Assembly (NCBI GenBank): GCA_049684795.1
Contig: JBAVGL010000332.1
Span: 1 to 56,731, forward strand
Length of the DNA stretch: 56,731 nucleotides
Source of the DNA: Chitinivibrionales bacterium
Lineage (GTDB): Bacteria; Fibrobacterota; Chitinivibrionia; Chitinivibrionales; FEN-1185
Reading direction: 5' to 3'
Positions 1 to 56,731 of the stretch are shown in pieces. The notes beneath the pieces were generated by a model, which did not search any database, was not told the DNA's origin, and saw nothing but the letters and a program-made list of their open reading frames with translations. How positions within the stretch are numbered: the stretch's first letter is position 1; every line of letters begins with the position of its first letter. The position numbers were made by a program, and so were the translations under genes.

Positions 1-7
1 ATCATCA

Positions 8-511
8 TTACACCGTAGGAATTGCATTGACCACTTGCTCAACTTTTTCCGCCACCGCTTCAATCTTTGTCAAAATCTTAGGCTCAGTAAGTGGAAGCGT
101 AATAACAAGTCGATTAAAAATATCCGCCTTTGCTTCTATCCCAGCGAGCGGGATGGTCTTGAAAAAAGCGGCATCGGCTTGCATCGCCGCGTTCCATGAA
201 GGGATCGCTGGGGAAGACGCCACAATGACTTTGATTTCCGCAAACAGGGTTGCGTTTTTGTCAATAACATTTTTCAATCCCTGAACTACTGGAACATATT
301 TTGCTTCCGCGGAAGCTACCTTTTTAGCAATCCCTGCAAACACCCCAACCCCACCGACACCGGCAATACCAAGAAGTGTAAGAATTTCATTCACCCATTT
401 CGGTAGTCCTGTAATAGTGCCAGGATCGGTTCCCGTAGTCTGAGCAACCACCGATACGATAGCGAGAACGATAAACGCCACCGACAACATTAAGATACTT
501 GTGAGCCTCAT
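8..511 (-). CDS. Lysis-cassette membrane protein (holin or i-spanin candidate)
   Basis: 167-aa ORF 24 nt downstream of the endolysin gene. Two hydrophobic segments (ILMLSVAFIVLAIVSVV and ILTLLGIAGVGGVGVFAGIA) are followed by a helical soluble part. Function is inferred from position and topology only. Confidence 0.5.
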   Translation of the reverse strand: MRLTSILMLSVAFIVLAIVSVVAQTTGTDPGTITGLPKWVNEILTLLGIAGVGGVGVFAGIAKKVASAEAKYVPVVQGLKNVIDKNATLFAEIKVIVASSPAIPSWNAAMQADAAFFKTIPLAGIEAKADIFNRLVITLPLTEPKILTKIEAVAEKVEQVVNAIPTV

Positions 512-535
512 AAGGCCCTCCTTATTTAAATAGGT

Positions 536-1015
536 TTATAAAAATGACCGCGCAGTAAGCGCTACGTCAATTGATCGTTGAGTCCAATTTTTAGAGTATA
601 TACTCCATATCGGTAGTTTACTATACATTAATATACGCTGTACCGTAAAATCCCGTATCAAGTGCATCGGGTCTTTTGCCTTAACAGCGGCAAGGGTCAT
701 CGGCCCGATAACTCCATCATCTTTTACCCCAGCGGCGCGCTGGAGAAGAATAGAAGCGGCTTTAGTTCCTTGGTTAACCGCTGAGTCGAAAACGCATGAG
801 GAAATGCCTTCTGGAAGAACATCGAGATTTAATTTGTCCCAGTAGTCACGTTTGTAAATTGCTTTAGCGTCATCGATAATAAGATTTTTTATATCTAAAT
901 TCGGATACGCTTTTTTTGATATGCCAAAATTAGTTTCCCCTCCAGGATCATTCGGGTCGTTTACGTACCCACCTTCGTATTGTAAAGTAGTATTGACGGC
1001 GGTTTCAAAACTCAT
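536..1015 (-). CDS. Endolysin, glycoside hydrolase family 108 lysozyme with PG_binding_3 domain
   Basis: N-terminal LQYEGGYVNDPNDPGGETNFGI matches the conserved GH108 motif. DDGVIGPMTLAAV matches the PG_binding_3 peptidoglycan-binding motif. Confidence 0.85.
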   Translation of the reverse strand: MSFETAVNTTLQYEGGYVNDPNDPGGETNFGISKKAYPNLDIKNLIIDDAKAIYKRDYWDKLNLDVLPEGISSCVFDSAVNQGTKAASILLQRAAGVKDDGVIGPMTLAAVKAKDPMHLIRDFTVQRILMYSKLPIWSIYSKNWTQRSIDVALTARSFL

Positions 1016-1323
1016 GGCTTACCTCCTTTATTAATAACGGTGTCTATTTTGCTTGCAGTATATGATGTTTTATATTGGATTAATTTTATATCTGATTTTA
1101 GATCACCAATTTGATTGGTAACGATCCACGTTGCCCCAGCGGCTCCCATTGCAATAGCCGCCATGATGCCGATAGCTTTTACCCAGGTAACATATATGCG
1201 GGGCATGTTTTTAGCGCAGTCATCCGCATGCTCCGCTATCTGTTTATTGACAAACTCAAACAGGCTTGGCCCTTCGGTGTCCGTTATTGTATGATGTTGG
1301 TGCTCATTCATCACGGCCTCCAT
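1012..1323 (-). CDS. Putative holin (single transmembrane segment)
   Basis: 103-aa ORF overlapping the endolysin start by 4 nt. One central hydrophobic helix (AIGIMAAIAMGAAGATWIV) has charged flanks. Confidence 0.45.
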   Translation of the reverse strand: MEAVMNEHQHHTITDTEGPSLFEFVNKQIAEHADDCAKNMPRIYVTWVKAIGIMAAIAMGAAGATWIVTNQIGDLKSDIKLIQYKTSYTASKIDTVINKGGKP

Positions 1324-1521
1324 TTTTAATAAAATTAAATTTTTTTAAAATAATTCTTGGTTTTTTCCGTATTCCATATTATAATATAATCATACATTAA
1401 CAAAGGAGTCATAACCGGCCTTTTGTTTGATCGGAGCAACCCCTCACAAGCCAACGAATTTATTCGTGGGTGGTTGACGCACTGTAAAATATATGGTATC
1501 CACTTTTTCAAGGAGGTTTTT

Positions 1522-1935
1522 ATGTTCAAGCTCATCATTGCCGCCCTGCTGTTTGTGGTCGTCGGGTGCTCAAATCCTACATCCGTAAAATCAGTTTCCA
1601 AAACCCAGGGATTAAACAATGTTAATCTCATTGTTGATCCTGCCTGTGGTGTTCTCGCATTTGAGGATACTGTTATATCGGACGAAATTATTACCGCCCC
1701 ATTTTACGAAGGAATAGATCATCCTGGTTTTGAGCCTGTTAATGGTGACTCTATTCATTGGAGCGGGTTTTCTTTCCAGGTTAAAAATGATACTTGGATT
1801 GATCTGCAATTGTACCGTAATCCAATGCCTGCGGATACTGGATATTCAGGCGAATTAATCAAAGTTATTTCGGACACAAACATTATTATTGATCCCTATG
1901 TCGTGGCAAAAATGAAAATTCTTGCCAAAAATTAA
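1522..1935 (+). CDS. Lipoprotein encoded on the opposite strand (moron; candidate receptor-masking / superinfection-exclusion protein)
   Basis: ATG at 1522 is preceded by AGGAGG (1511-1516). N-terminus MFKLIIAALLFVVVGCSN has a signal peptide and a V-V-G-C lipobox. It is the only plus-strand gene in the first 34 kb, wedged between the lysis and tail-fibre genes. Confidence 0.6.
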   Translation: MFKLIIAALLFVVVGCSNPTSVKSVSKTQGLNNVNLIVDPACGVLAFEDTVISDEIITAPFYEGIDHPGFEPVNGDSIHWSGFSFQVKNDTWIDLQLYRNPMPADTGYSGELIKVISDTNIIIDPYVVAKMKILAKN

Positions 1936-1937
1936 TA

Positions 1938-4508
1938 TTAAAGTTCCTCAAAAATTGATGTCTGACTACATATCAGAGTCATGCCCTGATAAGCACCCAG
2001 GCCCACAGTGCCATGAGTAAGAGTAAGATTTATACTGTTTGCAGTAGCGTTTATAAAGATAAATACTAATCCATCCGATATGTTGATAAATGACACTGTG
2101 CCGCCTGCTGTTGCCGATGTCATAGTACAGAGTGGCCTCATGTGAGCGCAATCAAAGGTAAAAGTTGTAGTCATTGTTGCTATGCTGTCGTATAATTTTT
2201 CTGAATGTCTTATACCAAATGTATCGACAACCATTTGATTTGCCGTCGTAAAGCGTGTGTACCCATAATACGAAGTATCATATCCGGTTGTATACAAACC
2301 GCCCGCTCGTATTTGTCCCCCCACCGTATCGTTTCCGCTGACGTTCATCGAGGGGGCAGTGATTTCCGACTGAATTGACCACCCGTTGCTTGTGATTTGC
2401 CCATAGAGCCCGCCCGTTTGACTTCCAATAGATAAGTTATCACTTTTCATGTAAAAGCCAGGGATGCCTCCATAATCACCTAAAACGATATTGTTTTCAA
2501 TCGTCGCCGTTCCACCTACCAGCAGCCCGCCGCCGATGTGCGCACCCGCCGAGGTGGTAAATTGGGAGTCGAGATTCGTCGTCCCGATGCTGACGTTGCC
2601 ATTGCTTAATATTCTCATCGCCTCAGAACCGTTTCCTGATTGGATAACGGTTGAAGCGTTTACCGCATCTGAACCCATCCAAAAAGCATTGCCGCTATTG
2701 TCGTAACCAAGAGAACCTTTAATGTTTCCATTATTTCTGAAATATTGGTACGTGTATCGGCTGCCATCATTATCCAAATCAAAAGTGTTATCATTGCCGC
2801 CTTTGACCGTTACGTTATTATTGATCGTCGCCGTTCCACCTACCAGCAGCCCGCCGCGGATGTGCGCACCCGCCGAGGTGGTAAATTGGGAGTCGGGACT
2901 CGTCGGCCCGATGCTGACGTTGCCATTCAATAAAATTGACATTACCGTAGTTAATGATGCCGAATTTCCGGCAGTGCCACTTGGAGCAGTGTAAAAATTA
3001 AAATTACCAGAACCATCCTGTTCAAAACTGCTGCCATAAGAAGATGTCAAATATTTCCAGCCTGAGCTATAATAAAGATTATTTGAGAGTTCTGTATTAG
3101 TACTTATATTAATCAATCCGTATCTATTACCTATCTGTAAATTGGTTAACGCGCTTGTGGCCCCTATGCCGACATTTCGATCTGCATTAGGCGCAAGCAA
3201 AACAGGTCCGCCAGATTTTAACGTTATGAAATTATTGTTTCCGCCATCATTAATTGTAAGGTCCTTATTAGCTGATCCGGTGATAGGTGTACTGCCCTGT
3301 AAATTAAATGCCCAAATCTGATCATTTAAATGATATAGCATAAATTGGGGATTGTCGTTATTGGAAGTACCAGCCAATTTAAATATTGGATTTGTGCCTG
3401 TTATATCCATAAAATATGATCCGTTATCACGCAACGCACTATTTGATAGCGTTGTTGTTGTTGCCGCTTTTGGGATATACCCCGCAGTTAATGATAACGC
3501 CGGAGACGCACCAACATCAGAGTAAGACGGTGTCGTATAAGTAAATGATCCACTCCCATTGTTTTTGAGCCAACCCGTACCGTTTGCAAGCGACCCGATA
3601 GATGTAAGGTTGGCATACGCTGCCTGTCGTGCCGCCGCCGCACCAGATTGGTCCGCGCCGACCACCGAATATGCTGACCCTATCGCGGTGCCGTTTAAGT
3701 TTGTGGTCTGGACATTTGACACGTTGATATTATTTGCGGAAAGGCCAAGGCGGATATGAACGGTATCGGGGATTTTTCCGGTTGAATCAGAATATCGGGC
3801 GCGATTTGCTTTATTGGCGGTATCTGGAATTATTGCCGCCGTCCCATTAAAAGACGTATTCCCGATTGTTCGCGCCGTGGTCAACTGTGTCGCCTGCACC
3901 ACACTTACCGCAGAGTCCGGTACGATATTGGCCGTACCATCGAAGGTCGTGCTCTTGCCAATCGTGCGGGTTGTGGCAAGTTTACGCGCACGATCCGCTG
4001 CAATTGCAGTATCAGCAGTAGCATGTATGCCAAGATACGGGCCGCCATACACATTGCCACCCCATTTACCGGCGTCCGCTGCACTGTCAGCAAGTGTGGT
4101 GCTGTCAACGCGCATGTTTGATCCCGTCGGTATGATATATCCTGTCGCCGGAATAATAACATGCTTATATAAATTTGTTCCACTATCAAGAACCTGCAAT
4201 CCCTTCTCACCTACTATTGTATGTGCCGCGGCTGTTCCTGTATTAATACTATTTACTCCACCACCTGAAACGCTGGAAAGAATTTCTCCAAGTGTTCGAT
4301 AGTAAACAGTACCAAGAGTTCCTACTAAAATAGTATCGTTTACAGAACCATGCAGCATCTGACCATATTTTAATTTTTTATTAAAAAGTAAAGTATCGTT
4401 TGAGGTTTGAAAACCAAAACATACATTTATAAATAATAAAATAAGAATTAAGCAAGTTGTGCTATGTTTGTCCACGGAACCCCTCCTGTAGCTGAATATG
4501 CAATCCAT
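1938..4508 (-). CDS. Large tail fibre protein
   Basis: 856-aa ORF rich in G/S/T/N. It has Phage_fiber_2-like repeats (KLATTRTIGKSTTFDGTANIV, QLTTARTIGNTSFNGTAAII) and an internal duplication (SQFTTSAGAHI.GGLLVGGTATI twice). The start is uncertain: the first 50 codons overlap the upstream gene and look non-coding, and Met51 at 4358 is an alternative. Confidence 0.75.
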   Translation of the reverse strand: MDCIFSYRRGSVDKHSTTCLILILLFINVCFGFQTSNDTLLFNKKLKYGQMLHGSVNDTILVGTLGTVYYRTLGEILSSVSGGGVNSINTGTAAAHTIVGEKGLQVLDSGTNLYKHVIIPATGYIIPTGSNMRVDSTTLADSAADAGKWGGNVYGGPYLGIHATADTAIAADRARKLATTRTIGKSTTFDGTANIVPDSAVSVVQATQLTTARTIGNTSFNGTAAIIPDTANKANRARYSDSTGKIPDTVHIRLGLSANNINVSNVQTTNLNGTAIGSAYSVVGADQSGAAAARQAAYANLTSIGSLANGTGWLKNNGSGSFTYTTPSYSDVGASPALSLTAGYIPKAATTTTLSNSALRDNGSYFMDITGTNPIFKLAGTSNNDNPQFMLYHLNDQIWAFNLQGSTPITGSANKDLTINDGGNNNFITLKSGGPVLLAPNADRNVGIGATSALTNLQIGNRYGLINISTNTELSNNLYYSSGWKYLTSSYGSSFEQDGSGNFNFYTAPSGTAGNSASLTTVMSILLNGNVSIGPTSPDSQFTTSAGAHIRGGLLVGGTATINNNVTVKGGNDNTFDLDNDGSRYTYQYFRNNGNIKGSLGYDNSGNAFWMGSDAVNASTVIQSGNGSEAMRILSNGNVSIGTTNLDSQFTTSAGAHIGGGLLVGGTATIENNIVLGDYGGIPGFYMKSDNLSIGSQTGGLYGQITSNGWSIQSEITAPSMNVSGNDTVGGQIRAGGLYTTGYDTSYYGYTRFTTANQMVVDTFGIRHSEKLYDSIATMTTTFTFDCAHMRPLCTMTSATAGGTVSFINISDGLVFIFINATANSINLTLTHGTVGLGAYQGMTLICSQTSIFEEL
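2500..2603. repeat. Copy A of a 104-bp direct repeat inside the tail fibre gene
   Basis: atcgtcgccgttccacctaccagcagcccgccgcc... differs from copy B at 4 of 104 positions, counted by eye. Confidence 0.9.
2824..2927. repeat. Copy B of a 104-bp direct repeat inside the tail fibre gene
   Basis: Lies 324 bp (108 codons, in frame) from copy A. Visibly more GC-rich than the surrounding fibre sequence. Confidence 0.9.
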
Positions 4509-4765
4509 AATTGATTTGCCCCCACCTGAACCAACTGAAAATTAGTTCCTATCGGTAATGCACCGGAAATTAAAACCGACAATATACTCGCTGGGATAGA
4601 ATGATATGCTCCGGTAACATCGGTATACCCCAGGTTGCCGGTATCCGTTTCTATTCCGATTTTACATTTACCAAGGTCATCTTGTAAAGTTATTTGAGTA
4701 TTATTAGCGAGCGTCAAATAAATTTGCTGTGACCCCGGTTGGTTATATACGTTTGAAACGCTCAT
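4448..4765 (-). CDS. Short tail fibre-associated protein with an N-domain paralogous to the upstream fibre gene
   Basis: MSVSNVYNQPGSQQIYLTLANNTQITLQDDLGKCKIGIETDTGNLGYTD aligns with residues 1-50 of the 4766-5656 product. Confidence 0.6.
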   Translation of the reverse strand: MSVSNVYNQPGSQQIYLTLANNTQITLQDDLGKCKIGIETDTGNLGYTDVTGAYHSIPASILSVLISGALPIGTNFQLVQVGANQLWIAYSATGGVPWTNIAQLA

Positions 4766-5656
4766 TTAAGCCACCGCTGCACGGATAACGAGAAATTGTA
4801 AAACTATCGCCTCAGAGAGCGAAGCCGTATGAATATTCCGTACCGAAATAGTAGCTAATCCGTTACCCGGCGCAACTGAGAACTGATACGCTCCGAGTGT
4901 TCCAACACTTTGATGATTAATTAACACCATATCGTTTTGCAAAAGTAAAGCGTTATTCATGACAAACGAGACTGTCGTCGCGTTTACAAGCGCGGTATTT
5001 TGCATGGTGATTTGCCCGCATAGCTTTGCGAGTGTAACCGCCGAACCTTTATTTGCAGCTTGACTAATCGTTCCGCCGGTTCCGCTTGTATACCCGACGG
5101 CTCCGCCGCTGGAGAGGATTGGCCCGGTTGATCGAATTAACCCGCTCGATACCGACCCCAGCGTTGCGTTTGCGGAAACATTTAACGATACCGCGGAAAC
5201 GCTATTAAAAGTTGAAACACCGGAAATATTTATTGTACTTGCGGAAGCGTTACCGAGCGTCGGCGCACCTGTAAACGAAGGATTATTGAGAGGTGCCGCG
5301 CCTATTTGTGAGGGCGTAGGCAAGCGCCAATCGTTATTCCCAGCGCCGTCGTCCCAGAGGAATCCGGCGTTTGCCGTCGGTAATGTTACTCCTGCCGTTT
5401 TCCACGACATATTACCCGCACCATCATTATTCAAAAAGCCGGAAAGGTTAGTAGGTAATGTTACTCCTGCCGTCACATTAGGATTGATAGAACGATAATA
5501 TCCAGTTTGATCCGTGTAGCCTAAATAACCAGTATCGGTTTCAACTCCAATTTTACATTTACCTAAATAAGACGCTAAAATAGTATGCGTATTATTTGCA
5601 AGCGTAAAGTATTCGGAAGACGACCCCGGTTGATTGTATACGTTTGCTATTGTCAT
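4766..5656 (-). CDS. Tail fibre protein
   Basis: Start set at MTIANVY (ATG 5656), which overlaps the stop of the upstream gene by 1 nt. Internal repeat TAGVTLPTNLSGFLNNDGAGNMSWK / TAGVTLPTANAGFLWDDGAGNNDWR. G/S/T-rich C-terminal part. Confidence 0.7.
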   Translation of the reverse strand: MTIANVYNQPGSSSEYFTLANNTHTILASYLGKCKIGVETDTGYLGYTDQTGYYRSINPNVTAGVTLPTNLSGFLNNDGAGNMSWKTAGVTLPTANAGFLWDDGAGNNDWRLPTPSQIGAAPLNNPSFTGAPTLGNASASTINISGVSTFNSVSAVSLNVSANATLGSVSSGLIRSTGPILSSGGAVGYTSGTGGTISQAANKGSAVTLAKLCGQITMQNTALVNATTVSFVMNNALLLQNDMVLINHQSVGTLGAYQFSVAPGNGLATISVRNIHTASLSEAIVLQFLVIRAAVA

Positions 5657-8600
5657 TATGAAATTACCGCCTGTTCCCCTTGAGCCCCCGATTGTATTGT
5701 GTCCTGCCATCCAAGAGCACCCGATTGTATTGAGTCTTCAAAGTTGAATCCTTGTGGTATTGTATCTGAAAGCATTATTGCCTTTATTAAAACTTCATGT
5801 TCATTATTCGGATTTACCGTTATTTCCTCCAATATACATTCTATGCTTATATTATTTGTCTGATGGGGTAATGATAAAATAAATCTATGTGCTTCAAGCC
5901 AAGCATCCGCGCCCGTTTGAACACTGGAACATTTAAACTCAATTTCAGGATTGTACATCCAATTAATCCAATCGGTCAAGTGTGCAAGTGCAGTATCATA
6001 GTCCCTAATAAAATCAAGATCGGTCATATCACCAGGAGGTGGTTCAATATTATGTACGCGCTGCATGAGATTATAACAAAGGCCCCATAAATTAGATGCC
6101 GTTTCCGCGTTCCTGCACCCTTGTACAAAAAATCCTTTTTGTGTTAACGTAGGATTTTCATAGTCGGTATTCATAACCTTTATCAATCCATCATAATTCC
6201 CTGACCCGATATTAAAATTATAATTGATATATGGCTCCGGGTAAACATCCGCTGGATCAGGTTCATAAACTTTTATCGATGACCGGTCGATAATTTGAGC
6301 AAGTGTTATCGTATCGCTGGGAGAAGTAAGAGATTTTTGTAAAGGCTTTACACATTCATTTCCATCACCATCAACGTAATTTACCATACCAAATTGGTAG
6401 CATAGTTTTTTCTTTATTACGTTAGTAGCTGCATTTTTTGCATCCGTTATCTGTCCTGAACACTGATATACTTTTAATGCGGTAAGTCCGGCGTCATCGA
6501 ATGACCCGTCCCCGGTTATTTTTATAGGTGCATTTTCCCAGTAGCCTTTTCCCCATCCAGCGTATGGAGCGATTCCATTTTCGCTTCCGTTTTGTAAACG
6601 GCAAAAATGTTCGAGTGCATTAACTGGATCGGCAATTAGATCAGTAGGATTTTTCCTTCCTCCCCATGTACTATTAAATATCCTTCCGGCGCAAAGAACG
6701 AATATATCATCCGCAATATTATCCTGCTTTTGGCAAATAATAGCTAACTCATTAAAATTAATTACTCTAAAAAAATCGTATTGAGATCCACTATTTTGTG
6801 TTACTCCAGATATGATTCCTATTCTATAAATTGATCGAAGAAGTTCAATAGAAGTTATCCCTGTTAGTGGAAACGCACTATATCCAGTAATTGCATGGAT
6901 TTGTGTAGGTATAGAAGATGCGACTTGATAAAATGCTAAATTATTATCAGGATATACCCTGTTTATATAATAATAATCTGGGAGGTTATTAACTGAGCTA
7001 TGTGCGTCATATGGTTGTGAACCCGCATCACCTTGATCTTGATATTTTTGACCAACTGATGTATCAAGTATATCGGTTATTGGACCAAGAAAACGCCTGA
7101 ACCTTATTTTTAATGGGCAAGCTATATCCCATCCTCCTCCGGTATTTGTTCCTGTTGTAATATTCAAACCTAAAAAATAATTACTATATTCTGTCAATAT
7201 TTTACTCATATCAATTTGTATTTCATACACTGCCCATATTGTATGTCCGGTATCACTATGAAAACTAAGACCAAACTGATGCTGTTCAAAAGTAGAGTCA
7301 TTTTGATCATTAGATGGATTTACTGACCCTACTGAAATTATTGTATATCCAAGAAGTTCCATACTTGAGTCATTACAATAGATGTTAGGTGAACGTACCG
7401 GATTAAGTGGGATATCATCAGTACCTAAACCCCAAGCAGAGGCATTTGCTGCTGCATATCTGGTAATGGTACTGAGTAGTGGAAAAATATCAAAACTATA
7501 AATCACGTTCGGGTCTCCATCACACATAAGCGGATTTAATTGGAGGATGTTTCCTCCAACTCCTTGCACCACATTATAACCTAATTTTGCAATAGGAGTA
7601 AATCCAATTTGTTTTATTAAGTTTATTCCTACTACATTTCCGCGAGCATCGTAAACCTGAGTACGTTGATAATTAAGAGTATCTTGTTTTGTATTATATG
7701 CAAACAGACTCACGCCATTGGTAATTATGTTTCCGTTTAAATCGTAAAATCCTTTCATCGGCCACATATCACCATAAAACTGATAATTTAATGATACTAT
7801 AGAAACCCACGCTTGATATGTTCCAGTATAGGCAAGGTCTTCTTCAAAAACAGAATTAACAGTTATCACTATTTGATATTCATTGGCAGCAGTATTTGAA
7901 ATTATCTGTCTATACCGTCCTACTTGACTTTTTCCATCATCCGAACCACCAATAATAACTTTTAACCACATACCAGCAAGATTTGCTTCATTTACACAAC
8001 CACCAGAAAGCCCTATTTGTATAGTATATCGTGTAGTTGGTGATTCTCCTCCGGAATCCCATCCTCTTGCTATTACAGGAAATACAGTCTGTCCTTGTGG
8101 CTGACAAACTGGAATAGTGAGTGAGTCATTTACTTGAGGAGTTTCAACATCGCTGATCCGCACAAATTTTGCACACTGAGGATTACCACCAACCATCAAG
8201 AAACTACCGATGGTGATTGGTATTATATTTCCGTTTTTGTCATCGGAGGCATTAGGGAAATTTCCAGTTATCGGATCATTATTTATTGTAGTAGAACAAT
8301 TGGCTATTCTTTTATTGTAAAGACCTTTCATAGGAATTATATATCGCTTCGATGTCCAAGAAGGTTTTTGGCATTCTCCCATCCAGCGGGATACTTCAAT
8401 ATTTCCGGTAAACTTTATTATTTTTGCTACAAGCCCATTAAAATAGATTCCCCGATTTTTCATTTCCTGGTAGAATTTATTTGTGTTATTGAATTGTACC
8501 GTACAATCCCCAGGCGTTGAAATATTACCCATTCTTTTGAGATCAATTTTTCGTGAAAAATTTCCTATACCATTCTGCATTAATACGCCGCTTTTCCATG

Positions 8601-8964
8601 CTTCATTAGGATTGACAATATCATTCTGGCAAACCCTAAATACCGATGCTGCCTGAACCTGGGTTGTATTCGCTGGATAAAGATTTGTCGATGTATGCAA
8701 AAGAAAAATAGCGTTCATTGTCGGACTTATCCCAGCGATGATATTAGTTTCCTGGGTGTTTACATCCTTGTAAATCTGGATTGCTTCATTAACTTCAAAC
8801 GGAGCTACGTTAAAAGTTGTCAGCATCGTGCTATTAGAGTTCAATTGTTGTGATAAAGTAGCAATACGATTAAACAGTCCGAGCGTAGCATTGGCGGTAA
8901 CGGGCTGTTGAAAATCCCGAAGATATATTTTTACACCGTAAATAGTAGGAAGCGTTGCGCTCAT
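5656..8964 (-). CDS. Tail tip / baseplate hub protein (Tal-like)
   Basis: 1102-aa ORF two genes downstream of the tape measure and immediately upstream of the fibres. Called by size and synteny only. Confidence 0.6.
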   Translation of the reverse strand: MSATLPTIYGVKIYLRDFQQPVTANATLGLFNRIATLSQQLNSNSTMLTTFNVAPFEVNEAIQIYKDVNTQETNIIAGISPTMNAIFLLHTSTNLYPANTTQVQAASVFRVCQNDIVNPNEAWKSGVLMQNGIGNFSRKIDLKRMGNISTPGDCTVQFNNTNKFYQEMKNRGIYFNGLVAKIIKFTGNIEVSRWMGECQKPSWTSKRYIIPMKGLYNKRIANCSTTINNDPITGNFPNASDDKNGNIIPITIGSFLMVGGNPQCAKFVRISDVETPQVNDSLTIPVCQPQGQTVFPVIARGWDSGGESPTTRYTIQIGLSGGCVNEANLAGMWLKVIIGGSDDGKSQVGRYRQIISNTAANEYQIVITVNSVFEEDLAYTGTYQAWVSIVSLNYQFYGDMWPMKGFYDLNGNIITNGVSLFAYNTKQDTLNYQRTQVYDARGNVVGINLIKQIGFTPIAKLGYNVVQGVGGNILQLNPLMCDGDPNVIYSFDIFPLLSTITRYAAANASAWGLGTDDIPLNPVRSPNIYCNDSSMELLGYTIISVGSVNPSNDQNDSTFEQHQFGLSFHSDTGHTIWAVYEIQIDMSKILTEYSNYFLGLNITTGTNTGGGWDIACPLKIRFRRFLGPITDILDTSVGQKYQDQGDAGSQPYDAHSSVNNLPDYYYINRVYPDNNLAFYQVASSIPTQIHAITGYSAFPLTGITSIELLRSIYRIGIISGVTQNSGSQYDFFRVINFNELAIICQKQDNIADDIFVLCAGRIFNSTWGGRKNPTDLIADPVNALEHFCRLQNGSENGIAPYAGWGKGYWENAPIKITGDGSFDDAGLTALKVYQCSGQITDAKNAATNVIKKKLCYQFGMVNYVDGDGNECVKPLQKSLTSPSDTITLAQIIDRSSIKVYEPDPADVYPEPYINYNFNIGSGNYDGLIKVMNTDYENPTLTQKGFFVQGCRNAETASNLWGLCYNLMQRVHNIEPPPGDMTDLDFIRDYDTALAHLTDWINWMYNPEIEFKCSSVQTGADAWLEAHRFILSLPHQTNNISIECILEEITVNPNNEHEVLIKAIMLSDTIPQGFNFEDSIQSGALGWQDTIQSGAQGEQAVIS

Positions 8965-8966
8965 AG

Positions 8967-9818
8967 TTATGATTGACTCACATATTCAGTGCTGAGTTTA
9001 AAGGTAAATTGATTAAACGTATCGTGTGTAAATTCAATGCTATCTTGTATAAGTTTTATCATGTAATTTCCCTGAGAACCTTTATCATTTCCAAAAGCGT
9101 AATGGTATGGTTGCGTTGAAAAATTAAAATAGGTTGCACGGGTATTTACATTTAATAGTGAGTTAATAAAAGCCGCTGTGTTTCCAGTACCCCAAGTGAA
9201 GTTCATATCCGTATGCCATGATGCCGCTGATAATCCACGATCTATAAAATCTATAGAACCGTTTTCAGTAATATCGTGTAGTATACCATTATCCTCAGTT
9301 GGATCAAACCACGTAGTCGGAAAACGTAAAGCTGGCGTAGCTGCCATATATAAAGTACCCTCGGCAACTTGTGCTGGTAGAGAATAAGCTGGCCAGTTTC
9401 CCATATTCCACATTGAGCAAGATACTCTAAAATATCTAAATGGTTCCTCTTGTAAAACTTCTGATTTTGTAATAGCAAGTGCTACTATAAATGGACCACT
9501 ATCGCCCCTAACTGGCGTAAATGGAAAAAATCCACACGCTGAGTTCATTGTCATCGTTAGCGTATTTACTGCTCGTCCTGTATTCTTTACGAGTGTATTT
9601 AGTTGCGTCTGCTGGGTAGGCGTTAGCAATAAGTCAAAATCACACCTGTACTTATCGTATAAATATCCGGCATCAAAAGTAACATGATTCCCAGTGTCAA
9701 GTATGTCTATATCCCACGGAAAATCTATGGTTGATTTATAACCATATTCCGGTACTGGGAAATAATACGTATTACTAAGTAAATCCGTCAATGCAAACAT
9801 GCCATCCGGTATGGTCAT
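8967..9818 (-). CDS. Distal tail protein (Dit) candidate
   Basis: 283-aa ORF overlapping the tape measure stop by 4 nt. Called by conserved siphovirus gene order. Confidence 0.5.
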   Translation of the reverse strand: MTIPDGMFALTDLLSNTYYFPVPEYGYKSTIDFPWDIDILDTGNHVTFDAGYLYDKYRCDFDLLLTPTQQTQLNTLVKNTGRAVNTLTMTMNSACGFFPFTPVRGDSGPFIVALAITKSEVLQEEPFRYFRVSCSMWNMGNWPAYSLPAQVAEGTLYMAATPALRFPTTWFDPTEDNGILHDITENGSIDFIDRGLSAASWHTDMNFTWGTGNTAAFINSLLNVNTRATYFNFSTQPYHYAFGNDKGSQGNYMIKLIQDSIEFTHDTFNQFTFKLSTEYVSQS

Positions 9819-11905
9819 TTTATTGCCGCCTTGAAACGTTCAAGTTTTCCGGTACGATTTGCTTCTATGAGCATCGACTGTATATTATCAACCGTAGTTG
9901 AGTCCGTATTCCCATAAAAATGAAAATGTGTATCTCCATCACCACCCATGTTTTTTGACTCCGTTTTTGTATTGACCACCGAGTGCGCTGGAAGGAAAAT
10001 GGTTTCATCCTGGTGGACACGGGCGAAACCTCCTGGAGCGTTCTTTGTTCCTGTTGAGAATGAGCTTATGGCTCCTTTTGCTACTTCTCCGATTGCCGAT
10101 ATCCCTGCCGCTTCAGCAGCACCAACAAGAAGACCCCAATATCCCTCAGTCTCTACATTTTGTAAAGTATTTGAAGCTATTGCGGCAAGTTCTTCTTTTT
10201 CAAGAAAATCAACAACCATATCTAATAAATCCTTCATTGCCGATTTCATGGTAAGTTTTCCGGTGGCAAGTCCTTTACCAATTTCTGAACCAAAAGACTC
10301 CCCTAAGTGTACGGATAATTCAGTCATTTTCTCATCGTGTTTTTTCTTTTCTTCCTCCATTTTTTTATCTTCTTCTTCCCATATTTTTCTCTCTTTTTCC
10401 ACTGCTGTTCTTACTGCCTCATCTGATTTATTTTGAGGCTCCATTTTTTTCTTTTTTTCATCAAGATCAAGCGCTGCTTTCTCGGATGTATACTCTTTTG
10501 TCAATAATAGTTGTGCCTGTAAGTGTCCTTCAAGCAATTTATATTCATAGTCATAATTTTTACTTAATTCAATAAGTTTTTTCTGGTCCTCATCTGCGCC
10601 AATTAAATCACCCTTGTTTTTTATTTTATTTATAAGGGTTATTATTTCTTGCTGTCTCTTTACTTCGAGGGACTGCTCAGGGTCTTCACTATCTTCACCA
10701 CCTCCACCACCTTTTTCATTATAGGTAATATTTTTCTTGGTATGAGTTTCGGTGACTCCTTTTGCCATCATTCCCGCAAAGCTTCTTAGTTTATTTTCTG
10801 CAATATCAATGTCCCCACCAGAACTTTTTATAATTGATAGCTCTTGCTGTAAGTTAGCAATAGATGCTTTAGTGGCTTCAATTTCGTTATACTTAGCAAT
10901 AAGTTTTTTATTTTGATAATCCATAAATGGTATATTGCTTAAAACTTGTTGTTTACTATATTCTTCTTGCTGCTGTCCTAATCTATCTTGAGCTTCACCG
11001 AGCTTATCAGTTGCTTGCTCTTGTACCTGTAAAGTAGCTGCTCCAGTTGTACGTAAAGTAGCTAATAGTTGATTAGTAGTTGATAATGCCTCATTCTGTT
11101 TATTTATATTAGATACTATCTCATCTGTTTTACTATGACCTAAAATCCATTCCCATGAGTCCTTTAGTTCAAGAAATTTTTTAGACCAAAAATTTAAAAC
11201 AGGAATAAGCTCATCACCGATTGCTTTGCTTATTTCCTCAATATTTTTTGTCAATTGACCATATTCGCCTTGTGAATCTGATAACGCTTTTGCCTGACCG
11301 CCAAACCTTTCAGTGAGTCCCTTTACAATACTGTCAAGCCGCTCATGGCTCCCAGCTGCCCCTTGCACCGATATACCGAGACCGCGCATTGTAGTGACGT
11401 TTGAATTAAATGTTCGCCCAATTAATGTTGCCGCACTATCAAGGCTACCAGTTTTTACGGCAAGGTCTTCCATTGTTGGAACAAGCATTTTTAACTGCGC
11501 TTCATCCTTTATATAGAAAGCGAGATTTGCTTCACCGCTCGTAAGTTGGTCTTTTTTATAAAGAGTTACTTTGGCATCGGCCTCAGCAATTTTATCTAAC
11601 GCTTCAGACTGAAATCCAAGGGCCTGGGTTAGTTTTGCGGAAGCAAGGGCTCCGGTCTGAAATTCAGCCACCCCTTCCTTTATAAATGAAAACGCCTTTT
11701 CAGCGGCAAATAGTCCAATGATTTTACGGCCAAGATCATCAAGCTTATCCGTAAAGGCATCCGATGCTTTCCCAGCGTCATTAAAATGAGATTCGGCTTT
11801 ATCCCCAAACTCCTCAATCTTATCATTTATGGTATCAAGGTTTTGAGAAACAAAATCTTTTAACCGCGCTTCCATTTCCAGTGCCGGAAGATCAAAATCG
11901 CTCAT
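9815..11905 (-). CDS. Tape measure protein
   Basis: 696-aa ORF. It is long, helical, K/E/Q-rich and coiled-coil-like, has a C-terminal hydrophobic Gly-rich patch (GYWGLLVGAAEAAGISAIGEVAKGAI), and sits after two chaperone-position genes. Confidence 0.85.
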   Translation of the reverse strand: MSDFDLPALEMEARLKDFVSQNLDTINDKIEEFGDKAESHFNDAGKASDAFTDKLDDLGRKIIGLFAAEKAFSFIKEGVAEFQTGALASAKLTQALGFQSEALDKIAEADAKVTLYKKDQLTSGEANLAFYIKDEAQLKMLVPTMEDLAVKTGSLDSAATLIGRTFNSNVTTMRGLGISVQGAAGSHERLDSIVKGLTERFGGQAKALSDSQGEYGQLTKNIEEISKAIGDELIPVLNFWSKKFLELKDSWEWILGHSKTDEIVSNINKQNEALSTTNQLLATLRTTGAATLQVQEQATDKLGEAQDRLGQQQEEYSKQQVLSNIPFMDYQNKKLIAKYNEIEATKASIANLQQELSIIKSSGGDIDIAENKLRSFAGMMAKGVTETHTKKNITYNEKGGGGGEDSEDPEQSLEVKRQQEIITLINKIKNKGDLIGADEDQKKLIELSKNYDYEYKLLEGHLQAQLLLTKEYTSEKAALDLDEKKKKMEPQNKSDEAVRTAVEKERKIWEEEDKKMEEEKKKHDEKMTELSVHLGESFGSEIGKGLATGKLTMKSAMKDLLDMVVDFLEKEELAAIASNTLQNVETEGYWGLLVGAAEAAGISAIGEVAKGAISSFSTGTKNAPGGFARVHQDETIFLPAHSVVNTKTESKNMGGDGDTHFHFYGNTDSTTVDNIQSMLIEANRTGKLERFKAAIK

Positions 11906-12231
11906 ATACCTTTATCCTTATTAAGCAACAATTCATATTCAGCCCTGTACTTATTAAACGCTCGCATTGCCAATAGAAACCGTAATGAAATATTACGTAT
12001 TGCTGGCATCGGTGCGGTTGGAAACTCTGCGGTATGGTATTTGTAAATCATAAAAAATTTATGCACGCTATCAGGAATAAATTTAATCGGACAACTCCAT
12101 AATTTATAATGGATGTTATTTTCAATGTATTCAAATGTCGGTAAATAAACCTTGGCTTTTCCATTGCAGCCCCAAGCATCCTGGAAGTTTTTATTACTAT
12201 CACATTTTGTACACTCATATTTTCCACGCAT
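11902..12231 (-). CDS. Cys-rich protein in the tail-assembly-chaperone position
   Basis: 109-aa ORF with CTKC...C motifs, overlapping the tape measure start by 4 nt. No programmed-frameshift signal was seen. Confidence 0.4.
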   Translation of the reverse strand: MRGKYECTKCDSNKNFQDAWGCNGKAKVYLPTFEYIENNIHYKLWSCPIKFIPDSVHKFFMIYKYHTAEFPTAPMPAIRNISLRFLLAMRAFNKYRAEYELLLNKDKGI

Positions 12232-12254
12232 TGCTCCAGAATTAATACCGGCTG

Positions 12255-12719
12255 CTATTCTAAACCCAACAGCTCGTCTTCATTTAGTGTTGAATGGTTG
12301 TCAATCGCTTTCTGTAACTCAGTTTGTAAACGAGGATGAAAAAGATTAATATATTTTGTCACCGCTTCACCTTTTGCCATTGAAACCGTTTTACCATTTT
12401 CAACGGGAAAGTTTTTGAAAGAAATAAGCCCTTCCTCAAGCGCCGTAATCCGTGCCTTACCGGAATCTATAACAAATTTTCGTCCTTCTTTTTCATCGAT
12501 ATTAAGATAGCCTAAACCGTCTTCTGCTTCAGCAAGTGCTATTCCTCCGCGACTACGCAATATAAACACCGGCCATAATTTTTTAGGTATTTTGTTTTTT
12601 ACGTCTCTATAAAACATAGGAACGTATTTAAACTCCGTTTCAACATCAAATCCAAGCATACCATTTTTTTTGAGTCTTTCCCGTATCTCATCGGTAAGCT
12701 CAATATTTTTTTCTTCCAC
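12255..12719 (-). CDS. Tail assembly chaperone candidate
   Basis: 154-aa ORF with a GTG start preceded by GAAGGAGG. Acidic C-terminus (NEDELLGLE). Positioned between the tail tube and the tape measure. Confidence 0.45.
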   Translation of the reverse strand: MEEKNIELTDEIRERLKKNGMLGFDVETEFKYVPMFYRDVKNKIPKKLWPVFILRSRGGIALAEAEDGLGYLNIDEKEGRKFVIDSGKARITALEEGLISFKNFPVENGKTVSMAKGEAVTKYINLFHPRLQTELQKAIDNHSTLNEDELLGLE

Positions 12720-12821
12720 CGTGTCCTCCTTCAGTTAAAATGCGGAAGGGCTCGGGCAGGAACCGAGGGCACTAAGCTCCTGAAGCGTTTGCTCGTCCCG
12801 AACCGCCGCACATTTTTTTAT

Positions 12822-13811
12822 TTACGATATTGCGCCCTGTAAAATCATAAATTCATCATTACCTAAATTACGTGAAAGCAGGCATTTAACTTCATTTGTC
12901 ACCCGACCTTCACGTTTTCCAGGTTTATTTGACTGTATTACTTGACATTTCGGTGCCGTAATTGTCAATGGGATTCCAGTGGTGCTTGATCCTATCGTCT
13001 CAGAATACGCTCCAGGGGAAGAACCAATACCCATTAAATTACCGTACATATCTTGCGTTGATACTGGCCGTAAAGCGGGATCAAGTTCAAGGGTGGGCGT
13101 CCTATCAATAATACGTGTTCCCTCAAACCCTTGTCCCTTTGTTGGGTCTTTCCATACTTCGAGTTTGTTGCCTACGTCAAGCGTTAATTTATCAAACATC
13201 TGAGAAACACCATACAATGAAGTGGTGCAAGCGAGAACCGCTTGTGGCAATGCCGCATCCCATCCAGTAGGCATGATTTGGTTTGCAAAAGAACGTTCAT
13301 TTACACTTACGAGTACACCGGTAAAATCAAATTGAATTTTCTTAGGGAGACCAACACCGGCCCCGACAAATTTTGCCGTCCCCATACATCCTCGCGCTGC
13401 TACCACCACTTGCAGCGGGGAAATTCCCTCATCCATTTCAACTACTTCAATTGTCATCGGCACATTGAAATAACCACTATGTGGAATCAACGCGCACCCG
13501 GTGGTATTATAAATTGTTTGTTTAAGTCCACAAGCCCGTAGACATTTCCAGTAGTTAGGTGGTGTATAAACATTCGTACCTACACAAACATCCACTTCAA
13601 ATGTGATTTTTATTTTTTGCGTACCCGGAATTTGTAAATCATTTGAAGCGTCCCCGCGAGCAAGTCTTCGTGCATACATTGCCACTTCAGGATCATAATT
13701 TATATTGTATGCCGCTACATTATAATCCGTTGCCGCTAATGTTTCTTGTACGTAAGGAGTGCCTTCAATTTTGCACCCCATAGTACGCTTGATTTCTAAA
13801 AACCCACTCAT
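12822..13811 (-). CDS. Major tail tube protein candidate
   Basis: 329-aa ORF upstream of the chaperone-TMP block. No sheath gene is present. Called by synteny. Confidence 0.6.
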   Translation of the reverse strand: MSGFLEIKRTMGCKIEGTPYVQETLAATDYNVAAYNINYDPEVAMYARRLARGDASNDLQIPGTQKIKITFEVDVCVGTNVYTPPNYWKCLRACGLKQTIYNTTGCALIPHSGYFNVPMTIEVVEMDEGISPLQVVVAARGCMGTAKFVGAGVGLPKKIQFDFTGVLVSVNERSFANQIMPTGWDAALPQAVLACTTSLYGVSQMFDKLTLDVGNKLEVWKDPTKGQGFEGTRIIDRTPTLELDPALRPVSTQDMYGNLMGIGSSPGAYSETIGSSTTGIPLTITAPKCQVIQSNKPGKREGRVTNEVKCLLSRNLGNDEFMILQGAIS

Positions 13812-13841
13812 AAAAGCATCTCCTTATTTATCCAACTACCC

Positions 13842-14348
13842 TCAATAACTTATTTTCATAGGATCGGTAAGCAACTGGCTATACCAAACTTTTAATCTTC
13901 CGACAAAACCGGTTTGTGGTGCATTGGCATTCTGCCCGAATGGTTCCGCACTATGATACATACAGGAAAATGCCGAAGGTACTCCGTTTGAATCCGGTAT
14001 GTTCCAATGTAAACCAAAATATTTTTGTATATCCGCTTTTAAACTGTTTCTTGCTGCCCGTGGATTGTCTTGCACGTTTAAATAACACTCAAATATTAAG
14101 TCGAAGTCATTAAATAGTTTAGCCTGATTTCCTCCGGTCTGCTCATGCGGCCCGTTAGGATTGGCATTTGAGCATGAGTCCATACCTTCATAGATATTTA
14201 CGCAAGGCATTTCGATCATCGCCCCCACTTCAATAGGTGGGCTATATGCATGTAAAATAGTATTATTATAACCGTTTGCTTGTGTGATGGTTGTCAAGCC
14301 GTACTGGGCGGCAGTTATAATATTATCATATACAGAAATAATGCTCAT
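13842..14348 (-). CDS. Tail terminator / tail completion protein candidate
   Basis: 168-aa ORF immediately upstream of the tube gene. Called by position only. Confidence 0.4.
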   Translation of the reverse strand: MSIISVYDNIITAAQYGLTTITQANGYNNTILHAYSPPIEVGAMIEMPCVNIYEGMDSCSNANPNGPHEQTGGNQAKLFNDFDLIFECYLNVQDNPRAARNSLKADIQKYFGLHWNIPDSNGVPSAFSCMYHSAEPFGQNANAPQTGFVGRLKVWYSQLLTDPMKISY

Positions 14349-14524
14349 TTTTTACTCCACAAAGAACGCCTACCATAACTATTACAATATTCCTCATCTA
14401 TATTATGTCCTTGTTTTTCTTGGTATTCTCCCCATTGTTGCGTATGCTGTTTATGTAAAGTATTTTCTTTTTTAGTAAATAAGTTATACAAAAACTTTTT
14501 TATTAAAAAATGATAGTGTTCCAT
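14345..14524 (-). CDS. Small hypothetical protein
   Basis: 59 aa from the internal Met (MEHYHFLIKK). This start avoids overlap with the upstream glycosyltransferase. No motif recognised. Confidence 0.3.
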   Translation of the reverse strand: MEHYHFLIKKFLYNLFTKKENTLHKQHTQQWGEYQEKQGHNIDEEYCNSYGRRSLWSKK

Positions 14525-14538
14525 TTTATCTATTGGGG

Positions 14539-15714
14539 CTACTTGGCACATAATTGATCCTTAAGGTTTTCGATAATGGTTTTTCGCTGGGAAAGAAGGT
14601 ATACATCTTCTGGCCCGTGCTTCAATGCCACTTTGTTGTACCATAAAGCTTGTTCAAGGTCGCCGGTTTTTTGATATAGTCCGGCTAATCTCTGTGCCGG
14701 ATATTCTTCATAGTAGGCTTTATCCTGTAAAGGACCGGTTCCAAATTTCTTGATTATCGCGGCTTTAAATAGTTCCGTAGCCGATTTGGTATCTCCTTCG
14801 GCTATTTTAACATCACCGAGAATAACAAGCGGTTCGGCGTTATCCTGTGATATTGAAAAACATATCCGTAAATATCTTTCAGCAAGTATAGCGGTATCCT
14901 GACAAAGTGAATTTTCTTTTCCGGGTGATTGTTTATACAAAAAGAATTTTGCAAGGAACAAGCAAGCGTCATAGATATTAGATAGATCGTCTTTTAAAGT
15001 ATTCACCATATTGATAATGATAGGGACCGCCGCTGTCCACTGCCCATCCTGAATAAGATCACGCGCAAAGTAAAAGGCATAATGTTTATTTTCAGGATCA
15101 ATAAAATATTCATTCTCAAGTATTTTTAAATTCCTTATTAAACTATCACGTGAAGATTTTTTTGGTAAGTGTACTACGTCAAGGCCCACAAAATCCGCAC
15201 GCTTATGTGTTGACGGTAATATGGTAAGCTGTTCGTGAACAACTCCTTTCCACTTAATACCGGACGCTCGGCGAAACATTCTTTCCCGTGAAAATACATT
15301 CCCGGCCGAACCATCTTTATTAATTGTCAAAACATAAGGAGCGACAAAGTAATCACGGTCAAGGTTTGCAGCGACCACTTCTCTAATTTTCATAAAACAT
15401 ATTTCAATACCTTCAATTGGAATAACATCATCCGAATCCAACCACATAACGTACTCGGAATTTGTTAGTTGTAAAGCCATATTACGAGCACCACCGAAGT
15501 CACCATAAGGATGGTCTTTATCTTCCCACTTGAAGTTCCCTGTTTTATCAGCATATTGATTTATAACTGCTCTTACGTCTTCATCTTTTTCATCCGTGGT
15601 TACGAGCACTATCTCATCGAACAATCTACGCATATCGTAAGACTCAAAGAAGCGCCGGGCAATCGGCCCGTCACCTTTTCCCATTATCATATTTAATGCT
15701 ATCCGTATCATCAT
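14539..15714 (-). CDS. Family-2-like glycosyltransferase with a TPR-like C-terminal half
   Basis: N-terminal GT-A features (IVLVTTDEKDEDV..., YVMWLDSDDVI with a DxD motif). The C-terminal helical repeats resemble TPR. Confidence 0.7.
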   Translation of the reverse strand: MMIRIALNMIMGKGDGPIARRFFESYDMRRLFDEIVLVTTDEKDEDVRAVINQYADKTGNFKWEDKDHPYGDFGGARNMALQLTNSEYVMWLDSDDVIPIEGIEICFMKIREVVAANLDRDYFVAPYVLTINKDGSAGNVFSRERMFRRASGIKWKGVVHEQLTILPSTHKRADFVGLDVVHLPKKSSRDSLIRNLKILENEYFIDPENKHYAFYFARDLIQDGQWTAAVPIIINMVNTLKDDLSNIYDACLFLAKFFLYKQSPGKENSLCQDTAILAERYLRICFSISQDNAEPLVILGDVKIAEGDTKSATELFKAAIIKKFGTGPLQDKAYYEEYPAQRLAGLYQKTGDLEQALWYNKVALKHGPEDVYLLSQRKTIIENLKDQLCAK

Positions 15715-15720
15715 GCCCTC

Positions 15721-16638
15721 CTAAATAAATTCTGAATTTTTAATTGTCTTTGCATTATGTATAAGTAAATTAATTTCATTATTTTTACAACAAATTTGAC
15801 AATCTTTTTTTACAGGTAAAAACTCCGGCATTTTTCTACAAATATTATCAAAAGAACTTTTATATATATTTCCTAAATTGTAAATAGGATCATGCCTCAT
15901 ATACATACATACATCAATATTACCATTTTCCCATATCATTGATGAAAAATGAAATCCTTCACATCGTGTATAACCACGTTCTATTTTTTTACAGTCAGAA
16001 AATTTCCAGTCAAGAGCTACTAACTTTTCATCTTGAATATTTGACTGTTTGATTTGTGTAGGAACTCCCATAATATTTAAAGCCGGTCGGATTTGAACGT
16101 ACTCTAAATTATATTTATATGCAATTTCAATCGCTTTTTTTATTTCATCATCCTGAAAATCACTACTATAATTAATTGCTATACCAACCTGCTTACAAGA
16201 TTCTGAAATTATTTTAATATTGTTAACCGGAAAATCCTTATCTGTTTTTGTTATCCGAATCCATTCTAAAAAAGAAGGTTCATATTTAATCGGTGCTAAT
16301 GCGTTTGTAAACATACCTTGCTTTAAAATAGTACGTTTATTAACTCGTTTTATACCCCAATCTATTTCAGGATGCAATGAAGGTTCACCACCCCCAGACC
16401 AAGTAACAGATTTTAAACTTAATTCCGAACCTTGACATAAAAAATCAATTAAAGATGACATATTAATAAAATCATCTTTTTTATTTCTGTCATATTTATA
16501 AAAACAACAAGGACAGTTTGCATTACAAAGACTTGTCGGAGACACTTCAATACTTAGCATTGTAAGTAAAGTTTCATCACTCAAATATTGAATAAACTCT
16601 TTATGCTTTGCTAATTTTATACATGGATTAAATATCAT
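15721..16638 (-). CDS. Radical SAM enzyme (possible SPASM-like C-terminal Cys cluster)
   Basis: CNANCPCC is a CX3CX2C motif, followed by WSGGGEPSLHPEI. C-terminal cysteines are CEGF...VCMY...CQICC. Start set at MIFNPC, preceded by GGAGGA. Confidence 0.8.
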   Translation of the reverse strand: MIFNPCIKLAKHKEFIQYLSDETLLTMLSIEVSPTSLCNANCPCCFYKYDRNKKDDFINMSSLIDFLCQGSELSLKSVTWSGGGEPSLHPEIDWGIKRVNKRTILKQGMFTNALAPIKYEPSFLEWIRITKTDKDFPVNNIKIISESCKQVGIAINYSSDFQDDEIKKAIEIAYKYNLEYVQIRPALNIMGVPTQIKQSNIQDEKLVALDWKFSDCKKIERGYTRCEGFHFSSMIWENGNIDVCMYMRHDPIYNLGNIYKSSFDNICRKMPEFLPVKKDCQICCKNNEINLLIHNAKTIKNSEFI

Positions 16639-16655
16639 TGTGTCCTCCAATAAAT

Positions 16656-17231
16656 TTAGGTATTCTGAGCGTGAATATTAGATACTCGTTTAAAGACAGC
16701 AAGCTCAATAGCCTGATCAACTAATTGCCAGTCGCAATCATTTTGGATAACTGGACGAAGATAACAAGATTTACCATTTATCCAATCGTGGCAAATAAGA
16801 TACTTACCTACTGATATATAAGGCCTAAATAAAGTAAAGTCATAAACCATTTTTATTGAAGATGCCCCACCATCAAGAAAAACTATGTCTGGTTTATTTA
16901 TTTTAGGAAGTAACGTTGAAAAAATTTCCTCAGAATCACCAAAATTAAAATTAATATACTGTTTTAATCCAATAAGATCATTGGCACTATTATACAGGTT
17001 TAATGCATAGTCATAAAGTTCTTGGTTATTTTCACAAGTATACAAAGTACCTTTTCCTATATTTCTAAGAGCACTTGAAATAAAGTATGTTGATCCTCCT
17101 CCACGTGCCGTACCTACTTCACAAACAGAAACAGGTTTTTCTTGCATTACTACATTGTAAAGCAATTCTCTCTCAAGTGGGTTCATCTGACCTTCAAACC
17201 GGTCACGCTCAAAATTTGGTACTCTTAACAT
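16656..17231 (-). CDS. Class I SAM-dependent methyltransferase
   Basis: VCEVGTARGGGSTYF is a motif I-like Gly-rich loop. IVFLDGG is a post-I/II acidic strand, as in small O-methyltransferases. Confidence 0.65.
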   Translation of the reverse strand: MLRVPNFERDRFEGQMNPLERELLYNVVMQEKPVSVCEVGTARGGGSTYFISSALRNIGKGTLYTCENNQELYDYALNLYNSANDLIGLKQYINFNFGDSEEIFSTLLPKINKPDIVFLDGGASSIKMVYDFTLFRPYISVGKYLICHDWINGKSCYLRPVIQNDCDWQLVDQAIELAVFKRVSNIHAQNT

Positions 17232-17254
17232 TATGCCCTCCTATTATTAAAGTT

Positions 17255-18001
17255 TTACATACAATCAAATGCATATTTAGCCATCCTATTTATTTTAAAT
17301 CCGGCATTACTTATACCACAAACAAAATGAGCAAGACAAATATTTCTTATGTCCGGTTCATGCTGAGGGTCAACCATCTGTATAAACGGATAAGCAAACG
17401 TTGTTTCTAATCTGTTTGCCTTCCATGCGCAATAATTAAATGCCGGTTGTTCGTGTGTTTCTCCATCTGGTTTATCAGTATATAGTTTATATGCACTTTT
17501 TAGTACATTAAGATTTTCTCTTATTGGTCTAAATCCAAGAACTCCGGCATTAACACCCCATTGATTTGATTTTTCTAACTCTATTTTATCTTGCTCACTA
17601 AAATATTTTTTTCCATGGTAGTTACTATCTTTTATAGGCATTTCAGGAGAACCAGTAATTCCCTCCCCGATTACACCAAAAAGATTATATACACTCTTAA
17701 AAAATATAGTATCAACGTTAAGATATAAAACTTTATCATATCTAATAATATCAGGAAAATTGCTTTCAACTGATAAACCAAAAGGTGAAAACTTATCCCA
17801 TGTAGCACCATTTTCAGGAAAGTTAATTACTTTAAACTTATCTCTATTTTTTATACTAATAAATGCGTTTTCAGGGAATGCCGAAAAAACAATATAATCT
17901 CCACTATATTCTCCCCGTTTTAGTAAAGTTTGAAAGCAGAGATTAAATAGTTGTAAATATCCGTAATCTCCTCCAATAGTACTATAAATTAAAGTTTTCA
18001 C
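17255..18001 (-). CDS. GT8-like nucleotide-sugar glycosyltransferase
   Basis: VLYLNVDTIFF is DxD-like. GVNAGVLGF resembles the GT8 N.GV motif. Confidence 0.55.
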   Translation of the reverse strand: MKTLIYSTIGGDYGYLQLFNLCFQTLLKRGEYSGDYIVFSAFPENAFISIKNRDKFKVINFPENGATWDKFSPFGLSVESNFPDIIRYDKVLYLNVDTIFFKSVYNLFGVIGEGITGSPEMPIKDSNYHGKKYFSEQDKIELEKSNQWGVNAGVLGFRPIRENLNVLKSAYKLYTDKPDGETHEQPAFNYCAWKANRLETTFAYPFIQMVDPQHEPDIRNICLAHFVCGISNAGFKINRMAKYAFDCM

Positions 18002-18831
18002 TCATTGCCCTCCAGTAAAAGTTTTTTATCCTCCGCTATTATATTTAACCAATATGATAGTGTCAATTTTTCGTAGTTCCATTTCCTCGCTTGATATTCA
18101 TTCCATATAATATTTAAAAGCTCTTCGGTTATAACGGACCAATCTTCAACAATGAGGATCGGCAGATCACAAAAAGACTGCGTAAGAACACTACGCTTGA
18201 CAATAGGAATGCTACCCATATACAGGGCCTCCCATGTCCGGTGACAATCAATGCCGTTGCCTGGAGGAGAGAGGACAAACTTATGGTTATAACAATTAGC
18301 AATAAAATCTTTGAAAGATTGCCCGTGCGGCTTCCATGTACACCATGCCTGTTTTTGAAAATGCTCCGTAACATAGTCCCGCTCCCCGTGATTATTGTTT
18401 GCATTATGGTTCATGTAAACAAGATTTTTATATTCCCGTTTTGTTTTCCAGCATTCAACAAGAACCGTAGCATCGCTTGAATATCCTCCTCCCAGCGGTC
18501 GCTCCATCCCGGAAGGTATAGGTATTAAGTGTCTATCAAGCAATGATACATTTAATCCATACCACTTAACTATACAAGGAGGACGTATGTCAAAGTTTCC
18601 CTTTCCAATTGGGAAATCTGAGTTATGCGTAATGAGTATATAATTATTATTGCTATTAATTAAAATTTCAAACAACATAAAGATGTAATCAGTTTTACAG
18701 AATACGACCGCGCTATTATTTAGTAAATAATCGGCCTGTTGATATGTTGGTTCTCCATCAATAATGACATCCGCCGCCTTCCGAAATTTATCCCCGTGAA
18801 TTACTTCATTTAACATATTAAATGAATACAT
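17998..18831 (-). CDS. Exostosin (GT47)-like glycosyltransferase
   Basis: FVLSPPGNGIDCHRTWEALYMGSIPIV matches the exostosin-family C-terminal motif. Confidence 0.6.
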   Translation of the reverse strand: MYSFNMLNEVIHGDKFRKAADVIIDGEPTYQQADYLLNNSAVVFCKTDYIFMLFEILINSNNNYILITHNSDFPIGKGNFDIRPPCIVKWYGLNVSLLDRHLIPIPSGMERPLGGGYSSDATVLVECWKTKREYKNLVYMNHNANNNHGERDYVTEHFQKQAWCTWKPHGQSFKDFIANCYNHKFVLSPPGNGIDCHRTWEALYMGSIPIVKRSVLTQSFCDLPILIVEDWSVITEELLNIIWNEYQARKWNYEKLTLSYWLNIIAEDKKLLLEGNE

Positions 18832-18914
18832 CGTAAAAGCCCCCGTTTAAATCGTTTTGACCCTGTTTTGATAAATATCATTCATTTTTTATTATAATCA
18901 ACCCTACACCTTAT

Positions 18915-20390
18915 TTAAGCGGTTAAAGCTTGATTATATTCGGGTTTTATTTTGGCGTTTTCAAAAATCATGCCCGATTTATCAAACCAGCTATTTTTTG
19001 CCGTTATTTCACGCGCTAATTTTGTATCCCTGGAAAGGAGTTTAAATCCCGCTTCTTCCATAACATCTATCCAATATAATGGTCCTTTACAATTAACATG
19101 ATGCCATCCATCCTGTCCCGGCATTGCGTGAGTCATGGCAACATACTTTCCATTTTGTAAAGTCTTAATCAAATTAGGAAGAAATTTTTCTTCAATATGT
19201 TCCACTACTTCGCAGCACCAAATTAGATCAGCGGGACTTGATAATACGAAAGGCGTTTTTGTTAAGTCACAAACGAAACAATCCTTTAACCCAAGGCTAT
19301 GGCATTTTTGAATGTTCTGATCAAGACCATCGATGCCGATTACTTTTGCATCATGTTCTAAAAACCACCGCGTTGAATATCCTTCACCACAACCAACATC
19401 TAAAACGGTTTTAATATTATACTTCTCAATAAGCCAGTGCCAAAGCGCTGGGAAGAAAGTTCCTGGGTCTCCTCCGCCGTAGTTTCCACCGAGATGCTGT
19501 TGGTCTTTATCTATCACATAGTCAAACGCTTTTGCATATTTACTATTTACTATTTTTTCAAGTATTGTGAATTTAGACCCTTCCTCAATTTCCGAGTCCC
19601 ATTTATTATGCCAATGCCATGAGAAAGCACCCATAAAAAGTTTTTCACTATCGGAACCCTTTTTAAAAGGGTGTGCAGATTCTCCCATGTTGATATACAA
19701 CTGCCATTCAGTATTGAAAAATGCACAAGGAAATACGGTCCAATTTTTATTTATCTTTCTCACTTCCGCGTAAAGGGAAGAACCCCAGTCGGTAGAGTTA
19801 AAACCGGCAGGCATTTTCTTTACCATCTCAAGGCAGTCAATTGATAACTGAGAACCTTTGAACATCCGCATTATTGCACCATTGATTTTGTCAAGTTCGG
19901 TTCCCCACTGATACATAAACTCCTGTTCAAGCAACGGAGCGAGGTCACGCATAAGAACAAGATCGCAGTCGCAATAAACGCCACCGTATTTATACAGGAT
20001 TAACAAACGAAACAAATCTCCACCGAGCCAATTGTTGTCATCATCCCGGTTGAGCAGCCGCCAATTTTCCAGTGGAGTTCCTATGGCCTCTTTTATTGGG
20101 TCATATAAACGAAAATCGATATGCCGTAAAATTGGTTGTAGTAATTCGTTTTTTGTTAAGTCAACGTTTGACCAAAGAACAATACGCACATTTTCAAGGT
20201 TCTGGGTCACTATCGCTGACTTCAACGCAAGTAATGGTTTCCGGTTAAACAGTCTCGGTTCCCTCCAATAAAAATGTATCAATGTTTTATTAGGGTAAAC
20301 GGAATTAGGTATTGATTTACAATACTCAAATGCCTCGTTACCGTCTTGGTACAAAACGTTACCTGCTTCAAAATCAAATATGTCTATCAT
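18915..20390 (-). CDS. Fusion protein: GT32/Caps_synth-like glycosyltransferase plus SAM methyltransferase
   Basis: N-half has FRLLILYKYGGVYCDCDLV (a DXD glycosyltransferase motif). C-half has VLDVGCGEGYSTRWF...VIGIDG (methyltransferase motif I). Confidence 0.7.
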   Translation of the reverse strand: MIDIFDFEAGNVLYQDGNEAFEYCKSIPNSVYPNKTLIHFYWREPRLFNRKPLLALKSAIVTQNLENVRIVLWSNVDLTKNELLQPILRHIDFRLYDPIKEAIGTPLENWRLLNRDDDNNWLGGDLFRLLILYKYGGVYCDCDLVLMRDLAPLLEQEFMYQWGTELDKINGAIMRMFKGSQLSIDCLEMVKKMPAGFNSTDWGSSLYAEVRKINKNWTVFPCAFFNTEWQLYINMGESAHPFKKGSDSEKLFMGAFSWHWHNKWDSEIEEGSKFTILEKIVNSKYAKAFDYVIDKDQQHLGGNYGGGDPGTFFPALWHWLIEKYNIKTVLDVGCGEGYSTRWFLEHDAKVIGIDGLDQNIQKCHSLGLKDCFVCDLTKTPFVLSSPADLIWCCEVVEHIEEKFLPNLIKTLQNGKYVAMTHAMPGQDGWHHVNCKGPLYWIDVMEEAGFKLLSRDTKLAREITAKNSWFDKSGMIFENAKIKPEYNQALTA

Positions 20391-21474
20391 CTTGTACCCT
20401 CTTTATAAGATTGTTCCATTTTAGATATGTATGTTGTTTTTTCTCAGCGTTGAAATTTCGCATGTTATTACTTACTGCTTGTAAATCAGTATGCAGGGCT
20501 TTATAAATCAATTCTTCAAAGCAGTCAAAGTAAATAATATGCGGCATAGACATCGGATTATAGTAGTCGGAGTATTGCATCCAGTTTTTTACTACGTCAT
20601 AGTTATTAAAATCATTCGGATCACCCATTTTTACCATGTTCATATCCTGCATACAAATAACCGAACCCGGAGGGCGACCAAAGGTTGAGTTCCACGATGT
20701 TTGCTCAAGAACCCTGTATTCTTTTCCTTTTTTGTAAAGCTCTATTAAAAAATCAAGAGACGGACAGAATATAGGAATATTTGCCGCGTAATGTTCAAAG
20801 GTTGACATAGTAGAAACGTTATACGGGAAATGCACTACCCCTGAATAATCGGCGACCGTTTGCCATGCGTGACCAAAAGGCAGTGTACTATTTTTATGTT
20901 TAAACATCGTGCCGTTAAACTCATCAAACGGTTTTGCACTATAAACCAAAAATTCCGTCCGCTTCGGGGAATACTTCGCTCCCGTATATTCACATAGTGA
21001 AGGAATCCATTCCACGGGACGGTCAAGAAATGCTTCCGTATACATTTTATCATACAGATTGTTCGCTACAAGATAGATTTTATTTTTGTCAACACCATCT
21101 TGTAAATATGAATTAAAATCCTTCCAATCCTCCGCCGAAGATTGGCAAGGGTATTCATATCGGATGGGAATATCGATGATAATAGGACGAGTATAACGCC
21201 GATATAAATAACTAAATATAGGAGGATAACAGCAAAGAAATGCATCATAGGTTTCAAGCTCCGTATAAGTTTCAAAAAATTCATCCCATGCCTTACGCTG
21301 AACGAACCCGCACCAATTGTTTCCGTCAAGCATTGGGATGCTATCTTGTTTTCGGTTCATTATTACCGCATGCCCACTGAGACACACATCTTCAATCGTA
21401 TGTCCAATATCCCCGAAAATTTTCTTTAGATCAGCTACTACAGAAATATGCTGATCAATGTTAAAAAATTTCAT
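20374..21474 (-). CDS. Hypothetical protein of the glycan island (possible GT-B-like enzyme)
   Basis: 366-aa ORF with 17-nt overlap onto the downstream gene. Only weak resemblance to a GT-B C-terminal region (FEHYAANIPIF). Confidence 0.45.
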   Translation of the reverse strand: MKFFNIDQHISVVADLKKIFGDIGHTIEDVCLSGHAVIMNRKQDSIPMLDGNNWCGFVQRKAWDEFFETYTELETYDAFLCCYPPIFSYLYRRYTRPIIIDIPIRYEYPCQSSAEDWKDFNSYLQDGVDKNKIYLVANNLYDKMYTEAFLDRPVEWIPSLCEYTGAKYSPKRTEFLVYSAKPFDEFNGTMFKHKNSTLPFGHAWQTVADYSGVVHFPYNVSTMSTFEHYAANIPIFCPSLDFLIELYKKGKEYRVLEQTSWNSTFGRPPGSVICMQDMNMVKMGDPNDFNNYDVVKNWMQYSDYYNPMSMPHIIYFDCFEELIYKALHTDLQAVSNNMRNFNAEKKQHTYLKWNNLIKRVQDDRHI

Positions 21475-21489
21475 GCCCTCATCTCCTTG

Positions 21490-22056
21490 TTAAAGATTTT
21501 CACAAAACATTTTTTCACACGGACGTAAGTTATAAAGGTAGTAATAAATTGGGTCATCTATTAGAACTTCTGTTTTTAGAAATGGTTTTATTTCCTCACT
21601 AAACTGCTTGTCTTCCCCGAATGAAGAAAACTCATTAAACATAACCTTTTTTACTATACTACGTTTAATAGGATTCAAATGATTTGGCGTTCTCCAATAT
21701 TCACATCCGGAGGTATACCATCCCGTTGACTCAATAGTATGGAAAAATCTACGCGGACAGTTTCCATTGACAAGCATCACGCCTTGAATACCTACACAAT
21801 CCGGACCCATTGATAATGCGGCAAGAATATGAGAAATATAATTTTTACTTACTAAATCATCATCGTCTACAAAACACACATATTCACCTTTTGCACCACC
21901 AATTAGCCTATTACGTTTACATCCGATAGTAATGCTTTCTTCTTCGTTTGAAATAATTTGAACTTCATTAGTACACTGCCCTAAAAGCAATCTGAAAAGT
22001 CGTTCAAACTTTTCCTTACGCTGGGGAAGAGTACAAATAAGGATTGATAGTTTCAT
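21490..22056 (-). CDS. Family 2 glycosyltransferase
   Basis: LSILICTLPQRKEKFERL and YVCFVDDDDLV are classic GT2 motifs. Start set at MKLSIL, with ATGA overlap onto the upstream stop. Confidence 0.75.
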   Translation of the reverse strand: MKLSILICTLPQRKEKFERLFRLLLGQCTNEVQIISNEEESITIGCKRNRLIGGAKGEYVCFVDDDDLVSKNYISHILAALSMGPDCVGIQGVMLVNGNCPRRFFHTIESTGWYTSGCEYWRTPNHLNPIKRSIVKKVMFNEFSSFGEDKQFSEEIKPFLKTEVLIDDPIYYYLYNLRPCEKMFCENL

Positions 22057-22790
22057 ACGGGTGACCACTCCCCATAACCAATGGAAATTAAATTTCCTGC
22101 AACTATTGAGGCGTACACTTGCGCGTATTTATGCATGTAGTCGTTATTAGCTGCCTGCTGCAATGGGATAAGGCGTTGAAAGGTATTGTCAAAATCCTTA
22201 TTAATTCCCGTTGAGTGATAGTGATGAATAATAACATCATTAATGTAATGCTTTGTTTGTGTAAGTTCTCCGATATGAAACCATACTACATCTATCATAT
22301 CCGCTTTATACATCGGACACATAAACGGTTTTCCAGTACCGTCAATAAACCTTTTGGTGACAAACAAGTTAACGCATAACCGGTCATGCGCTATGTATCC
22401 GTCATCACACCAGAAAACTCCAACACCCTTATACTCATTTATTTTATTAAGAATCTTTGTATCATATCCTCTTGTTTCAAAAACCATATCGTCCCCAAGC
22501 ATCGAAGCAATAAAATCCCTACCACCTTCCAGTTTAGTTACTTCGTTATACATCATATTAAAATATAATGAAAGATCTGGTTGTACGGTTTTTTCTTCTA
22601 CTACAAATATAGGTAAGGTGAGTCTGATTGAATTTATATACTCAAATGTTTTAGTATCTTTTTTATTTATGCAGATGCAAAACTGGATATTATTTACGTC
22701 ATCCGCCATCGCTACCGCGGAGTCAATAAGACGCTTCAACCATTCAACACGTTTAAATGTAGGAACCATGAGCCAAATTTTATTATACAT
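22053..22790 (-). CDS. GT-A fold glycosyltransferase-like protein
   Basis: IWLMVPTFKRVEWLKRLIDS and MLGDDMVF (DD motif) resemble GT2-type enzymes. Confidence 0.55.
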   Translation of the reverse strand: MYNKIWLMVPTFKRVEWLKRLIDSAVAMADDVNNIQFCICINKKDTKTFEYINSIRLTLPIFVVEEKTVQPDLSLYFNMMYNEVTKLEGGRDFIASMLGDDMVFETRGYDTKILNKINEYKGVGVFWCDDGYIAHDRLCVNLFVTKRFIDGTGKPFMCPMYKADMIDVVWFHIGELTQTKHYINDVIIHHYHSTGINKDFDNTFQRLIPLQQAANNDYMHKYAQVYASIVAGNLISIGYGEWSPV

Positions 22791-23481
22791 TGTGCACCTC
22801 TTCTACTTCACATCGGTCGGCGTCTTTATCGTGGAAAACCATCCCCACATAACCATCCCGTTTAAGCTTTATAGTTAATGGTCTTTCCCTACCTGTAAAG
22901 TTAAAATAATTATCGTGAGCGATATGACATTTTTCGATGAATGGCCAAATTATATTACCAAGGAATATTTGATCCGTCCCATGATATATACCACGGGGAT
23001 TTTTACTATCCGGTTTTATTTCTTTTATCCATCCGTCCATAAGGAGTTTAAAATGTGGGATTATTCCAGCGACTGAACCCCACATACCGCCACATATACG
23101 AATATTATGCTCATTATTATCACGGATGATATGAAAAAGAAGTTTACTTTCTTCCCATTCCTTGACCGCCTGCGCTTCTCGCATGTTAAGGCGTGAGTCC
23201 GTATCCCGTACTATAAAACGTTCAATTGTTGGATCATCAAACATTGGCTCAAAGCGCCAATATAACCCCATACAGTCATTAGATTCCGGTTTGTGAATTA
23301 TTTCCATCCCAAGATCATATAATTCAGCGAGCGTTATCCTGGGTACTAAAGGATCAACGTAAAATCTTCCAACCCAACCAGGATAGATTTTTGGAATAAG
23401 TCTTGCATTTTCTACCGCCCCATGGCAGTAGCCTTCATTGTTTCCCCAAACGGAAAACGATATTACTTTTTTGTTTTTCAT
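22783..23481 (-). CDS. Putative glycosyltransferase (DxD-type)
   Basis: 232-aa ORF. VISFSVWGNN...YCHGAVENA and FIVRDTDSR resemble small sugar-transferase families. Low certainty. Confidence 0.45.
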   Translation of the reverse strand: MKNKKVISFSVWGNNEGYCHGAVENARLIPKIYPGWVGRFYVDPLVPRITLAELYDLGMEIIHKPESNDCMGLYWRFEPMFDDPTIERFIVRDTDSRLNMREAQAVKEWEESKLLFHIIRDNNEHNIRICGGMWGSVAGIIPHFKLLMDGWIKEIKPDSKNPRGIYHGTDQIFLGNIIWPFIEKCHIAHDNYFNFTGRERPLTIKLKRDGYVGMVFHDKDADRCEVEEVHNV

Positions 23482-23486
23482 GCCCT

Positions 23487-23975
23487 CTACCTCACTTGAT
23501 TAAGTTGTCGTACTATTTCAGCTGATAATATTTCAGGACCATACCTCGCGTAATCCTCTATTATATGTAAACGTTTCGGAATATTATGCCTTCGTGGTGC
23601 TCCCGGTTCATGTTTTGGTTGTAACCGGCGCCACGCTGCCTTATTAGTAACGTTTGCCGGATACGTTCCATCCCAATCTTTAGAACCTGTTTGGTGTACA
23701 AGTGCATAAGTTTCCTCAGCCCTTAATTTTGTTACTATATCACCACCAACATTCTGAGGAGGAATAACATACCAATTACGGCGTAAATGATTATTTATAA
23801 CCGATACGGAAGCCTGTCCCGTAGGTCCGGACATCTGTTCACGCTGTATTTTTGCAAGAAATAATTCAAGACCGTGAACCATTCCTTTAGTCATAGCGTT
23901 TATTATTTTTTCTTTTACTTCGGGTATAGCACTTCTAAGTGCATCGATACCAGTTATGTCAAGTGTAATTGACAT
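23487..23975 (-). CDS. HK97 gp10-like head-tail joining / tail completion protein
   Basis: 162 aa. NNHLRRNWYV resembles the tGnLrrS motif of the HK97 gp10 family. Sits in the head-tail joining position. Confidence 0.55.
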   Translation of the reverse strand: MSITLDITGIDALRSAIPEVKEKIINAMTKGMVHGLELFLAKIQREQMSGPTGQASVSVINNHLRRNWYVIPPQNVGGDIVTKLRAEETYALVHQTGSKDWDGTYPANVTNKAAWRRLQPKHEPGAPRRHNIPKRLHIIEDYARYGPEILSAEIVRQLNQVR

Positions 23976-24817
23976 TAGAAACTCATTCTTCTATGGTGTG
24001 CAATCATCATGGTGACTTCCGCCTCAAGCTCATTCGCTGGGAGGGAACCTTTGGTACGTCTTCGTAATGAGGTTCCGTCCTTGTGTATTGCTTCCTGCTC
24101 AAAACGGTCTTTATTTTTAAACATATACCTCAATTGCAATTCTACACCGCGCACTATTTCTGGATAGGATTCAGCGAGCGCAAGACTTGATGCCGTATTA
24201 TAAACTGCTGTTGCTGTACTCGATCCCGCTGAGTCTTCAGTATCCCATTGCTGCAATGTTTCCCCAGTGAGAAAACGCCCATACAATACTTCGATGGTCA
24301 ATGTTGATACTCCAACAGCATTAACCAAACCTACCGCGTTGCTTGTTGCTCCGAAGCAGAACTTTCCAACTGACCATGATCCGATAAATGTTACATTGTA
24401 AATTGACAATACCGCGCTGTTAGCCATTCCACCATCATACGTTGCCATGAATCCATTTTTAGATTCAAATGGGCGAGCGAAGTTTATCGTGATAGCAGCC
24501 CCGTTGACGCTGGGATGATAGGAAATGGCTGATAACTGTGACTGTCCACCGATCCACATACCCGTTGAATCCGTCCACGCGGATTCTATATTTGTTACCG
24601 GGTAGTATGTTGGATAAAATTCAAACGTATGGTACCTAACATCAAAGTATTCTACGAAAGCTGTTTGCATCTGTAATTTACGATTTAACCAATTTTCCAC
24701 CGTGTCCGATACCGAGGGAATCCATGACGTAAGCGCTCGTCTATTGGTGCTGTTGTTTGTCATCACGGAATCACCACCGCAATATCGGAGACATCGTTGA
24801 TATGATGTTAGGTCCAT
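23975..24817 (-). CDS. Head-tail connector (gp6-like) with an inserted domain
   Basis: The N-terminal VSDTVENWLNRKL and C-terminal PEIVRGVELQLRYMFKNKD helices resemble gp6-like connectors. About 100 extra beta-rich residues lie between them. Confidence 0.5.
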   Translation of the reverse strand: MDLTSYQRCLRYCGGDSVMTNNSTNRRALTSWIPSVSDTVENWLNRKLQMQTAFVEYFDVRYHTFEFYPTYYPVTNIESAWTDSTGMWIGGQSQLSAISYHPSVNGAAITINFARPFESKNGFMATYDGGMANSAVLSIYNVTFIGSWSVGKFCFGATSNAVGLVNAVGVSTLTIEVLYGRFLTGETLQQWDTEDSAGSSTATAVYNTASSLALAESYPEIVRGVELQLRYMFKNKDRFEQEAIHKDGTSLRRRTKGSLPANELEAEVTMMIAHHRRMSF

Positions 24818-24829
24818 TATTATTTATCC

Positions 24830-25168
24830 TTAAAGACTACTTACTTTTTTAGGAAAAGAAAGTGTAGTAGTATTATTCTGGTTTTCTTTTTCGTGAAAAT
24901 GATTATATCTCTCAACATTAGGATCAGTGCTCGGATTTTCTTTTGCAAATTGAGTAGCATCATTGTTTGATTTACTAACTTGCTTCTTAACAAGCTCACT
25001 CAATTTCTTAACCTGTTCTCCCAAAGAAGGGCTATCGATAAACATTTTATGGTCCGGTTTTATAGCGTAAATCTCGCATAATAGAAAATTAATTTGACTG
25101 TTAAGTGCTGTGATCACCCTCGCTTGTCTTACTACCTTATCGTTCCGTGTTACCTCACTCATACTCAT
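24830..25168 (-). CDS. Hypothetical protein
   Basis: Start set at MSMSEVT, preceded by GAGGAGGG. Helical and K/N-rich, with no recognised motif. Confidence 0.4.
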   Translation of the reverse strand: MSMSEVTRNDKVVRQARVITALNSQINFLLCEIYAIKPDHKMFIDSPSLGEQVKKLSELVKKQVSKSNNDATQFAKENPSTDPNVERYNHFHEKENQNNTTTLSFPKKVSSL

Positions 25169-25331
25169 TGCCCTCCTCAAAATGATTAATATGAACTACC
25201 TTTGTGTTTTTAAGTATTGCAATTTGGTTTTCAAAATCAATCTTCAAATGTAAAGACAGCACTTCCGCCTGAAGCATGGCTCTTCGCTTAGCTAATCTCA
25301 ACTGATACCATTTTAAAATTTGTTCCAGCAT
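25155..25331 (-). CDS. Small hypothetical protein
   Basis: Start set at the internal Met (MLEQILKWY), because the track start lies inside a hairpin. No clear RBS. Confidence 0.25.
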   Translation of the reverse strand: MLEQILKWYQLRLAKRRAMLQAEVLSLHLKIDFENQIAILKNTKVVHINHFEEGNEYE

Positions 25332-25343
25332 ATTTTTAATAAT

Positions 25344-25372
25344 GGTGGGCCTTGCACCCACCTGGTTTTTTT
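25344..25372. terminator. Hairpin with flanking A/T runs (possible bidirectional intrinsic terminator after the capsid genes)
   Basis: GGTGGG-ccttgca-CCCACC (25344-25362), followed on the plus strand by tggttttttt and on the minus strand by attattaaaaat. Confidence 0.4.
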
Positions 25373-25381
25373 GTTAACCGA

Positions 25382-25825
25382 TTACTGTCCCGTCACCCAG
25401 AATGTAGGGTTGTTTCCAACTGGCGCATTATCGGGCTTGCCACCAATCAGATCTGCGCATACCGACAAGGTCGCCGCCACCGGGCTTGCCTGTAGTCTCA
25501 AAGCCAAGTACTGTTTATAGTTCTTGACTTCAATACCGGCAACAAAAACTTGCTCGGTAGTAGTTCCGGTAATAACGCCGAAATCCGCCCCCGTTATCGG
25601 GATCAAGGAGGCGTCACCGTCCATCGTCTGTTGCTCATACAGCTTTGCACTGAGAGTAACGGTTCCCGCAAAAGCACCAACTTGTAGGCGAACAATAGCG
25701 GAATCAAAGTTCGCTACGTTAACATGCGCCCCGAAAGAAACCCCACCTCCCGTTGAAAGGATGTTAGGAGCGTACAACTTAACCGGCTGTACACTTTCTA
25801 TCAGGGTAGGTATTTGCTGACTCAT
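25382..25825 (-). CDS. Virion-associated protein downstream of the capsid gene (possible decoration protein)
   Basis: 147-aa beta-rich ORF immediately after the major capsid gene. Called by position only. Confidence 0.4.
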   Translation of the reverse strand: MSQQIPTLIESVQPVKLYAPNILSTGGGVSFGAHVNVANFDSAIVRLQVGAFAGTVTLSAKLYEQQTMDGDASLIPITGADFGVITGTTTEQVFVAGIEVKNYKQYLALRLQASPVAATLSVCADLIGGKPDNAPVGNNPTFWVTGQ

Positions 25826-25876
25826 ATTTGTAAACCCTTTTTTTCTTTAACAGCCCTCTTTACAAAACACTATCGA

Positions 25877-27265
25877 TTAAAGACTCGTGGGCCAGTTGGC
25901 TTCCGTGGTCTCACAACCGCTAACCATGGTCATCGCCGAATTACGCATAAGCTGGGTGTCAAACTCGTGGAAAGCCACAATATAAATCTGATCATCCAGC
26001 AGGGCGGAACCCGTAGCGCCATCGGAGGCGACATCCGATACTTTCAGAATAAAATCCCTCCACATACCGAGCCAGAACAAATCCCAGTTACCAAAGATAA
26101 CCGAAGAAGTGGTGGTCGAAGTGGTGCTCGTTCCAGTAGGGCCGGTTTCATTTGCAGGAATCAACGTGGTCGCCGCGAAGGGATACCCGAGCTGCTCCTC
26201 AAATATTTTATCCGTCATCAGCAAGTTCATCGGAAGGACGGGTTGACCGTTATTTGAGTTTTGACCATTCCATTGCGTGATACGTTCCCGTTTCATTCCC
26301 ATCTTGACGCGGGGGTGCATCAGGAAACCCCATTTTCCACCAGGAGTCGTCATTTCATCCACACACTCCAAGTCGGTAATCATCTGGGAGGCGTTGTCAA
26401 TACGGAAACGGCTTGCGGCCTGAGGAAGCACACCAGAAGTTCCAGCGGAGGAAGGAGTCATTACACTTTTAAACTGATAAATTCCTTTTGGCTGAAAACC
26501 CGAACCTGCGCCACCGATCATCATTTGTTCAATCTTCTTTTTCATCGTATACGTCAAGTCATCCCGTATGATCTTATCAGAAACACCGCGAGACTGATAG
26601 ATCAAACGATTGCTCTGCTTTGTAAACGCCGCTACCTTTTTCGGGCGAAGCGTAATCTCACCGTATTGAACATTTGACGGAGATGGTTTTGCATTTTCCC
26701 CAACCATGTACGCCTGGGTACGGGACGTTTTTGTCGGAACCGGCAAGTCACCCATAAGACCCTTTATCACGTTGACACCAAGGGACATCATAGGCATTGC
26801 CTGCACTACCATATCAACAAACTGATCCGACACTTCATCCGGAATCAAATATCCTCCACCAGCGCCGGTAATGGCATTATTAGCACCTACAGTAGCATCC
26901 CGCAGTTTCATACCAGATATAATCATTTCCTTTTCATAGCCAGCATCTTTCCATGGATTGCCTTCGCCTGCACCAACAAGGCCCTTTGCCATAACATGCT
27001 CACGGTACATAGCGCAACAAACAAGGCCCAAGTCAAATTTCTTTTTCTTGAGCTCTTCCTGGGCACCAGGGATATGACGAGCATCGGCAAGCTTCATCTG
27101 CTCGGTGATTGAATTGATAGTCTTCTTCACACCGTCAAGTTCGGTTTCAAGAGCCTTACGGGCAACATCAGCCTTGTCTCCGCTCTCTTTTACGATGTTC
27201 TGAATAGCGGAGGTTATTTTCCCCTCCCACTCAGTCATCGACTTTTTAAGTGTTTCAAGGTCCAT
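25877..27265 (-). CDS. Major capsid protein, HK97 fold
   Basis: 462 aa with an N-terminal coiled-coil delta-like region. It follows the prohead protease gene after a 2-nt gap. Contains a GPTGTSTTSTTTSS tract. Confidence 0.8.
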   Translation of the reverse strand: MDLETLKKSMTEWEGKITSAIQNIVKESGDKADVARKALETELDGVKKTINSITEQMKLADARHIPGAQEELKKKKFDLGLVCCAMYREHVMAKGLVGAGEGNPWKDAGYEKEMIISGMKLRDATVGANNAITGAGGGYLIPDEVSDQFVDMVVQAMPMMSLGVNVIKGLMGDLPVPTKTSRTQAYMVGENAKPSPSNVQYGEITLRPKKVAAFTKQSNRLIYQSRGVSDKIIRDDLTYTMKKKIEQMMIGGAGSGFQPKGIYQFKSVMTPSSAGTSGVLPQAASRFRIDNASQMITDLECVDEMTTPGGKWGFLMHPRVKMGMKRERITQWNGQNSNNGQPVLPMNLLMTDKIFEEQLGYPFAATTLIPANETGPTGTSTTSTTTSSVIFGNWDLFWLGMWRDFILKVSDVASDGATGSALLDDQIYIVAFHEFDTQLMRNSAMTMVSGCETTEANWPTSL

Positions 27266-27267
27266 AA

Positions 27268-28944
27268 TTAAAATTTCCTTATCTCAAACTTCACGCCCTC
27301 TAATGCTTCCTTATAAAAGTCTTTATTCTTACCGTCTGTTTTCCGAGTGCCGTCGCTGGTGGAGGACTTGGATTTAAACGTATCAAAATCGGACTTTAAA
27401 AGGTCAATTTTTTTATTCACCGCGTCAACATCTTTTGTTACCAGTTCTTCAACTCCCGTCATGTCAACGCTTACCTGTATATGCTGTTGCTTGTTAAACT
27501 TTGCATCCAACCACGCCTTTGCGCCTTCCTTGGTCATCGGAACCGGGGAATCATTATCAGGTTGCGGTTCGGCGTCAAAGGCTTTTCCACGTAATGCCAT
27601 TATCATATTTTTTACATGAGGCATAGCGCACTTGTGGTGATCATCAAGTATAGCTTTTGCATTTTTAGTTATCGCCTCTTCGTCATCATCCGATTTTTTT
27701 GCATCAAAAGCATGCTCGTGTATTTCGTTAAGCATTCCTCGGTGCAATGTTTCCACTCCCGTATAGGCGAGTTCTAGCATAGTACGCGCTGCTATTGATT
27801 TGTTAACTGACATACCGTTCCCCTTTTGTATATACAATTCGGGGAACATGCCCTTCAATTGTTCCTCCGAGTATGATTTATTTTCTGGTGCTTCTTCCCC
27901 GAACTCTTTTAAATGTCGTGCAAGATGTGAGTGCACTCCTGATTTATCGCCCTCCGGCATATCAACACCGCCGCGCCCACCAAGTAGAGCGTTCATGGCG
28001 GCACGCACACCATTATACACAGTGTGGTATCCTTCTTTTTGGTGGTGTGGTAATTTATATGATGACTTAATATCTGGCTTTGTTGCATCATACCAGGCAC
28101 ACATTATCTTAAGATCTTTAGGTTCTGCTTTTGCTCGTTCAGCAGGACCGTCCCATGCTGTTTCTTTCGATGCCTTTGAGTGCTCGGCGTAAGGAATAAC
28201 TGCCTTGTCCTTAATACCAATATCGATTTTAGGAAAAGTAAATACCGTTTGCTTTTTTCCGATGATAAGCTCCGAAAACATATCCACCAAATTTTCTTCC
28301 ATCCATTTAAAGCGTGCGAGAAGATCAAAGTCATCTCTGTCAAATTCAACTGATTTGGTCATAGCATCTACAACAGATTTAACGCTATTGGGATTCATTG
28401 GAATGCCACAAGGGGAAAATTCCAAGTAGTCCCATTTTTTGTATTCGGTTCCTGTTTTTCCTAAACCTATACGTGACCTCTCCGCATTATCTACCGGGGA
28501 ATTAGCCCCGCCCACTGCTGGGAGGAACCCGATTGAGCACGCTGGGAGAAAATTTGAGACAGCGAATTTATACACTAAATCAGAACGTCCCGAAGAATCT
28601 ACTCGACTGTCGAGAAACAGCGCCTCCGCCGGGATTGATTTGCTGACCGTATCAACTCCAATACGTAAAGCAGCGCCAACAGGGAAGTTATCATGCTGGT
28701 GACAAAACATAACCACGGGATTTTTGGGATAGTAAGAATCAAAATTAGCGCCTGCAACTCGCACAATATCACCAGCGCGGTCAGGAGTTTCGTCCGCCGT
28801 CGCCGGGTAATGTATAACTCGCTGCTCATACCCATCTAAGTACTCCTTCCCTATCATATCACACAAAGCCTTGCACTCATCGGGGGTCATAGACGTCTTT
28901 GACGTTTTTGCCGCGTTAACTCTTTTTAACAATGCGGTAGGCAT
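27268..28944 (-). CDS. Prohead serine protease (S78/HK97-type) fused to a scaffold-like C-terminal region
   Basis: N-part KNPVVMFCHQHDNFPVGAA and ACSIGFLP resemble the S78 His and Ser motifs. The middle carries a YKLPHH...LLGGRGG motif. The C-part is K/D/E-rich and helical. Confidence 0.7.
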   Translation of the reverse strand: MPTALLKRVNAAKTSKTSMTPDECKALCDMIGKEYLDGYEQRVIHYPATADETPDRAGDIVRVAGANFDSYYPKNPVVMFCHQHDNFPVGAALRIGVDTVSKSIPAEALFLDSRVDSSGRSDLVYKFAVSNFLPACSIGFLPAVGGANSPVDNAERSRIGLGKTGTEYKKWDYLEFSPCGIPMNPNSVKSVVDAMTKSVEFDRDDFDLLARFKWMEENLVDMFSELIIGKKQTVFTFPKIDIGIKDKAVIPYAEHSKASKETAWDGPAERAKAEPKDLKIMCAWYDATKPDIKSSYKLPHHQKEGYHTVYNGVRAAMNALLGGRGGVDMPEGDKSGVHSHLARHLKEFGEEAPENKSYSEEQLKGMFPELYIQKGNGMSVNKSIAARTMLELAYTGVETLHRGMLNEIHEHAFDAKKSDDDEEAITKNAKAILDDHHKCAMPHVKNMIMALRGKAFDAEPQPDNDSPVPMTKEGAKAWLDAKFNKQQHIQVSVDMTGVEELVTKDVDAVNKKIDLLKSDFDTFKSKSSTSDGTRKTDGKNKDFYKEALEGVKFEIRKF

Positions 28945-28946
28945 GA

Positions 28947-29381
28947 TTATTTTCCTCGCTTTACGTTTAATACTACCATGAGGTCATTTTCGTGCCCCTG
29001 CTCATCTTCCAATATTGATTGAATAAGTTCCATAGTTCCAAACTCACCTAATCCCATAGATTGGGTAACTCGTTCGGTATATCGTTTAATGGCCGTTTGT
29101 TCGGATTGAATATCATACGTCAACATTTGAGTAGAGTCGTGGGAAGTAAGGGTAATATCGGAAACCGCCACCGGAATCCCACCAAGGTAATTGATATGGT
29201 CGGAAATTAAAACAGCGTGATCGTGCTCGTCATCGGCGTGCTTCCTGAGCTCTTCGGCTACATTCAACATCGCCGGACCCGTCAAGCATGCCGCATGCTG
29301 AATATATTGTATCATCGCTTGGTACTCTTTCGCCAAGTCGATGTTAAGCTCATTGATTAGGTCTTGCAGTGTAAAGGACAT
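28947..29381 (-). CDS. Ferritin-like / bacterioferritin-like di-iron protein
   Basis: 144 aa. Aligns by eye along its whole length with bacterioferritin, including AKEYQ, ADDEHDHA, IQSEQTA and EDEQGHEND (the E, ExxH, E, ExxH ligand pattern). Confidence 0.75.
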   Translation of the reverse strand: MSFTLQDLINELNIDLAKEYQAMIQYIQHAACLTGPAMLNVAEELRKHADDEHDHAVLISDHINYLGGIPVAVSDITLTSHDSTQMLTYDIQSEQTAIKRYTERVTQSMGLGEFGTMELIQSILEDEQGHENDLMVVLNVKRGK

Positions 29382-29384
29382 ATA

Positions 29385-29552
29385 TCAACCTACAAAATAA
29401 GGGTTAAGGGAAAAACGCTGCTGTCCCTGGGTGGGACCCATCATACGGTTCTTAGGTAACGGTGGTTCACAAGCGTGGTTCTTCAATGCGTTCTCCGTTT
29501 CATAAACTGCACCACACTTTTCACAAACGAATTTTTTCTTCTTGTTATTCAC
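29385..29552 (-). CDS. Small zinc-finger-like protein
   Basis: 55 aa, not in the ORF track. GTG start preceded by AAAGAGGAAAAA. FVCEKCGAVYETENALKNHAC is a C2H2/C2HC-like pattern. Confidence 0.4.
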   Translation of the reverse strand: MNNKKKKFVCEKCGAVYETENALKNHACEPPLPKNRMMGPTQGQQRFSLNPYFVG

Positions 29553-29581
29553 TTTTTCCTCTTTTATTAAAAATTAAAAAA

Positions 29582-31753
29582 TTAATCTCTCTCCTGTACC
29601 GCAATCGTGGTACATCGACAATTTATTATTTCTTCCGGTTCACCGTCTGGGTCAAGAGGATGCAGCAGACCGGTTTCAGGGAATGGCCCACCTACTTTTA
29701 CTATGTTACCATTTTCCGCCGCATGCGTCTCCCGAACCTTATCATCTTCGGCCGTCAACCATTGGTGCTCTTCTATTCCCTCATTTTTAAAACAATCAAA
29801 ACGAGCATCGCTGGAAATGATGCCGGTTTCAGTGCGCGCAATTGTTCGGGCTTGGTGTTTGCGGATTTCCCCTGAGTCACTAATCGCTTCCTTGATTGCT
29901 TTTGCGTACTGCTGCGGTGTGAAGGAATGGGCGTAGCCGTCTTTGATTGCATCCTCTATTTTATCTCCGTACACTTGCATCGTGGTAGAATTTATTCCAG
30001 CGAGCCCCTCCCGACGCGCTTCCACATATTCATTTATCATTGCATCCGATACACCCCAATTGACAAACGCACCAAGCTCCTCTTTCAACTTCGATGCTTC
30101 AAGATATAGTTGAGACTCTACTTGATTTTTGTAAATCTTTAAAAGCTTTTGGTCTTCTTCCGATTGATCAAATAGGAAGTCTTCTGGGTTGAGTGAGGGT
30201 GTTTTCTTTGCCTTCGTTATCGATTTGATCCAAGCGTCAACCAAATCCTGGCAGTAATTACGTTCATCATTGAACATCCTCACAAGTTTACTGTGAAAGG
30301 TATTTTCCCCAGGATTAAGCACGCGCTCAATATACTCATTAGATATTTTAGTAAGAAGTTCCGAGTTAAACCCACCCTTGATAACTATAAAACTCTTTTG
30401 CGTTCCTTTTGGTGTTGGAGGTTCTGTACTATTACCTGGAGCATTAGGATTTCCACCTACGGGGGCCACAGGCACAGGTTTTTCCTTCAACCAAGGGGCT
30501 ACTGATAAATCTTCCTCCGTTAACGGCACCTCAGTGATACGAAAAGAAATATCAGCAGGCACTCCCATGGTGTACATGATCTGCGCTGACTTGACGGCAA
30601 CGGAATAGTCCTTTTTAAGAATACGAATACCCGAAGTATCGGCCTTCAAATGAATCTCATTGCGTACATCGATATTGTTTATCCAACTTGAATTGATCTG
30701 TTCGAGTATAGCCTCTTCAATAGGTAAATAAGTATCCTCCCATAGCATTTTATGCCCCTCGACCAATGTGGCATAATTAACATCTTCGTATTTACCTATT
30801 CCTATTTTGTTAAGACCAAACACCGCAAGCAACTGATCCTCTACACTCCCCTTCTGTTCCATAAACTCCATATCTTTAGGAGTGTTTGCAATTTTCTGAA
30901 ACTCCGCACCCTTCCCCAATATCGCTACGCGGCGTGCGTTCCCGACACCAGCATACTGCTGATACCATCTGTTCTTAATTTCATCCGCTTGCTGATTTGT
31001 CAATTCTTGATCGCTGGAAAGAACTCCTGCCGGGACAGCATCGTTTTCAAATGTTCTATTATTCCAGATGTCTGCTTTTATATCGTTTATAATGGCCATC
31101 TGCGCGGGCGCATACCTTGACAAACCTTCAAGCCAGTTGTATGGGTTAAATGCATAGACACGTAAAATCTCGTTAGGTGCATAGTGTATAATCAACGGTT
31201 CAGGTCCGGGAATTTCCAATTTCCATCCAATGAATTTTTTATTGTTATCAAACTCAGCCGCTATGAACTCATCGGTATAAGGATAAATGGTTGCAGGAAT
31301 GTCTCCGCGTGAAACATCACACTTAGGGTCTTCCTTCCCTGAATCCATAACGAGAAATACCTGTCCACCTTTCAGGGAACGTCCAAAACCTTCACGACAT
31401 GGAAGAAGATAGTATAATATTATGGCTTCCCAAAACGTCCTCCAGGTCATAAACGGATTTGGGCGTTTTAACAATTGCCATACCGGGTGCTTAGGAATTT
31501 TCTTCTCATCTTCCCCGTAGATTCCGTAGGGCAACCTACAAAGGTTTGTCATTATTGCGCGAGCGCACGAATGCACCGCCCAGTGTAATTGGTAGGGTTT
31601 CTTCTCAATTTCTTTCGATGATAAATTTCCGTAGTTGTTTGATTGATAAAAGAAAGTAGGATCAAGATCTGGAACGTCAAGCGCCTTGGTCTGCATGGGA
31701 ACGCCAAGGTGGTTAAACAACTGAATTTCTTTAGTTGCTATTTGAGTACTCAT
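29582..31753 (-). CDS. Portal protein fused to a MuF / SPP1 gp7-like head morphogenesis domain
   Basis: 723 aa. The N-terminal ~450 aa are portal-like. The C-terminal ARTETGIISSDARF...WLTAEDDKVRETHAAENG...INCRC matches the Phage_Mu_F motif. Confidence 0.8.
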   Translation of the reverse strand: MSTQIATKEIQLFNHLGVPMQTKALDVPDLDPTFFYQSNNYGNLSSKEIEKKPYQLHWAVHSCARAIMTNLCRLPYGIYGEDEKKIPKHPVWQLLKRPNPFMTWRTFWEAIILYYLLPCREGFGRSLKGGQVFLVMDSGKEDPKCDVSRGDIPATIYPYTDEFIAAEFDNNKKFIGWKLEIPGPEPLIIHYAPNEILRVYAFNPYNWLEGLSRYAPAQMAIINDIKADIWNNRTFENDAVPAGVLSSDQELTNQQADEIKNRWYQQYAGVGNARRVAILGKGAEFQKIANTPKDMEFMEQKGSVEDQLLAVFGLNKIGIGKYEDVNYATLVEGHKMLWEDTYLPIEEAILEQINSSWINNIDVRNEIHLKADTSGIRILKKDYSVAVKSAQIMYTMGVPADISFRITEVPLTEEDLSVAPWLKEKPVPVAPVGGNPNAPGNSTEPPTPKGTQKSFIVIKGGFNSELLTKISNEYIERVLNPGENTFHSKLVRMFNDERNYCQDLVDAWIKSITKAKKTPSLNPEDFLFDQSEEDQKLLKIYKNQVESQLYLEASKLKEELGAFVNWGVSDAMINEYVEARREGLAGINSTTMQVYGDKIEDAIKDGYAHSFTPQQYAKAIKEAISDSGEIRKHQARTIARTETGIISSDARFDCFKNEGIEEHQWLTAEDDKVRETHAAENGNIVKVGGPFPETGLLHPLDPDGEPEEIINCRCTTIAVQERD

Positions 31754-31966
31754 TTATTTCCTATCGCAAGGACCAATATACTGCCCATCCAAAATCCGAT
31801 CATCGTTAAATCGAGCAAGATATTTTCTGGGTTCATATTTACTTCTTCTTCCAGGGTGAGCAGCAGGACATTTAGGTAACGTCTCAAATATCTCCCGTGC
31901 TGCTTGACTGATTGTGATGCCACCTGTCATCATCTCCATATAATCATTGTAAGGATCGCTTGACAT
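31754..31966 (-). CDS. Small hypothetical protein between terminase and portal
   Basis: 70 aa from MSSDPYNDY. The ATG lies 1 nt after the TerL stop. Confidence 0.4.
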   Translation of the reverse strand: MSSDPYNDYMEMMTGGITISQAAREIFETLPKCPAAHPGRRSKYEPRKYLARFNDDRILDGQYIGPCDRK

Positions 31967-31967
31967 A

Positions 31968-33434
31968 CTAAAATATCTGTATAATGTTGGCTTTGAACAT
32001 TGCAAACATACAAGCGAGGGCATCAATCTGATCATCGTGAGCACCACCGATACCATTGTCTAATTCGTCAATCAATGAACCATTCCATGGTGCTCGTTTC
32101 ATCCACACGTTACCCGCCTCGAAAACCGGAGTCATTGGATCTGCTTTTGCTTTCTTGTCTCCTGGAAGTTGTAGTGGCTCAACGGTAACTATCCCAGATA
32201 GAACTCCTTTACACGTAGTATATGCATCTTTATATGCACCAAACGCCTCCATTCCAACTTGCACCCTATCCGCTACCGCCGCATTCTGAATTATTGGATC
32301 ACGCTTCGGGGCTTCCCACTGCCCACGAATTACGTCATCGATAATGATAGTAGCAAAATTTACATTAGGAATAGATGATGGTTTAAACGTTACTGAGCCC
32401 TTAATACCTACCGTAAAATCAGGATTGTCTTTTGTAGTTTGTTTTGTTGAAGAAGCAAGGTCCCAAGCGCGTTTCATTTGTAAAGAACAACCAACCGCAG
32501 ACTCAACCTCTTTTATATCATCATAGAAACGAATCTTATCGGTACGAAACATTCCACCTTCATGTAGTTTAGGTTCACATTGCATAAGAGAGGCAGTCCC
32601 ATACGTCCCTAAGAACATCTCATTGTCTTTATACCACTGCTCATTATATTTTGCAGGAAACAAATAACCGGTATCATATTTATCGCTTTTTGCCGGGTAC
32701 TTAACAATACTAAACTGCGGCCATGATTTATCCTGCCTCATCTTTTCCTGTATCCGTCCCGATATATCATCCCTGTGCCAGGGGGTACACAAAACGAATA
32801 CTATACATGCCGCCGCGCGTCTTGACATAATGTTATTTGTAAATGCCGTCCAACCTTTTTCCCTTTCGGTATCGGATTCGGCTTCCTGTCTATTCTTTAC
32901 AAAATCATCTACCACAATCAAGGCACCACGTTTCCCAGTGATAGGGCCATCGATACCGGCAAAGTGAACTTTTCCGAAATATGGTTCACACAATGACCAT
33001 CGGGAGACGTTTCTTTCGTCAAGACCTATTTTAGGATACAATGCATCGTATTCAGTGGAATCTATTAAACGTTGGCCGAATGAGGAAAACTCGGAAACCT
33101 TATCCGCCGTGTGGGATGTCACTATGACTTCCGAGTCCGGGAACTCACCGATAAAATGCGCTGGGAGATAATTAGAGACGATTTCTGATTTTCCATGACC
33201 GAAGCAGACCATACCGAGAATATAACTTGACAAACCAAATTTTAATTTTCTCATTGCTACGTCAATTGCAGTACAGAAAGCGGTAGTATGTGGTCCGACA
33301 AGGAAGGGTTCAACATTACGCTTCTGCCAGCAGTATTGCATAAACGCAATATGCTCGGCGCGGGCCCAACCCTCCATGAGGTCTTCCCGGGTCGTCACCT
33401 TAAGTGCCTCAACTACGTTAGACTGTTTTGTCAC
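31968..33434 (-). CDS. terL: Terminase large subunit
   Basis: Walker A-like FGHGKSE, Walker B ALIVVDDF, and nuclease-domain motifs WDLASS and HDDQIDALA. Confidence 0.85.
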   Translation of the reverse strand: MTKQSNVVEALKVTTREDLMEGWARAEHIAFMQYCWQKRNVEPFLVGPHTTAFCTAIDVAMRKLKFGLSSYILGMVCFGHGKSEIVSNYLPAHFIGEFPDSEVIVTSHTADKVSEFSSFGQRLIDSTEYDALYPKIGLDERNVSRWSLCEPYFGKVHFAGIDGPITGKRGALIVVDDFVKNRQEAESDTEREKGWTAFTNNIMSRRAAACIVFVLCTPWHRDDISGRIQEKMRQDKSWPQFSIVKYPAKSDKYDTGYLFPAKYNEQWYKDNEMFLGTYGTASLMQCEPKLHEGGMFRTDKIRFYDDIKEVESAVGCSLQMKRAWDLASSTKQTTKDNPDFTVGIKGSVTFKPSSIPNVNFATIIIDDVIRGQWEAPKRDPIIQNAAVADRVQVGMEAFGAYKDAYTTCKGVLSGIVTVEPLQLPGDKKAKADPMTPVFEAGNVWMKRAPWNGSLIDELDNGIGGAHDDQIDALACMFAMFKANIIQIF

Positions 33435-33855
33435 TGGGGGATATTTTCAGGGCCTTTGCCGCCGCAGCGCACTCGGCGTCCGTGAGTGGTGTCCTCTCCT
33501 TTTCAACCTCACCAAGTTTTACGACTTGTGCGATCTTCCCTTCCATTCGCTCAGCAATAAAATCACGGGCGTAGTGGTCTCCTTTACGTAATGCATCCAT
33601 ATATGCACGGGCGATTATTGCTTCATGCATAGTCATATTTTTTACATGAGGAAACAAAAAGGACATCTGTTTTTGGACTTCAGCAGGAGCTATGTAACCA
33701 CCGAGACGGTTTAGAACCATCTGTATTTTTTCGATTTTAGTGGGAGGACCTTTTGTATTAATGCGGGGATCACCCTTCTGGAAGCGTTTGTTCATGGGTA
33801 TAGGACAAACGCCTTTGGGCCATGGTGATTTTTTCTTGTCAATGCGGAGTACCAT
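33418..33855 (-). CDS. Terminase small subunit candidate
   Basis: 145 aa overlapping terL by 17 nt. The basic N-terminus FQKGDPRINTKGPP resembles the GNP.GRP motif of DUF5681-type small terminases. Confidence 0.5.
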   Translation of the reverse strand: MVLRIDKKKSPWPKGVCPIPMNKRFQKGDPRINTKGPPTKIEKIQMVLNRLGGYIAPAEVQKQMSFLFPHVKNMTMHEAIIARAYMDALRKGDHYARDFIAERMEGKIAQVVKLGEVEKERTPLTDAECAAAAKALKISPSDKTV

Positions 33856-34266
33856 GCTGTTCCTAAAATATTGTAATATTACATCGTAATTTTCCTAACG
33901 ATTATATTATATATTATAAAAAATTTAAAATCAAGTTATTTTTTTAGCTTGCATTCTGTAAAGTATACTCTCGCGTTTATTAATCACCATCGGTTCATCC
34001 TGTCCCCGTGCTATAATCGCCACCACACCCTGACTTGTCAATTCCGCGTGCGACCCGTCTTTTCTTCACTTCGATAGATTTTGATTGTTGCATTTTTGCA
34101 ACAGTGATGGGCTTACATAGAGGGATTTTAATTATGCACAGGCAACACATTGATTTTAATAGCAGTATTTTATTATGATGTAAATTTATGCTCACAAGCA
34201 CACGGTTAGGTCAGAAATTGCACACGCATTGGCTCATGTAAGTTATTATTATTTATATATATTATA

Positions 34267-34300
34267 TAATAATAATAATAATAATACATACATACACACA
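34267..34300. repeat. Microsatellite (TAA)n followed by a (CATA)/(CA) run
   Basis: taataataataataataata catacatacacaca, read directly from the sequence. Confidence 0.9.
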
Positions 34301-34305
34301 TTATT

Positions 34306-34353
34306 TATACGTGCGCGCGTGCATGTGCGCGTGCGCGCGTGCATGTGCGCGTG
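34306..34353. repeat. 48-nt perfectly alternating pyrimidine-purine tract containing a 20-nt unit twice
   Basis: tatacgtgcgcgcgtgcatgtgcgcgtgcgcgcgtgcatgtgcgcgtg. The unit gtgcgcgcgtgcatgtgcgc occurs at 34311-34330 and 34331-34350. Confidence 0.9.
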
Positions 34354-34759
34354 AGAATCTATGTGCCTATATATAGGCGTGTAGTGGTGGAAATGCACAC
34401 TCATCTAAGTATTTGATTTGTATGAAAAAGGATGAGCACACGGTTTTAGCTCACCTGTTTTGAAGGGTATTTGGCGTAGTTTTAAATATGTTTTGTATGT
34501 AAAAAATGTGTTTTTATGATTTGCCAATATATTGTTTAATATTAATTTTAGGAGATAGGTATATTAATTATGGGTGTTTTTAACGGGTTTATATATTGTT
34601 CAATATGTATTATTTGATGTTTGTTACATATTTAAATTTGTTTATTTGGTGGTTTGTGTTATATTGCCGTTGTTTTAGGGATATTTTAATCAATGTCAAT
34701 ATTGTATTTATAGGTTATTTTGCAGTGTGTTGATACGTTTTTATTATATTTGTATTATA

Positions 34760-34789
34760 TTGATGTTGCTGTTTTGGTATAACTATACA
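34760..34789 (+). promoter_or_regulatory. Candidate sigma70-like promoter for the rightward regulatory genes
   Basis: TTGATG - 18 nt - TATACA, about 27 nt upstream of the ATG at 34816, with AGGAGG at 34805-34810. Confidence 0.3.
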
Positions 34790-34815
34790 TATTTAACTTG
34801 TTTTAGGAGGAAAAC

Positions 34816-35142
34816 ATGCTGACGAAAAGGCAGATTTTGGAGGCTGCGGGGTATGATGGACGTACAAAAAAACAGATTTTGGAGGCTGCGGGGTATAAGC
34901 CCGGTGTCGGGCGTCCTCGCATGTATAATATTAAAATCCAACTTTGTTTACATAATGAAATGTTCGCCAAGATACCGATGCCCAGGTCAGAGTGGATTCG
35001 GGCCGCGATAACAGAAAAACTGGCTGTGGAGCTGGCGCTATCTGCATCGCGCGACGCGGGTATAGCGTCGCCGCCGAAGCCAGAACCAGAGGAAAACCCA
35101 GATCGATACCTATCCAAGGACGAGCAGGAGGAGGATAATTAA
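34816..35142 (+). CDS. Ribbon-helix-helix DNA-binding protein with a duplicated N-terminal peptide
   Basis: IKIQLCLHNEMFAKIP..RSEWIRAAITEKL fits the RHH strand-helix-helix pattern. The N-terminus carries KRQILEAAGY / KKQILEAAGY, encoded by a perfect 24-nt direct repeat (34831-34854 and 34873-34896). Confidence 0.6.
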   Translation: MLTKRQILEAAGYDGRTKKQILEAAGYKPGVGRPRMYNIKIQLCLHNEMFAKIPMPRSEWIRAAITEKLAVELALSASRDAGIASPPKPEPEENPDRYLSKDEQEEDN

Positions 35143-35156
35143 TGTTCCTTGCCGAG

Positions 35157-35209
35157 CATCATTTGTAAAGCATTTTAATTTTATTATTACATCATTTGTA
35201 AAGCATTTT
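35157..35209. promoter_or_regulatory. Two perfect 20-bp direct repeats (operator-like)
   Basis: catcatttgtaaagcatttt at 35157-35176 and 35190-35209, centres 33 bp apart, in the gap between the RHH gene and the next gene. Confidence 0.5.
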
Positions 35210-35338
35210 CATAGAGAGATTTTATTTAATTAAATTATTTTTATATTTTGTTAAAATAGTTGTTGGCTTCTGTTGTGTTTTGTGGTATATTTAATATATA
35301 GGACAGAGAGAAGCAAAACACAAACCGAGGAGGATCAG

Positions 35339-35590
35339 ATGAAACTCAACAAAATCACAGCCCTGAAAAACGGAAACCAGTTGTTTGCATATTGGGCCAA
35401 TAATCGCGGGCGTGGCTCTGATAACTGCACGCTGCTGGTTGTTCCGGCAGACGAACAGCGCCCCAATTTTTCACGTGACGTGAAAAATGTTATCGCTGAA
35501 ACCAGAACCAGCTCATGGCGCGGTCTGGTCAATCTGTCAAATGCCGTCTGCAACCAGCTCGGAATCTCAAAACAGGAGTTGTGCGCATGA
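35339..35590 (+). CDS. Hypothetical protein
   Basis: 83 aa from MKLNKITAL, with GAGGAGG 6 nt upstream. Confidence 0.5.
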   Translation: MKLNKITALKNGNQLFAYWANNRGRGSDNCTLLVVPADEQRPNFSRDVKNVIAETRTSSWRGLVNLSNAVCNQLGISKQELCA

Positions 35591-35772
35591 ACGGACAACT
35601 CTGGCAGGAATGTTATTGCGGAACAGAACCGGTCTGCGCATCGTGCGAAAAATGCAAAAAACATTGCACGTGCGGGAAGCAGGTTCAACCAAAAATATCA
35701 ACGGAATGCGCGGAACCGTATCGGCGCGGAATCGGGCAGGGATTTGGTTCAACGGAGGACGGCGACGCATGA
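35587..35772 (+). CDS. Small Cys-rich protein
   Basis: 61 aa from MNGQLWQECYCG. ATGA overlap with the upstream stop. Nine cysteines (CASCEKCKKHCTC). Confidence 0.45.
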   Translation: MNGQLWQECYCGTEPVCASCEKCKKHCTCGKQVQPKISTECAEPYRRGIGQGFGSTEDGDA

Positions 35773-35945
35773 AAAACAAAACTGACGTGATAAAAATTCG
35801 CATTGATTCGGATGTGAAAACCGAACTGGAAAAAATAGCAGAATCCGAACAGCGCACATTGGCCGGGCAAATCAGATTAGCGTTGAGCGAGTGGTTTAAA
35901 ACGAAGAGCGCCCGTCCTGGGCGCGGAGCCGCCGCCAAACACTAA
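35769..35945 (+). CDS. Ribbon-helix-helix (CopG/Arc-like) DNA-binding protein
   Basis: 58 aa. VIKIRIDSDVKTELEKIAESEQRTLAGQIRLALSEWF is a textbook RHH pattern. ATGA overlap with the upstream gene. Confidence 0.6.
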   Translation: MKNKTDVIKIRIDSDVKTELEKIAESEQRTLAGQIRLALSEWFKTKSARPGRGAAAKH

Positions 35946-36075
35946 TGAAACGGCCAGCACAGCATACAACAGCCCCATGCCGTCCGCTTCGCCAATTGCT
36001 GAAGCAGCAACAGCGGCATAGGGCGAACGTTATACCGGAAAACCACTCTGAAACCTGCACAGAAGGGATTTTATC

Positions 36076-36552
36076 ATGAGAACATATCATAATTACCCAC
36101 TCCAATGGACTCCGCACTTCCACCGGTTCCTGCTCGAACTCGAATCCATCGAAAACGACACCGGAGAGGTTTGCATGCACTGCCTGCGACCGATCTGGAA
36201 ACAGCACTCGACGGTGATGATCGGAAAATCGACGTATCACTTGGCTTGCTTCAGTTGGCGCGTGATCGAGAAAATAAATTACACTCCGCCGGTAAAATCT
36301 GACATCTGGGGACGTTGCCGGTCCTGTGGTGGTCTGACTGAGTTTGGCATTTGTATCAAATGCGGTTTTGGGGTGATCTGTTCTCGATGCGGCCGCGTGA
36401 AATATCCCGATGGATCCTGGAGGATCAGCCAGAAACCGACCGTTATCTCGCACGGGTTTTGCAAACCGTGTATACGGATACTATACGGCGCCCAGGCCGA
36501 CCGGATAATCGCGCGGATCGACGCGCATGAGGAGGAGGCGGCCCATGCTTGA
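36076..36552 (+). CDS. Cys-rich (multi zinc-ribbon-like) protein
   Basis: 158 aa with CMHC, CRSCGG..CIKCG..CSRCG and CKPC pairs. Confidence 0.5.
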   Translation: MRTYHNYPLQWTPHFHRFLLELESIENDTGEVCMHCLRPIWKQHSTVMIGKSTYHLACFSWRVIEKINYTPPVKSDIWGRCRSCGGLTEFGICIKCGFGVICSRCGRVKYPDGSWRISQKPTVISHGFCKPCIRILYGAQADRIIARIDAHEEEAAHA

Positions 36553-37042
36553 ACTCACCGAACTGATAAACCCAGGCGAACCATTCCCCAGAAAAGCTAA
36601 AATCGTTTTTGAATCCGAATATGAACTCATTAAAAAACATGGCTTTACCCTCGACGAAATAGAAATCGCGTTGAAAAAACACAAACTCGTCCAGGGGAAA
36701 TATATCCTGGACCTATCGCATACATACCGGACAGAGATCCCGCATGATCGACTGTTTGCCGGGTATACCGCGGATAAAATCCGGACAGCGATTATCGACA
36801 GCATGCGCGAACAGACGATCGACGACATAATCCAGGAATACGCGGGCGGGCTCATAATTGATGAAATCAAAAAACTTCTCGGACTCTCAGACACGGCATG
36901 GCGGAATATACAGTCGCGCCTCGGGAAAAAAATGCGTCATCACCGCGACTTGGCCGAAAATCTATTTTTATGGGAGGAATTGCGATGTCGGCGAGCCCCA
37001 TGCCAGATTACGATACGGCAGAAAATTACAATCCACCGATGA
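36545..37042 (+). CDS. Hypothetical protein
   Basis: Start set at MLELTELI, preceded by GAGGAGGAGG. No motif recognised. Confidence 0.45.
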   Translation: MLELTELINPGEPFPRKAKIVFESEYELIKKHGFTLDEIEIALKKHKLVQGKYILDLSHTYRTEIPHDRLFAGYTADKIRTAIIDSMREQTIDDIIQEYAGGLIIDEIKKLLGLSDTAWRNIQSRLGKKMRHHRDLAENLFLWEELRCRRAPCQITIRQKITIHR

Positions 37043-37263
37043 ATTGCCCTCACTGTTCTGGCCACCTATACATGCAGGGTGGCCAGTTTCAAATTTCAGG
37101 CCAGATTGTCACCCACGGATTTTGCCAGAACGAAAAATGTAGATCCTACGGCAAACCGCTCCGGTTTATTCTCCCATCGCTTCCTTCCACGGAATCCCGG
37201 TCGCCATCTTCTGTTCGTAATGAAACCGTTTGCGTGTCGCAATGGCCCCAGGAATCCGTTTAA
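36985..37263 (+). CDS. Small zinc-ribbon protein
   Basis: Start at MSASPMPDY, preceded by GGGAGG. CPHCSG...CQNEKC. The 3-prime ~98 nt overlap the convergent primase gene. Confidence 0.4.
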   Translation: MSASPMPDYDTAENYNPPMNCPHCSGHLYMQGGQFQISGQIVTHGFCQNEKCRSYGKPLRFILPSLPSTESRSPSSVRNETVCVSQWPQESV

Positions 37264-39871
37264 GCAGTCTACCCCACGACTTGGACCAGGGAGAGTCTCT
37301 GAGCAGCTTCTTGAGGCCCTTCTGCGAATCTGAGATATAAATTAGACCAGCGTCGCGATCGAGACTGATGCCGTAACGCTTCAAACTCATTGCCTCGGGA
37401 CAGAGATCAATGTTTTCCCCCGAATACGATTCGGTCCAATCCTGCAAATATTGCAGGAGTTCCGCAATCGAAATTTCCCCGGGCCTCAATGCGTTCGGGA
37501 TGCAGGACCCTAAAATATGTTCCAGGCAGGCTTTTACATCTGATTTTTGATTCACGGCCTCCTGATCTCCCCAATTCTGAGCATCGACCCAGGCCTGAGC
37601 GGCCTCAACAGTAACCACACTATCAGACACCAGCGAGTAAGCGCCGGCCAGAAGCGGCGCCACCTGGTCCCCGGATCGGCGATTGCCGATTTTATCCGAG
37701 ACCACTATGGTAAAAACGTCGATGTTTTTGCGGATTACCGGGATCATATTAATTATTCGCATTCGAAACGCCGCGCACCAATCGTCGGTAATCGTTTCCG
37801 AAATCAGTTTTTTCAGGTCTGCAAAATGTTCCTTCTTGGTTTTCCCGAGCCGATCAAACGGAGACTGTAGCCCGATCACGGAAATCCGAGTCTCGTCGGC
37901 CTGCTGATAGAGATTGACACCGACGGAGCTCATGAAAAACGAGGACCGAATGCGAAATGAAATGGCCCTATGGTCCTGGCCGCCCTTGGTGATGCGTGCG
38001 CCGTTGTCGGAAAATGCCTGCCGAGCGAGAGTGAGAATTGATTGTATACGCTGCTGTGCCGACCAATCCTCTCCCTCGAACTCATCGATCACCACGGCCA
38101 GCGCGTCGGTATTGAGCGTTTGCCGGATACCTGCTTCGGTAGTGGCGGATGACAATGGCAACGCAAACTCCCCCAGGATCGGCCGCATGATCGAGTCAAT
38201 GATAAACGTTTTCCCGGCGCCGGCCTGAGATGTCAGCCATAAATGTGGTCGATATTTTAGGGCGCCGCAGATGCAGGCGACAGCCACCCAGCCGGTGAAC
38301 AGTTTTGAATGCAGCGGTTTTTCCCAGAAAAGCATATCGGAAATTTGTTGCAGACGATTTGCGGAGAGTTTAGACAGCGATTCCCCGGGCTCGTGTTCGA
38401 GTGGTACCGCGGCCTCGTAAATAAACCGGGTTTTAATTTCGGCGAGGTCCATGGGTTTCCCATCGACGATCAGATGATCGCCCAGATGCAGGACTGAGCG
38501 CCCCTCATCATACCACGCGCCACGGCCGCGCTGCATATCCGGATTATAAATTCCAACAGATTCAGAACCCCGCAGTAATTCGCACGCGGCCAGCCGCCAT
38601 TGTACACCCTGCTTACCCGGATAACGAGTCTCCCAAAATTGCAGGGGCGCCAGGGCGATCAACTCGCCGGATCCGTGCTGAGACCGCCGTATTGCCATGA
38701 CCTGGCGCGTACCGTTCGGCAGATAATAGCAATGGTCCCGGAGAATGCCGAGAAAAATAAATGGGAATTTTTTTTCGTCAGGATTGTTTTCCGGTGGCGG
38801 GGGCGGCGGAGGTGGCGATTCCTCGATCTGTTTAACCGGCAGAGAGACCGGCTTAAATCTGGTTTTCTTGATAAAAGCAACTACTGCCGCAAAATCCCAA
38901 CCATCATTTAGGATCGCGTCGGCCGCGTCCCAGGCTTTCGGTTTGTCTTCTGGAATTTTGAGCACGAGGAATTCCGTCGCGGCGATCCGCGTCATAACAT
39001 CATCCATGGCCTTGCGTCCGACGTCGTCATTGTCCGGCCACAATAGTAATTTTCTTCCGTTCAGTGGTCCCCAATCGGCTTTCGAAACGGCATTCACCCC
39101 GCCGACCCAGCAGGTTGCAACGATATCCGCCTGAGCCGTTTCAAACAGTGCCTGTAGGGCCTCGGCTTTTTTCTCGCCCTCTACGACTACCACTTGCGCA
39201 GAGGGCGAATGCGATATTTTATCCAGATTGTATATCGGGCGCGCGCCCTCGATACCGCGGAAACGCCATTTTATTTTTCCATCCTGGTTTTTCCATAGTG
39301 TCAATTGAGGAGTTTCTTTGCCTTCCGGAGTTTCGTATCGCACCACGTAGAATAAAATCACACCGAGCTGGTTTTTATATGGCCAGAAATGCGTGATTTT
39401 ATAGCCGAACCAAACACCTTCGATTTTTATTCGGCGTTCGATAGGCAATTTTGGAGGGTTCTCTGCTACGGATTTTTGCAGGGTCCACACATCGGGCGGT
39501 TTTGGCTGAGCCGGTTCGGTTGGGCGTTGCGGGGCGGGTTGATCGATTGATAATATTTTGCTCAATTGCAGTGCCGCCTCTCCGTTTTTTATCCCGTTGA
39601 TATATGCGTATAGACTGATCAGATCCCCGCCGCGATCCGCCGTGGCAAAATCCGCCCAGTACCCGGTTGACAGATTAATTTTAAATGACCCCGCCGAGCC
39701 GTCGGCACGCGTGGGATTTTTAACCGTGTATTCCTGCCCGACAAGTTTTCCACCCGGAACCCATTGCTCGATAAGGGCGCGCGCGCAGGAGAGAGCGGTT
39801 TGAGATATTGTATTAAAATCAATGGTTTTGTTCATGAGGTTTTTAAAATCCGCGCCCAACGTGTGCCGCAT
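37166..39871 (-). CDS. Bifunctional primase-helicase (Toprim primase plus P-loop NTPase)
   Basis: N-terminal GSFKINLSTGYWADFA..GGDLISL is a phage/plasmid primase motif. Toprim region VVVVEGEKKAEAL...WPDNDDVGRKAM. A poly-Pro linker (PPPPPPPP) follows. Walker A SQAGAGKTF and Walker B AVVIDEFEGE. Confidence 0.85.
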   Translation of the reverse strand: MRHTLGADFKNLMNKTIDFNTISQTALSCARALIEQWVPGGKLVGQEYTVKNPTRADGSAGSFKINLSTGYWADFATADRGGDLISLYAYINGIKNGEAALQLSKILSIDQPAPQRPTEPAQPKPPDVWTLQKSVAENPPKLPIERRIKIEGVWFGYKITHFWPYKNQLGVILFYVVRYETPEGKETPQLTLWKNQDGKIKWRFRGIEGARPIYNLDKISHSPSAQVVVVEGEKKAEALQALFETAQADIVATCWVGGVNAVSKADWGPLNGRKLLLWPDNDDVGRKAMDDVMTRIAATEFLVLKIPEDKPKAWDAADAILNDGWDFAAVVAFIKKTRFKPVSLPVKQIEESPPPPPPPPENNPDEKKFPFIFLGILRDHCYYLPNGTRQVMAIRRSQHGSGELIALAPLQFWETRYPGKQGVQWRLAACELLRGSESVGIYNPDMQRGRGAWYDEGRSVLHLGDHLIVDGKPMDLAEIKTRFIYEAAVPLEHEPGESLSKLSANRLQQISDMLFWEKPLHSKLFTGWVAVACICGALKYRPHLWLTSQAGAGKTFIIDSIMRPILGEFALPLSSATTEAGIRQTLNTDALAVVIDEFEGEDWSAQQRIQSILTLARQAFSDNGARITKGGQDHRAISFRIRSSFFMSSVGVNLYQQADETRISVIGLQSPFDRLGKTKKEHFADLKKLISETITDDWCAAFRMRIINMIPVIRKNIDVFTIVVSDKIGNRRSGDQVAPLLAGAYSLVSDSVVTVEAAQAWVDAQNWGDQEAVNQKSDVKACLEHILGSCIPNALRPGEISIAELLQYLQDWTESYSGENIDLCPEAMSLKRYGISLDRDAGLIYISDSQKGLKKLLRDSPWSKSWGRLLKRIPGAIATRKRFHYEQKMATGIPWKEAMGE

Positions 39872-39884
39872 AGCCGAAGTGTAC

Positions 39885-40448
39885 TCATTTTGGCTTGCGG
39901 CTGTTGTATGCTGTTAATCGCGCTTCCGAAGTGTTCTCCGGGGCGCTGTCTTGAGCGCAGGACGCGCTCTCTTGTTTCATAAAGCAGAGCCAGTGCGTTT
40001 TCTGAGACTTCCCGGATGGGTGGCCGAACAATGGCTTTTCTTCCGTACATTTCAAAACCTCGCTCAATAAAACATCGCATTCATTCCATTTAAAAATCAG
40101 AATACCATTTACTTTTAAAACACGAAAGCACTCTGAAAATCCTTTGCTTATATCTTCTCGCCACGTTTGCCGGTCAAGGCTACCGTAGCATTTTGCCATG
40201 TAACTATTTTCACCTAAAAAAAAATGTGGTGGGTCAAAAACTACAAGTTGGAAAGTGCAATCCGGCACATCCATTTTTCTAAAATCCATTACCACGTCAG
40301 GCAAGCATTTCCTTACTCTTGCGTCTTTCCCACTTCCAACAATTTCCGGTTCCATTACGCGCCGGTCCGCAAATACCACGTTAGGATTCTGCTTGTCAAA
40401 CCAGAAAGCACGACCACCACAGCAAGCATCTAATATTTGTTTTTGCAT
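39885..40448 (-). CDS. SAM-dependent nucleic-acid N-methyltransferase (DPPH motif)
   Basis: Start set at MQKQILDACCGG, which has a promoter-like cassette and an AAGAGAAAA RBS upstream. ILDACCGGRAFWF is motif I and VVFDPPH is motif IV of amino-methyltransferases. Confidence 0.7.
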   Translation of the reverse strand: MQKQILDACCGGRAFWFDKQNPNVVFADRRVMEPEIVGSGKDARVRKCLPDVVMDFRKMDVPDCTFQLVVFDPPHFFLGENSYMAKCYGSLDRQTWREDISKGFSECFRVLKVNGILIFKWNECDVLLSEVLKCTEEKPLFGHPSGKSQKTHWLCFMKQESASCAQDSAPENTSEARLTAYNSRKPK

Positions 40449-40490
40449 TTTGTTTTCTCTTCGCGGCACGACGCCGCGTTCTTGCGCCCC

Positions 40491-40527
40491 GGCTATAATT
40501 TCCAGAGCGCAAAAATTTCTTACAACG
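40491..40527 (-). promoter_or_regulatory. Repeated leftward promoter-like cassette, copy P1
   Basis: Minus strand reads CGTTGTAA-17 nt-GAAATTATAGCC. A hairpin CGCGGC-gtcgt-GCCGCG (40462-40478), an RBS and the ATG at 40448 follow. Confidence 0.45.
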
Positions 40528-40533
40528 TTCCAC

Positions 40534-41610
40534 CTATGGCGAAGTTTGCGCTTCGCAAATTTGGGGCGCTTCGCCCGGCATGGCGATGTTGTGTGATGTA
40601 CCGGCCTGTTCCTTAATGTCCTGCTGGGCACTCTTCGCACAGGACGTGCGATCTTCGTATTGGCACTCCGGCAGCGTGCCAGAAAGTATCGCGTTTCCGC
40701 AAGTGATGCGCCCCTTGTCTTCATCTTCGCTTGCAATAAATACAAGCGTTTCAAATCCTGACTTTTTCAATCGTTCCTCAAGTTCAAGATACGGTTCTGG
40801 GGTTGTATAATCACCTTCTGTTTTAATTCCGTTTTGCAACGCCTCTGCCGTTTTGTGCATTGGCGTAAGTTTCGCAATGTACAGTTCAGGAGAAAAAAGC
40901 CTTGCAAGTTTTTCCGTATCAACCGTGTACCCAGCAACCGCAAAATTGAGCGTGATTTTTCTTCCGACCGGAATAATTCCGCGCATAATATCGGCAATCT
41001 CTTCGAGCGTACAGGCATTGCTTGAAAACATGCGCTGTCGTTCAGCTTCGTCCGTTGAGTTTATCGAAAGTTGCAACCCTGCATTCCCTTTGTAAACTCG
41101 GTTTTTGAGGCGCATCCAAGTATGCACAAAGGTCTTTAGCCATTCATTCCGGCGCGGCATCATGGTTGAAACAACGGGGTGTGGATTGTAAGTATCGCCA
41201 AGGTGTTCCATAATCCATTTGCCACAATCCAAAACGGCGGGATTCCAAGATGGCTCCCCCATGCGTGCAAAGTGAATATTAAGGCGGTTCGTTTGGCTCG
41301 GAACTCCCGGCAAAGTGAGAGCAATAAGAATCTGGCTGCAAAGATCGTGAAATGTGGCGTTTCTCCCTGCACCAACTTTGGGAACATCACAAAATTCGCA
41401 ACCCATAGAACACCCGTATTGAGTTGACACAGTGACAACCCATTTTTCGGTAAGAGGCATAAGCGGCAACCCACTTGGAACCGGCTTGTGCTGATTTAGA
41501 TTGATTTTTTGGCCATAGTCGGCAAGAGAAAGCATTTCCAGTTTTCCTTTTGCTCCCTCGACGATAAGAATATTACCGGTTGGCACGGCAAGATTTTGAA
41601 TTATTTGCAT
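40534..41610 (-). CDS. Radical SAM enzyme with RlmN/Cfr-like architecture
   Basis: Start set at MQIIQNL, preceded by AGGAGA. VSTQYGCSMGCEFC is a CX3CX2C motif in an RlmN-like context. GLQLSINSTDEAERQRMF, IAKLTPMH and the C-terminal ITCGNAIL parallel the RlmN motifs ALSLHA, NLIPFN and AACGQL. The last ~20 codons run into repeat copy 1. Confidence 0.7.
   Translation of the reverse strand: MQIIQNLAVPTGNILIVEGAKGKLEMLSLADYGQKINLNQHKPVPSGLPLMPLTEKWVVTVSTQYGCSMGCEFCDVPKVGAGRNATFHDLCSQILIALTLPGVPSQTNRLNIHFARMGEPSWNPAVLDCGKWIMEHLGDTYNPHPVVSTMMPRRNEWLKTFVHTWMRLKNRVYKGNAGLQLSINSTDEAERQRMFSSNACTLEEIADIMRGIIPVGRKITLNFAVAGYTVDTEKLARLFSPELYIAKLTPMHKTAEALQNGIKTEGDYTTPEPYLELEERLKKSGFETLVFIASEDEDKGRITCGNAILSGTLPECQYEDRTSCAKSAQQDIKEQAGTSHNIAMPGEAPQICEAQTSP
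40536..40568. repeat. Palindromic GC-rich element, copy 1 of 3
   Basis: atggcgaagtttgcgcttcgcaaatttggggcg. Contains the hairpin GCGAAG-tttgcg-CTTCGC. Lies at the 3-prime end of the radical SAM ORF. Confidence 0.85.
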
Positions 41611-41652
41611 TTGGTTTTCTCCTGCCGCCACGATGGCGGCTCTTGTGCCCAG

Positions 41653-41692
41653 CCTATAATATTTGATTTACAGGCCGGTATTTCTTACAACG
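41653..41692 (-). promoter_or_regulatory. Repeated leftward promoter-like cassette, copy P2
   Basis: Minus strand reads CGTTGTAAGAAAT...TATTATAGGC, with a longer spacer. The hairpin GCCGCCA-tcg-TGGCGGC (41624-41640), AGGAGA and the ATG at 41610 follow. Confidence 0.4.
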
Positions 41693-41718
41693 TTCTCGCA
41701 AACGGGCGCTGTGCCCGC

Positions 41719-42033
41719 CTACAAATCCCCTTCAAATTCCATAGTGTCCTGCGGCGCGTCTTGCATTTGGTTTACTCTTCGAATCAGCCGGTCGAGAGCG
41801 TTCTTCGGGCTATTGTCCCCGGGGCCGTTGTCGGCGACTTCACAATCCTCATCTTCTTCTTCCCATTCTTTTTTGCGGGAGTAGAAGACAACTTTCGAAT
41901 AATCGTTCGGCATCATTTCGCACGAAAGAACCTGTTCCTTCGCCATTTCACAAGCGTCGTCCGGCAACTCCACGGAAGTTTCTTCGCGATTGCCGAACGG
42001 GTGAACAAACTGAGTCAATTTCACGGTTCCCAT
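41719..42033 (-). CDS. Acidic hypothetical protein
   Basis: 104 aa with RBS AAAGGAAAAAG. Carries an EEEDEDCE acidic patch. Confidence 0.5.
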   Translation of the reverse strand: MGTVKLTQFVHPFGNREETSVELPDDACEMAKEQVLSCEMMPNDYSKVVFYSRKKEWEEEDEDCEVADNGPGDNSPKNALDRLIRRVNQMQDAPQDTMEFEGDL

Positions 42034-42401
42034 TTCTTTTTCCTTTCTTCGCGCCGCCTATAATATCTGGCTTTAACGAGACACGGCTTATCTTTACAAT
42101 AGCGACCTTTAATAATCCAACAGTTATAACCAGCACACTCCCACGAATGGCATGGCACCATAGCGCTGTTAGTGGATGTGACTTGCGCTTCCTTGATGTA
42201 TTGCTGCGCGTTTGGGAGCGGGCAATCATCCAGAAAGTCACAGGACACAACCATTTTTGGTATTGACTCTAAAAGCTTTTGACAATAATATTCCCCGTTA
42301 AGCTCAGCTACTTCAGTACATGAGCAACAATCAGCACAGCAAGCAATTTCTACAATGCGACAACCATTTTTTACTTGCCCGCTATATTTTCCTTTTTTCA
42401 T
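42021..42401 (-). CDS. Cys-rich hypothetical protein
   Basis: Start set at MKKGKYSGQ, directly after a degenerate cassette copy (42408-42446). Many cysteines (CCADCCSC). Confidence 0.4.
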   Translation of the reverse strand: MKKGKYSGQVKNGCRIVEIACCADCCSCTEVAELNGEYYCQKLLESIPKMVVSCDFLDDCPLPNAQQYIKEAQVTSTNSAMVPCHSWECAGYNCWIIKGRYCKDKPCLVKARYYRRREERKKKWEP

Positions 42402-42451
42402 CGCGCAGCCTTTCAATTTTAAAAGCGCAAGGCATTTACACCAACGTTTGC

Positions 42452-42661
42452 CTAAGTGCGAAGTGCCGTTTCGGCATTTAGGCGCTTTTTTAACCAATCC
42501 ATTAAATAGTCAACTGTGTCGGTTGAATGATGCCCGTCCGCAAAATATTCACGGCACATATTAAGCGCCGTCGCACTTTGGCTGTTGTAAACGTGTTTTT
42601 GGCGCATCCTTGATTTTCTTCCGGCGCGATCTTTTTTTGTTTTCGTATTCTTGGTATTCAT
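42452..42661 (-). CDS. Small basic hypothetical protein
   Basis: 69 aa. GGAG lies 6 nt upstream of the ATG. Confidence 0.4.
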   Translation of the reverse strand: MNTKNTKTKKDRAGRKSRMRQKHVYNSQSATALNMCREYFADGHHSTDTVDYLMDWLKKRLNAETALRT

Positions 42662-42730
42662 CGTTATCTCCGCAGTAATCTGTTGTTAAAAATTCTGCCA
42701 TACCGTCAGGATCAAATTCTAAATCCATTA

Positions 42731-42847
42731 CTTCCAATCCTTTGGTTTGTCAATAATAATCCAATTAGGTTTGCTGTTAAATTTTGCTTTGTTATAAAAT
42801 ATCTTATCTTTTGGCAACGGTGTTTTTAACATTTCTTTGCTTGTCAT
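42731..42847 (-). CDS. Very small hypothetical protein (38 aa)
   Basis: Not in the ORF track. MTSKEMLKTPLPKDKIFYNK..., preceded by GAGGAGAAGC and cassette copy P5. Confidence 0.3.
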
Positions 42848-42865
42848 TTTGCTTCTCCTCGCGCC

Positions 42866-42903
42866 GGACTTTAATTTCCAAGCGCCAAAAATTGTTTACA
42901 ACG
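42866..42903 (-). promoter_or_regulatory. Repeated leftward promoter-like cassette, copy P5
   Basis: Minus strand reads CGTTGTAA-17 nt-GAAATTAAAGTCC. Confidence 0.45.
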
Positions 42904-42937
42904 TACACGGCACCCGCCTGCCGGCCGGTATGCCTGG

Positions 42938-43807
42938 TTAATTACTTATCCCGGCTGGCATGGCTGCCGTTGTTAGAGGCTGTTTAACCGGACCTCCACA
43001 CATGGCACCGATACACGCCGGTCTTGACCAACGCCAGCCCCACTTAATCCATTCATGATCGCGCCTGCCTTCTTTATCCCGGTAGATCATAACCATAGGC
43101 ATGAGGCCTATCGTACAGGCCCGGCGACATCTTCGTTCCGCTGACTCGATAGTGTCGTTTGGATAACCAGCAAGAACGTAACACCTGAAAGTGTGCGACG
43201 AAGATTTGAACCCCGCCGCCCATATTAATTTGCAGGCCTGTTCAAGCGGCTCCCAATCCGATTCTTCGTCATACGCGAAAAACACTCTTTTAGGTTTAAT
43301 GCTTGCAAGTAAATCAACGTGCCATTTTTGGAGCCGCTTGGCTTCAATGCCGCCAGTAAACTCGGCGCGAACCGGTTGACGTGCAAGCATGTTGAAAACA
43401 GATCGAATGTGTTCTTCCGAACAGGCCAGCAAATTATCGTCCAGTATGTTCCACCCGTTTTCTATCGGCAATTCCAACAGGCGGGGTTCTCTTTTCCAGA
43501 CCGCGCAGAACCAGCACTTGTTTGGGCAACCCCTCGATGTGATGACATAGCCTGGTTTAAGGTACATGCCGGGCTGGAAAACGTCGCCGGGTTGATTGTA
43601 TGCCGGGCCTCCCATTTTTACAGGCGCGATCCGTTCCCATTGGGCCGCCAAAAACTCAGCATGAGATATATCGTATGTAAAGGCAACCGAAACATGCACC
43701 TCTGAAATGTCCGGCAAAAACATAGGCGGCGGCCCAAAGAACGCTAATTTGTCTGTGGGGCTGGCCTTCGTTTTCCGGGGAAAAACTCTTGCGATAGTCG
43801 GTGCCAT
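42938..43807 (-). CDS. Radical SAM enzyme (second, unrelated type)
   Basis: VITSRGCPNKCWFCAV is a CX3CX2C motif. FTGGIEAKRL and YVLAGYPNDT resemble core radical SAM strands. Confidence 0.7.
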   Translation of the reverse strand: MAPTIARVFPRKTKASPTDKLAFFGPPPMFLPDISEVHVSVAFTYDISHAEFLAAQWERIAPVKMGGPAYNQPGDVFQPGMYLKPGYVITSRGCPNKCWFCAVWKREPRLLELPIENGWNILDDNLLACSEEHIRSVFNMLARQPVRAEFTGGIEAKRLQKWHVDLLASIKPKRVFFAYDEESDWEPLEQACKLIWAAGFKSSSHTFRCYVLAGYPNDTIESAERRCRRACTIGLMPMVMIYRDKEGRRDHEWIKWGWRWSRPACIGAMCGGPVKQPLTTAAMPAGISN

Positions 43808-43876
43808 ATTAGTATAAAAGTCCGGTTAAATTGCCTCTAACGTCCGCCGCACTCGCCCGAAGCGCGGTAATACCGG

Positions 43877-46240
43877 TTATTGCTCAACCGAGTTTTGGGC
43901 TGCGGCTGTTGTACATTGTTTGGCCGTTTCCTCTGTTTCAACACGCGCATCTTCGTATTTATTTTCAAAACTAAACAATGTGTTTTCTTTTGTTTTTAAT
44001 TCTGCATCGGCAAGATTTTTAACCGCAATATTGTAATAAGATTCTTTGAGTTCTATTCCTATTGCCTTACGGCCATAAAGTAACGCCTGGTATGCCTCGC
44101 TTCCGATACCCATAAAAGGCGTCAAAAGTGTTTCTTTGGGATTTGAATAAAGTTTAATACATCTTTCAATTGTGCCAAGCTGCAAGGGGCAAATATGTTT
44201 TTCATCATCTTTTGCGCGGGCTGTTGTAAATTGTAGGGTGTCCGATTCTGATATTCCCGTCCAGATTCCACCGGCCCAATCAATCCATTTTTCGTTGTCA
44301 ATTTCTCCATTTTTTACTGGAGTTATGGGGACCGCCGAATCGCCTTTTTTCTTAAAAAACAATATCCGGTCAAGAATACATGGGCGGCTGCAAGAACTAT
44401 CCTTTTTCATTTGCACAAACAAAAGCCCCTTGGCGTGCGTCCTGATCGCCTGCGCTTGTGGGTTTTTTGTAACCACTGCATAACCGTGATAAATCCAGCC
44501 TTCTTTTTCGTGTGCTTTAATAACCGCACCGGGAAAGTCGCGCAAACCAATATACCCATCTTTCATTGCCATTGCCGCAATGTCGGAAGTGTGAACGCAG
44601 GATACCCGCCCAGATTTTGTTACTCTTAATATTTCTCGAATAATAAAAGCATAGTGTTCAAAAAACTCATCCCAATTTCTGCAATTGCCTAAATCAAATT
44701 CGCTGGCGGAATACGTAAATAAGTCAGCAAACGGGGGGGAATAGACAGAGACGTCTATTGATTCTGATTTTATTTCCCTTAATATTTCGCACGAATCTCC
44801 AAGGTATGCGGTATAGTTTTCGCCTTTTGTTATTGTCTGTTTTGGTTTTTCAATTTTGACAGTTTCCATGTTTTTTATCTCCAATTCTTCATATTTTTTA
44901 ACGCGGGATATTAATTCAGAAGTCATGCGTTCTGCCATTTTTTCTTTAGCCATTACATTGTCGTAAATTTGCCTTTCAAGATTTGTTAAAACAATATAGA
45001 CGTTTACTGGTTTGTCCTGCCCAAACCGCCATTCTCTGCGAATGCACTGGTAGAACGTTTCCCAAGAATCATTTAACCCCACAAAAACCATGTTACAAGC
45101 ATTTTGAAAATTCATCCCGAATCCCGCTATCTTGGGTTTTGTTATCATAACACGATATTTTTTGTCTTGAAAATTCTCTATCATTTCGGTTTTAAATTCA
45201 AGCGAATCTTCTCCGCAAATTTCCACGGCACCGTCTATTTTTTCTTTTAATCCCTTGCTCTCATTATTCAAACCGCACCACAATATCCATTGCTCATTAT
45301 TTCCATTCACTAAATCAAGAACCGTTTCAATCCTGTCTTCAAAAGTTGTTCTTCTTATGTTGGCCCTATCTGCAATTCCTTTTAGTTTGGTAAAAAACAA
45401 TTGCCCTGGCGGTTGATAATCAACATTCACGAAAGATGGAATAATACTCAATTTTGGCAAAACATATCCCCGATCATCGTAACCAAGATTTGAGGGGGTT
45501 TTAATAGACATTGACCATGTAGACATCCAATGATAATATGTTTCCCTGGCGTAGTTTCTCAATCGCCACTCTTGACCGTTTTTTCCAGATTGTTTTTTCT
45601 TTATTGTTTCATAATCGCCATTTCCGTTTTTAAACTCTATTTCAGTGATCTTATTGGCATGAATAAAGAATGTTGCAAGCATCTCATTATTTTTCATTAT
45701 TCCTAAAAATTCCGCATGGTTGCCTATTTCAGATTCGTCGTTTGGTGCCGGTGTTGCTGTACAGCAAAGGCGATATGGCGTTTTTTCAAACATGCTTATT
45801 ACAAGCTGTTTTGTTTTTCCATCGAGACTTTTTAAAATGCTCGATTCATCCAAAACAACAGCCTGAAAATCTTCTGGATTAAATTTATCAACCATTTCAT
45901 AGTTTGTGATGTTTATTCCTTCAACAACGTCCTTTCCGTCCCGAGTATAATGTATTTCTGTATTTGTTATTTTCTTTGCAAGCCTAACTGTTTGCCGAGC
46001 GACGGAAAGGGGAGCAATAATCAAGGATCTCTTTGCTATAAGCCGTGCCCATTCTGTTTGGCAGTGGGTTTTCCCGAGCCCAGTGTCGAGGAACAAAGCG
46101 CAACGCCCTTTTTTAATAGCCCACCTCACAATGTCCTTTTGAAAAGGAAATAAGGACGGGTTAATATCTGACAAAGAAATATCTTTCCCATGCATTGTGT
46201 TGCGGATTGCTTTTGTTTTAATAAATTCGTGATAGTTCAT
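43877..46240 (-). CDS. SNF2-family helicase fused to an N4/N6 DNA methyltransferase
   Basis: N-half has LDTGLGKT, VVLDESS, CCTATPAPND and GFGMNFQ...RFGQ (SNF2 motifs). C-half has SVYSPPFADLFTYS (motif IV, SPPF) and LLTPFMGIGSE (motif I), as in N6_N4_Mtase. Confidence 0.85.
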   Translation of the reverse strand: MNYHEFIKTKAIRNTMHGKDISLSDINPSLFPFQKDIVRWAIKKGRCALFLDTGLGKTHCQTEWARLIAKRSLIIAPLSVARQTVRLAKKITNTEIHYTRDGKDVVEGINITNYEMVDKFNPEDFQAVVLDESSILKSLDGKTKQLVISMFEKTPYRLCCTATPAPNDESEIGNHAEFLGIMKNNEMLATFFIHANKITEIEFKNGNGDYETIKKKQSGKNGQEWRLRNYARETYYHWMSTWSMSIKTPSNLGYDDRGYVLPKLSIIPSFVNVDYQPPGQLFFTKLKGIADRANIRRTTFEDRIETVLDLVNGNNEQWILWCGLNNESKGLKEKIDGAVEICGEDSLEFKTEMIENFQDKKYRVMITKPKIAGFGMNFQNACNMVFVGLNDSWETFYQCIRREWRFGQDKPVNVYIVLTNLERQIYDNVMAKEKMAERMTSELISRVKKYEELEIKNMETVKIEKPKQTITKGENYTAYLGDSCEILREIKSESIDVSVYSPPFADLFTYSASEFDLGNCRNWDEFFEHYAFIIREILRVTKSGRVSCVHTSDIAAMAMKDGYIGLRDFPGAVIKAHEKEGWIYHGYAVVTKNPQAQAIRTHAKGLLFVQMKKDSSCSRPCILDRILFFKKKGDSAVPITPVKNGEIDNEKWIDWAGGIWTGISESDTLQFTTARAKDDEKHICPLQLGTIERCIKLYSNPKETLLTPFMGIGSEAYQALLYGRKAIGIELKESYYNIAVKNLADAELKTKENTLFSFENKYEDARVETEETAKQCTTAAAQNSVEQ

Positions 46241-46381
46241 TTAAAAAGTTATCACCGTAGTTAATGTTGCTGCCGCTATCCAATAAACAACCATTCTCCA
46301 ATTTCCCCCAGGTATGTAACCAATTGCAACACCAATATCGAGTAGAATCAAAATGGTTGGAATTATTTTTTCTCTTTGCAT
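46241..46381 (-). CDS. Small membrane protein (46 aa)
   Basis: Not in the ORF track. MQREKIIPTILILLDIGVAIGYIPGGNWRMVVYWIAAATLTTVITF has two hydrophobic helices. Preceded by CAGGAAATAAA and cassette P7. Its stop abuts the ATG of the helicase-methylase gene. Confidence 0.4.
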   Translation of the reverse strand: MQREKIIPTILILLDIGVAIGYIPGGNWRMVVYWIAAATLTTVITF

Positions 46382-46397
46382 TTTATTTCCTGCGCGT

Positions 46398-46434
46398 GTT
46401 TATAATTTCAGAAACGGCCAAATTGTGTACAACG
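46398..46434 (-). promoter_or_regulatory. Repeated leftward promoter-like cassette, copy P7
   Basis: Minus strand reads CGTTGTAC-17 nt-GAAATTATAAAC. Confidence 0.45.
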
Positions 46435-46457
46435 TGCGCCGCACTCGCCCGCCGTGC

Positions 46458-46706
46458 CTAATCGAAGCATGATGGCGGACCGTATTGACACGCTTCACCT
46501 TTTGGTAGTTGACACGTCTCAAACTTTTTGCATGGCGCGGCTGCGGCTGTTGGTGGTTCGTTCGCCACCGCTCCGCTTTTCTGGAGCGCGGACAAAACTT
46601 CTGCCGCCATAGCAAAAATCAATGTCGAATCAACTTTTTTATCTGCGTTTGATGCATGACAATAACCTCTCGCCAATGCCTGCTGAATTTCGGTTAAATC
46701 TAACAT
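46458..46706 (-). CDS. Hypothetical protein
   Basis: 82 aa. AAGGAG RBS upstream. Confidence 0.45.
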   Translation of the reverse strand: MLDLTEIQQALARGYCHASNADKKVDSTLIFAMAAEVLSALQKSGAVANEPPTAAAAPCKKFETCQLPKGEACQYGPPSCFD

Positions 46707-46753
46707 TCCCGCGCTCCTTATTTTATGGTCGGTGGCGCAATGACCACCAACGT

Positions 46754-46939
46754 TTACCGCACTGACGATGGTTTGCCAGTGACCTTGACGCCTTTAACTT
46801 TTGGCAAACTTTTGCCATGCGGTTGTTGTGCGATGTGCTGCGCTGATTCCTCAATTTCAGCAGCGCAATCTTCATCGCTATTTTTTAAATTACGATACTT
46901 ATCGGGATTATCACCAAACTTTGGCCAAGAACGACTCAT
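46754..46939 (-). CDS. Hypothetical protein
   Basis: 61 aa. AAGGA RBS upstream. Confidence 0.4.
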   Translation of the reverse strand: MSRSWPKFGDNPDKYRNLKNSDEDCAAEIEESAQHIAQQPHGKSLPKVKGVKVTGKPSSVR

Positions 46940-47230
46940 ATTTTATCCTTGCGCTGCTTTACAGTAAATATTCAGCGCGGCATTTTGCACAACGTGTGCC
47001 GTGTTACGACGTAGCCTTGCTATGTGGCGCTCCTGCGCCCTTGCGTAACGCGGCTGTTGTATGACGTTTTTCGCTCCACAATATTAAAAGGCGCACTGGC
47101 TTGATTACGCTGTTACCAGCCCCACAACCATCGGATAGGTACAAGCCGAGCGGGGCACTATTATTGGCTGGCAGAAGCACTCTGTTGTCCAGCCTCACCG
47201 ACGATCACGCCCGATTGTGCTATCAGTGCG

Positions 47231-47266
47231 CCTATAAATTCAAAGAGCGAAAAATTTTATACAACG
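47231..47266 (-). promoter_or_regulatory. Repeated leftward promoter-like cassette, copy P10 (no ORF with an RBS follows for about 290 nt)
   Basis: Minus strand reads CGTTGTAT-17 nt-GAATTTATAGGC. Confidence 0.4.
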
Positions 47267-47285
47267 TGCGCCGCACTGGACGCCG

Positions 47286-47546
47286 TTATTTTACTATAAA
47301 AATATATAGAGAATCATTTTTAACAGTGTAATACGCGCTAATTGGATCGGCCTTTATCTGCGCTGGCAAATCACGAATTTTATATTCCATGTATTTAAAA
47401 TAATGGCGCTCCTGCGGCTGTTGCACGCATGTAATGGCCGCTTCCAATTTATTTAGCCGCGCATCTTGACTATGATCGCGCAGCATTGTCCCGACTTCAA
47501 ACAATGAAAGTCCTGCGAAAAAGAAACACCACAAAAATATTCTCAT
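47286..47546 (-). CDS. Small protein with an N-terminal hydrophobic segment
   Basis: 86 aa. MRIFLWCFFFAGLSLF looks like a signal peptide or membrane anchor. AAGGGG RBS upstream. Confidence 0.45.
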   Translation of the reverse strand: MRIFLWCFFFAGLSLFEVGTMLRDHSQDARLNKLEAAITCVQQPQERHYFKYMEYKIRDLPAQIKADPISAYYTVKNDSLYIFIVK

Positions 47547-47565
47547 AACCCCTTTTTCTATGCGC

Positions 47566-47605
47566 GGCTTATAATTCCAGAAAGGCCATTATTGCCGTGC
47601 AACGG
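47566..47605 (-). promoter_or_regulatory. Repeated leftward promoter-like cassette, copy P11
   Basis: Minus strand reads CGTTGCAC-19 nt-GAATTATAAGCC. Confidence 0.4.
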
Positions 47606-48062
47606 TTGACACATGGCGAAGTTTGCGCTTCGCATGTGCCCGCTTCGGGCGAACAGCATGGGGCTGTTGTGTGCTGTTTTGAGCGCATTCCCTATTATTC
47701 AGGGCGGCGCATATAAACTCCGCCATATCGGCAGAGTGAGCCGTAGCAACTACGGCAAGAAATTTCGGACGAAATTTACCTTGGCGAAAGGTATCGTCTA
47801 TATCCCATGCACCATATCCGCAATCATGTATTTGGTATCTTGCGCCGCCCATATAAATCCTTTCTTTGCGCTCAAAATGGCCTACAACGGTTGACACATG
47901 GCGAAGTTTGCGCTTCGCAAATTTGGGGCGGCTTCCGCCCGCCATGTGTTTGTTGTAAGCTGTAAATTTTTCTTCCGCACGTTGTCGCGCTTCGTTGCGA
48001 TACGATGACGCAAATTCGTGAAATAAATCATCTACTAACTTCAACACCTGTTCTTTATTCAT
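47589..48062 (-). CDS. Hypothetical protein; ORF reads through palindromic repeat copy 3, with a possible nested second start at 47852
   Basis: Start set at MNKEQVLKL, with cassette P13 upstream. A second cassette-like copy and the RBS GAAAGGA precede the in-frame MGGARYQIHD at 47852. Both repeat copies translate to ..KFAKRKLRH... Confidence 0.4.
   Translation of the reverse strand: MNKEQVLKLVDDLFHEFASSYRNEARQRAEEKFTAYNKHMAGGSRPKFAKRKLRHVSTVVGHFERKERIYMGGARYQIHDCGYGAWDIDDTFRQGKFRPKFLAVVATAHSADMAEFICAALNNRECAQNSTQQPHAVRPKRAHAKRKLRHVSTVARQ
47600..47634. repeat. Palindromic GC-rich element, copy 2 of 3
   Basis: caacggttgacacatggcgaagtttgcgcttcgca is identical to the left 35 nt of copy 3. Confidence 0.85.
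47885..47948. repeat. Palindromic GC-rich element, copy 3 of 3 (most complete)
   Basis: caacggttgaCACATGGCGaagtttgcgcttcgcaaatttggggcggcttccgcccGCCATGTG. The outer 8-9 bp stem encloses two hairpins. Confidence 0.85.
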
Positions 48063-48105
48063 GCGCGACCTCAAATTCAAAAGGAAAAATTTATTGATTA
48101 CAACG
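48063..48105 (-). promoter_or_regulatory. Repeated leftward promoter-like cassette, copy P13
   Basis: Minus strand reads CGTTGTAA-19 nt-GAATTTGAGGTC. Confidence 0.35.
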
Positions 48106-48130
48106 TCTCGCCCAATGGCGTAGTTTACAA

Positions 48131-48409
48131 CTACAATCCACTTCCACAATAACTTTGTAAATTACGACCATTGGGCTGTTGTGCGATGGCCTGCCGATTT
48201 CCACAGCTTTCAGCCGCCGCCTCTTCGATTTCTTCCAACTGCTCATCTATCTTGCCGGTATAATAGTCGAGATGATACCCGCCCCGCTTATCCCACGGAA
48301 TGATGCAAAAAGCAATATCGTCGTGACCGAGAAGGCAATACTCAACACCACGTAGAGACGGATGAAGATTCGGCCTGTCACGAAATTTTACTTTAGATAA
48401 CCACTGCAT
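48131..48409 (-). CDS. Hypothetical protein
   Basis: 92 aa. GAAAGGAAA RBS upstream. Confidence 0.45.
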   Translation of the reverse strand: MQWLSKVKFRDRPNLHPSLRGVEYCLLGHDDIAFCIIPWDKRGGYHLDYYTGKIDEQLEEIEEAAAESCGNRQAIAQQPNGRNLQSYCGSGL

Positions 48410-48430
48410 TTTAATTTCCTTTCTTGCGGC

Positions 48431-48471
48431 GGCCTACAAATTCCAAGAATCGGCAGGCTTTCGCACAACTA
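48431..48471 (-). promoter_or_regulatory. Repeated leftward promoter-like cassette, copy P14
   Basis: Minus strand reads AGTTGTGC-19 nt-GAATTTGTAGGCC. Confidence 0.35.
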
Positions 48472-48530
48472 CACGTAGGATGTACCTCTACTTTGCATAT
48501 TTTTTCTTTATCTTTATACCCTGCAACGGC

Positions 48531-48941
48531 TTAACAAATTCCACCGGTTAATCTTCCTGGCTCCCCTACCAACTCCTGGGCCTCCTCAACCGATTTCACG
48601 ATCCCCGAAATCCCTCCAAATCCGTTCACCATATCGCGCCAGTCTTTTTGATGAGTTTTTCCGGTTGCTCCGGGTTTCTTTACTTCGGGAGATAGGAAAA
48701 CAGCAACCCGACGACCAACCATATCCGGCGTTATCGTTACCGATTTAAACCCGATCAAATCACTGCTGCCAACGGCAAGCCCAAACTGTACTCGTCGGTA
48801 ATCAATCAGAGTAATGCATCGACCGGACTCCTCAAATGCTTTCCCGAAAAATCCATTCCCGACGTTGTTTCGAAAAATACGCACGTCCGGGCGACCGCCC
48901 AGGGCGAGCATGATTTTATTTTGTATAGGTGATTCAAGCAT
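48531..48941 (-). CDS. VRR-NUC domain nuclease
   Basis: 136 aa. SDLIGF...FLSPEVKKPG fits the D...E-V-K PD-(D/E)XK motif of VRR-NUC proteins. Confidence 0.7.
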   Translation of the reverse strand: MLESPIQNKIMLALGGRPDVRIFRNNVGNGFFGKAFEESGRCITLIDYRRVQFGLAVGSSDLIGFKSVTITPDMVGRRVAVFLSPEVKKPGATGKTHQKDWRDMVNGFGGISGIVKSVEEAQELVGEPGRLTGGIC

Positions 48942-49258
48942 TATTTTAACAGCGCCCGCGCCTGTTGAACTTTTTCCTCGGTAACAAAACCAGCGGCGAT
49001 TAACAGTTGCAAAACTTTCTCACTCAAATGCTCTGGACATCGCTTTTGACAATTCCCCGTCGGCTGAAATTCTTTCCCGCAGCCTGGGACCACGCATATT
49101 TTCGTTTTTTTTGTTAATGCCATTGGCTCCTCCTTTAAAATTGGTATTTTATGCGGATGAATCAGACATTGCGTACAAATCAGTTGAGACTCAATAGATG
49201 GGCGAAACGATTTGCCGCAGACTGGACACGGCGTCAATGCCTGGTGCGTGGCTGTCAT
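48941..49258 (-). CDS. Zinc-ribbon protein
   Basis: Start set at MTATHQ. CPVCGK...CTQC and CVVPGCGK...CPEH motifs. Confidence 0.45.
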   Translation of the reverse strand: MTATHQALTPCPVCGKSFRPSIESQLICTQCLIHPHKIPILKEEPMALTKKTKICVVPGCGKEFQPTGNCQKRCPEHLSEKVLQLLIAAGFVTEEKVQQARALLK

Positions 49259-49332
49259 CTCGCCGCCCGACACATTCCGAGAATAAAAATCACCGTGAAA
49301 ATTAAAACAACCGCGCCGATTATCCACCACAT
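49255..49332 (-). CDS. Possible 25-aa hydrophobic micro-protein
   Basis: MWWIIGAVVLIFTVIFILGMCRAAR, with its stop overlapping the next ATG (ATGA). Speculative. Confidence 0.2.
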   Translation of the reverse strand: MWWIIGAVVLIFTVIFILGMCRAAR

Positions 49333-49423
49333 AAAAACCCCACGACGGTATTTGCAAACAGCCACGCCAGGTAATAGTAGACGACGATTGCGACGGACAG
49401 CAAAAACCACAATAAAAATTTAT

Positions 49424-50896
49424 TCATACCGCCTCACTCATTTCCGGTTCATGGCGATATTTCATTCTCCGCGCGTTCCAAATCCTCCCCGCCCAGGCGT
49501 AATGATACCCGCGTTCTTTACCGATCCGAACCAAGTCCTCCAAGGTCCTCGCCATACCTAACTCGCGTCGCCGCTTGATTCGTGCCGCCTCGATGTCGGC
49601 TTTCGTTATCTGCACCAGGTTGCCGGCAACCTGCTTGACATCACGACTGTTACCTGGAGACATTGCATAATTCATTCCGCACTGAGGACAGTGAGTTAAA
49701 TTCCACGGAAAAATAGCGAAACATTTCGCGCATTTTCTTATCTTAACATTCTCCTCATCTTCCTTAATTCTTTTCCGCTTTGAACCCATCAGACTCCACG
49801 CCCGAACGTCATCAACCAGGCCGTGACGCATGCAGTTACCTACATGATCCAGGATTATCGCATGCGTTTTATTATCATGCGGACGAAGAACCCGCCCGGC
49901 CTGCTGCAAATAGAGACCGGTCGATTGCGTCGGACGTAACATGATTGCCGTCGTGACTACCGGGATATCGGTTCCCTCGCTGATTATTTCGCATGAGGTT
50001 AAAACCGATAATTGACCGTTTGCCAGCGCTTGAATTCGATACTTTCGAACTGCATGGGACAATGTACCGTCAATTGATGACGCTGCGATCCCTGCCGAGT
50101 TGAATTGTTCGGCAACATGTTCCGCATGTTTTACCGTGGCGCAAAACGCGATTGCCGGAACTCCGGGGCAGATGCGCTGATAGTGCTCAATCGCGCAACC
50201 GGTAATGGTCGGCACGTCCATTTTATGGGCAATTTCTTTTTGAGCGAAATCCCCCATTGATATTTTAACATGAGAGAAATCGACATCGGTAGGAGGAGCA
50301 TAAATAACCGGCGGCGCGAGAAAACCTTGGTCTATTAAATCGCGGATTGTCGGCCCTTCGAGGAGAGTATCGAAATAGCCACCCGCTCCCTGACCGAGTC
50401 CGGTACCGTCCAGTCTCACCGGTGTCGCAGTCACGCCGAGTAGTCGTGAATTAGGAAACGCCTGGACGATTTTTCGCCATGTTCCGGCATTGGTATGATG
50501 GGCCTCATCGATTATTATCAATGCCGGGATTTTACGGATTTGGTCTAATCGGCGAACTATTGTTTGCACGGATGCGACCTGGATAGGATCACCCGACATC
50601 GAATGGCCAGGGGCAATAATTCCATGTGGAATGTCCATGTCTTCTAATTTGCCGGATGTTTGCCGCAGGAGCTCCTGCCGGTGGGTTAGGATTATCACGG
50701 AATTATTTTTCTTTGCTGTCATTTCGGTAATATAGCAAAAAACGATGGTCTTTCCTCCGCCGGTGGGCAGCACGAAAAGCGGTGCCCTGTAACCCTGTAT
50801 ATAGGCGTTTCGAATGGCTCTCACGCCGTCGTATTGGTAGTGTCGGAGTTGTGCTTTCATGCGTTTTCGGGTTGGTTGGGACGAATTTTCCTGCAT
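49424..50896 (-). CDS. SF2 DEAH-box helicase with a C-terminal zinc ribbon
   Basis: LPTGGGKT (motif I), IIIDEAHH (II), GVTATP (III), QQAGRVLR (VI) and CAKC...CPQCG. Start set at MQENSS. Confidence 0.8.
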   Translation of the reverse strand: MQENSSQPTRKRMKAQLRHYQYDGVRAIRNAYIQGYRAPLFVLPTGGGKTIVFCYITEMTAKKNNSVIILTHRQELLRQTSGKLEDMDIPHGIIAPGHSMSGDPIQVASVQTIVRRLDQIRKIPALIIIDEAHHTNAGTWRKIVQAFPNSRLLGVTATPVRLDGTGLGQGAGGYFDTLLEGPTIRDLIDQGFLAPPVIYAPPTDVDFSHVKISMGDFAQKEIAHKMDVPTITGCAIEHYQRICPGVPAIAFCATVKHAEHVAEQFNSAGIAASSIDGTLSHAVRKYRIQALANGQLSVLTSCEIISEGTDIPVVTTAIMLRPTQSTGLYLQQAGRVLRPHDNKTHAIILDHVGNCMRHGLVDDVRAWSLMGSKRKRIKEDEENVKIRKCAKCFAIFPWNLTHCPQCGMNYAMSPGNSRDVKQVAGNLVQITKADIEAARIKRRRELGMARTLEDLVRIGKERGYHYAWAGRIWNARRMKYRHEPEMSEAV

Positions 50897-50968
50897 TTTA
50901 AAAAACTGCAAAACGAATATAATACCGAAACATCGTTTTCGTATCAAGCCGAAAAAAGATTTTTGCTG

Positions 50969-50997
50969 TTGATACGAAATGCCATTTCGATGATTAT
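50969..50997 (+). promoter_or_regulatory. Candidate sigma70-like promoter with a palindromic operator in the spacer
   Basis: TTGATA (50969-50974) - 17 nt - GATTAT (50992-50997). The spacer holds the perfect 15-bp palindrome CGAAATG-c-CATTTCG (50975-50989). Confidence 0.4.
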
Positions 50998-51032
50998 ATT
51001 AATTCCGCAAATTTACAACAGATAGGATTGAA

Positions 51033-51830
51033 ATGATAAACATCCGCGCATCAATGCTACCTTCTTACGCCGACTGTCCACGCCGGGGAGCGGCTAAACA
51101 ATGGCGGTCTATTATAACGGAGATGGGATTTACTCTCAAATATTTACCGCCGTCTATCGGCGCCGCGATCGGTACAGGTTGTCACGAAGCATCTAAAATC
51201 ATGGTAGGCCATAAAATGGCAGGGACAAAACATAATAAAAACGATGCGATTGATTCCGCTATTGCATCCATGCAGGCCGAGACGGTCGAGGGGGTAAACA
51301 TGGATCAGACTACCACTTCAATAAATGATGCGGAAAAACAGATTCGTTTGTTAGTTACAGCGTTCGACAATGACGTTCTGCCGGTTATACATCCTGTCGA
51401 AATCGAAACCCAGTGCGAGGCATCGGTTACTGAGGACGTGACATTCTCCGGACGGTTTGACATCCTGCAAGAAAATGAGGAAATCGATGATTGGAAGTTC
51501 GGCTCGAAATTGTCGTATTATGGTTCTCAACTTGGCGGGTATTCAATTCTGAAAAAATCAAAAACCGGAAAATCAGTCAAACAGGTCTCGATTTACCATC
51601 TGCCTCGGACTTCAATTAAAAAAGTTTATCCCGGAACGAAGCGTCACATATTCGATCTTGCTTCATGCGAAAAAGCGGCCTATTATACAATACGAAAAAT
51701 CGAAGTCGAAATGCAAAAATTTATACAGACTCAAAATCCGTGGTGTTTCCCGGCCAACCCTATGAGCATGATGTGTTCTGAAAAATATTGCCCGGCGTAT
51801 AAAACCTCTTTCTGCGACATGGTTCAATAA
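51033..51830 (+). CDS. Cas4/RecB-like PD-(D/E)XK exonuclease with a Cys cluster
   Basis: GRFDIL...EEIDDWKFG is the D..(D/E)xK motif. QLGGYS is the QxxxY motif. One N-terminal Cys (YADCPRR) and C-terminal cysteines (CFPAN..MCSEKYCPAYKTSFC) suggest an Fe-S site. Confidence 0.65.
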   Translation: MINIRASMLPSYADCPRRGAAKQWRSIITEMGFTLKYLPPSIGAAIGTGCHEASKIMVGHKMAGTKHNKNDAIDSAIASMQAETVEGVNMDQTTTSINDAEKQIRLLVTAFDNDVLPVIHPVEIETQCEASVTEDVTFSGRFDILQENEEIDDWKFGSKLSYYGSQLGGYSILKKSKTGKSVKQVSIYHLPRTSIKKVYPGTKRHIFDLASCEKAAYYTIRKIEVEMQKFIQTQNPWCFPANPMSMMCSEKYCPAYKTSFCDMVQ

Positions 51831-52016
51831 ATGGATAAAGTTTCGGGAAAGTTAATTAATCTATGCGCTCAATTATCGGATAAAATGACAAAAGAGCAAT
51901 ACAACGATTTTATTCTCTGCATTAAAACGGTCAGATGGATTATGAAAACAGTTACGATTGATATTGTAACAACTATTGACATATCAAATAAACCCCTCAA
52001 AGGAGCTAAATCATGA
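51831..52016 (+). CDS. Small hypothetical protein
   Basis: 61 aa, tightly packed between the nuclease and SSB-like genes. Confidence 0.35.
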   Translation: MDKVSGKLINLCAQLSDKMTKEQYNDFILCIKTVRWIMKTVTIDIVTTIDISNKPLKGAKS

Positions 52017-53101
52017 ATGAAATTGTGACATACATCCCCGCTGATCCGTATGAGAAAGGAAAATCCCCGCTGATCCGGAATTTAATGCCGGGCCTCACGG
52101 AAATCGGGAAAATCAAAATCGGCAGGAAAGGTGAATTGCGAACCGGCCCAAATGGACAATGGCGCGTCCCGGTCCGCCTCGACCATTTCATCGTCACGAC
52201 GCTCGAACGCGACAAGGACGATAATTTCATCCAAAACGCCACGATCATGAAATTACTCGGCGAGAAACCGAAGCGCATTCCGATTTGTCTTTTGTTCGAT
52301 TCCATCGAGGCGAATTTCCAGTCTCGGTATTCCTGCTATAACGGGAAAACACTGTGGTGCTCCGGTGATGGTGTGAGAGCGTATCGTCAAGTCAAACTCA
52401 ACAGCCCCAGGGAACCTGTCGATTGTCCATGTGGGAGAGAACAGCCGGACCATAAAGGCAAGGACAAGTGCAAAATAAACGGATGCCTGTCCTGCATGAT
52501 AAATGGGGCGGATACCGTCGGCGGCATTTTTAAATATCGCACGACAGGGTATAATTCCACGGTTGGAATAATGTCATCCCTCTCCCTCATCCGTGCCATG
52601 ACGGGCGGCCTTCTCGCCGGACTCGATCTCGCACTCACTGTGCAACCGAAGGTCGGCACGGACCCGGACGGGAAATCGGTTACAATCCAGGTCGTAGGTG
52701 TGGAGTTCAACGGATCAATTCAAACCTTGCACAAAAAAGCATTGCAAATCGCAACCGAAAACGCGGATTTCCGCATGCGCCTCGCGCATGTTGAGGATGA
52801 TGTCAAGCGCCTCATCGGAGTCGATACCGAGGCAATCGACCAGGCCGCCGACATCACGGAAGAATTTTATCCCGAAGATGAACCCACACCGAAACTTGCA
52901 GAACCGACAGTGGCCGCTCCGGCATCGATTTCTCCTACGACACTACCTCCGACAACACCGCCGCCTGCAAAAGCGAAAAGAGCCAAGAAAACCGAGACCG
53001 CGCCAGTGGTCGAACCTGCACCTACGCCTGCACCGGTTCCTCCTCCTATTGCCGTTCCTGCCGGGTCTGACGTCAACCTTTTCGATATGGGAGACGAATA
53101 A
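52013..53101 (+). CDS. Putative ssDNA-binding / recombination mediator protein
   Basis: 362 aa with a Cys cluster (CSGDG..CPCG..CKINGCLSC) and a long P/A/T-rich linker. The acidic C-terminal tip (DVNLFDMGDE) resembles SSB tails. The family was not recognised with certainty. Confidence 0.4.
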   Translation: MNEIVTYIPADPYEKGKSPLIRNLMPGLTEIGKIKIGRKGELRTGPNGQWRVPVRLDHFIVTTLERDKDDNFIQNATIMKLLGEKPKRIPICLLFDSIEANFQSRYSCYNGKTLWCSGDGVRAYRQVKLNSPREPVDCPCGREQPDHKGKDKCKINGCLSCMINGADTVGGIFKYRTTGYNSTVGIMSSLSLIRAMTGGLLAGLDLALTVQPKVGTDPDGKSVTIQVVGVEFNGSIQTLHKKALQIATENADFRMRLAHVEDDVKRLIGVDTEAIDQAADITEEFYPEDEPTPKLAEPTVAAPASISPTTLPPTTPPPAKAKRAKKTETAPVVEPAPTPAPVPPPIAVPAGSDVNLFDMGDE

Positions 53102-53103
53102 TC

Positions 53104-54774
53104 ATGACAACCATTACCGTCACTAATTTCCGAGCGCTCAAATCTGCCGTAATTAAACTCGCCAAAATCGTTTTGATTGCGGCAGATAACGAGGGTGGAA
53201 AAACGAGTTTTGTTCAGGCCTGCCGGGCCGTGCTCACCAGTCAAACCATGCCGATCGATGGATTGATAAAAAAACATGCTTCATTATTGGTACATTCCGG
53301 GACAACAGGTTGCGAAATTTCCTGCGCAAGCGATGAAGGCGAATCGAAAATCACCTTCCCGGAAATGGTAAAAACGGTCTCAGGAAAACCGCTGGAAATA
53401 TCGGAATACGCTTCGGGCGCAAAATCAATTCTTGATACCGAAACAAAATTCCGCTCGAATATTATTTCTGACATGTTGAAATGTAGTCCGACAAAAACGG
53501 AATTAATGAAAGCCCTGGGCGCGAATGATATCCTTGATTCTGTTGTCGCCGATAAAATCTGGCAAACGGTCGAGGCCCAGGGTTGGGACGCAGCGCTCGG
53601 ACTTGCCAAAGAAACCGGTTCCAAAAATAAAACTCTCTGGGAATCCGTTACCATGGAAAATTACGGCGCCAAGAAAGCCTCCGAATGGATGCCAAAGGAA
53701 TGGGCGCCGGATTTATCTACGGCAAAACGGGAAGACCTGGAAGGTGTTTTAAAACAAGAGCAGGAATGGCTCGAAGTAGCCATTTCCGACAACGCGGTAA
53801 ACGATTCGGAAAATACACGGCTAAAAATCGACGCGGCAAAATACCCTCTCATTAACGATAAAATATCGAAACTTGAAGCGATCCTCGGAAACGAGACCCA
53901 GCTTAAAGCCGAAGTCGTTAAAGTCCTTGCCGGTCTTCCGCTTGCGAAACAGCCTGACATTGAGAACTGCCCGCATTGTAAACAACCTCTCGCAATCATA
54001 AACGGGAAAATCAGTCCGGTCAAGGTCCTGACCGATGCGGAACTTAAAAGGCGCGCGGAGAACATCAAGGACGCGGAAGAACAAATCCGAATTCTATCGG
54101 CAGGATTGACAACGAAGAACAATGAAATGATCGCGTTGCGCGCTCAGAAAAACGTCGCGCTCGATGCTGACAAAAAACTCAAGGTGCTTGCCAATCAAAA
54201 GCCCCAAAACGGTAATAAAAAAAACAAAGTCGAGGATTGTCGAACGAAGGTCCAAGCAGCCGCAGATCGTTTAAATGCGTTTGATCGGCGCACGTCCGCC
54301 GTGAAATATGCCGCACTCATTGAAACGAATCAAAAAATCATCGAAATTCTTTCACCTGCCGGATTGCGTCTTTCCATTTTAAAAAACAAGCTCTCAGAAT
54401 TCAACGTGCTCATGAAATCGCTATGTGATTCGGCAGGATGGGCAGTCGTAGAACTCAAAGATGATATGTCCATCACATACCGAGGCACCCCGTTCATGCT
54501 TATATCGACGGCAGCGCAGTTTAAAACCCGATGCGTGTTGCAGGTCGCGTCGGCAAAAATCGACGGTTCGCCGTTGGTTTTAATCGATGCGGCCGACGTT
54601 CTCGCATCTCAGGAAAACCGTAACGGCCTGTTTAAATTTCTTCTCACCGCCGAAATTAATGCAATCGTCACCATGGCTTTCGGGGGAACGAAACGAATTC
54701 CGAATTTAAATACGGTAGACGGACGCTCGTATTGGATAAATGACGGGACCATGGAGGAATTAACTGCCTCTTGA
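53104..54774 (+). CDS. Rad50/SbcC-like (SMC-type) ATPase
   Basis: N-terminal ITVTNFRAL...IAADNEGGKTSF is Walker A. The central coiled coil carries CPHC (zinc-hook-like). C-terminal LVLIDAADVL is the Walker B / D-loop. Confidence 0.65.
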   Translation: MTTITVTNFRALKSAVIKLAKIVLIAADNEGGKTSFVQACRAVLTSQTMPIDGLIKKHASLLVHSGTTGCEISCASDEGESKITFPEMVKTVSGKPLEISEYASGAKSILDTETKFRSNIISDMLKCSPTKTELMKALGANDILDSVVADKIWQTVEAQGWDAALGLAKETGSKNKTLWESVTMENYGAKKASEWMPKEWAPDLSTAKREDLEGVLKQEQEWLEVAISDNAVNDSENTRLKIDAAKYPLINDKISKLEAILGNETQLKAEVVKVLAGLPLAKQPDIENCPHCKQPLAIINGKISPVKVLTDAELKRRAENIKDAEEQIRILSAGLTTKNNEMIALRAQKNVALDADKKLKVLANQKPQNGNKKNKVEDCRTKVQAAADRLNAFDRRTSAVKYAALIETNQKIIEILSPAGLRLSILKNKLSEFNVLMKSLCDSAGWAVVELKDDMSITYRGTPFMLISTAAQFKTRCVLQVASAKIDGSPLVLIDAADVLASQENRNGLFKFLLTAEINAIVTMAFGGTKRIPNLNTVDGRSYWINDGTMEELTAS

Positions 54775-54920
54775 ATAAATATAAGTGCTCATGCGGTTTC
54801 AAATGGGAAGTTGAGAAAGACGTTCCCCGCAAACAGATTCCGGCGCGATCTATTTGCCCTTGCGGGAAACAAGGGCATTTAATAAAACCAAGGAAAAAAC
54901 GTGTTGGATGTAATGGTTGA
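54771..54920 (+). CDS. Possible small zinc-ribbon protein (TTG start)
   Basis: 49 aa, not in the ORF track: LNKYKCSCGFKWE...ICPCGKQGH. The start overlaps the upstream stop (TTGA). Confidence 0.3.
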   Translation: MNKYKCSCGFKWEVEKDVPRKQIPARSICPCGKQGHLIKPRKKRVGCNG

Positions 54921-55013
54921 AAAAATAGAACCGCTATTCAGCACCCGTTGATTGGTTAGCTGACTCAGACTTTTCTTTAAACCCAAACTGTAAAAATACC
55001 GGATGCACTCTTT

Positions 55014-55211
55014 CTATCTCTTGGGTGTTTTGCATGATTGAGCCCCCAGATGTCCTTTGGTTAGCTTAATCAATATCACCATCATCTCATCCCGAGTGAA
55101 ATAACCGGTGTTATTTTTTGTGACACTTCCATTACGCGGGACCACACCGGCAGCACGACATATCTGCTCATACATACCATCCCGTTTATAAATATGTTTT
55201 TTACTCATCAT
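55014..55211 (-). CDS. Small hypothetical protein
   Basis: 65-aa ORF 6 nt downstream of the preceding gene. Confidence 0.35.
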   Translation of the reverse strand: MMSKKHIYKRDGMYEQICRAAGVVPRNGSVTKNNTGYFTRDEMMVILIKLTKGHLGAQSCKTPKR

Positions 55212-55217
55212 TTGCTC

Positions 55218-55505
55218 CTACTCTATATGTGTAAATAAATCTTCCGGATTAACGGTCTTAAATAATGTTTTTAAAACTCCTTTTATTCCCATAGTAGTAT
55301 AGTCAGCGATAACATCTGCCGCTATATCAAATGAAACGAAATTTTTTAATTTTTCTTTTGATATATAATACCCATACCCTAACGACTCAGTGGTATTTGT
55401 TTTAATTGTTATTCTGTTCATTCCTTGGCATTCATCGAATGAAATTTCCAGCTTCATACCTTTACCTCCTTCAACTGTGACCATAACAGTGTTGACATTT
55501 TCCAT
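55218..55505 (-). CDS. Hypothetical protein
   Basis: 95-aa ORF with no motif recognised. Confidence 0.4.
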   Translation of the reverse strand: MENVNTVMVTVEGGKGMKLEISFDECQGMNRITIKTNTTESLGYGYYISKEKLKNFVSFDIAADVIADYTTMGIKGVLKTLFKTVNPEDLFTHIE

Positions 55506-55570
55506 TCTACCGCAAGCGGTACGGTTATTTCATGAATAGTAGTCATTTAGTTCAACTTCTGAAGCATTGC

Positions 55571-56119
55571 TCATTCTATCCTCCCACACTCTTCAACATG
55601 ATGAAATTTGTTTGCCCACGCTGCCATACATCGCCACACTTGCATAGTACGTAACTCATGCTCTTTTGGGCATAATTTAATAGCATGGTAAAGTAACTGT
55701 AAAAATATTTTTTCATCTACTATCATTTTAGTGGATGTACATTGTAAAGGAAAAGAGGCGTAGTCAAGATCGGCCCCTGTGAGATTAGCCCCTGAGAGAT
55801 CGGCATCAGTGAGATTGGCCCCGTGGAGATTAGCCCCTGTGAGATTAGCCCCTATGAGATTAGCCCCTGAGAGATCGGCATCAGTGAGATTGGCCCCGTG
55901 GAGATGGGCCTGACGGAGATCGGCCTCAGTGAGATTGGCCTCTGTGAGATCGGCCTTCGTGAGATCGGCCCCTGAGAGATCGGCCCCTGAGAGATCGGCA
56001 TCAGTGAGATTGGCCCCGTAGAGATTGGCCTCAGTGAGATCGGCCTTGACACCACCGTCCTCATCATTGAGCCACTTTTTATGCAGCTCTAAAACTTTTT
56101 TAATTTCTTCTTCGTTCAT
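55571..56119 (-). CDS. Pentapeptide-repeat protein
   Basis: About 20 consecutive A(D/N)L(T/S)xA-type pentapeptides ([28 protein letters not shown]...), with non-repeat N- and C-terminal caps. RBS AAGGAGGA upstream. Confidence 0.85.
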
Positions 56120-56358
56120 CGTGTCCTCCTTGGTAAAGGTTTTGTTCTTTTGTTCAATAATATAAATATATAATCAAAACAAACTAATGCCAAACATTTT
56201 TTTAATTTTTTTTAATTTTTTTTAATTTAATTAATACTTAAATTTTTAAAGCAATACTATACTGCCCATATTTTTACATTTATATAAAGGAGGGAATGAT
56301 AATTATTTATTTAAAAAAATAAATAAATATATATAATATATATGTAGGGTAAAAGTGG

Positions 56359-56392
56359 AAAAACGCATTACGGTTATTTGTAGTGCGTTTTT
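56359..56392. terminator. Strong bidirectional intrinsic terminator hairpin
   Basis: AAAAACGCATTAC-ggttatttg-GTAGTGCGTTTTT is a 13-bp stem with one mismatch, with T runs on both strands. It lies 12 nt downstream of the minus-strand lipoprotein ORF. Confidence 0.7.
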
Positions 56393-56403
56393 TTGTTGAA
56401 GGT

Positions 56404-56625
56404 TTATTTTTTCTGGCACGCTTCGTATTGGGCTTTCCAATACGCCGGGGCAATGAGCAGCGCCCGATACGTCGCCGTGGAAAGCGTCGTGAGGCTATCG
56501 GTCTGAGAGCACACCGCCGAAGGAACTACTTTAATTACTTGGCGGGAGCAGTTCGTCAATGATAGCATCGTTAGCAGCAACGTCATGGCTACCAATTGCA
56601 TTATCGATTTTCTGTTTTTCTTCAT
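56404..56625 (-). CDS. Lipoprotein (o-spanin candidate)
   Basis: Start set at MKKNRKSIMQLVAMTLLLTMLSLTNCSRQ, a signal peptide plus an atypical lipobox (L-T-N-C). It overlaps the upstream ORF in another frame, as Rz/Rz1 pairs do. Confidence 0.4.
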   Translation of the reverse strand: MKKNRKSIMQLVAMTLLLTMLSLTNCSRQVIKVVPSAVCSQTDSLTTLSTATYRALLIAPAYWKAQYEACQKK

Positions 56626-56731
56626 TGTAAATCGTCTCCGGATTTGCTGATTGTTTTTCTGAGTATAAAAGCTGGCCCGCAAGAGCCAGCATTATGTCTA
56701 ACAATTTGTCAATTATTGTTAGTACCATCAT
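56531..56731 (-). CDS. Hypothetical protein overlapping the lipoprotein ORF (possible i-spanin-like partner)
   Basis: 66 aa. The ATG sits at the very end of the window. If the sequence is circular it follows the stop of the 8-511 gene within about 10 nt. The N-terminal hydrophobic stretch is interrupted by charges, so spanin identity is doubtful. Confidence 0.3.
   Translation of the reverse strand: MMVLTIIDKLLDIMLALAGQLLYSEKQSANPETIYNEEKQKIDNAIGSHDVAANDAIIDELLPPSN

Follow-up and report, generated by a model that had tools for sequence, protein, structure and literature searches.

An island of ten genes (p1 to p10) lies between the capsid and tail-tube genes of an uncultured tailed phage, and I lean towards the view that it encodes a cytoplasmic pathway for decorating the phage particle. 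In this reading, a complex, partly O-methylated oligosaccharide would be built on at least one virion protein, with p10 starting the chain and the other enzymes extending and methylating it. The window (the whole stretch of 56,731 nucleotides analysed here) contains eight glycosyltransferase-like domains in this island, of which six are well supported and two are weak, as well as two SAM methyltransferase domains and one radical-SAM enzyme. If the reading is correct, about 9 kb of a 57-kb phage genome serves to cover the virion with a complex glycan chain. A glycan-enzyme set of such size is not known to have been described so far in a small phage.

Table 1. The island and its neighbours (positions in the window).
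Feature	Position	Strand	Description	Evidence
Tail tube gene	12822..13811	-	tail tube protein, 329 aa	tblastn
168-aa gene	13842..14348	-	directly downstream of island; tail terminator/completion by position only	position
Spacer	14349..14538	-	AT-rich, with a non-conserved 68-aa ORF (14345-14551)	ORF list and relatives
p10	14539..15714	-	391 aa; GT2 catalytic domain and TPR-like C-terminal domain; proposed protein-directed initiating transferase	profiles and PDB sequences
p9	15721..16650	-	309 aa; radical SAM enzyme, CNANCPCC motif, Cys-rich C-terminus; variable gene	profiles, weak
p8	16656..17231	-	191 aa; Methyltransf_24 SAM methyltransferase; resembles sugar (rhamnosyl) O-methyltransferases	Pfam and NCBIfam
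p7	17255..18001	-	248 aa; GT8-like, weak support; accessory gene	Pfam below cut-off
p6	17998..18831	-	277 aa; GT114 (A075L-like) inverting GT-B glycosyltransferase	phmmer and Pfam
p5	18915..20390	-	491 aa; GT32-type DXD glycosyltransferase (about aa 19-287) fused to class I SAM methyltransferase (about aa 296-480)	Pfam
p4	20374..21474	-	366 aa; GT-B-fold glycosyltransferase, uncharacterised family	predicted structure
p3	21490..22068	-	192 aa; GT2-family glycosyltransferase, FVDDDD motif	Pfam and PHROG profiles
p2	22053..22790	-	245 aa; probable glycosyltransferase, weak support	mainly phrog_14945 'glycosyltransferase', E 5e-18
p1	22783..23481	-	232 aa; GT-A-fold glycosyltransferase; motifs RDTDS, GGMWG, DQ.FL	predicted structure
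Two genes (162 aa, 280 aa)	23487..24817	-	upstream of island; head completion/head-tail joining by position only	position
Major capsid gene	25877..27265	-	major capsid protein, 462 aa; candidate acceptor	phrog_617 and phrog_10 major head protein, E ~1e-31

The packing of the ten minus-strand genes at 14539-23481 is as tight as a preliminary description had stated: they share one orientation and abut or overlap, with intergenic distances of -17 to +83 nt. The four start/stop overlaps named there (22783/22790, 22053/22056, 20374/20390, and 17998/18001) are all real, and that of p2 and p3 is ATGA, provided that p3 starts with the ATG at 22056. No intergenic terminator was seen at the island borders. 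The placement inside the late structural operon also holds. Upstream are the profile-confirmed genes for the large terminase, a portal protein with a Mu F-like domain, and the major capsid protein, which has a Ser/Thr-rich stretch and, in alignments, a conserved C-terminal ETxxANW tail. Downstream is the tube gene, whose product shows 27% identity over 95% of its length to the proteins annotated as tail tube in RcWaterboi and in Agrobacterium phage JP1; Phage_tube_2 matches of its homologues are weak or faint. Thus, the tube label given earlier stands, while those of head-tail joining and tail terminator go by position: the two upstream genes and the 168-aa gene had no Pfam, PHROG, or GenBank-phage match. 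All three are conserved in relatives, where the 168-aa gene adjoins the p10 homologue. The spacer is missing in relatives L003 and L012, in which p10 overlaps the next gene, and is partly conserved in L032 only. As had been noticed, the island is more AT-rich than its flanks, with a GC content of 0.361 versus 0.438 for the head module and 0.404 for the tail module; the lowest values are those of p9 (0.281) and p7 (0.311). In Kyte-Doolittle profiles of p1 to p10 (19-residue windows), no score exceeded 1.6 and the single window reaching 1.60 includes K, D, and E. Therefore, no transmembrane segment is predicted, in agreement with the preliminary description.

The case for a protein acceptor draws in part on p10 and p6. 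Pfam finds GT2 and weak TPR matches in p10, and its homologues bear TPR_1, TPR_2, or TPR_12. The best NCBIfam match is the SunS-family peptide S-glycosyltransferase model at 43.6 bits, far below the equivalog cut-off of 350 bits, while the best PDB sequence matches are SunS 7msp (1.3e-9), GmaR (4e-8), and 7msk. Judged by sequence, the closest characterised relatives of p10 are cytoplasmic protein/peptide glycosyltransferases (SunS and GmaR). In a phmmer search of the PDB, p6 matched A075L (8avq, 8asa, and 8q8i) with an E-value of 1e-38 and 137 bits, the identity being 38% over 207 aa; Pfam RXYLT1_C was matched too. In PBCV-1, A075L acts as a xylosyltransferase in building the core of the capsid N-glycan; its catalytic and donor-binding residues have been described (PMC11571054). 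Ser72/Asp73, Asn148, Arg158, Asn202, and Arg208 are conserved in p6, and the A075L acceptor-contact residues His122 and Thr112 are not. These alignments indicate that p6 is a true homologue of the chlorovirus enzyme, of CAZy family GT114, and not the GT47/exostosin-like protein that had been proposed. The resemblance of p10 to SunS and GmaR and the homology of p6 to A075L strengthen the idea of a protein acceptor.

All the motifs quoted earlier were found in the translations of the island genes, and the assignments fared unequally. For p1, no match was found in Pfam, NCBIfam, or PDB sequences; its AF2 model (pLDDT 95.9) matched by Foldseek the Skp1 alpha-galactosyltransferase 6mw5 (2e-6), the PBCV-1 capsid glycosyltransferase A64R 2p6w (6e-6), and glycogenin in the PDB, and giant-virus and uncultured-phage proteins in BFVD (TM 0.72-0.80). 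More than 458 homologues of p1 were counted. The nearest solved structures of p1 are retaining enzymes. p2 has conserved GDDM and CDDG motifs; it has no Pfam or PDB match, and hhalign against the p1 and p3 profiles was negative. p3 exceeds the cut-off of Pfam Glycos_transf_2 (27.3 bits) and matches phrog_14775 (E 3e-33). p4, to which the preliminary description gave no function, has no family or PDB-sequence match; its AF2 model (pLDDT 95.6) matches CalG4 (5e-6), plant UGTs, SpnG, the GT4 enzyme tll1591, and SdgB in Foldseek searches of the PDB. According to this model, p4 is an additional GT-B-fold enzyme of the island, which raises the earlier count of at least seven glycosyltransferase-like proteins to eight such domains. 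p5 matches Pfam Gly_transf_sug (37 bits) and Methyltransf_11/25/12/23, and its two halves are separate adjacent genes in L016, L018, L019, L020, and L028. p7 stays below the cut-off of Pfam Glyco_transf_8 (20.7 versus 24.3 bits), has no PDB match, and is found only in the window, L004, L032, and L060. Hence, the glycosyltransferase assignments are backed by profiles for p3, p5, p6, and p10 and by structure for p1, while p2 relies on PHROG and p7 falls short in Pfam. Both methyltransferase domains noted before were recovered by Pfam, one in the C-terminal half of p5 and the other in p8 (Methyltransf_24, 47 bits); p8 has weak matches to RMNT_CmcI and to an NCBIfam rhamnosyl O-methyltransferase model. 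The radical-SAM label of p9 is weak, since Pfam Radical_SAM gave 24.3 bits, below the cut-off, yet the CX3CX2C motif is present. Weak NCBIfam matches of p9 are to radical-SAM maturase, MoaA, and viperin models, phrog_1802 is matched, and homologues occur in L032, L060, and L033.

Was the island acquired as a unit, as had been suggested? It was found at the same position in all the relatives checked with a tube identity of at least 39% (L003/L010, L011, L012/L065, L014, L015, L032, L033, L057, L059, L060, L067, and L068), and no relative checked lacks the locus, even where the capsid-protein identity falls to 32-39%. The islands of these relatives hold 3 to about 15 genes, including those for a DegT aminotransferase, a UDP-GlcNAc 2-epimerase, more methyltransferases and radical-SAM enzymes, and a faint sulfotransferase match. 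Between L032 and the window, the identity is 94% for p10 and 94-97% for the flanking genes, but only 69-79% for p3, p7, p8, and p9. All the island-bearing relatives examined encode a homologue of p10. These comparisons indicate that the island was not recently acquired as a unit and is internally mosaic; p7 and p9 are the only genes that seem to have joined later. They also indicate that p10 is the conserved anchor of the locus, which tracks the structural genes while the other island genes are swapped. A lineage of uncultured siphophage-like viruses may thus carry the locus as a fixed feature; the initiating enzyme would be co-inherited with the structural module and the elaborating enzymes would be exchanged by recombination. 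Because of the constant initiator and the swapped elaborating enzymes, the locus may act as a hypervariable 'virion serotype' locus.

The proposed pathway would be expressed together with the late structural genes. Against the proposal, head-tail junctions often receive unrelated cargo genes ('morons'), and gene position is not equal to function. p10 may recognise a folded or assembling acceptor protein and place the initial sugar on one of its Ser, Thr, or Cys residues. Soluble transferases, namely the GT-A-fold enzyme p1, p2, the GT2 enzyme p3, the GT-B enzyme p4, the GT32 half of p5 (N-terminal), the inverting GT114 enzyme p6, and, in this phage, the GT8-like p7, would then extend and branch the glycan from host nucleotide sugars. 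p8 and the methyltransferase half of p5 would methylate the sugars, and p9 may modify one of them.

It is rather unlikely, though it deserves weight, that the enzymes instead remodel the host envelope. They would then work on the cytoplasmic side, with undecaprenyl-linked precursors of O-antigen, capsule, or teichoic acid or with other host glycoconjugates as substrates. Soluble glycosyltransferases can act on undecaprenyl-linked acceptors, and in lipid-linked pathways glycosyltransferases are usually soluble or peripheral proteins, which is compatible with the lack of transmembrane segments. Bacterial homologues of p4 and p8 (30-41% identity) sit in Wzx/Wzy surface-polysaccharide clusters, and therefore the enzymes derive from lipid-linked glycan pathways; a bacterial p4 neighbourhood contains a Polysacc_synt_3 flippase, GT4 enzymes, Wzy_C, GDP-mannose dehydratase, a p8-like methyltransferase, and a radical-SAM/SPASM gene. 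In large viral contigs, a p1/p3/p4/p5/p6 cassette adjoins the nucleotide-sugar genes for NeuB, cytidylyltransferase, and GDP-mannose dehydratase. However, the linkage to flippase and polymerase genes is confined to those distant bacterial homologues: no priming phosphoglycosyl transferase, flippase, polymerase, or ligase was found in the island (for flippase and polymerase, as the preliminary description had it) or in any phage relative examined, nor a Gtr-type membrane protein in the relatives, so that the host would have to supply the priming enzyme, flippase, and polymerase. Moreover, the anchor p10 resembles protein/peptide glycosyltransferases, unlike those of lipid-linked pathways, and the locus is fixed in the late structural operon, with p10 co-inherited with the tail genes. 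Among the ORFs tested, none was recognised as an integrase; thus, classical lysogenic conversion is not indicated. If remodelling did occur, the altered surface might, for example, block superinfection or keep progeny from re-adsorbing to debris.

A target outside the virion, such as a host protein (flagellin, pilin, or another receptor), a non-structural phage protein, or a secreted glycocin-type glycopeptide, is improbable. Among the relatives of p10, SunS does modify a bacteriocin precursor and GmaR flagellin, a radical-SAM enzyme with methyltransferases is typical of peptide natural-product clusters, and a 68-aa ORF follows p10. But most relatives lack this ORF and p9, a transporter, leader protease, and immunity gene are absent, seven to eight glycosyltransferases are far more than single-sugar glycocins need, and the constant neighbours are structural genes. 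Still less probable is an oligosaccharide on a hydroxymethylated phage base for evading restriction. Phage GT-A/GT-B enzymes are known to add mono- to trisaccharides to 5hmC, and DNA methyltransferases are encoded in the window. The gene clusters of DNA-hypermodifying phages can adjoin structural genes, and A64R is the top PDB match of their GT-A enzymes (bioRxiv 10.1101/2023.12.21.572611), so the fold match of p1 cannot discriminate between acceptors. DNA glycosylation is nevertheless unsupported: among the listed ORFs of at least 186 aa outside the structural region, there is no thymidylate-synthase-type hydroxymethylase, recognisable C5-methyltransferase, or TET/5mYOX dioxygenase, and the two methyltransferases comprise one of the N6/N4 type (Pfam) and one matched by PHROG alone. 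In addition, 17 kb separate the island from the genes for replication and modification, the evidence from p10 and p6 favours glycans linked to protein, and eight glycosyltransferases exceed any known DNA glycan.

Glycosylation of virion proteins has precedents. According to Freeman et al. 2023, as cited in PMC11600133 and PMC12619734, capsid and tail-tube subunits of mycobacteriophages bear glycans from phage glycosyltransferase and O-methyltransferase genes. The known cassettes have up to three glycosyltransferase genes and an O-methyltransferase gene (PMC11600133), rather than the one or two genes of the preliminary description. In RcWaterboi, a cultured phage with a homologous tube protein, the capsid-tube interval holds only five small genes (about 1.9 kb). 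Compared with A075L of PBCV-1, p6 keeps the catalytic and donor-binding residues but not His122 and Thr112, which contact the acceptor. SunS, 7msk, and the Listeria flagellin glycosyltransferase GmaR are cytoplasmic protein/peptide glycosyltransferases with the same GT2 and TPR architecture as p10.

The window is a novel tailed-phage genome, whose 12-25 kb region has no megablast match in 50,697 GenBank phage records and which has no integrase among the ORFs tested. As listed in the table below, its long late operon lies on the minus strand, and a ten-gene island (p1 to p10) sits between the head and tail genes. The annotated tail-tube matches of the tube gene product come from Rhodobacter phage RcWaterboi and Agrobacterium phage JP1, and the Pfam Phage_tube_2 matches of its homologues are weak or faint. 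The preliminary description named the genes flanking the island as head-tail joining and tail terminator genes. These names found no support in searches: the 280-aa (23975-24817), 162-aa, and 168-aa (13842-14348) proteins have no match by Pfam, PHROG, or tblastn, so that any name for them stays positional.

Features of the phage genome in and around the island, with coordinates in the window
Feature	Coordinates	Strand	Remark
p10	14539-15714	-	island
p9	15721-16650	-	island; radical-SAM-like
p8	16656-17231	-	island
p7	17255-18001	-	island
p6	17998-18831	-	island
p5	18915-20390	-	island
p4	20374-21474	-	island
p3	21490-22068	-	island
p2	22053-22790	-	island
p1	22783-23481	-	island
Tail tube, 329 aa	12822-13811		3' of island; 27% identity, 95% coverage to annotated tail tubes
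Chaperone-like gene pair, 696-aa tape-measure-like gene, large tail genes			beyond tube gene; by order only
Spacer, 190 bp	14349-14538		between p10 and 168-aa gene
Sigma-70 consensus match	18038-18066	-	within p6 3' end
Major capsid protein (MCP)	25877-27265	-	late operon
558-aa protein	27268-28944	-	weak PHROG matches only, to protease/head proteins
144-aa protein	28947-29381	-	between portal and 558-aa gene
Portal with Mu F-like domain	29582-31753	-	late operon
Large terminase	31968-33434	-	late operon
Second DNA methyltransferase	~39885-40754
Radical-SAM-like gene	40534-41631		49% identity to 'radical SAM domain-containing protein' of Bacteroides phage Versailles
Radical-SAM-like gene	42938-43807		matches phrog_9298
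SNF2-type helicase + N6/N4 DNA methyltransferase fusion, 787 aa	43877-46240	-

The ten ORFs of the island are present as first described, with gaps of -17 to +83 nt, and all the start/stop overlaps reported earlier were found on checking the ORFs. The absence of membrane segments also stands, since none of the ten proteins has a 19-residue window with the hydrophobicity of a membrane helix. The GC content is 0.361 in the island, 0.404 in the tail module, and 0.438 in the head module. In a scan for promoters and terminators, matches were no more frequent than in shuffled sequence, and neither border of the island showed a terminator between genes. A perfect sigma-70 consensus (12/12; TTGACA, 17-nt spacer, TATAAT) precedes the accessory gene p7, about 35 nt before its GTG start codon; it may have come in with p7 as a moron-type promoter, or may be chance. 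The AT-rich spacer after p10 (GC about 0.29) holds a non-conserved 68-aa ORF, whereas in the related loci L003 and L012 the p10 homologue and the 168-aa gene overlap directly.

Some other features of the genome may be mentioned here. The 144-aa protein in the head module is 94% identical to a gene product of the related locus L032 that has a Pfam Ferritin match, which puts a ferritin/Dps-like protein inside this module. The 558-aa protein shows 72-76% identity in L001 and L032, where the neighboring genes show 89-99%; it thus appears, from these comparisons, to be a second locally hypervariable structural gene. There are three radical-SAM-like genes in the window: p9 and two in the replication module, which adjoin the DNA methyltransferase genes. 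Bacteroides phage Versailles was rejected as a relative, since the common gene is only one of these replication-module genes.

In total, eight domains of the island are glycosyltransferase-like, of which six have good support and two weak support; the island also encodes two methyltransferase domains and a radical-SAM enzyme. No family match was found for p1 in profile searches, and the alignments of p1, p2, and p4, used as profiles against PDB sequences and Pfam, gave nothing meaningful. For this reason, p1 and p4 had to be assigned through predicted structures. The AlphaFold model of p1, built from a 48-sequence alignment (pLDDT 95.9), has as its best PDB matches the Skp1 alpha-galactosyltransferase, PBCV-1 A64R, and glycogenin, all retaining GT-A enzymes; its close structural relatives (TM 0.72-0.80) are proteins of giant viruses and uncultured phages. 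The model of p4 (pLDDT 95.6) matches the GT-B enzymes CalG4, UGTs, SpnG, GT4 tll1591, and SdgB. Thus, p4, which had been left without assignment in the preliminary description and has no family match, has the fold of a GT-B glycosyltransferase. There are more than 458 homologues of p1 and about 150 of p4, all labelled 'hypothetical'. The glycosyltransferase assignment of p2 comes mainly from one PHROG family (E 5e-18), and hhalign detected no relationship of p2 to the p1 and p3 profiles. The p3 protein belongs to GT2 with a Pfam score above the cut-off and a PHROG match of E 3e-33. The p5 protein is a GT32-type DXD transferase fused to a class I SAM methyltransferase. The two halves are fused in the lineage of the window, and they are separate adjacent genes, methyltransferase then GT32, in large viral contigs (L016 at 9998-11479, L018, L019, L020, and L028). 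This neighborhood in the opposite order supports a functional link between the halves. Exact-sequence look-ups of p5 and p9 in the assembly collection returned no record.

The most informative gene of the island is p6. It was found that p6 matches the sequences of the PBCV-1 A075L crystal structures (phmmer E 1e-38, 136.6 bits); residues 61-267 align to A075L residues 64-279 with 38% identity over 207 positions, and the N-terminal 60 residues of p6 fall outside the alignment. In chloroviruses, A075L is the beta-xylosyltransferase for the core of the capsid N-glycan; it was moved out of GT47/exostosin and is the protein on which CAZy family GT114 was founded (PMC11571054). Thus, the earlier label of p6 as GT47/exostosin-like should be replaced by GT114. 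The catalytic base of A075L is Asp73, and its donor-binding residues are Asn148, Arg158, and Arg208 (PMC11571054); all four are identical in p6 (D72, N141, R151, and R198), and Ser72 and Asn202 are likewise kept. Two acceptor contacts are not kept: His122 aligns to Tyr and Thr112 lies in a gap. Judged by sequence similarity and by these catalytic and donor-binding residues, p6 is a predicted glycosyltransferase of GT114.

The GT8-likeness of p7 is weak, below the Pfam cut-off. The p8 protein is a Methyltransf_24 member with a weak likeness to rhamnosyl O-methyltransferases. In p9, the CX3CX2C motif is present as CNANCPCC, the Pfam Radical_SAM score is 24.3 bits against a cut-off of 29.5, and other radical-SAM matches are weak (best NCBIfam, 35 bits). 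The p10 protein has a GT2 domain (Pfam 36.9 bits, DxD motif) followed by a C-terminal helical TPR-like domain, which gives weak ANAPC3 and TPR_19 matches; its homologues carry TPR_1, TPR_2, or TPR_12. The best NCBIfam match of p10 is TIGR04195, a SunS-family peptide S-glycosyltransferase model, and among PDB sequences it is closest to SunS, to GmaR (which glycosylates Listeria flagellin), and to another SunS-like entry. The alignment with SunS covers residues 31-261 of p10. Since the TIGR04195 score of 43.6 bits is far under the 350-bit equivalog cut-off, p10 is a relative of protein-directed enzymes and not a SunS orthologue.

Is the island a recent insertion? The AT-richness of the block had been taken as a sign of acquisition as one unit. 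Relatives were drawn from scans of IMG/VR and assembly collections and are denoted here by L numbers (L001, L002, and L004 represent the same phage). The ten-gene form occurs in L032 and in L060, a partial contig where p6-p10 are visible. An eight-gene core lacking p7 and p9 (p1-p6, p8, and p10) occurs in L003/L010, L011, L012/L013/L065, L014, and L015; the L011 contig starts inside p4, showing the island from p4 to p10 only, and further genes are present in L014 and L015. The gene that directly follows the p10 homologue of L015 (14812-15987) encodes a 391-aa right-handed beta-helix protein. Compared with the window, L032 shows 94-97% identity in the flanking genes and 94% in p10, but only 69-79% in p3, p7, p8, and p9. 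Thus, the island is mosaic among close relatives.

Distant members of the lineage have an island in the same place with different contents. That of L033 (MCP 32% identical) has about 15 genes, including a DegT aminotransferase, Methyltransf_21, a GT1-like enzyme, and two radical-SAM enzymes. Methyltransf_24, DegT, and a radical-SAM enzyme were found in L057/L058, a radical-SAM enzyme and a faint sulfotransferase match in L059, and a p10 homologue plus two genes without assignment in L068. The L067 island has a p6 homologue, a UDP-GlcNAc 2-epimerase (1169-2167), and methyltransferases including one of the protein-lysine family (Methyltransf_16, 4516-5304). Every distant island-bearing member has a p10 homologue, which usually abuts or overlaps the 168-aa gene preceding the tube gene. 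The island is missing from phages that have nothing but a distant tube homologue in common with the lineage; RcWaterboi has five small genes in about 1.9 kb from capsid to tube, and L070 is similar. Because relatives across the whole lineage carry the island, the locus is an old, fixed, hypervariable feature anchored by p10, and not a block acquired recently. Only p7 and p9, with the lowest GC, look like later additions.

The enzyme families are distributed beyond this lineage. In large viral contigs (65-333 kb), a sub-cassette of p3, p1, p4, methyltransferase, GT32, a second p1-like gene, and p6 adjoins nucleotide-sugar genes (cytidylyltransferase, NeuB, GDP-mannose 4,6-dehydratase, and epimerases). 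In the 333-kb viral contig L016, more than 20 co-oriented sugar-metabolism genes surround the sub-cassette (70-16460), including a CMP-sugar cytidylyltransferase, NeuB, GDP-mannose 4,6-dehydratase, epimerases, and a GT2 enzyme. Metagenome-assembled genomes of giant viruses contain homologues of the GT32 enzyme, and the p1 and p5 families are found in giant-virus genomes. Among GenBank phages, tblastn found p6 homologues only in an uncultured 642-kb megaphage and a marine single-cell virus, and no p4 homologue in the 50,697 records.

What is the acceptor of the glycan? I infer, with slightly better than even confidence, that the island glycosylates a virion protein. In such a pathway, p10 would prime the virion protein in the cytoplasm, and the other transferases would lengthen the glycan from host nucleotide sugars, since the island of the window lacks any gene for sugar activation. 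Methylation of sugars would fall to the two methyltransferase domains, and p9 may modify a sugar. The island is co-oriented and contiguous with the capsid and tube genes, as expected if glycosyltransferases, and any O-methyltransferase, are expressed together with the virion genes. Four arguments favor a virion protein as the acceptor: the fixed place of the island within the morphogenesis operon, the inheritance of p10 along with the structural genes even though the genes for elaboration are exchanged, the protein-directed nature of the nearest characterized relatives of p10, and the fact that p6 has a homologue among capsid-glycan enzymes. By analogy, the mycobacteriophage precedent adds support.

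In island-bearing phages, the MCP has a Ser/Thr-rich stretch at residues ~408-425, NETGPTGTSTTSTTTSS, opening with an N-x-T motif. At the C-terminus, these phages share an ETxxANW tail, which the island-less L009 does not show. The window and L032 differ from each other at positions in both stretches, and both are candidate sites of glycosylation. The Ser/Thr-rich loop was rejected as proof of glycosylation and is only a candidate, because island-less relatives are also fairly Ser/Thr-rich there.

The main rival is that the enzymes remodel the host envelope by acting on surface glycans. They clearly descend from lipid-linked polysaccharide pathways: the p4 homologues on bacterial chromosomes (30-41% identity) lie inside classical surface-polysaccharide clusters, next to a Polysacc_synt_3 flippase and GT4 enzymes in Terracidiphilus, and next to Wzy_C, GT4, GDP-mannose dehydratase, a p8-like methyltransferase, and a radical-SAM/SPASM gene in a Desulfobacterota genome. 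Undecaprenyl-linked acceptors are, moreover, usable by soluble glycosyltransferases. No Pfam match to a priming phosphoglycosyl transferase, flippase, polymerase, or ligase was found in the ten proteins or in the phage relatives, and this absence of lipid-carrier membrane components adds support for the virion protein as the acceptor.

Glycosylation of the phage DNA is weakly placed. The DNA-modifying GT-A enzymes of phages also match A64R structurally (bioRxiv 10.1101/2023.12.21.572611), so the fold of p1 alone is uninformative on the acceptor. However, among the ORFs tested there is no thymidylate-synthase-type hydroxymethylase, no recognizable C5-methyltransferase, and no 5mYOX/TET-like enzyme; the two DNA methyltransferases are one of N6/N4 type by Pfam and one recognized by PHROG only. 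A glycocin/RiPP cluster was also considered and rejected. Beside p10 there is no glycocin precursor, transporter, or oxidoreductase gene, only the small ORF of the spacer, which like the radical-SAM gene is not conserved; export genes are lacking, and there are far too many glycosyltransferases.

A broader form of the virion-protein reading, which I hold tentatively and at somewhat less than an even chance, is that a widespread uncultured siphophage-like lineage carries a hypervariable "virion serotype" locus between its head and tail genes. A vertically inherited SunS/GmaR-like primer and an exchangeable set of as many as about 15 enzymes would build a complex methylated oligosaccharide on a structural protein; some of these enzymes are shared with giant viruses of algae and protists, and one is a true A075L/GT114 homologue. 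If so, no self-glycosylation pathway known for a small phage would be more elaborate, and the locus would be an evolutionary bridge to chlorovirus-type capsid glycosylation. If the particle is decorated, environmental phages beyond Actinobacteria spend about 16% of a 57-kb genome on a glycan coat, which would be under diversifying selection as with bacterial O-antigens and would have part of its enzymology in common with giant-virus capsid glycosylation. This may bear on phage stability, adsorption, and recognition by hosts, grazers, and immune systems, and on engineered glycan-shielded therapeutic phages. The uncharacterized p1 and p4 families gain a testable role, and GT114 would be extended to tailed phages.

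Phage virion glycosylation was not demonstrated until 2023, for actinobacteriophages whose cassettes have four genes at most; in the mycobacteriophages (Che8, Corndog, and clusters O/F; Freeman et al. 2023, as described in PMC11600133 and PMC12619734), glycans were shown on capsid and tail-tube subunits. They are located at the C-termini of these subunits, and cluster O has three glycosyltransferases and an O-methyltransferase (PMC12619734, PMC11600133). Both systems have phage-encoded soluble glycosyltransferases and O-methyltransferase. The mycobacteriophage glycans were demonstrated on the particle, while the same outcome is proposed for the island from genes alone. The known system has up to three tandem glycosyltransferase genes and one O-methyltransferase, compared with the eight glycosyltransferase-like domains, two methyltransferase domains, and radical-SAM enzyme here, and unlike it the island is a hypervariable feature of a whole lineage, set between head-completion and tail genes. 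No actinobacteriophage was found by tblastn of p10, p6, and p4 against the 50,697 GenBank phages.

PBCV-1 also uses soluble, cytoplasmic virus-encoded glycosyltransferases (A064R, A075L, and A111/114R), with fused or companion methyltransferases, and this set builds a methylated glycan on the major capsid protein (PMC11571054, PMC7826918, PMC9614988). The likeness lies in p6, a sequence homologue of A075L, and in p1, whose fold resembles A64R domain 1. However, PBCV-1 is a eukaryotic giant virus and the island belongs to a 57-kb tailed phage, with one gene demonstrably homologous. Since its putative initiating enzyme is SunS/GmaR-like, an O- or S-linkage is suggested by analogy, in contrast to the chlorovirus N-linkage. 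SunS-family enzymes and GmaR share the arrangement of p10, a GT2 domain followed by a TPR-like helical domain, and are cytoplasmic and act directly on a polypeptide. Unlike the SunS system, the island has no precursor peptide, transporter, or thiol-disulfide genes, and p10 is accompanied by a multi-enzyme elongation set. Wzx/Wzy clusters, to which the bacterial homologues of p4 and p8 belong, similarly have variable glycosyltransferases, sugar methyltransferases, and sugar-modifying enzymes and are hypervariable by gene swapping. In contrast to them, the island is inside a virion morphogenesis operon and has no membrane protein at all. Compared with known phage virion glycosylation, it has about twice as many glycosyltransferases as the largest known phage cassette, a fixed head-tail insertion point, O-antigen-like hypervariability, and a direct A075L homologue. 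If the acceptor is a virion protein, this would be a new form of phage virion glycosylation, with an enzyme set unrelated to the known system.

Follow-up and report, generated by a model that had tools for sequence, protein, structure and literature searches.

A bacterioferritin-like di-iron protein encoded among the capsid-assembly genes of an uncultured tailed phage

Encapsulins, whose presumed kin are the capsids of phages, are the textbook example of an HK97-fold shell that holds ferritin-like cargo. In phage T4, the internal proteins IPI-III and Alt carry a CTS leader that is cleaved by gp21, and the prohead-core genes 67 and 68 lie between the portal and protease genes. DPS-like genes are found in Gratiaviridae, Flandersviridae and other gut phages, where a role in curbing damage by iron and oxidants was proposed for them (Benler et al. 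2021, PMC8008677), and near the DNA-metabolism genes of Lactobacillus phages (Kyrkou et al. 2019, PMC6669764). The ferritin-like protein gp346 of phage G was found in particles by proteomics (PMC12484599), and MuF/portal fusions and the ParB-like P1 protein DdrB are known or predicted to be packaged in heads (PMC5512222). Phage Dps-like genes have thus been described already as helpers against oxidative stress; the ferritin gene that we describe here lies in a head module and is fused into the protease-scaffold gene in some relatives.

The window (the whole stretch of DNA analysed, 56,731 nucleotides) is a 57-kb uncultured tailed phage, in which a ferritin-like protein is encoded among the capsid-assembly genes. 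The relevant features are as follows.

31968..33434, minus strand: large terminase subunit, start of the head operon (Pfam Terminase_6N/6C; PHROG phrog_38, 4e-59)
29582..31753, minus strand: portal with a C-terminal MuF (SPP1 gp7-like) head-morphogenesis domain (Pfam Phage_portal, 1e-43; Phage_Mu_F, 1e-15)
29385..29552, minus strand: 55-aa basic ORF (pI 9.4) with a CxxC...HxC zinc-finger-like motif (weak zf-C2H2 matches)
29376..29392, minus strand: slot junction ...ggttgatatATGtcc..., of which the window has the short, leaderless form
28947..29381, minus strand: ferritin-like di-iron protein (144 aa, 16.2 kDa, pI 4.6)
27268..28944, minus strand: predicted prohead protease-scaffold, with the S78-type protease at about residues 1-235 (weak matches to PHROG phrog_80 and phrog_617, head maturation protease)
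28204..28245, minus strand: protease-scaffold junction segment FTFPKIDIGIKDK, which continues as KGGPGSG(R/T)H(P/T)EG in relatives
25877..27265, minus strand: HK97-fold major capsid protein (MCP), 462 aa (Pfam Phage_capsid, 2e-28; PHROG major head protein)

The product of 28947..29381 is a true ferritin-fold protein. A profile search matched residues 9-138 of its 144 to Pfam Ferritin (PF00210; E = 5.3e-22, 78.7 bits, where the curated cut-off is 24.5 bits), and its AF2 model (pLDDT 92.9) is a bare four-helix bundle with helices at residues 5-32, 36-65, 83-111 and 114-138. Mini-bacterioferritins (mBfr), DpsL and the Bacillus anthracis protein 2qqy are the closest to it: phmmer matched the PDB sequences 2qqy (4e-16), 2vzb (2e-14) and 9qq4 (5e-13), and the best Foldseek superposition was with 9qq4 (TM 0.92/0.96, rmsd 0.9 A). 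The di-iron ligands, E19, E52, H55, E94, E127 and H130, follow the pattern E / ExxH / E / ExxH within one subunit and line up with E18/E51/H54/E94/E127/H130 of E. coli Bfr. The original prediction had made its case depend on conservation of these ligands, and alignments bore it out, with all six invariant in 18 homologues as well as in another 20 forms, some free and some fused. Tyr26, near the metal site, is likewise invariant in the free and fused forms, and this shared invariance of ligands and Tyr points to a retained catalytic site.

The proposed likeness to bacterioferritin holds for the ligand pattern and the Ferritin profile, but not for the haem site or the C-terminus. His53 occupies the column of the haem-binding Met of Bfr and mBfr (Met52 in E. 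coli), and the Bfr E helix, which belongs to the four-fold axis of the 24-mer, is missing, the model stopping at helix D (residue 138 of 144). The window protein is therefore bacterioferritin-like and not a bacterioferritin. Of the mBfr traits, the conserved His29 and Gly34 are present as invariant H29 and G35, while a four-helix bundle with no terminal extension is seen in the window form only, its relatives being extended N-terminally by 25-160 aa. We did not file the protein as an mBfr because the strictly conserved haem-binding Met is replaced by His53. In addition, the mBfr interface residues Glu56, Glu60, Arg61 and Glu127 are not kept (V57, D61, H62 and Q128 in the window), and in the tree 9qq4 lies on a long branch outside the window ferritin family. 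Nor is the protein a Dps, as its ligand set is intra-subunit rather than inter-subunit and its BC loop (residues 66-82) is modelled as coil with no helix. The encapsulin Flp families had been named among those to check; the protein is not of the encapsulin cargo types, since no EncFtn or IMEF structure was among the top 50 fold matches, the protein has no terminal extension and hence no C-terminal loading peptide, and the neighbouring genes encode terminase, portal-MuF, S78 protease-scaffold and MCP. We regard the gene product as a putative ferroxidase of the mini-ferritin type, with an intra-subunit di-iron centre and without the haem-binding Met, whose activity is predicted from its site.

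The genes run in the order portal-MuF, 55-aa zinc-finger-like ORF, ferritin, S78 protease-scaffold and MCP, separated by 29, 3 and 2 nt from portal to protease. The protease-scaffold ATG begins 2 nt past the ferritin stop, just as originally described; on the other side the ferritin gene does not adjoin the portal gene, from which it is separated by the 55-aa ORF. No promoter-like or terminator-like site was seen on the minus strand in the portal-to-protease interval. The arrangement supports co-transcription of ferritin with the head genes from one predicted operon, and so upholds the co-expression that was first proposed. The TGA stop of the 55-aa ORF is one codon ahead of the ferritin ATG. 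Four related contigs (L001, L002, L005 and L026) retain this ORF just upstream of their ferritin slot, and across the wider phage group the portal gene is followed by a small basic ORF. Read-through of the TGA from the zinc-finger ORF into ferritin was considered and rejected, as their reading frames agree in the window and in L001 and differ in L005.

The gene at 27268..28944 is assigned as a prohead protease-scaffold gene from its weak PHROG matches, from His82 and Ser137 (invariant in 19 homologues) and from homology of its protease domain to two proteins of related phages, P0108 (35% identity, E = 3e-54) and P0134 (46% identity, E = 7e-64). The window protease itself gave no direct match to Pfam Peptidase_S78, for which P0108 scored 21.9 bits (cut-off 21), and a fold search with the protease domain (model pLDDT 77) found nothing significant, the best match being a herpesvirus protease at E = 0.05. 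Parts of the scaffold are FPKIDIGIKDK at the junction, a middle module with YKLPHH...GGRGG, a C-terminal part that is helical, and the terminus ...EALEGVKFEIRKF.

In P0108 and P0134 a ferritin domain is embedded in this same gene. P0108 (630 aa, contig L193) contains Peptidase_S78 and a Ferritin domain at residues 415-544, and P0134 (735 aa, contig L032) contains a Ferritin domain at residues 508-636. Both genes lie between portal-MuF and MCP, in the same head module as in the window. The embedded domains are 43% (P0108) and 38% (P0134) identical to the window ferritin, retain the ligands and are of the same subfamily; they fill the place of unrelated middle modules in the scaffolds of the window, L001 and L026. 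A search of viral-protein folds also found ferritin-fold domains in proteins of 763, 432 and 333 aa that carry the annotation 'Prohead protease'. The 55-aa zinc-finger ORF did not match the zinc-ribbon region of P0134 significantly (E = 0.06).

Synteny in related phages, one of the checks that had been suggested, was found in L001-L006, L012-L016 and L026, all of which keep ferritin in the head module. Between the window and L005 the ferritins are 72% identical, compared to 73% for MCP, 71% for portal and 76% for protease, and dN/dS between the window and L026 is 0.043 for ferritin and 0.046-0.072 for the head genes. On these comparisons, ferritin has been inherited vertically together with the head genes, under strong purifying selection. 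In the phage family of the window, ferritin is probably a component of the head-assembly module and no random passenger.

The slot between portal and protease is variable in the wider group, and more distant relatives (L027-L029, L022 and L025) have no ferritin in it. A variable, patchily filled slot is typical of moron insertion sites. No promoter or terminator signal belongs to the ferritin gene alone, and its occurrence, patchy among distant relatives, is stable within the clade, where it is under head-gene-like constraint. Cellular homologues (42-53% identity to the window ferritin) are stand-alone chromosomal genes. The backbone of the ferritin tree is unresolved, so that the tree is compatible with one or several acquisitions and does not show a common origin of fused and free phage forms. 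Head genes of the window's phage group were present in none of 80 metagenome loci of the nearest N-module relatives; head association is therefore not general for the whole ferritin protein family. The GenBank phage collection gave a single weak ferritin match, the head module had no match there at the DNA level, and IMG/VR scans with P0074 and P0093 gave the DUF5661 tail only, or nothing.

At the slot junction (29376..29392), L001, L003 and L017 have about 1.1 kb of extra sequence, made up of a leader-bearing topoisomerase IB (TopoIB) gene and a 73-aa N-terminal extension of ferritin, while the short junction of the window also occurs in the independent contigs L002/L031 and L030. The leader, MLFPTIVVKGG(P/V)G..., starts a ferritin (176 aa), a ParB_N-like-ferritin fusion (304 aa) and the TopoIB gene in close relatives, and its KGGPGSG.H.EG string recurs at the protease-scaffold junction of relatives. 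In relatives the leader is common to three kinds of protein and resembles the scaffold junction; it is missing from the window copy. Leaderless ferritin is found in three independent contigs and with either scaffold type; the copies of the window, L002 and L030 are leaderless. Co-variation of leader-bearing slot genes with the GGPGSG-type scaffold was ruled out by L002 and L030, where leaderless ferritin accompanies a GGPGSG scaffold. N-terminal extensions of the relatives' ferritins are highly variable (0, 25, 34, 33, 73 and 160 aa), and no alignment of the free-form extensions with the linkers ahead of the fused domain beat shuffles. A search for the leader in a set of 5.8 billion proteins returned the query cluster only, and a literature search on GGPGSG returned nothing relevant. 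The targeting peptide shared with the scaffold, whose presence the original prediction had raised, was not found at either the N- or the C-terminus of the window ferritin, which has no segment in common with its own scaffold.

What might a ferritin do in a head module? Our favoured reading, to which we give a probability of about 0.5, is that the window ferritin is a procapsid-internal ferroxidase. It would be made together with portal-MuF, the S78 protease-scaffold and the capsid proteins, and would most likely be taken inside the procapsid during assembly, much as bacterial encapsulins are loaded with ferritin. The clade of the window would use a free protein, whose gene lies just upstream of that for the protease-scaffold; some of its close relatives, a ferritin behind the leader common with the scaffold junction; and two sister lineages, a ferritin domain within the protease-scaffold polyprotein, followed by the scaffold C-terminal tail. 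Inside the procapsid, Fe(II) would be oxidised and sequestered using O2 or H2O2, and Fenton chemistry would thereby be kept off the DNA under packaging, and possibly off virion or incoming DNA. We infer incorporation of the free form, along with its oligomeric state, ferroxidase activity and protective role.

This reading draws on the intact ferroxidase site, the operon, co-inheritance, the fusions to protease-scaffold, the modular leader, the viral fold matches and the literature. Against it, the window copy is leaderless, with little beyond the Pfam domain, and shares no segment with the scaffold; the N-terminal extensions of relatives are very variable and show no similarity to the linkers of the fused forms; the slot is patchy in distant relatives, cellular homologues stand alone and the tree shows no single origin; and a folded 12-mer cage would be unable to exit via the portal. 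The earlier suggestion of a packaged or capsid-associated protein is thus partly sustained: capsid association is indirectly supported by the head-module context, by the same-subfamily domain inside the L032/L193 protease-scaffold and by the leader fusions, but the window copy itself has no leader.

The main alternative, a serious one that we consider less likely than our favoured reading, is that the gene encodes a late-expressed moron or AMG ferroxidase, captured from bacteria into a permissive late-operon slot, that works in the host cytoplasm and never enters the capsid. Made in quantity during DNA replication and packaging, it would lower free Fe(II) and oxidants in a host that is probably anaerobic. 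Phage DPS-like genes have been interpreted in this way (PMC8008677 and PMC6669764), and the ordinary stand-alone cellular homologues, the variable slot that is without ferritin in distant relatives, and the persistence of leaderless forms such as that of the window in three independent contigs with either scaffold type all fit such a gene. However, it leaves unexplained both the embedding in the protease-scaffold of L032 and L193 and the leader common to the scaffold junction and other, DNA-acting cargo. A ferritin gene without its own promoter or terminator, kept under head-gene-like constraint since the clades of the window and of L005 split, also argues against it.

Two further readings place the protein in the head but give it another task, and we consider both improbable, to about the same degree. 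In one, the ferritin bundle oligomerises the scaffold or core and nucleates or sizes the procapsid, metal only stabilising the fold and iron chemistry being irrelevant. Scaffolds are typically helical oligomers, and the L032/L193 domain sits where the window, L001 and L026 scaffolds have unrelated middle modules; ferritin-family bundles also self-assemble, into dimers and 12-mers (PMC13168243). Yet no form, free or fused, departs from the six ligands or the nearby Tyr, and L027-L029 assemble a head module of this kind with no ferritin in it. In the other, monomers or dimers would remain inside the head once it is filled with DNA and enter the cell along with the genome, in the style of T4 internal proteins. 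There they would shield the arriving DNA or, during the first minutes of infection, dampen a host response based on iron or ROS. Relatives do have DNA-acting proteins in the slot beside portal-MuF (the leader-bearing TopoIB and the ParB_N-like fusion), packaging in heads and delivery are predicted or known for MuF-linked and ParB-like proteins (PMC5512222), and a four-helix bundle about 2.5 nm wide could in principle fit the tail channel. Ferritin-family cages are normally too large for ejection, however, and at pI 4.6 the protein is acidic, which makes direct DNA binding unlikely.

A phage family with an intact ferroxidase in its head module would link the encapsulin and phage worlds. Such a family would make enzyme-hosting procapsids, a recent hypothesis, directly testable, and would suggest a new means by which virions guard DNA against iron-driven oxidative damage. 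The candidate modular leader of the slot, found on different DNA-acting proteins, is of interest for engineered capsid loading. Should the protein instead remain in the cytoplasm, the gene would be ordinary, one more phage oxidative-stress helper.

Among cellular proteins, the mBfr of Methanoperedens (9qq4; Wissink et al. 2026, PMC13168243) is like the window protein in being a bare bundle of about 140 aa with no E or BC helix and an intra-subunit di-iron site, and shares with it the His29 and Gly34 signature at 30% identity. It differs in its haem Met, which is His in the window, and in its Glu56/Glu60 and Arg61-Glu127 pair, and the window gene is phage-encoded in a head operon. The ferritin-like protein of the B. 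anthracis sigB operon (2qqy) and the Bacteroides fragilis DpsL 'thioferritin' (2vzb) have Bfr-type intra-subunit ligands and a stress-protection context, but are only 32-33% identical to the window ferritin and are cellular stand-alone genes; DpsL also has an extra BC helix and tails. Unlike the known phage Dps-type genes, the window gene is of Bfr/mBfr type and has the portal and prohead protease genes on either side, and its counterparts in relatives are part of the protease-scaffold gene.

The T4 internal proteins offer a parallel in the genes of the portal-protease interval, in the short leader that relatives carry on unrelated proteins and in the protease next door, although by sequence that leader is unrelated to the T4 CTS and the window ferritin is leaderless. 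Encapsulin cargo (Flp/EncFtn, IMEF) is similar in pairing a ferroxidase, putative in the window, with an HK97-fold shell. It differs in that the shell of the window is a genuine phage capsid, encoded along with terminase, portal and protease, and its ferritin a full four-helix Bfr-like bundle with no terminal peptide. In topology, the ferritin domain of L032/L193 followed by the scaffold C-terminal tail resembles Flp followed by its loading peptide. We put forward, tentatively and as somewhat doubtful, that these phages are natural ferritin-loaded HK97 compartments, with an active ferroxidase brought into every procapsid as a scaffold domain ahead of a capsid-binding tail or as a free subunit co-assembling with the scaffold. 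They would then exemplify the idea of a 'procapsid as biochemical reactor' (PMC13669383), and their ferritin would be the viral counterpart of the encapsulin cargo made of ferritin and loading peptide, and possibly related to its evolutionary source.

The 144-aa product quoted in the original prediction is indeed encoded by the ORF at 28947..29381 on the minus strand, and it is ferritin-like: Pfam Ferritin (PF00210) covers residues 9-138 (E 5.3e-22; 78.7 bits, cut-off 24.5). The six predicted di-iron ligands (E19, E52, H55, E94, E127 and H130) are real, and did not vary among 18 aligned homologues or among 20 additional sequences, all fused forms included. The AlphaFold2 model (pLDDT 92.9) consists of a bare four-helix bundle (helices 5-32, 36-65, 83-111 and 114-138) with a long B-C loop, lacking both an E helix and a BC helix. 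The protein is acidic (pI 4.6), making Dps-like DNA binding unlikely.

The proposed likeness to bacterioferritin (Bfr) held for the ferroxidase ligands and the four-helix bundle, but not for the haem-binding Met of Bfr and mini-bacterioferritin (mBfr), whose position is occupied by His53. Among solved structures, the top sequence matches were 2qqy (a B. anthracis sigB-operon ferritin-like protein, 4e-16), 2vzb (Bacteroides fragilis DpsL 'thioferritin', 2e-14) and 9qq4 (a 139-aa 'bacterioferritin', 5e-13), with classical bacterioferritins ranking below (~1e-6). Foldseek gave the best superposition with 9qq4, the mBfr of Ca. Methanoperedens (TM 0.92/0.96, rmsd 0.9 Å), followed by 2vzb and 2qqy; the top 50 matches contained no EncFtn or IMEF structures, the encapsulin ferritin-like cargo types. 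The mBfr signature consists of His29, Gly34, the haem-binding Met, no extensions and a 12-mer (PMC13168243). The window ferritin has His29, Gly35 (equivalent to mBfr Gly34) and no extension, but has His in place of the Met and lacks the interface residues Glu56, Glu60, Arg61 and Glu127. In addition, 9qq4 and 2qqy lay on long branches outside its family in our tree. For these three reasons it was not filed as an mBfr; filing as Bfr, Dps or DpsL was also rejected. We describe it as an mBfr-like ferritin-like protein without the haem Met.

The gene lies in the following head operon, all on the minus strand:

31968..33434, large terminase, operon start
between large terminase and portal, 100-aa ORF
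29582..31753, portal fused to a MuF domain
29385..29552, conserved zinc-finger-like 55-aa ORF (CxxC...HxC), between portal and ferritin genes
28947..29381, ferritin-like protein, 144 aa (PF00210)
27268..28944, predicted protease-scaffold, 558 aa, between ferritin and MCP
25877..27265, HK97-fold major capsid protein (MCP)

Thus the gene does sit between portal and protease, 2 nt from the latter as originally described, except that the 55-aa ORF separates it from the portal; the gaps to its two neighbours are 3 nt and 2 nt. A scan of the minus strand from portal to protease found no promoter-like or terminator-like sites. The early-gene cassette of the window had an exact match once only (40493-40528).

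The 558-aa protein had no direct Pfam match, and a fold search with its predicted protease-domain model returned nothing significant (top, herpesvirus protease, E 0.05). We nevertheless assign it as a prohead protease-scaffold because of weak PHROG matches to head maturation protease, His82 and Ser137 unchanged in 19 homologues, and homology of its protease domain to the N-termini of the long proteins P0108 (35% identity, E 3e-54) and P0134 (46%, E 7e-64), the former passing Pfam Peptidase_S78.

These two proteins also carry a ferritin domain. Searching 1.84 billion representatives exhaustively with HMMER gave 1378 relatives of the window ferritin at E<=1e-3 (356 at E<=1e-10), and among the best 150 of the 1378 two were long:

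P0108, 630 aa, ferritin domain at 415-544 (43% identical to the window ferritin) behind an N-terminal protease domain
P0134, 735 aa, ferritin domain at 508-636 (38%) behind an N-terminal protease domain

Every ferroxidase ligand is intact in both. Their gene contexts match the window architecture: the P0108 locus (L193; six contigs) reads TerL, portal-MuF, small ORF, protease-linker-ferritin-tail (tail ~85 aa), MCP, 149 aa and 280 aa, and the P0134 locus (L032) has the same order with 161 aa replacing 149 aa. Each tail closes with a short amphipathic motif (...SVKLFDD..., ...SLKLFDEVKI) that loosely resembles scaffold ends across the phage group (...EALEGVKFEIRKF). These sister lineages therefore necessarily make the domain within a procapsid-filling protein. 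In the literature, we found no description of a ferritin domain embedded in a prohead protease-scaffold. Independently, a fold search among predicted viral structures returned ferritin-fold domains in proteins annotated 'Prohead protease' (763, 432 and 333 aa) and, from uncultured phages, in long proteins labelled 'Dps'. Proteomics has also detected gp346, the ferritin-like protein of phage G, in particles (PMC12484599). The P0134 linker (residues ~300-480; L032:5001-7208) contains several CxxC zinc-ribbon motifs (DUF7836, weak), reminiscent of the window zinc-finger ORF, although the similarity is insignificant (E 0.06).

In the tree, the fused pair grouped with P0098 (95/89), apart from the window clade (100/99); the backbone lacked resolution, and a single origin of fused and free forms was neither supported nor contradicted. 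As ferritin identity (38-43%) is similar to protease identity (35-46%), the sequences are compatible with co-descent.

The module with its ferritin recurs in related phages, on IMG/VR and other metagenome contigs. Ferritin divergence keeps pace with the head genes: identities to the L005 relative are 72% (ferritin), 73% (MCP), 71% (portal) and 76% (protease domain), and dN/dS values against L026 are 0.043, 0.059, 0.046 and 0.072, respectively. The gene is therefore functional, and its inheritance has been tied to that of the head module since these clades split. It is rare among catalogued phages: tblastn of 50,697 GenBank phage records gave one weak match, and these records contained no DNA match to the head module. 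On the cellular side, homologues with 42-53% identity come from Moorella, a Nitrospirae MAG and soil bacteria, as stand-alone genes on the chromosome in surroundings that are not those of a phage.

The closest relatives outside the clade have in common a helical module at the N-terminus and an acidic linker, and do not adjoin head genes of the window's phage group. One, L113, belongs to a phage structural block that includes a head-tail adaptor match (phrog_211, 7e-12); there (L113:6992-7857) a DUF5661 gene comes after the ferritin, and the two are fused in P0074. The combination of helical module, linker and ferritin fused to or preceding DUF5661 is seen in another phage group, the module occurring in at least 171 IMG/VR stretches. 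In P0075, a gamma-glutamyl cyclotransferase-like domain (GGACT, 7e-14) is fused to a ferritin domain of the window family.

When sequences were clustered at 90% identity, the window ferritin's cluster and those of its two nearest forms (P0002, P0041) together comprised five forms:

bare, 144 aa: window, L002/L031, L030
170-179 aa, extension of 25-34 aa: L005 clade
176 aa, N-terminus MLFPTIVVKGGVG: L026
217 aa, acidic 73-aa extension: L001
304 aa (P0057/P0066): leader MLFPTIVVKGGPGSGRHPEGG, ParB_N-like domain (weak, E 0.014), ferritin

In at least one 217-aa sequence the domain starts with Ile, not Met, so the 73-aa extension is translated. ParB-like domains occur in P1 DdrB, known or predicted to be head-packaged (PMC5512222). 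Between zinc-finger ORF and ferritin, L001 carries a 294-aa type IB topoisomerase gene (TopoIB; L001:4901-5785; Topoisom_I 3e-19, Top1B_N_bact; poxvirus/bacterial type) whose product begins with the same leader, MLLPTIIDKGGPGSGRHPEG, and is a candidate head-packaged topoisomerase. It is present in the head module of relatives 96-98% identical and missing from the window at 29381-29385. The leader is syntenic at the DNA level, directly 3' of the zinc-finger ORF, so common ancestry, and not function alone, may explain why TopoIB and ferritin both carry it. Compared with L001, ~1.1 kb is missing from the window where a short 'atata' microhomology lies; the same short junction occurred in two other samples with different nearby SNPs, and is therefore a real variant.

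The TopoIB-bearing phage also carries the leader MLLPTIIDKGGPGSGRHPEG within its scaffold, and KGGPGSG.H.EG is also found at the protease-scaffold junction in L001, L002 and L026. The scaffold middle is mosaic (window 27832-28204 versus L001:7178-7571, L026 and L002; flanks 95-98% identical): the window and L005 have a YKLPHH...LLGGRGG module, and L001, L002 and L026 an unrelated KGGPGSG-led helical one. A similar K(Y)P...LAGR module is joined to a ferritin domain in P0148. Co-variation of leader and scaffold type was rejected, as leaderless copies accompany either type.

The portal-protease interval is variable among more distant protease-scaffold relatives, holding one small basic ORF (L028, L029), four small genes of 45-206 aa without Pfam match (L027), or two ORFs, ferritin and a 98-aa ORF (L026). 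No ferritin was found in the distant MCP relatives L022 and L025 (28% identity). Across the phage group portal-MuF is followed in every case by a small basic ORF, whose product may be a small protein of the head or one that binds DNA (window 29385-29552; L027:4711-4848; L028:3965-4144; L029:5843-5989; L032:4687-5004; L193:4770-4988). It has the CxxC...HxC motif in the window's clade, and an (N/H)RMM motif and an aromatic C-terminus recur in several. The L027 portal-MuF (L027:1729-4692; 987 aa) has a weak intein-splicing domain match (PF14890).

Judged from its sequence, the window gene is a real, selected ferritin-like putative ferroxidase with intact catalytic ligands, and part of the head module. 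The best explanation, to which we give a probability of about one half, is that the protein would enter the assembling procapsid together with the protease-scaffold and would there shield DNA against iron-driven oxidation. The fused sister proteins suggest this placement. Against it, the window copy is leaderless and shares no segment with its scaffold, and the search for a common targeting peptide came out negative; free-form extensions are unrelated to the fused-form linkers, the tree does not establish one origin for the two, and the nearest non-clade relatives lie away from such head genes. Phage DPS-like genes, moreover, have been read as oxidative-stress helpers (PMC8008677, PMC6669764). 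A late-expressed accessory protein acting in the cytoplasm is the main rival, plausible but the less probable of the two; the co-divergence with head genes and the fused forms speak against it. A purely structural scaffold module, as the embedded domains might suggest, is improbable, the ligands being unchanged throughout. Slightly less probable again is an internal protein ejected with the DNA.

The nearest known counterparts of the window ferritin are Dps-like genes of phages, internal proteins targeted to the capsid and the ferritin cargo of encapsulins. A recent proposal holds that enzymes might be carried as cargo in procapsids (PMC13669383), which makes the ferritin finding directly testable.

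Follow-up and report, generated by a model that had tools for sequence, protein, structure and literature searches.

The 6.4-kb stretch at positions 39885 to 46240 of the DNA analyzed here (56,731 nucleotides in full, hereafter the window) is best explained, and in our judgment probably so, as a mosaic of independent cassettes in the early operon, with each enzyme acting separately. The stretch would thus be an accessory segment of a tailed phage, set in its early (replication) operon and assembled from cassettes that were acquired separately. Most of these cassettes begin with a promoter-like element, and they would encode no multi-enzyme pathway. Four enzyme genes, all on the minus strand, adjacent and codirectional, were located there: a small DNA methyltransferase (MTase; 39885..40448), an RlmN/Cfr-like radical SAM enzyme (rSAM1; 40534..41610), a compact second radical SAM enzyme (rSAM2; 42938..43807), and an SNF2 translocase fused to a DNA MTase (SNF2-MTase; 43877..46240). 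These ORFs, their domain assignments, and every motif quoted for them in a preliminary description of the sequence were confirmed, the domains by profile matches. The stop codon of the small MTase gene lies 13 nt from the start of the primase gene (37166-39871; phrog_35358, "DNA primase," 1.9e-107).

The four genes had been proposed to form one system, with a co-occurrence analysis set beforehand as the test, and this analysis came out against the proposal. Results revealed that, across 236 related viral loci, the genes almost never occurred together. All 27 SNF2-MTase loci and all 49 small-MTase loci lacked the other three genes, rSAM1 was found in 0 of 80 rSAM2 loci, and among the 80 rSAM1 loci, two had rSAM2, two had SNF2, and one had the small MTase. 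The survey covered at most ±10 kb of flank per locus, and many contigs were short, so that it would miss partners located farther away in those genomes. Moreover, a syntenic relative (L160) retained the helicase, VRR-NUC, rSAM2, and primase genes (88%, 81%, ∼61%, and ∼75% amino acid identity to the window, respectively), while SNF2-MTase, rSAM1, and the small MTase were absent and 1.8 kb stood in place of the window's 8.7 kb. The GC content was 0.387 in SNF2-MTase, 0.441 in the small MTase, and 0.474 in rSAM1, with 0.49 to 0.53 in the backbone genes, including rSAM2 (0.513) and the primase (0.525). Since one locus (L074) carries rSAM1, SNF2-MTase, and rSAM2 inside 8 kb, in a gene order unlike that of the window, and two others (L007 and L162) pair a helicase-MTase with rSAM2, a loose functional affinity among these genes is possible.

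Most of the cassettes are headed by separate copies of a repeated, promoter-like element. Exact ACGTTGTA cores numbered six against 1.64 expected, every one of them on the coding strand and within the interval from 40.5 to 48.1 kb, and five were intergenic, upstream of a gene start, and inside an aligned ∼45-nt element; a generic sigma-70 scan gave no enrichment. On the minus strand, a composite intergenic repeat (40494..40568; repeat families D1 and D3, alignment A5) consists of a GC hairpin-like palindrome followed by promoter-like ACGTTGTA-N22-GAAATTATAG, with the exact ACGTTGTA at 40521-40528; it is upstream of the small MTase and extends into the C-terminal tail of rSAM1, which is not conserved. 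The copy upstream of rSAM1 (41655..41700, minus strand; ACGTTGTA at 41686-41693) reads GAACGTTGTAAGAAAT...ATATTATAG and then GGAGAAAACCAAATG in alignment A5, while a D1 copy (42865..42914, minus strand; ACGTTGTA at 42897-42904) lies directly past the rSAM2 stop codon and heads a block of small ORFs (ATG at 42846). Another minus-strand element, recovered by repeat alignment and the ACGTTGTA scan, heads the SNF2-MTase cassette (46401-46445), where a 46-aa hydrophobic ORF (46241-46381, minus strand) also lies. The copy preceding rSAM2 is degenerate, and folds predicted at the junctions were no more stable than those of shuffled sequence. The small-ORF block (41719..42737, minus strand) comprises four candidates, 41719-42033 (acidic), 42021-42497, 42452-42661, and 42561-42737. 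Several Cys-rich small proteins had been reported between the enzymes, of which one held up (42021-42497, with 18 Cys in 158 aa). No match was found for the first three ORFs in Pfam, PHROG, and NCBIfam or for the two of them scanned with PADLOC, and BLASTP with all four against 172 loci returned no homologue.

Both MTases are predicted to be of familiar kinds. The small enzyme (187 aa, with DACCGG as motif I and FDPPH as motif IV) is encoded by an accessory cassette and appears to be an ordinary orphan phage DNA MTase, considering its matches to phrog_954 ("DNA methyltransferase," 1.3e-68) and, in PADLOC, to MTase_II PDLC03288 (1.3e-63) and oMTase (2.7e-47). SNF2-MTase (787 aa), likewise an accessory cassette, combines an SNF2 translocase (residues ∼20 to 450) with a beta-class N4/N6 DNA MTase (residues ∼470 to 760, with YSPPF), as indicated by the Pfam matches N6_N4_Mtase (7.8e-16), SNF2-rel_dom (3.8e-6), and Helicase_C (9.8e-6), and would track along DNA while working. 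The two enzymes most likely methylate phage DNA, each alone, and such methylation would blunt host restriction.

The sequence of rSAM1 (358 aa; cluster C67/C71/C74) identifies it as a putative widespread phage version of RlmN/Cfr that lacks the Cys used to finish the reaction. RlmN and Cfr are class A radical SAM methyl synthases, which C-methylate A2503 of 23S rRNA and A37 of tRNA. The motifs VSTQYGCSMGCEFC, GLQLSINS, LTPMH, and ITCGNAIL are present, and their RlmN/Cfr-like order, including the C-terminal Cys loop (RITC304GNAILSG), was upheld by alignment and profile matches, with the ATG at 41610 suiting the family N terminus. The protein matched phrog_24834 (2.3e-97; labeled unknown function), while its only NCBIfam and PDB sequence matches were to RlmN/Cfr (1.3e-9, at 37.5 bits where the cutoff is 290; 6fz6, 1.6e-6), the only sequence relatives of known function. 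Similarly, Cfr (9p0p) was the top PDB match of the AF2 model (pLDDT 87) in Foldseek (E 1e-5). The methyl-carrying Cys, C304, was conserved in 97/97 homologues, and the replacement of the resolving Cys by Thr, noticed by eye in the preliminary description, proved to hold throughout the family (T60 in 95/95 aligned homologues); the family has four conserved Cys columns only, and the alignment offered no other conserved Cys as a substitute. We infer that rSAM1 is most likely methylated on Cys304 by one SAM and that a 5'-deoxyadenosyl radical from a second SAM would bring the one-carbon unit onto a purine-type substrate, at an sp2 carbon. As the resolving Cys of RlmN/Cfr is absent, the covalent intermediate would be released by another route, or release may not occur.

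The clade of rSAM1 is large and resides mainly on phages and mobile elements; matches numbered about 305 in IMG/VR but only 27, spread over very diverse phyla, among 185,579 species genomes. In some relatives, one of them from a crAss-like phage, the Cys loop is encoded apart, as a peptide of ∼40 aa. Among the cellular relatives, the fusion partners were a QueT-type ECF transporter S component plus a bona fide MTA/SAH nucleosidase (224 bits, cutoff 169), a thioredoxin-reductase-like domain, or an isochorismatase; identity was 33 to 37% for the transporter/nucleosidase- or isochorismatase-family-fused forms. MTA/SAH nucleosidase removes SAH and 5'-deoxyadenosine, both by-products of class A chemistry. 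The S-component fusion of the cellular relatives argues for a small molecule over RNA as the substrate.

For the phage enzyme, RNA (tRNA or rRNA) would be favored over DNA or a free base, and the RNA role is weakly better supported than the DNA role. RtcB/RlaP genes were modestly enriched, occurring within 10 kb at 13 of 97 rSAM1 loci versus 1 of 74 rSAM2 loci (p=0.004), the control being the loci of the other radical SAM family, whose phage types and sizes differ, and one relative that keeps both Cys lies inside a phage tRNA gene array. Immediate neighbors of rSAM1 were unrelated to each other, with no Pfam family in more than 3 of 149 neighbor proteins. A free small molecule (purine, deazapurine, or nicotinamide-type metabolite), with no nucleic acid polymer involved, is a minor possibility as the substrate. 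It is suggested by the transporter/nucleosidase and isochorismatase-family fusions, by isochorismatase and NAPRTase/NAMPT genes among the phage neighbors, by an NAPRTase adjoining a Vibrio phage homologue, by the acidic protein (pI 5.96), and by the missing counterpart, in the alignment to E. coli RlmN, of the N-terminal domain with which RlmN contacts RNA. However, those neighbor counts are tiny (1 to 2 of 149), no riboswitch was found upstream of the fused gene, by-product removal explains the nucleosidase fusion equally well, the only characterized relatives act on RNA, and RtcB/RlaP genes are enriched near rSAM1.

rSAM2 (289 aa) would be a stand-alone backbone gene of the phage lineage, related in type to radical SAM enzymes with B12 domains. 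Its cluster Cys residues (C94/C98/C101, in SRGCPNKCWFC) follow an ∼85-aa N-terminal alpha/beta domain, and a fourth Cys (Cys129) is invariant. It matched phrog_9298 ("radical SAM domain protein," 2.4e-21), with Pfam Radical_SAM below threshold (7.9e-5), and 13 of 42 family members gave weak NCBIfam matches to B12-binding/radical SAM families (best, 1.1e-5), with weak family matches also counted in 7 of 42; OxsB was a weak match (E 0.19). The profile and fold comparison proposed for both radical SAM enzymes, which ranked RlmN/Cfr first for rSAM1, yielded for the rSAM2 model (AF2, pLDDT 85) no PDB match at E<1e-3, with AprD4 the best (TMq 0.54). A DNA MTase was present within 2 kb at 22 of 70 rSAM2 loci versus 4 of 70 rSAM1 loci (p=1.4e-4), again with the other family's loci, of differing phage types and sizes, as the control, and DNA MTases of four classes made up 11 of 144 immediate neighbors. 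Because rSAM2 is found preferentially beside DNA MTases of any class, its probable substrate is DNA or a deoxynucleotide. It is unlikely that SNF2-MTase and rSAM2 constitute a two-gene DNA modification unit, in which rSAM2 elaborates or complements the methyl mark, even though 69 nt separate them in the window, a helicase plus MTase adjoins rSAM2 in L007 and L162, and 31% of rSAM2 loci have a DNA MTase within 2 kb: the neighboring MTases fall into four classes with no relation to each other (C5, N4/N6, and two Dam types), so no single methyl mark could be the substrate, rSAM2 occurs in 0 of 27 SNF2-MTase loci, the rSAM2 of L160 has no MTase, and the GC gap between the two genes is 0.13.

In another reading, rSAM1 would methylate adenine C2 or C8 of phage DNA as a new base modification against restriction. 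Its position in the replication operon, between the DNA MTase and other DNA enzymes, and its mainly phage carriers would suit this role, but we consider it very unlikely, since DNA MTases are scarce near rSAM1 elsewhere, no DNA-related partner is conserved, two-SAM chemistry without the turnover Cys would seem ill-suited to whole-genome modification, and rSAM1 is instead associated with RNA-repair genes and, in the case of one relative, tRNA genes. Lastly, that all four enzymes form a single DNA hypermodification or anti-defense system is extremely unlikely, as the adjacent, codirectional early genes, the three genes of L074, and the MTases enriched at rSAM2 loci are outweighed by the essentially absent co-occurrence, the three genes missing from L160, the different L074 order, the GC differences, the separate promoter-like elements, and the lack of hypermodification precursor-pathway genes among 38 cluster, early-region, and packaging ORFs scanned.

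Independent cassettes thus remain the preferred reading, and the components can be compared with the nearest described systems. Like RlmN/Cfr, rSAM1 has a CX3CX2C cluster in a matching ...VS(S/T)Q.GC...C.FC context, an MGEP motif, and, in unchanged order, SxxS and (L/I)(T/I)P(M/W)(H/N) strands, and its C-terminal strand, acidic run, and (A/T)CG(Q/N) loop (TCGN here) align with those around the methyl-carrying Cys355 of E. coli RlmN (AACGQL). Unlike RlmN, it has Thr for the resolving Cys118 and no N-terminal domain; its structural similarity to Cfr is only TM 0.44/0.51; and it is a stand-alone gene, mainly on phages and mobile elements, with relatives carrying a separate Cys-loop peptide or transporter, nucleosidase, reductase, or hydrolase fusions. 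rSAM2 resembles B12-domain radical SAM enzymes, a group of class B methylases and relatives such as AprD4, OxsB, and the TIGR04072/TIGR04014 families, in its (T/S)SRGCP..C.FC cluster context and preceding alpha/beta domain, with weak family matches and best fold coverage by AprD4, but its N-terminal domain is not long enough to be a cobalamin-binding Rossmann domain, it has no B12-binding Pfam match or significant PDB fold match, it possesses Cys129, and its carriers in these data are phage and prophage-like contigs.

The small MTase matches orphan/Type II phage MTases at full length with high scores and shares their Rossmann motif I and DPP[YFWH]-type motif IV, while differing in having no Pfam or NCBIfam model match and no solved-structure relative found. 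SNF2-MTase is, by its domains, predicted to be the known SNF2-translocase/DNA-methylase counter-restriction pairing, in agreement with the anti-restriction type named for it beforehand: SNF2-adenine MTase pairing is a widespread counter-restriction module (Iyer et al. 2017, PMC5512222), and SWI2/SNF2 ATPase-DNA methylase pairs occur in phages, plasmids, and conjugative elements, with P1 DarB as the archetype (PMC5512222). The window's fusion likewise joins an SNF2-type helicase core and an amino-DNA MTase in one phage-encoded polypeptide; unlike P1 DarB, a polyvalent virion protein of >2000 aa, it is 787 aa long, is encoded in the early operon, and has SPPF as motif IV, so that it may be N4-C or N6-A specific. 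Finally, in T4-type phages, PeSL promoter-terminator cassettes mediate modular shuffling (PMC2839356, PMC4122927). Although the repeats of the window differ in sequence and phage type, they resemble PeSLs, at the level of sequence, in that a ∼45-nt promoter-like repeat, preceded by GC-rich palindromes, lies at the variable-gene junctions of a plastic region, and a relative of this phage exists without those variable genes.

The four enzyme genes all lie on the minus strand, and the ORF listing bore out the coordinates and motifs first reported for each of them. The small methyltransferase (MTase; 39885-40448, 187 aa, FDPPH motif) matched phrog_954, annotated "DNA methyltransferase" (1.3e-68), and the PADLOC Type II MTase model PDLC03288 (1.3e-63), with no match in Pfam or NCBIfam, and is directly followed by the primase gene (37166-39871). 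The RlmN/Cfr-like radical SAM protein, rSAM1 (40534-41610, 358 aa), matched phrog_24834 of unknown function (2.3e-97), while the second radical SAM protein, rSAM2 (42938-43807, 289 aa), matched phrog_9298, with Radical_SAM below the Pfam threshold (23.3 bits against a cutoff of 29.5). In the translocase-methylase fusion, SNF2-MTase (43877-46240), SNF2-rel_dom (26.7 bits, cutoff 24.9), Helicase_C (26.2, cutoff 23.5), and N6_N4_Mtase (59.1, cutoff 26.7) each exceeded the Pfam cutoff, and its PDB matches were 2zie and Rad26/CSB. Terminase, portal, and major head genes identify the window as DNA of a tailed phage. Megablast matched none of 50,697 phage records to the cluster, and the closest isolate carrying rSAM1 was Bacteroides phage Versailles (homologue WAK79139.1, 49% amino acid identity). 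A hydrophobic 46-aa ORF without a family match (MQREKIIPTILILLDIGVAIGYIPGGNWRMVVYWIAAATLTTVITF, 46241-46381) was also found between a promoter-like element and the SNF2-MTase start. Positions 34243-35212, which separate the late from the early gene block, may constitute a regulatory or origin region; this stretch contains an AT-rich palindrome (34243-34281), the perfect tandem 20-mer CGTGCGCGCGTGCATGTGCG in two copies (34310-34349), and two direct-repeat pairs (34822-34896 and 35157-35212), and the sign of the GC skew flips here. An ORF for an Arc-like repressor follows at 35487-35945.

The preliminary description had proposed these four genes as a candidate nucleic-acid modification or anti-defence system within the replication operon, to be given up if they did not co-occur in other genomes. 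To examine this, IMG/VR loci, each with flanks of at most 10 kb per side, were screened by BLASTP, phmmer, and family HMMs. Among 80 rSAM1 loci, rSAM2 was detected in 2, SNF2 in 2, and the small MTase in 1; among 80 rSAM2 loci, SNF2 was detected in 1 and neither rSAM1 nor the small MTase in any. None of the 27 loci of the SNF2-MTase fusion contained rSAM1, rSAM2, or the small MTase, nor did any of the 49 small-MTase loci contain rSAM1, rSAM2, or SNF2. Three of the four genes occurred together in a single locus (L074), in a gene order unlike that of the window. Moreover, a syntenic relative of the window phage (L160), with amino acid identities of 88% for the helicase, 81% for VRR-NUC, ∼75% for the primase, and ∼61% for rSAM2, carries rSAM2 alone and is devoid of SNF2-MTase, rSAM1, and the small MTase, its VRR-NUC-to-primase interval being 1.8 kb compared with 8.7 kb in the window. 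The GC content gene by gene agrees with the four genes not being a conserved system: 0.49 to 0.53 for backbone genes and 0.513 for rSAM2, compared with 0.387 for SNF2-MTase, 0.441 for the small MTase, and 0.474 for rSAM1. Neighbor clustering and Pfam scans of immediate neighbors (149 for rSAM1 and 144 for rSAM2) revealed no conserved partner protein for either radical SAM gene, with no Pfam family in more than 3 of the 149 rSAM1 neighbors, and the PADLOC defence models matched neither protein. The idea of a four-gene system is therefore not supported, and its parts are regarded as independent accessory genes.

Repeated sequence elements mark the segment in which these genes lie. An aligned element of ∼45 nt, ACGTTGTA-N22-GAAATTATAG, precedes most genes of the variable segment, which are successive and on the minus strand, with a Shine-Dalgarno sequence and then an ATG 20 to 50 nt beyond it. 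Copies are located at 40494-40538, 41655-41700, 42870-42914, 43809-43853, 46401-46445, 47233-47277, and ∼48099, the one ahead of rSAM2 being degenerate. Where 1.64 exact cores would be expected, six were counted; every one is on the coding strand, and they span 7.6 kb (40.5 to 48.1 kb). The syntenic part of L160 does not have the element in this form, and the sole exact core in L160 lies outside that part. The element may be a phage-specific early/middle promoter and a cassette boundary. In addition, the 9-mer GGCTGTTGT occurs nine times (0.27 expected), at 35966, 39899, 42580, 43904, 44219, 45855, 47052, 47662, and 48174, and is confined to the early region (35.9 to 48.2 kb); several copies lie 15 to 45 nt from stop codons of differing reading frames, and, paired with the promoter-like element, the 9-mer makes up inverted repeats flanking rSAM1, rSAM2, and SNF2-MTase. 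Stem-loops of the PeSL kind at the junctions were rejected since the predicted RNA folds were no stabler than those of shuffled sequence (z about 0), and thus only the repeats themselves are established; a generic promoter/terminator scan gave no enrichment. A 57-nt repeat with the palindrome GCGAAGTTTGCGCTTCGC was also observed in three copies (40512-40568, 47589-47645, and 47874-47930), and several listed ORFs contain the recurring peptide ...RPKFAKRKLRH... that results from its translation. The extensions of these ORFs thus appear to be artefacts of a DNA-level element, as for the 289-aa version of 39885-40754 and the unconserved tail at the C terminus of rSAM1.

rSAM2 is a backbone gene, because it is present in L160. 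Its invariant Cys residues are four (C94, C98, C101, and C129), and its N-terminal domain is truncated (∼85 aa). Class B enzymes combine a cobalamin Rossmann domain with a radical SAM core, both scoring above cutoffs; in rSAM2 the core fell below its cutoff, no B12-binding Pfam domain was matched, and NCBIfam matches were of E 1e-5 or weaker and came from a minority of members. This weak similarity points to a relationship with the B12-binding-domain lineage. Foldseek returned no match to its fold at E<1e-3 in PDB or BFVD, and the profile found no PDB sequence below E 0.15. A DNA MTase lay within 2 kb in 22 of 70 rSAM2 loci compared with 4 of 70 rSAM1 loci (p=1.4e-4), a crude comparison in that the loci of the other radical SAM family serve as the control. 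Across the rSAM2 loci (L093-L172), these MTases belong to four classes, namely, C5, N4/N6, Dam D12, and PF05869 Dam. Other recurrent neighbors were proteins resembling nucleoside deoxyribosyltransferases or dATP/dGTP diphosphohydrolases, along with DUF5131 proteins, which have a CX3CX2C motif of their own. The neighboring genes suggest a DNA- or nucleotide-directed role, and the occurrence of rSAM2 beside DNA MTases of any class provides a second, weaker lead to a possible DNA-directed radical SAM activity.

What remains is a well-defined family, that of rSAM1, which is worth an experiment. The parallel with RlmN/Cfr proposed for this protein held and extends to its whole clade. RlmN and Cfr were its only matches among curated families and PDB sequences, with scores far below the family cutoffs (TIGR00048, 1.3e-9 and 37.5 bits against 290; CfrAB, 32.4 bits against 530). 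RlmN/Cfr enzymes methylate C2 or C8 of A2503 in 23S rRNA or of A37 in tRNA. The CX3CX2C [4Fe-4S]/SAM motif of RlmN/Cfr is present in its VSxQxGC context and aligned to the RlmN cluster, and its residues (C67, C71, and C74) are kept in 95 to 96 of 97 nonredundant homologues (39 to 83% identity). The loop of the methyl-carrying C355 of Escherichia coli RlmN, ..D.D.AACGQL, aligned with EDEDKGRITCGNAILSG of rSAM1, in which C304 is invariant (97/97). Other motifs paired in the MAFFT alignment were WVVTVSTQYGCSMGCEFC with ATLCVSSQVGCALECKFC, ARMGEP with GMGEP, and KLTPMH with NLIPWN, while GFETLVFIASEDEDKGRITCGNAILSG stood opposite a 23-residue RlmN stretch; the pairing was confirmed with six phage homologues added. 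An hhalign comparison of the rSAM1 family with E. coli RlmN aligned 76 columns around the cluster and no more, so the C-terminal correspondence is drawn from the MAFFT alignments and motif identity. The AF2 model, a confident one (pLDDT 87), had Cfr as its top PDB match, at a TM of only 0.44 to 0.51. The helical N-terminal domain of RlmN has no counterpart, with RlmN residues ∼1 to 95 lying mostly opposite gaps and rSAM1 beginning with merely a ∼50-residue beta extension.

The most telling departure concerns the resolving Cys, seven residues before the cluster (C118 in RlmN, C105 in Cfr), a residue that RlmN and Cfr cannot do without in resolving the covalent enzyme-RNA crosslink (PMC9692996). 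The preliminary description had seen Thr there by eye, and Thr (Thr60 in rSAM1) occupied this column in all 95 aligned homologues, with M, L, I, N, S, or A in more distant relatives; rSAM1 thus departs from RlmN/Cfr in a defining feature. Apart from the three cluster Cys and C304, no column held Cys in more than 50% of the 97 homologues. C129 and C200, invariant and nearly invariant, respectively, among close relatives only, were rejected as substitutes, each being found in <20% of the homologues and neither in Versailles. rSAM1 is not a member of RlmN/Cfr but, by inference, would work like a class A enzyme in the first half-reaction.

The clade is abundant, with 6633 clusters at E≤1e-5 in the set of scored candidates and about 305 matches in IMG/VR. 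It is compact in sequence space: of 1.84 billion, 68 representatives reached E≤1e-30 and 262 reached the looser E≤1e-10. It is rare in cells, with 27 loci in 185,579 species representatives, mostly on MAG contigs and ranging from Patescibacteria to Bacteroides to Methanobrevibacter. Literature searches turned up no publication describing RlmN-like enzymes of phages or this clade. At least three classes of RlmN-like protein can be distinguished in phages, and the window protein belongs to the Thr class. Both Cys are present in Salmonella phage Arash, Stenotrophomonas phage ANB28, Vibrio phage 496E54-1, and Aeromonas phage Ahp1; the ANB28 gene (L203:2881-3840) sits inside a phage tRNA array, with Ile, Pro, Leu, and Thr upstream and Ser downstream. 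The Gly class, comprising crAss-like Kehishuvirus 'tikkala' (L202:2836-3758), Moorella phage MTATph1 (L204:2830-3792), and Vibrio phage D479 (L205:2893-3973), has Gly at the C118 position, and its RlmN-like ORF ends before the Cys loop, the exact AACGQ(L/M) loop being carried on a separate ORF of 40 to 43 aa immediately downstream (...GxDxxxAxAT..E....AACGQ(L/M)...), which is tandemly duplicated in D479. In 'tikkala' the core spans L202:2836-3624 and the peptide, of 43 aa, 3627-3758. Such a layout resembles an enzyme split in two or a Cys carrier made as a peptide of its own.

Cellular relatives (33 to 37% identity) likewise do not have the C118-type Cys, and each has a fusion partner of one of three kinds: an ECF transporter S component of the QueT type (P0283, P0277, P0281, and P0354, in two of these four together with a bona fide MTA/SAH nucleosidase), a flavoprotein resembling thioredoxin reductase (P0317, P0361, and P0344), or an isochorismatase-family hydrolase (P0298, P0334, and P0352). 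L285:8001-10445 also belongs to this set of fused relatives. A fused nucleosidase fits the removal of SAH and 5'-dA, and a fused reductase fits redox cycling of Cys or thiyl.

Regarding the target, an RtcB/RlaP RNA-repair gene lay within 10 kb in 13 of 97 nonredundant rSAM1 loci (L002, L013, L021, L028, L043, L045, L050, L062, L066, L068, L071, L084, and L175) compared with 1 of 74 rSAM2 loci (p=0.004), the control again being crudely the other family. RtcB and RlaP, and in one case a ligase of the T4 Rnl1 type, were also found near more distant rSAM1 relatives; L286-L291 are further loci with such genes within 10 kb of an rSAM1-family gene. In L002, a LAGLIDADG endonuclease gene interrupts RtcB. 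Given these RNA-repair genes and the rarity of DNA MTases near rSAM1, RNA is favored over DNA as the target. Action on a small molecule rather than a nucleic acid is a possible alternative: the QueT fusion hints at such a substrate in that cellular branch, and the fusions of QueT, radical SAM protein, and nucleosidase make a link to queuosine or purine salvage possible, the known enzyme of reference being the radical SAM queuine lyase QueL (q to preQ1; Clostridioides difficile Q186P0), whose operon includes QueK and QrtT. No riboswitch was found upstream of the gene encoding the triple fusion, and its chromosomal neighbors were uninformative. The window holds no tRNA genes, which excludes phage tRNAs as the target here.

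That rSAM1 represents a large, uncharacterized class A branch, mainly of phages and mobile elements, operating without a resolving Cys is offered as a rather improbable proposal. If it does, the enzyme might add a new C-methyl or methylene to host or phage RNA, DNA, or a purine metabolite, the product being released by chemistry different from the resolving-Cys route; alternatively, the reaction could end as a stable methylene-bridged protein-nucleic-acid adduct. The separate Cys-loop peptide of ∼40 aa could then be a consumable methyl carrier or a peptide attached to the substrate. An RlmN/Cfr-like enzyme is carried on thousands of metagenomic phage contigs, including those of Bacteroides and crAss-like gut phages, with the methyl-carrying Cys kept and the residue indispensable for RlmN/Cfr turnover invariably missing. 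Should rSAM1 modify host tRNA or rRNA, phages would possess a new route to reprogram translation or evade RNA-targeting defences; should it turn over without a second Cys, the accepted class A mechanism would need revision, for which the split form with its separate peptide offers a natural handle.

Compared with known systems, multi-gene phage DNA hypermodification pathways are characterized by co-occurring, co-inherited components, which the four genes are not, and by precursor and transfer enzymes (dNMP hydroxymethylase, DpdA/TGT, QueC/D/E, kinase, and glycosyl- or aminoacyl-transferase), none of which was detected in the 38 ORFs scanned, taken from the cluster, from the early region, and from among the packaging genes. 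The repeated elements resemble, as repeats only, the PeSL promoter-terminator cassettes of T4-type phages (PMC2839356, PMC4122927). Both methyltransferases are ordinary predicted counter-restriction equipment: the small MTase has the profile matches of a well-populated orphan/Type II DNA MTase family, in which it is placed, and SNF2-MTase, as had been anticipated for a helicase-methylase fusion, joins a helicase core and an amino-DNA MTase in one mobile-element polypeptide, as in the DarB-like pairing of SNF2 ATPase and DNA methylase. Such pairing is described as a counter-restriction module that pervades phages, plasmids, and conjugative elements, the archetype being P1 DarB, for which alone virion packaging and the guarding of incoming DNA from type I restriction are known (PMC5512222).
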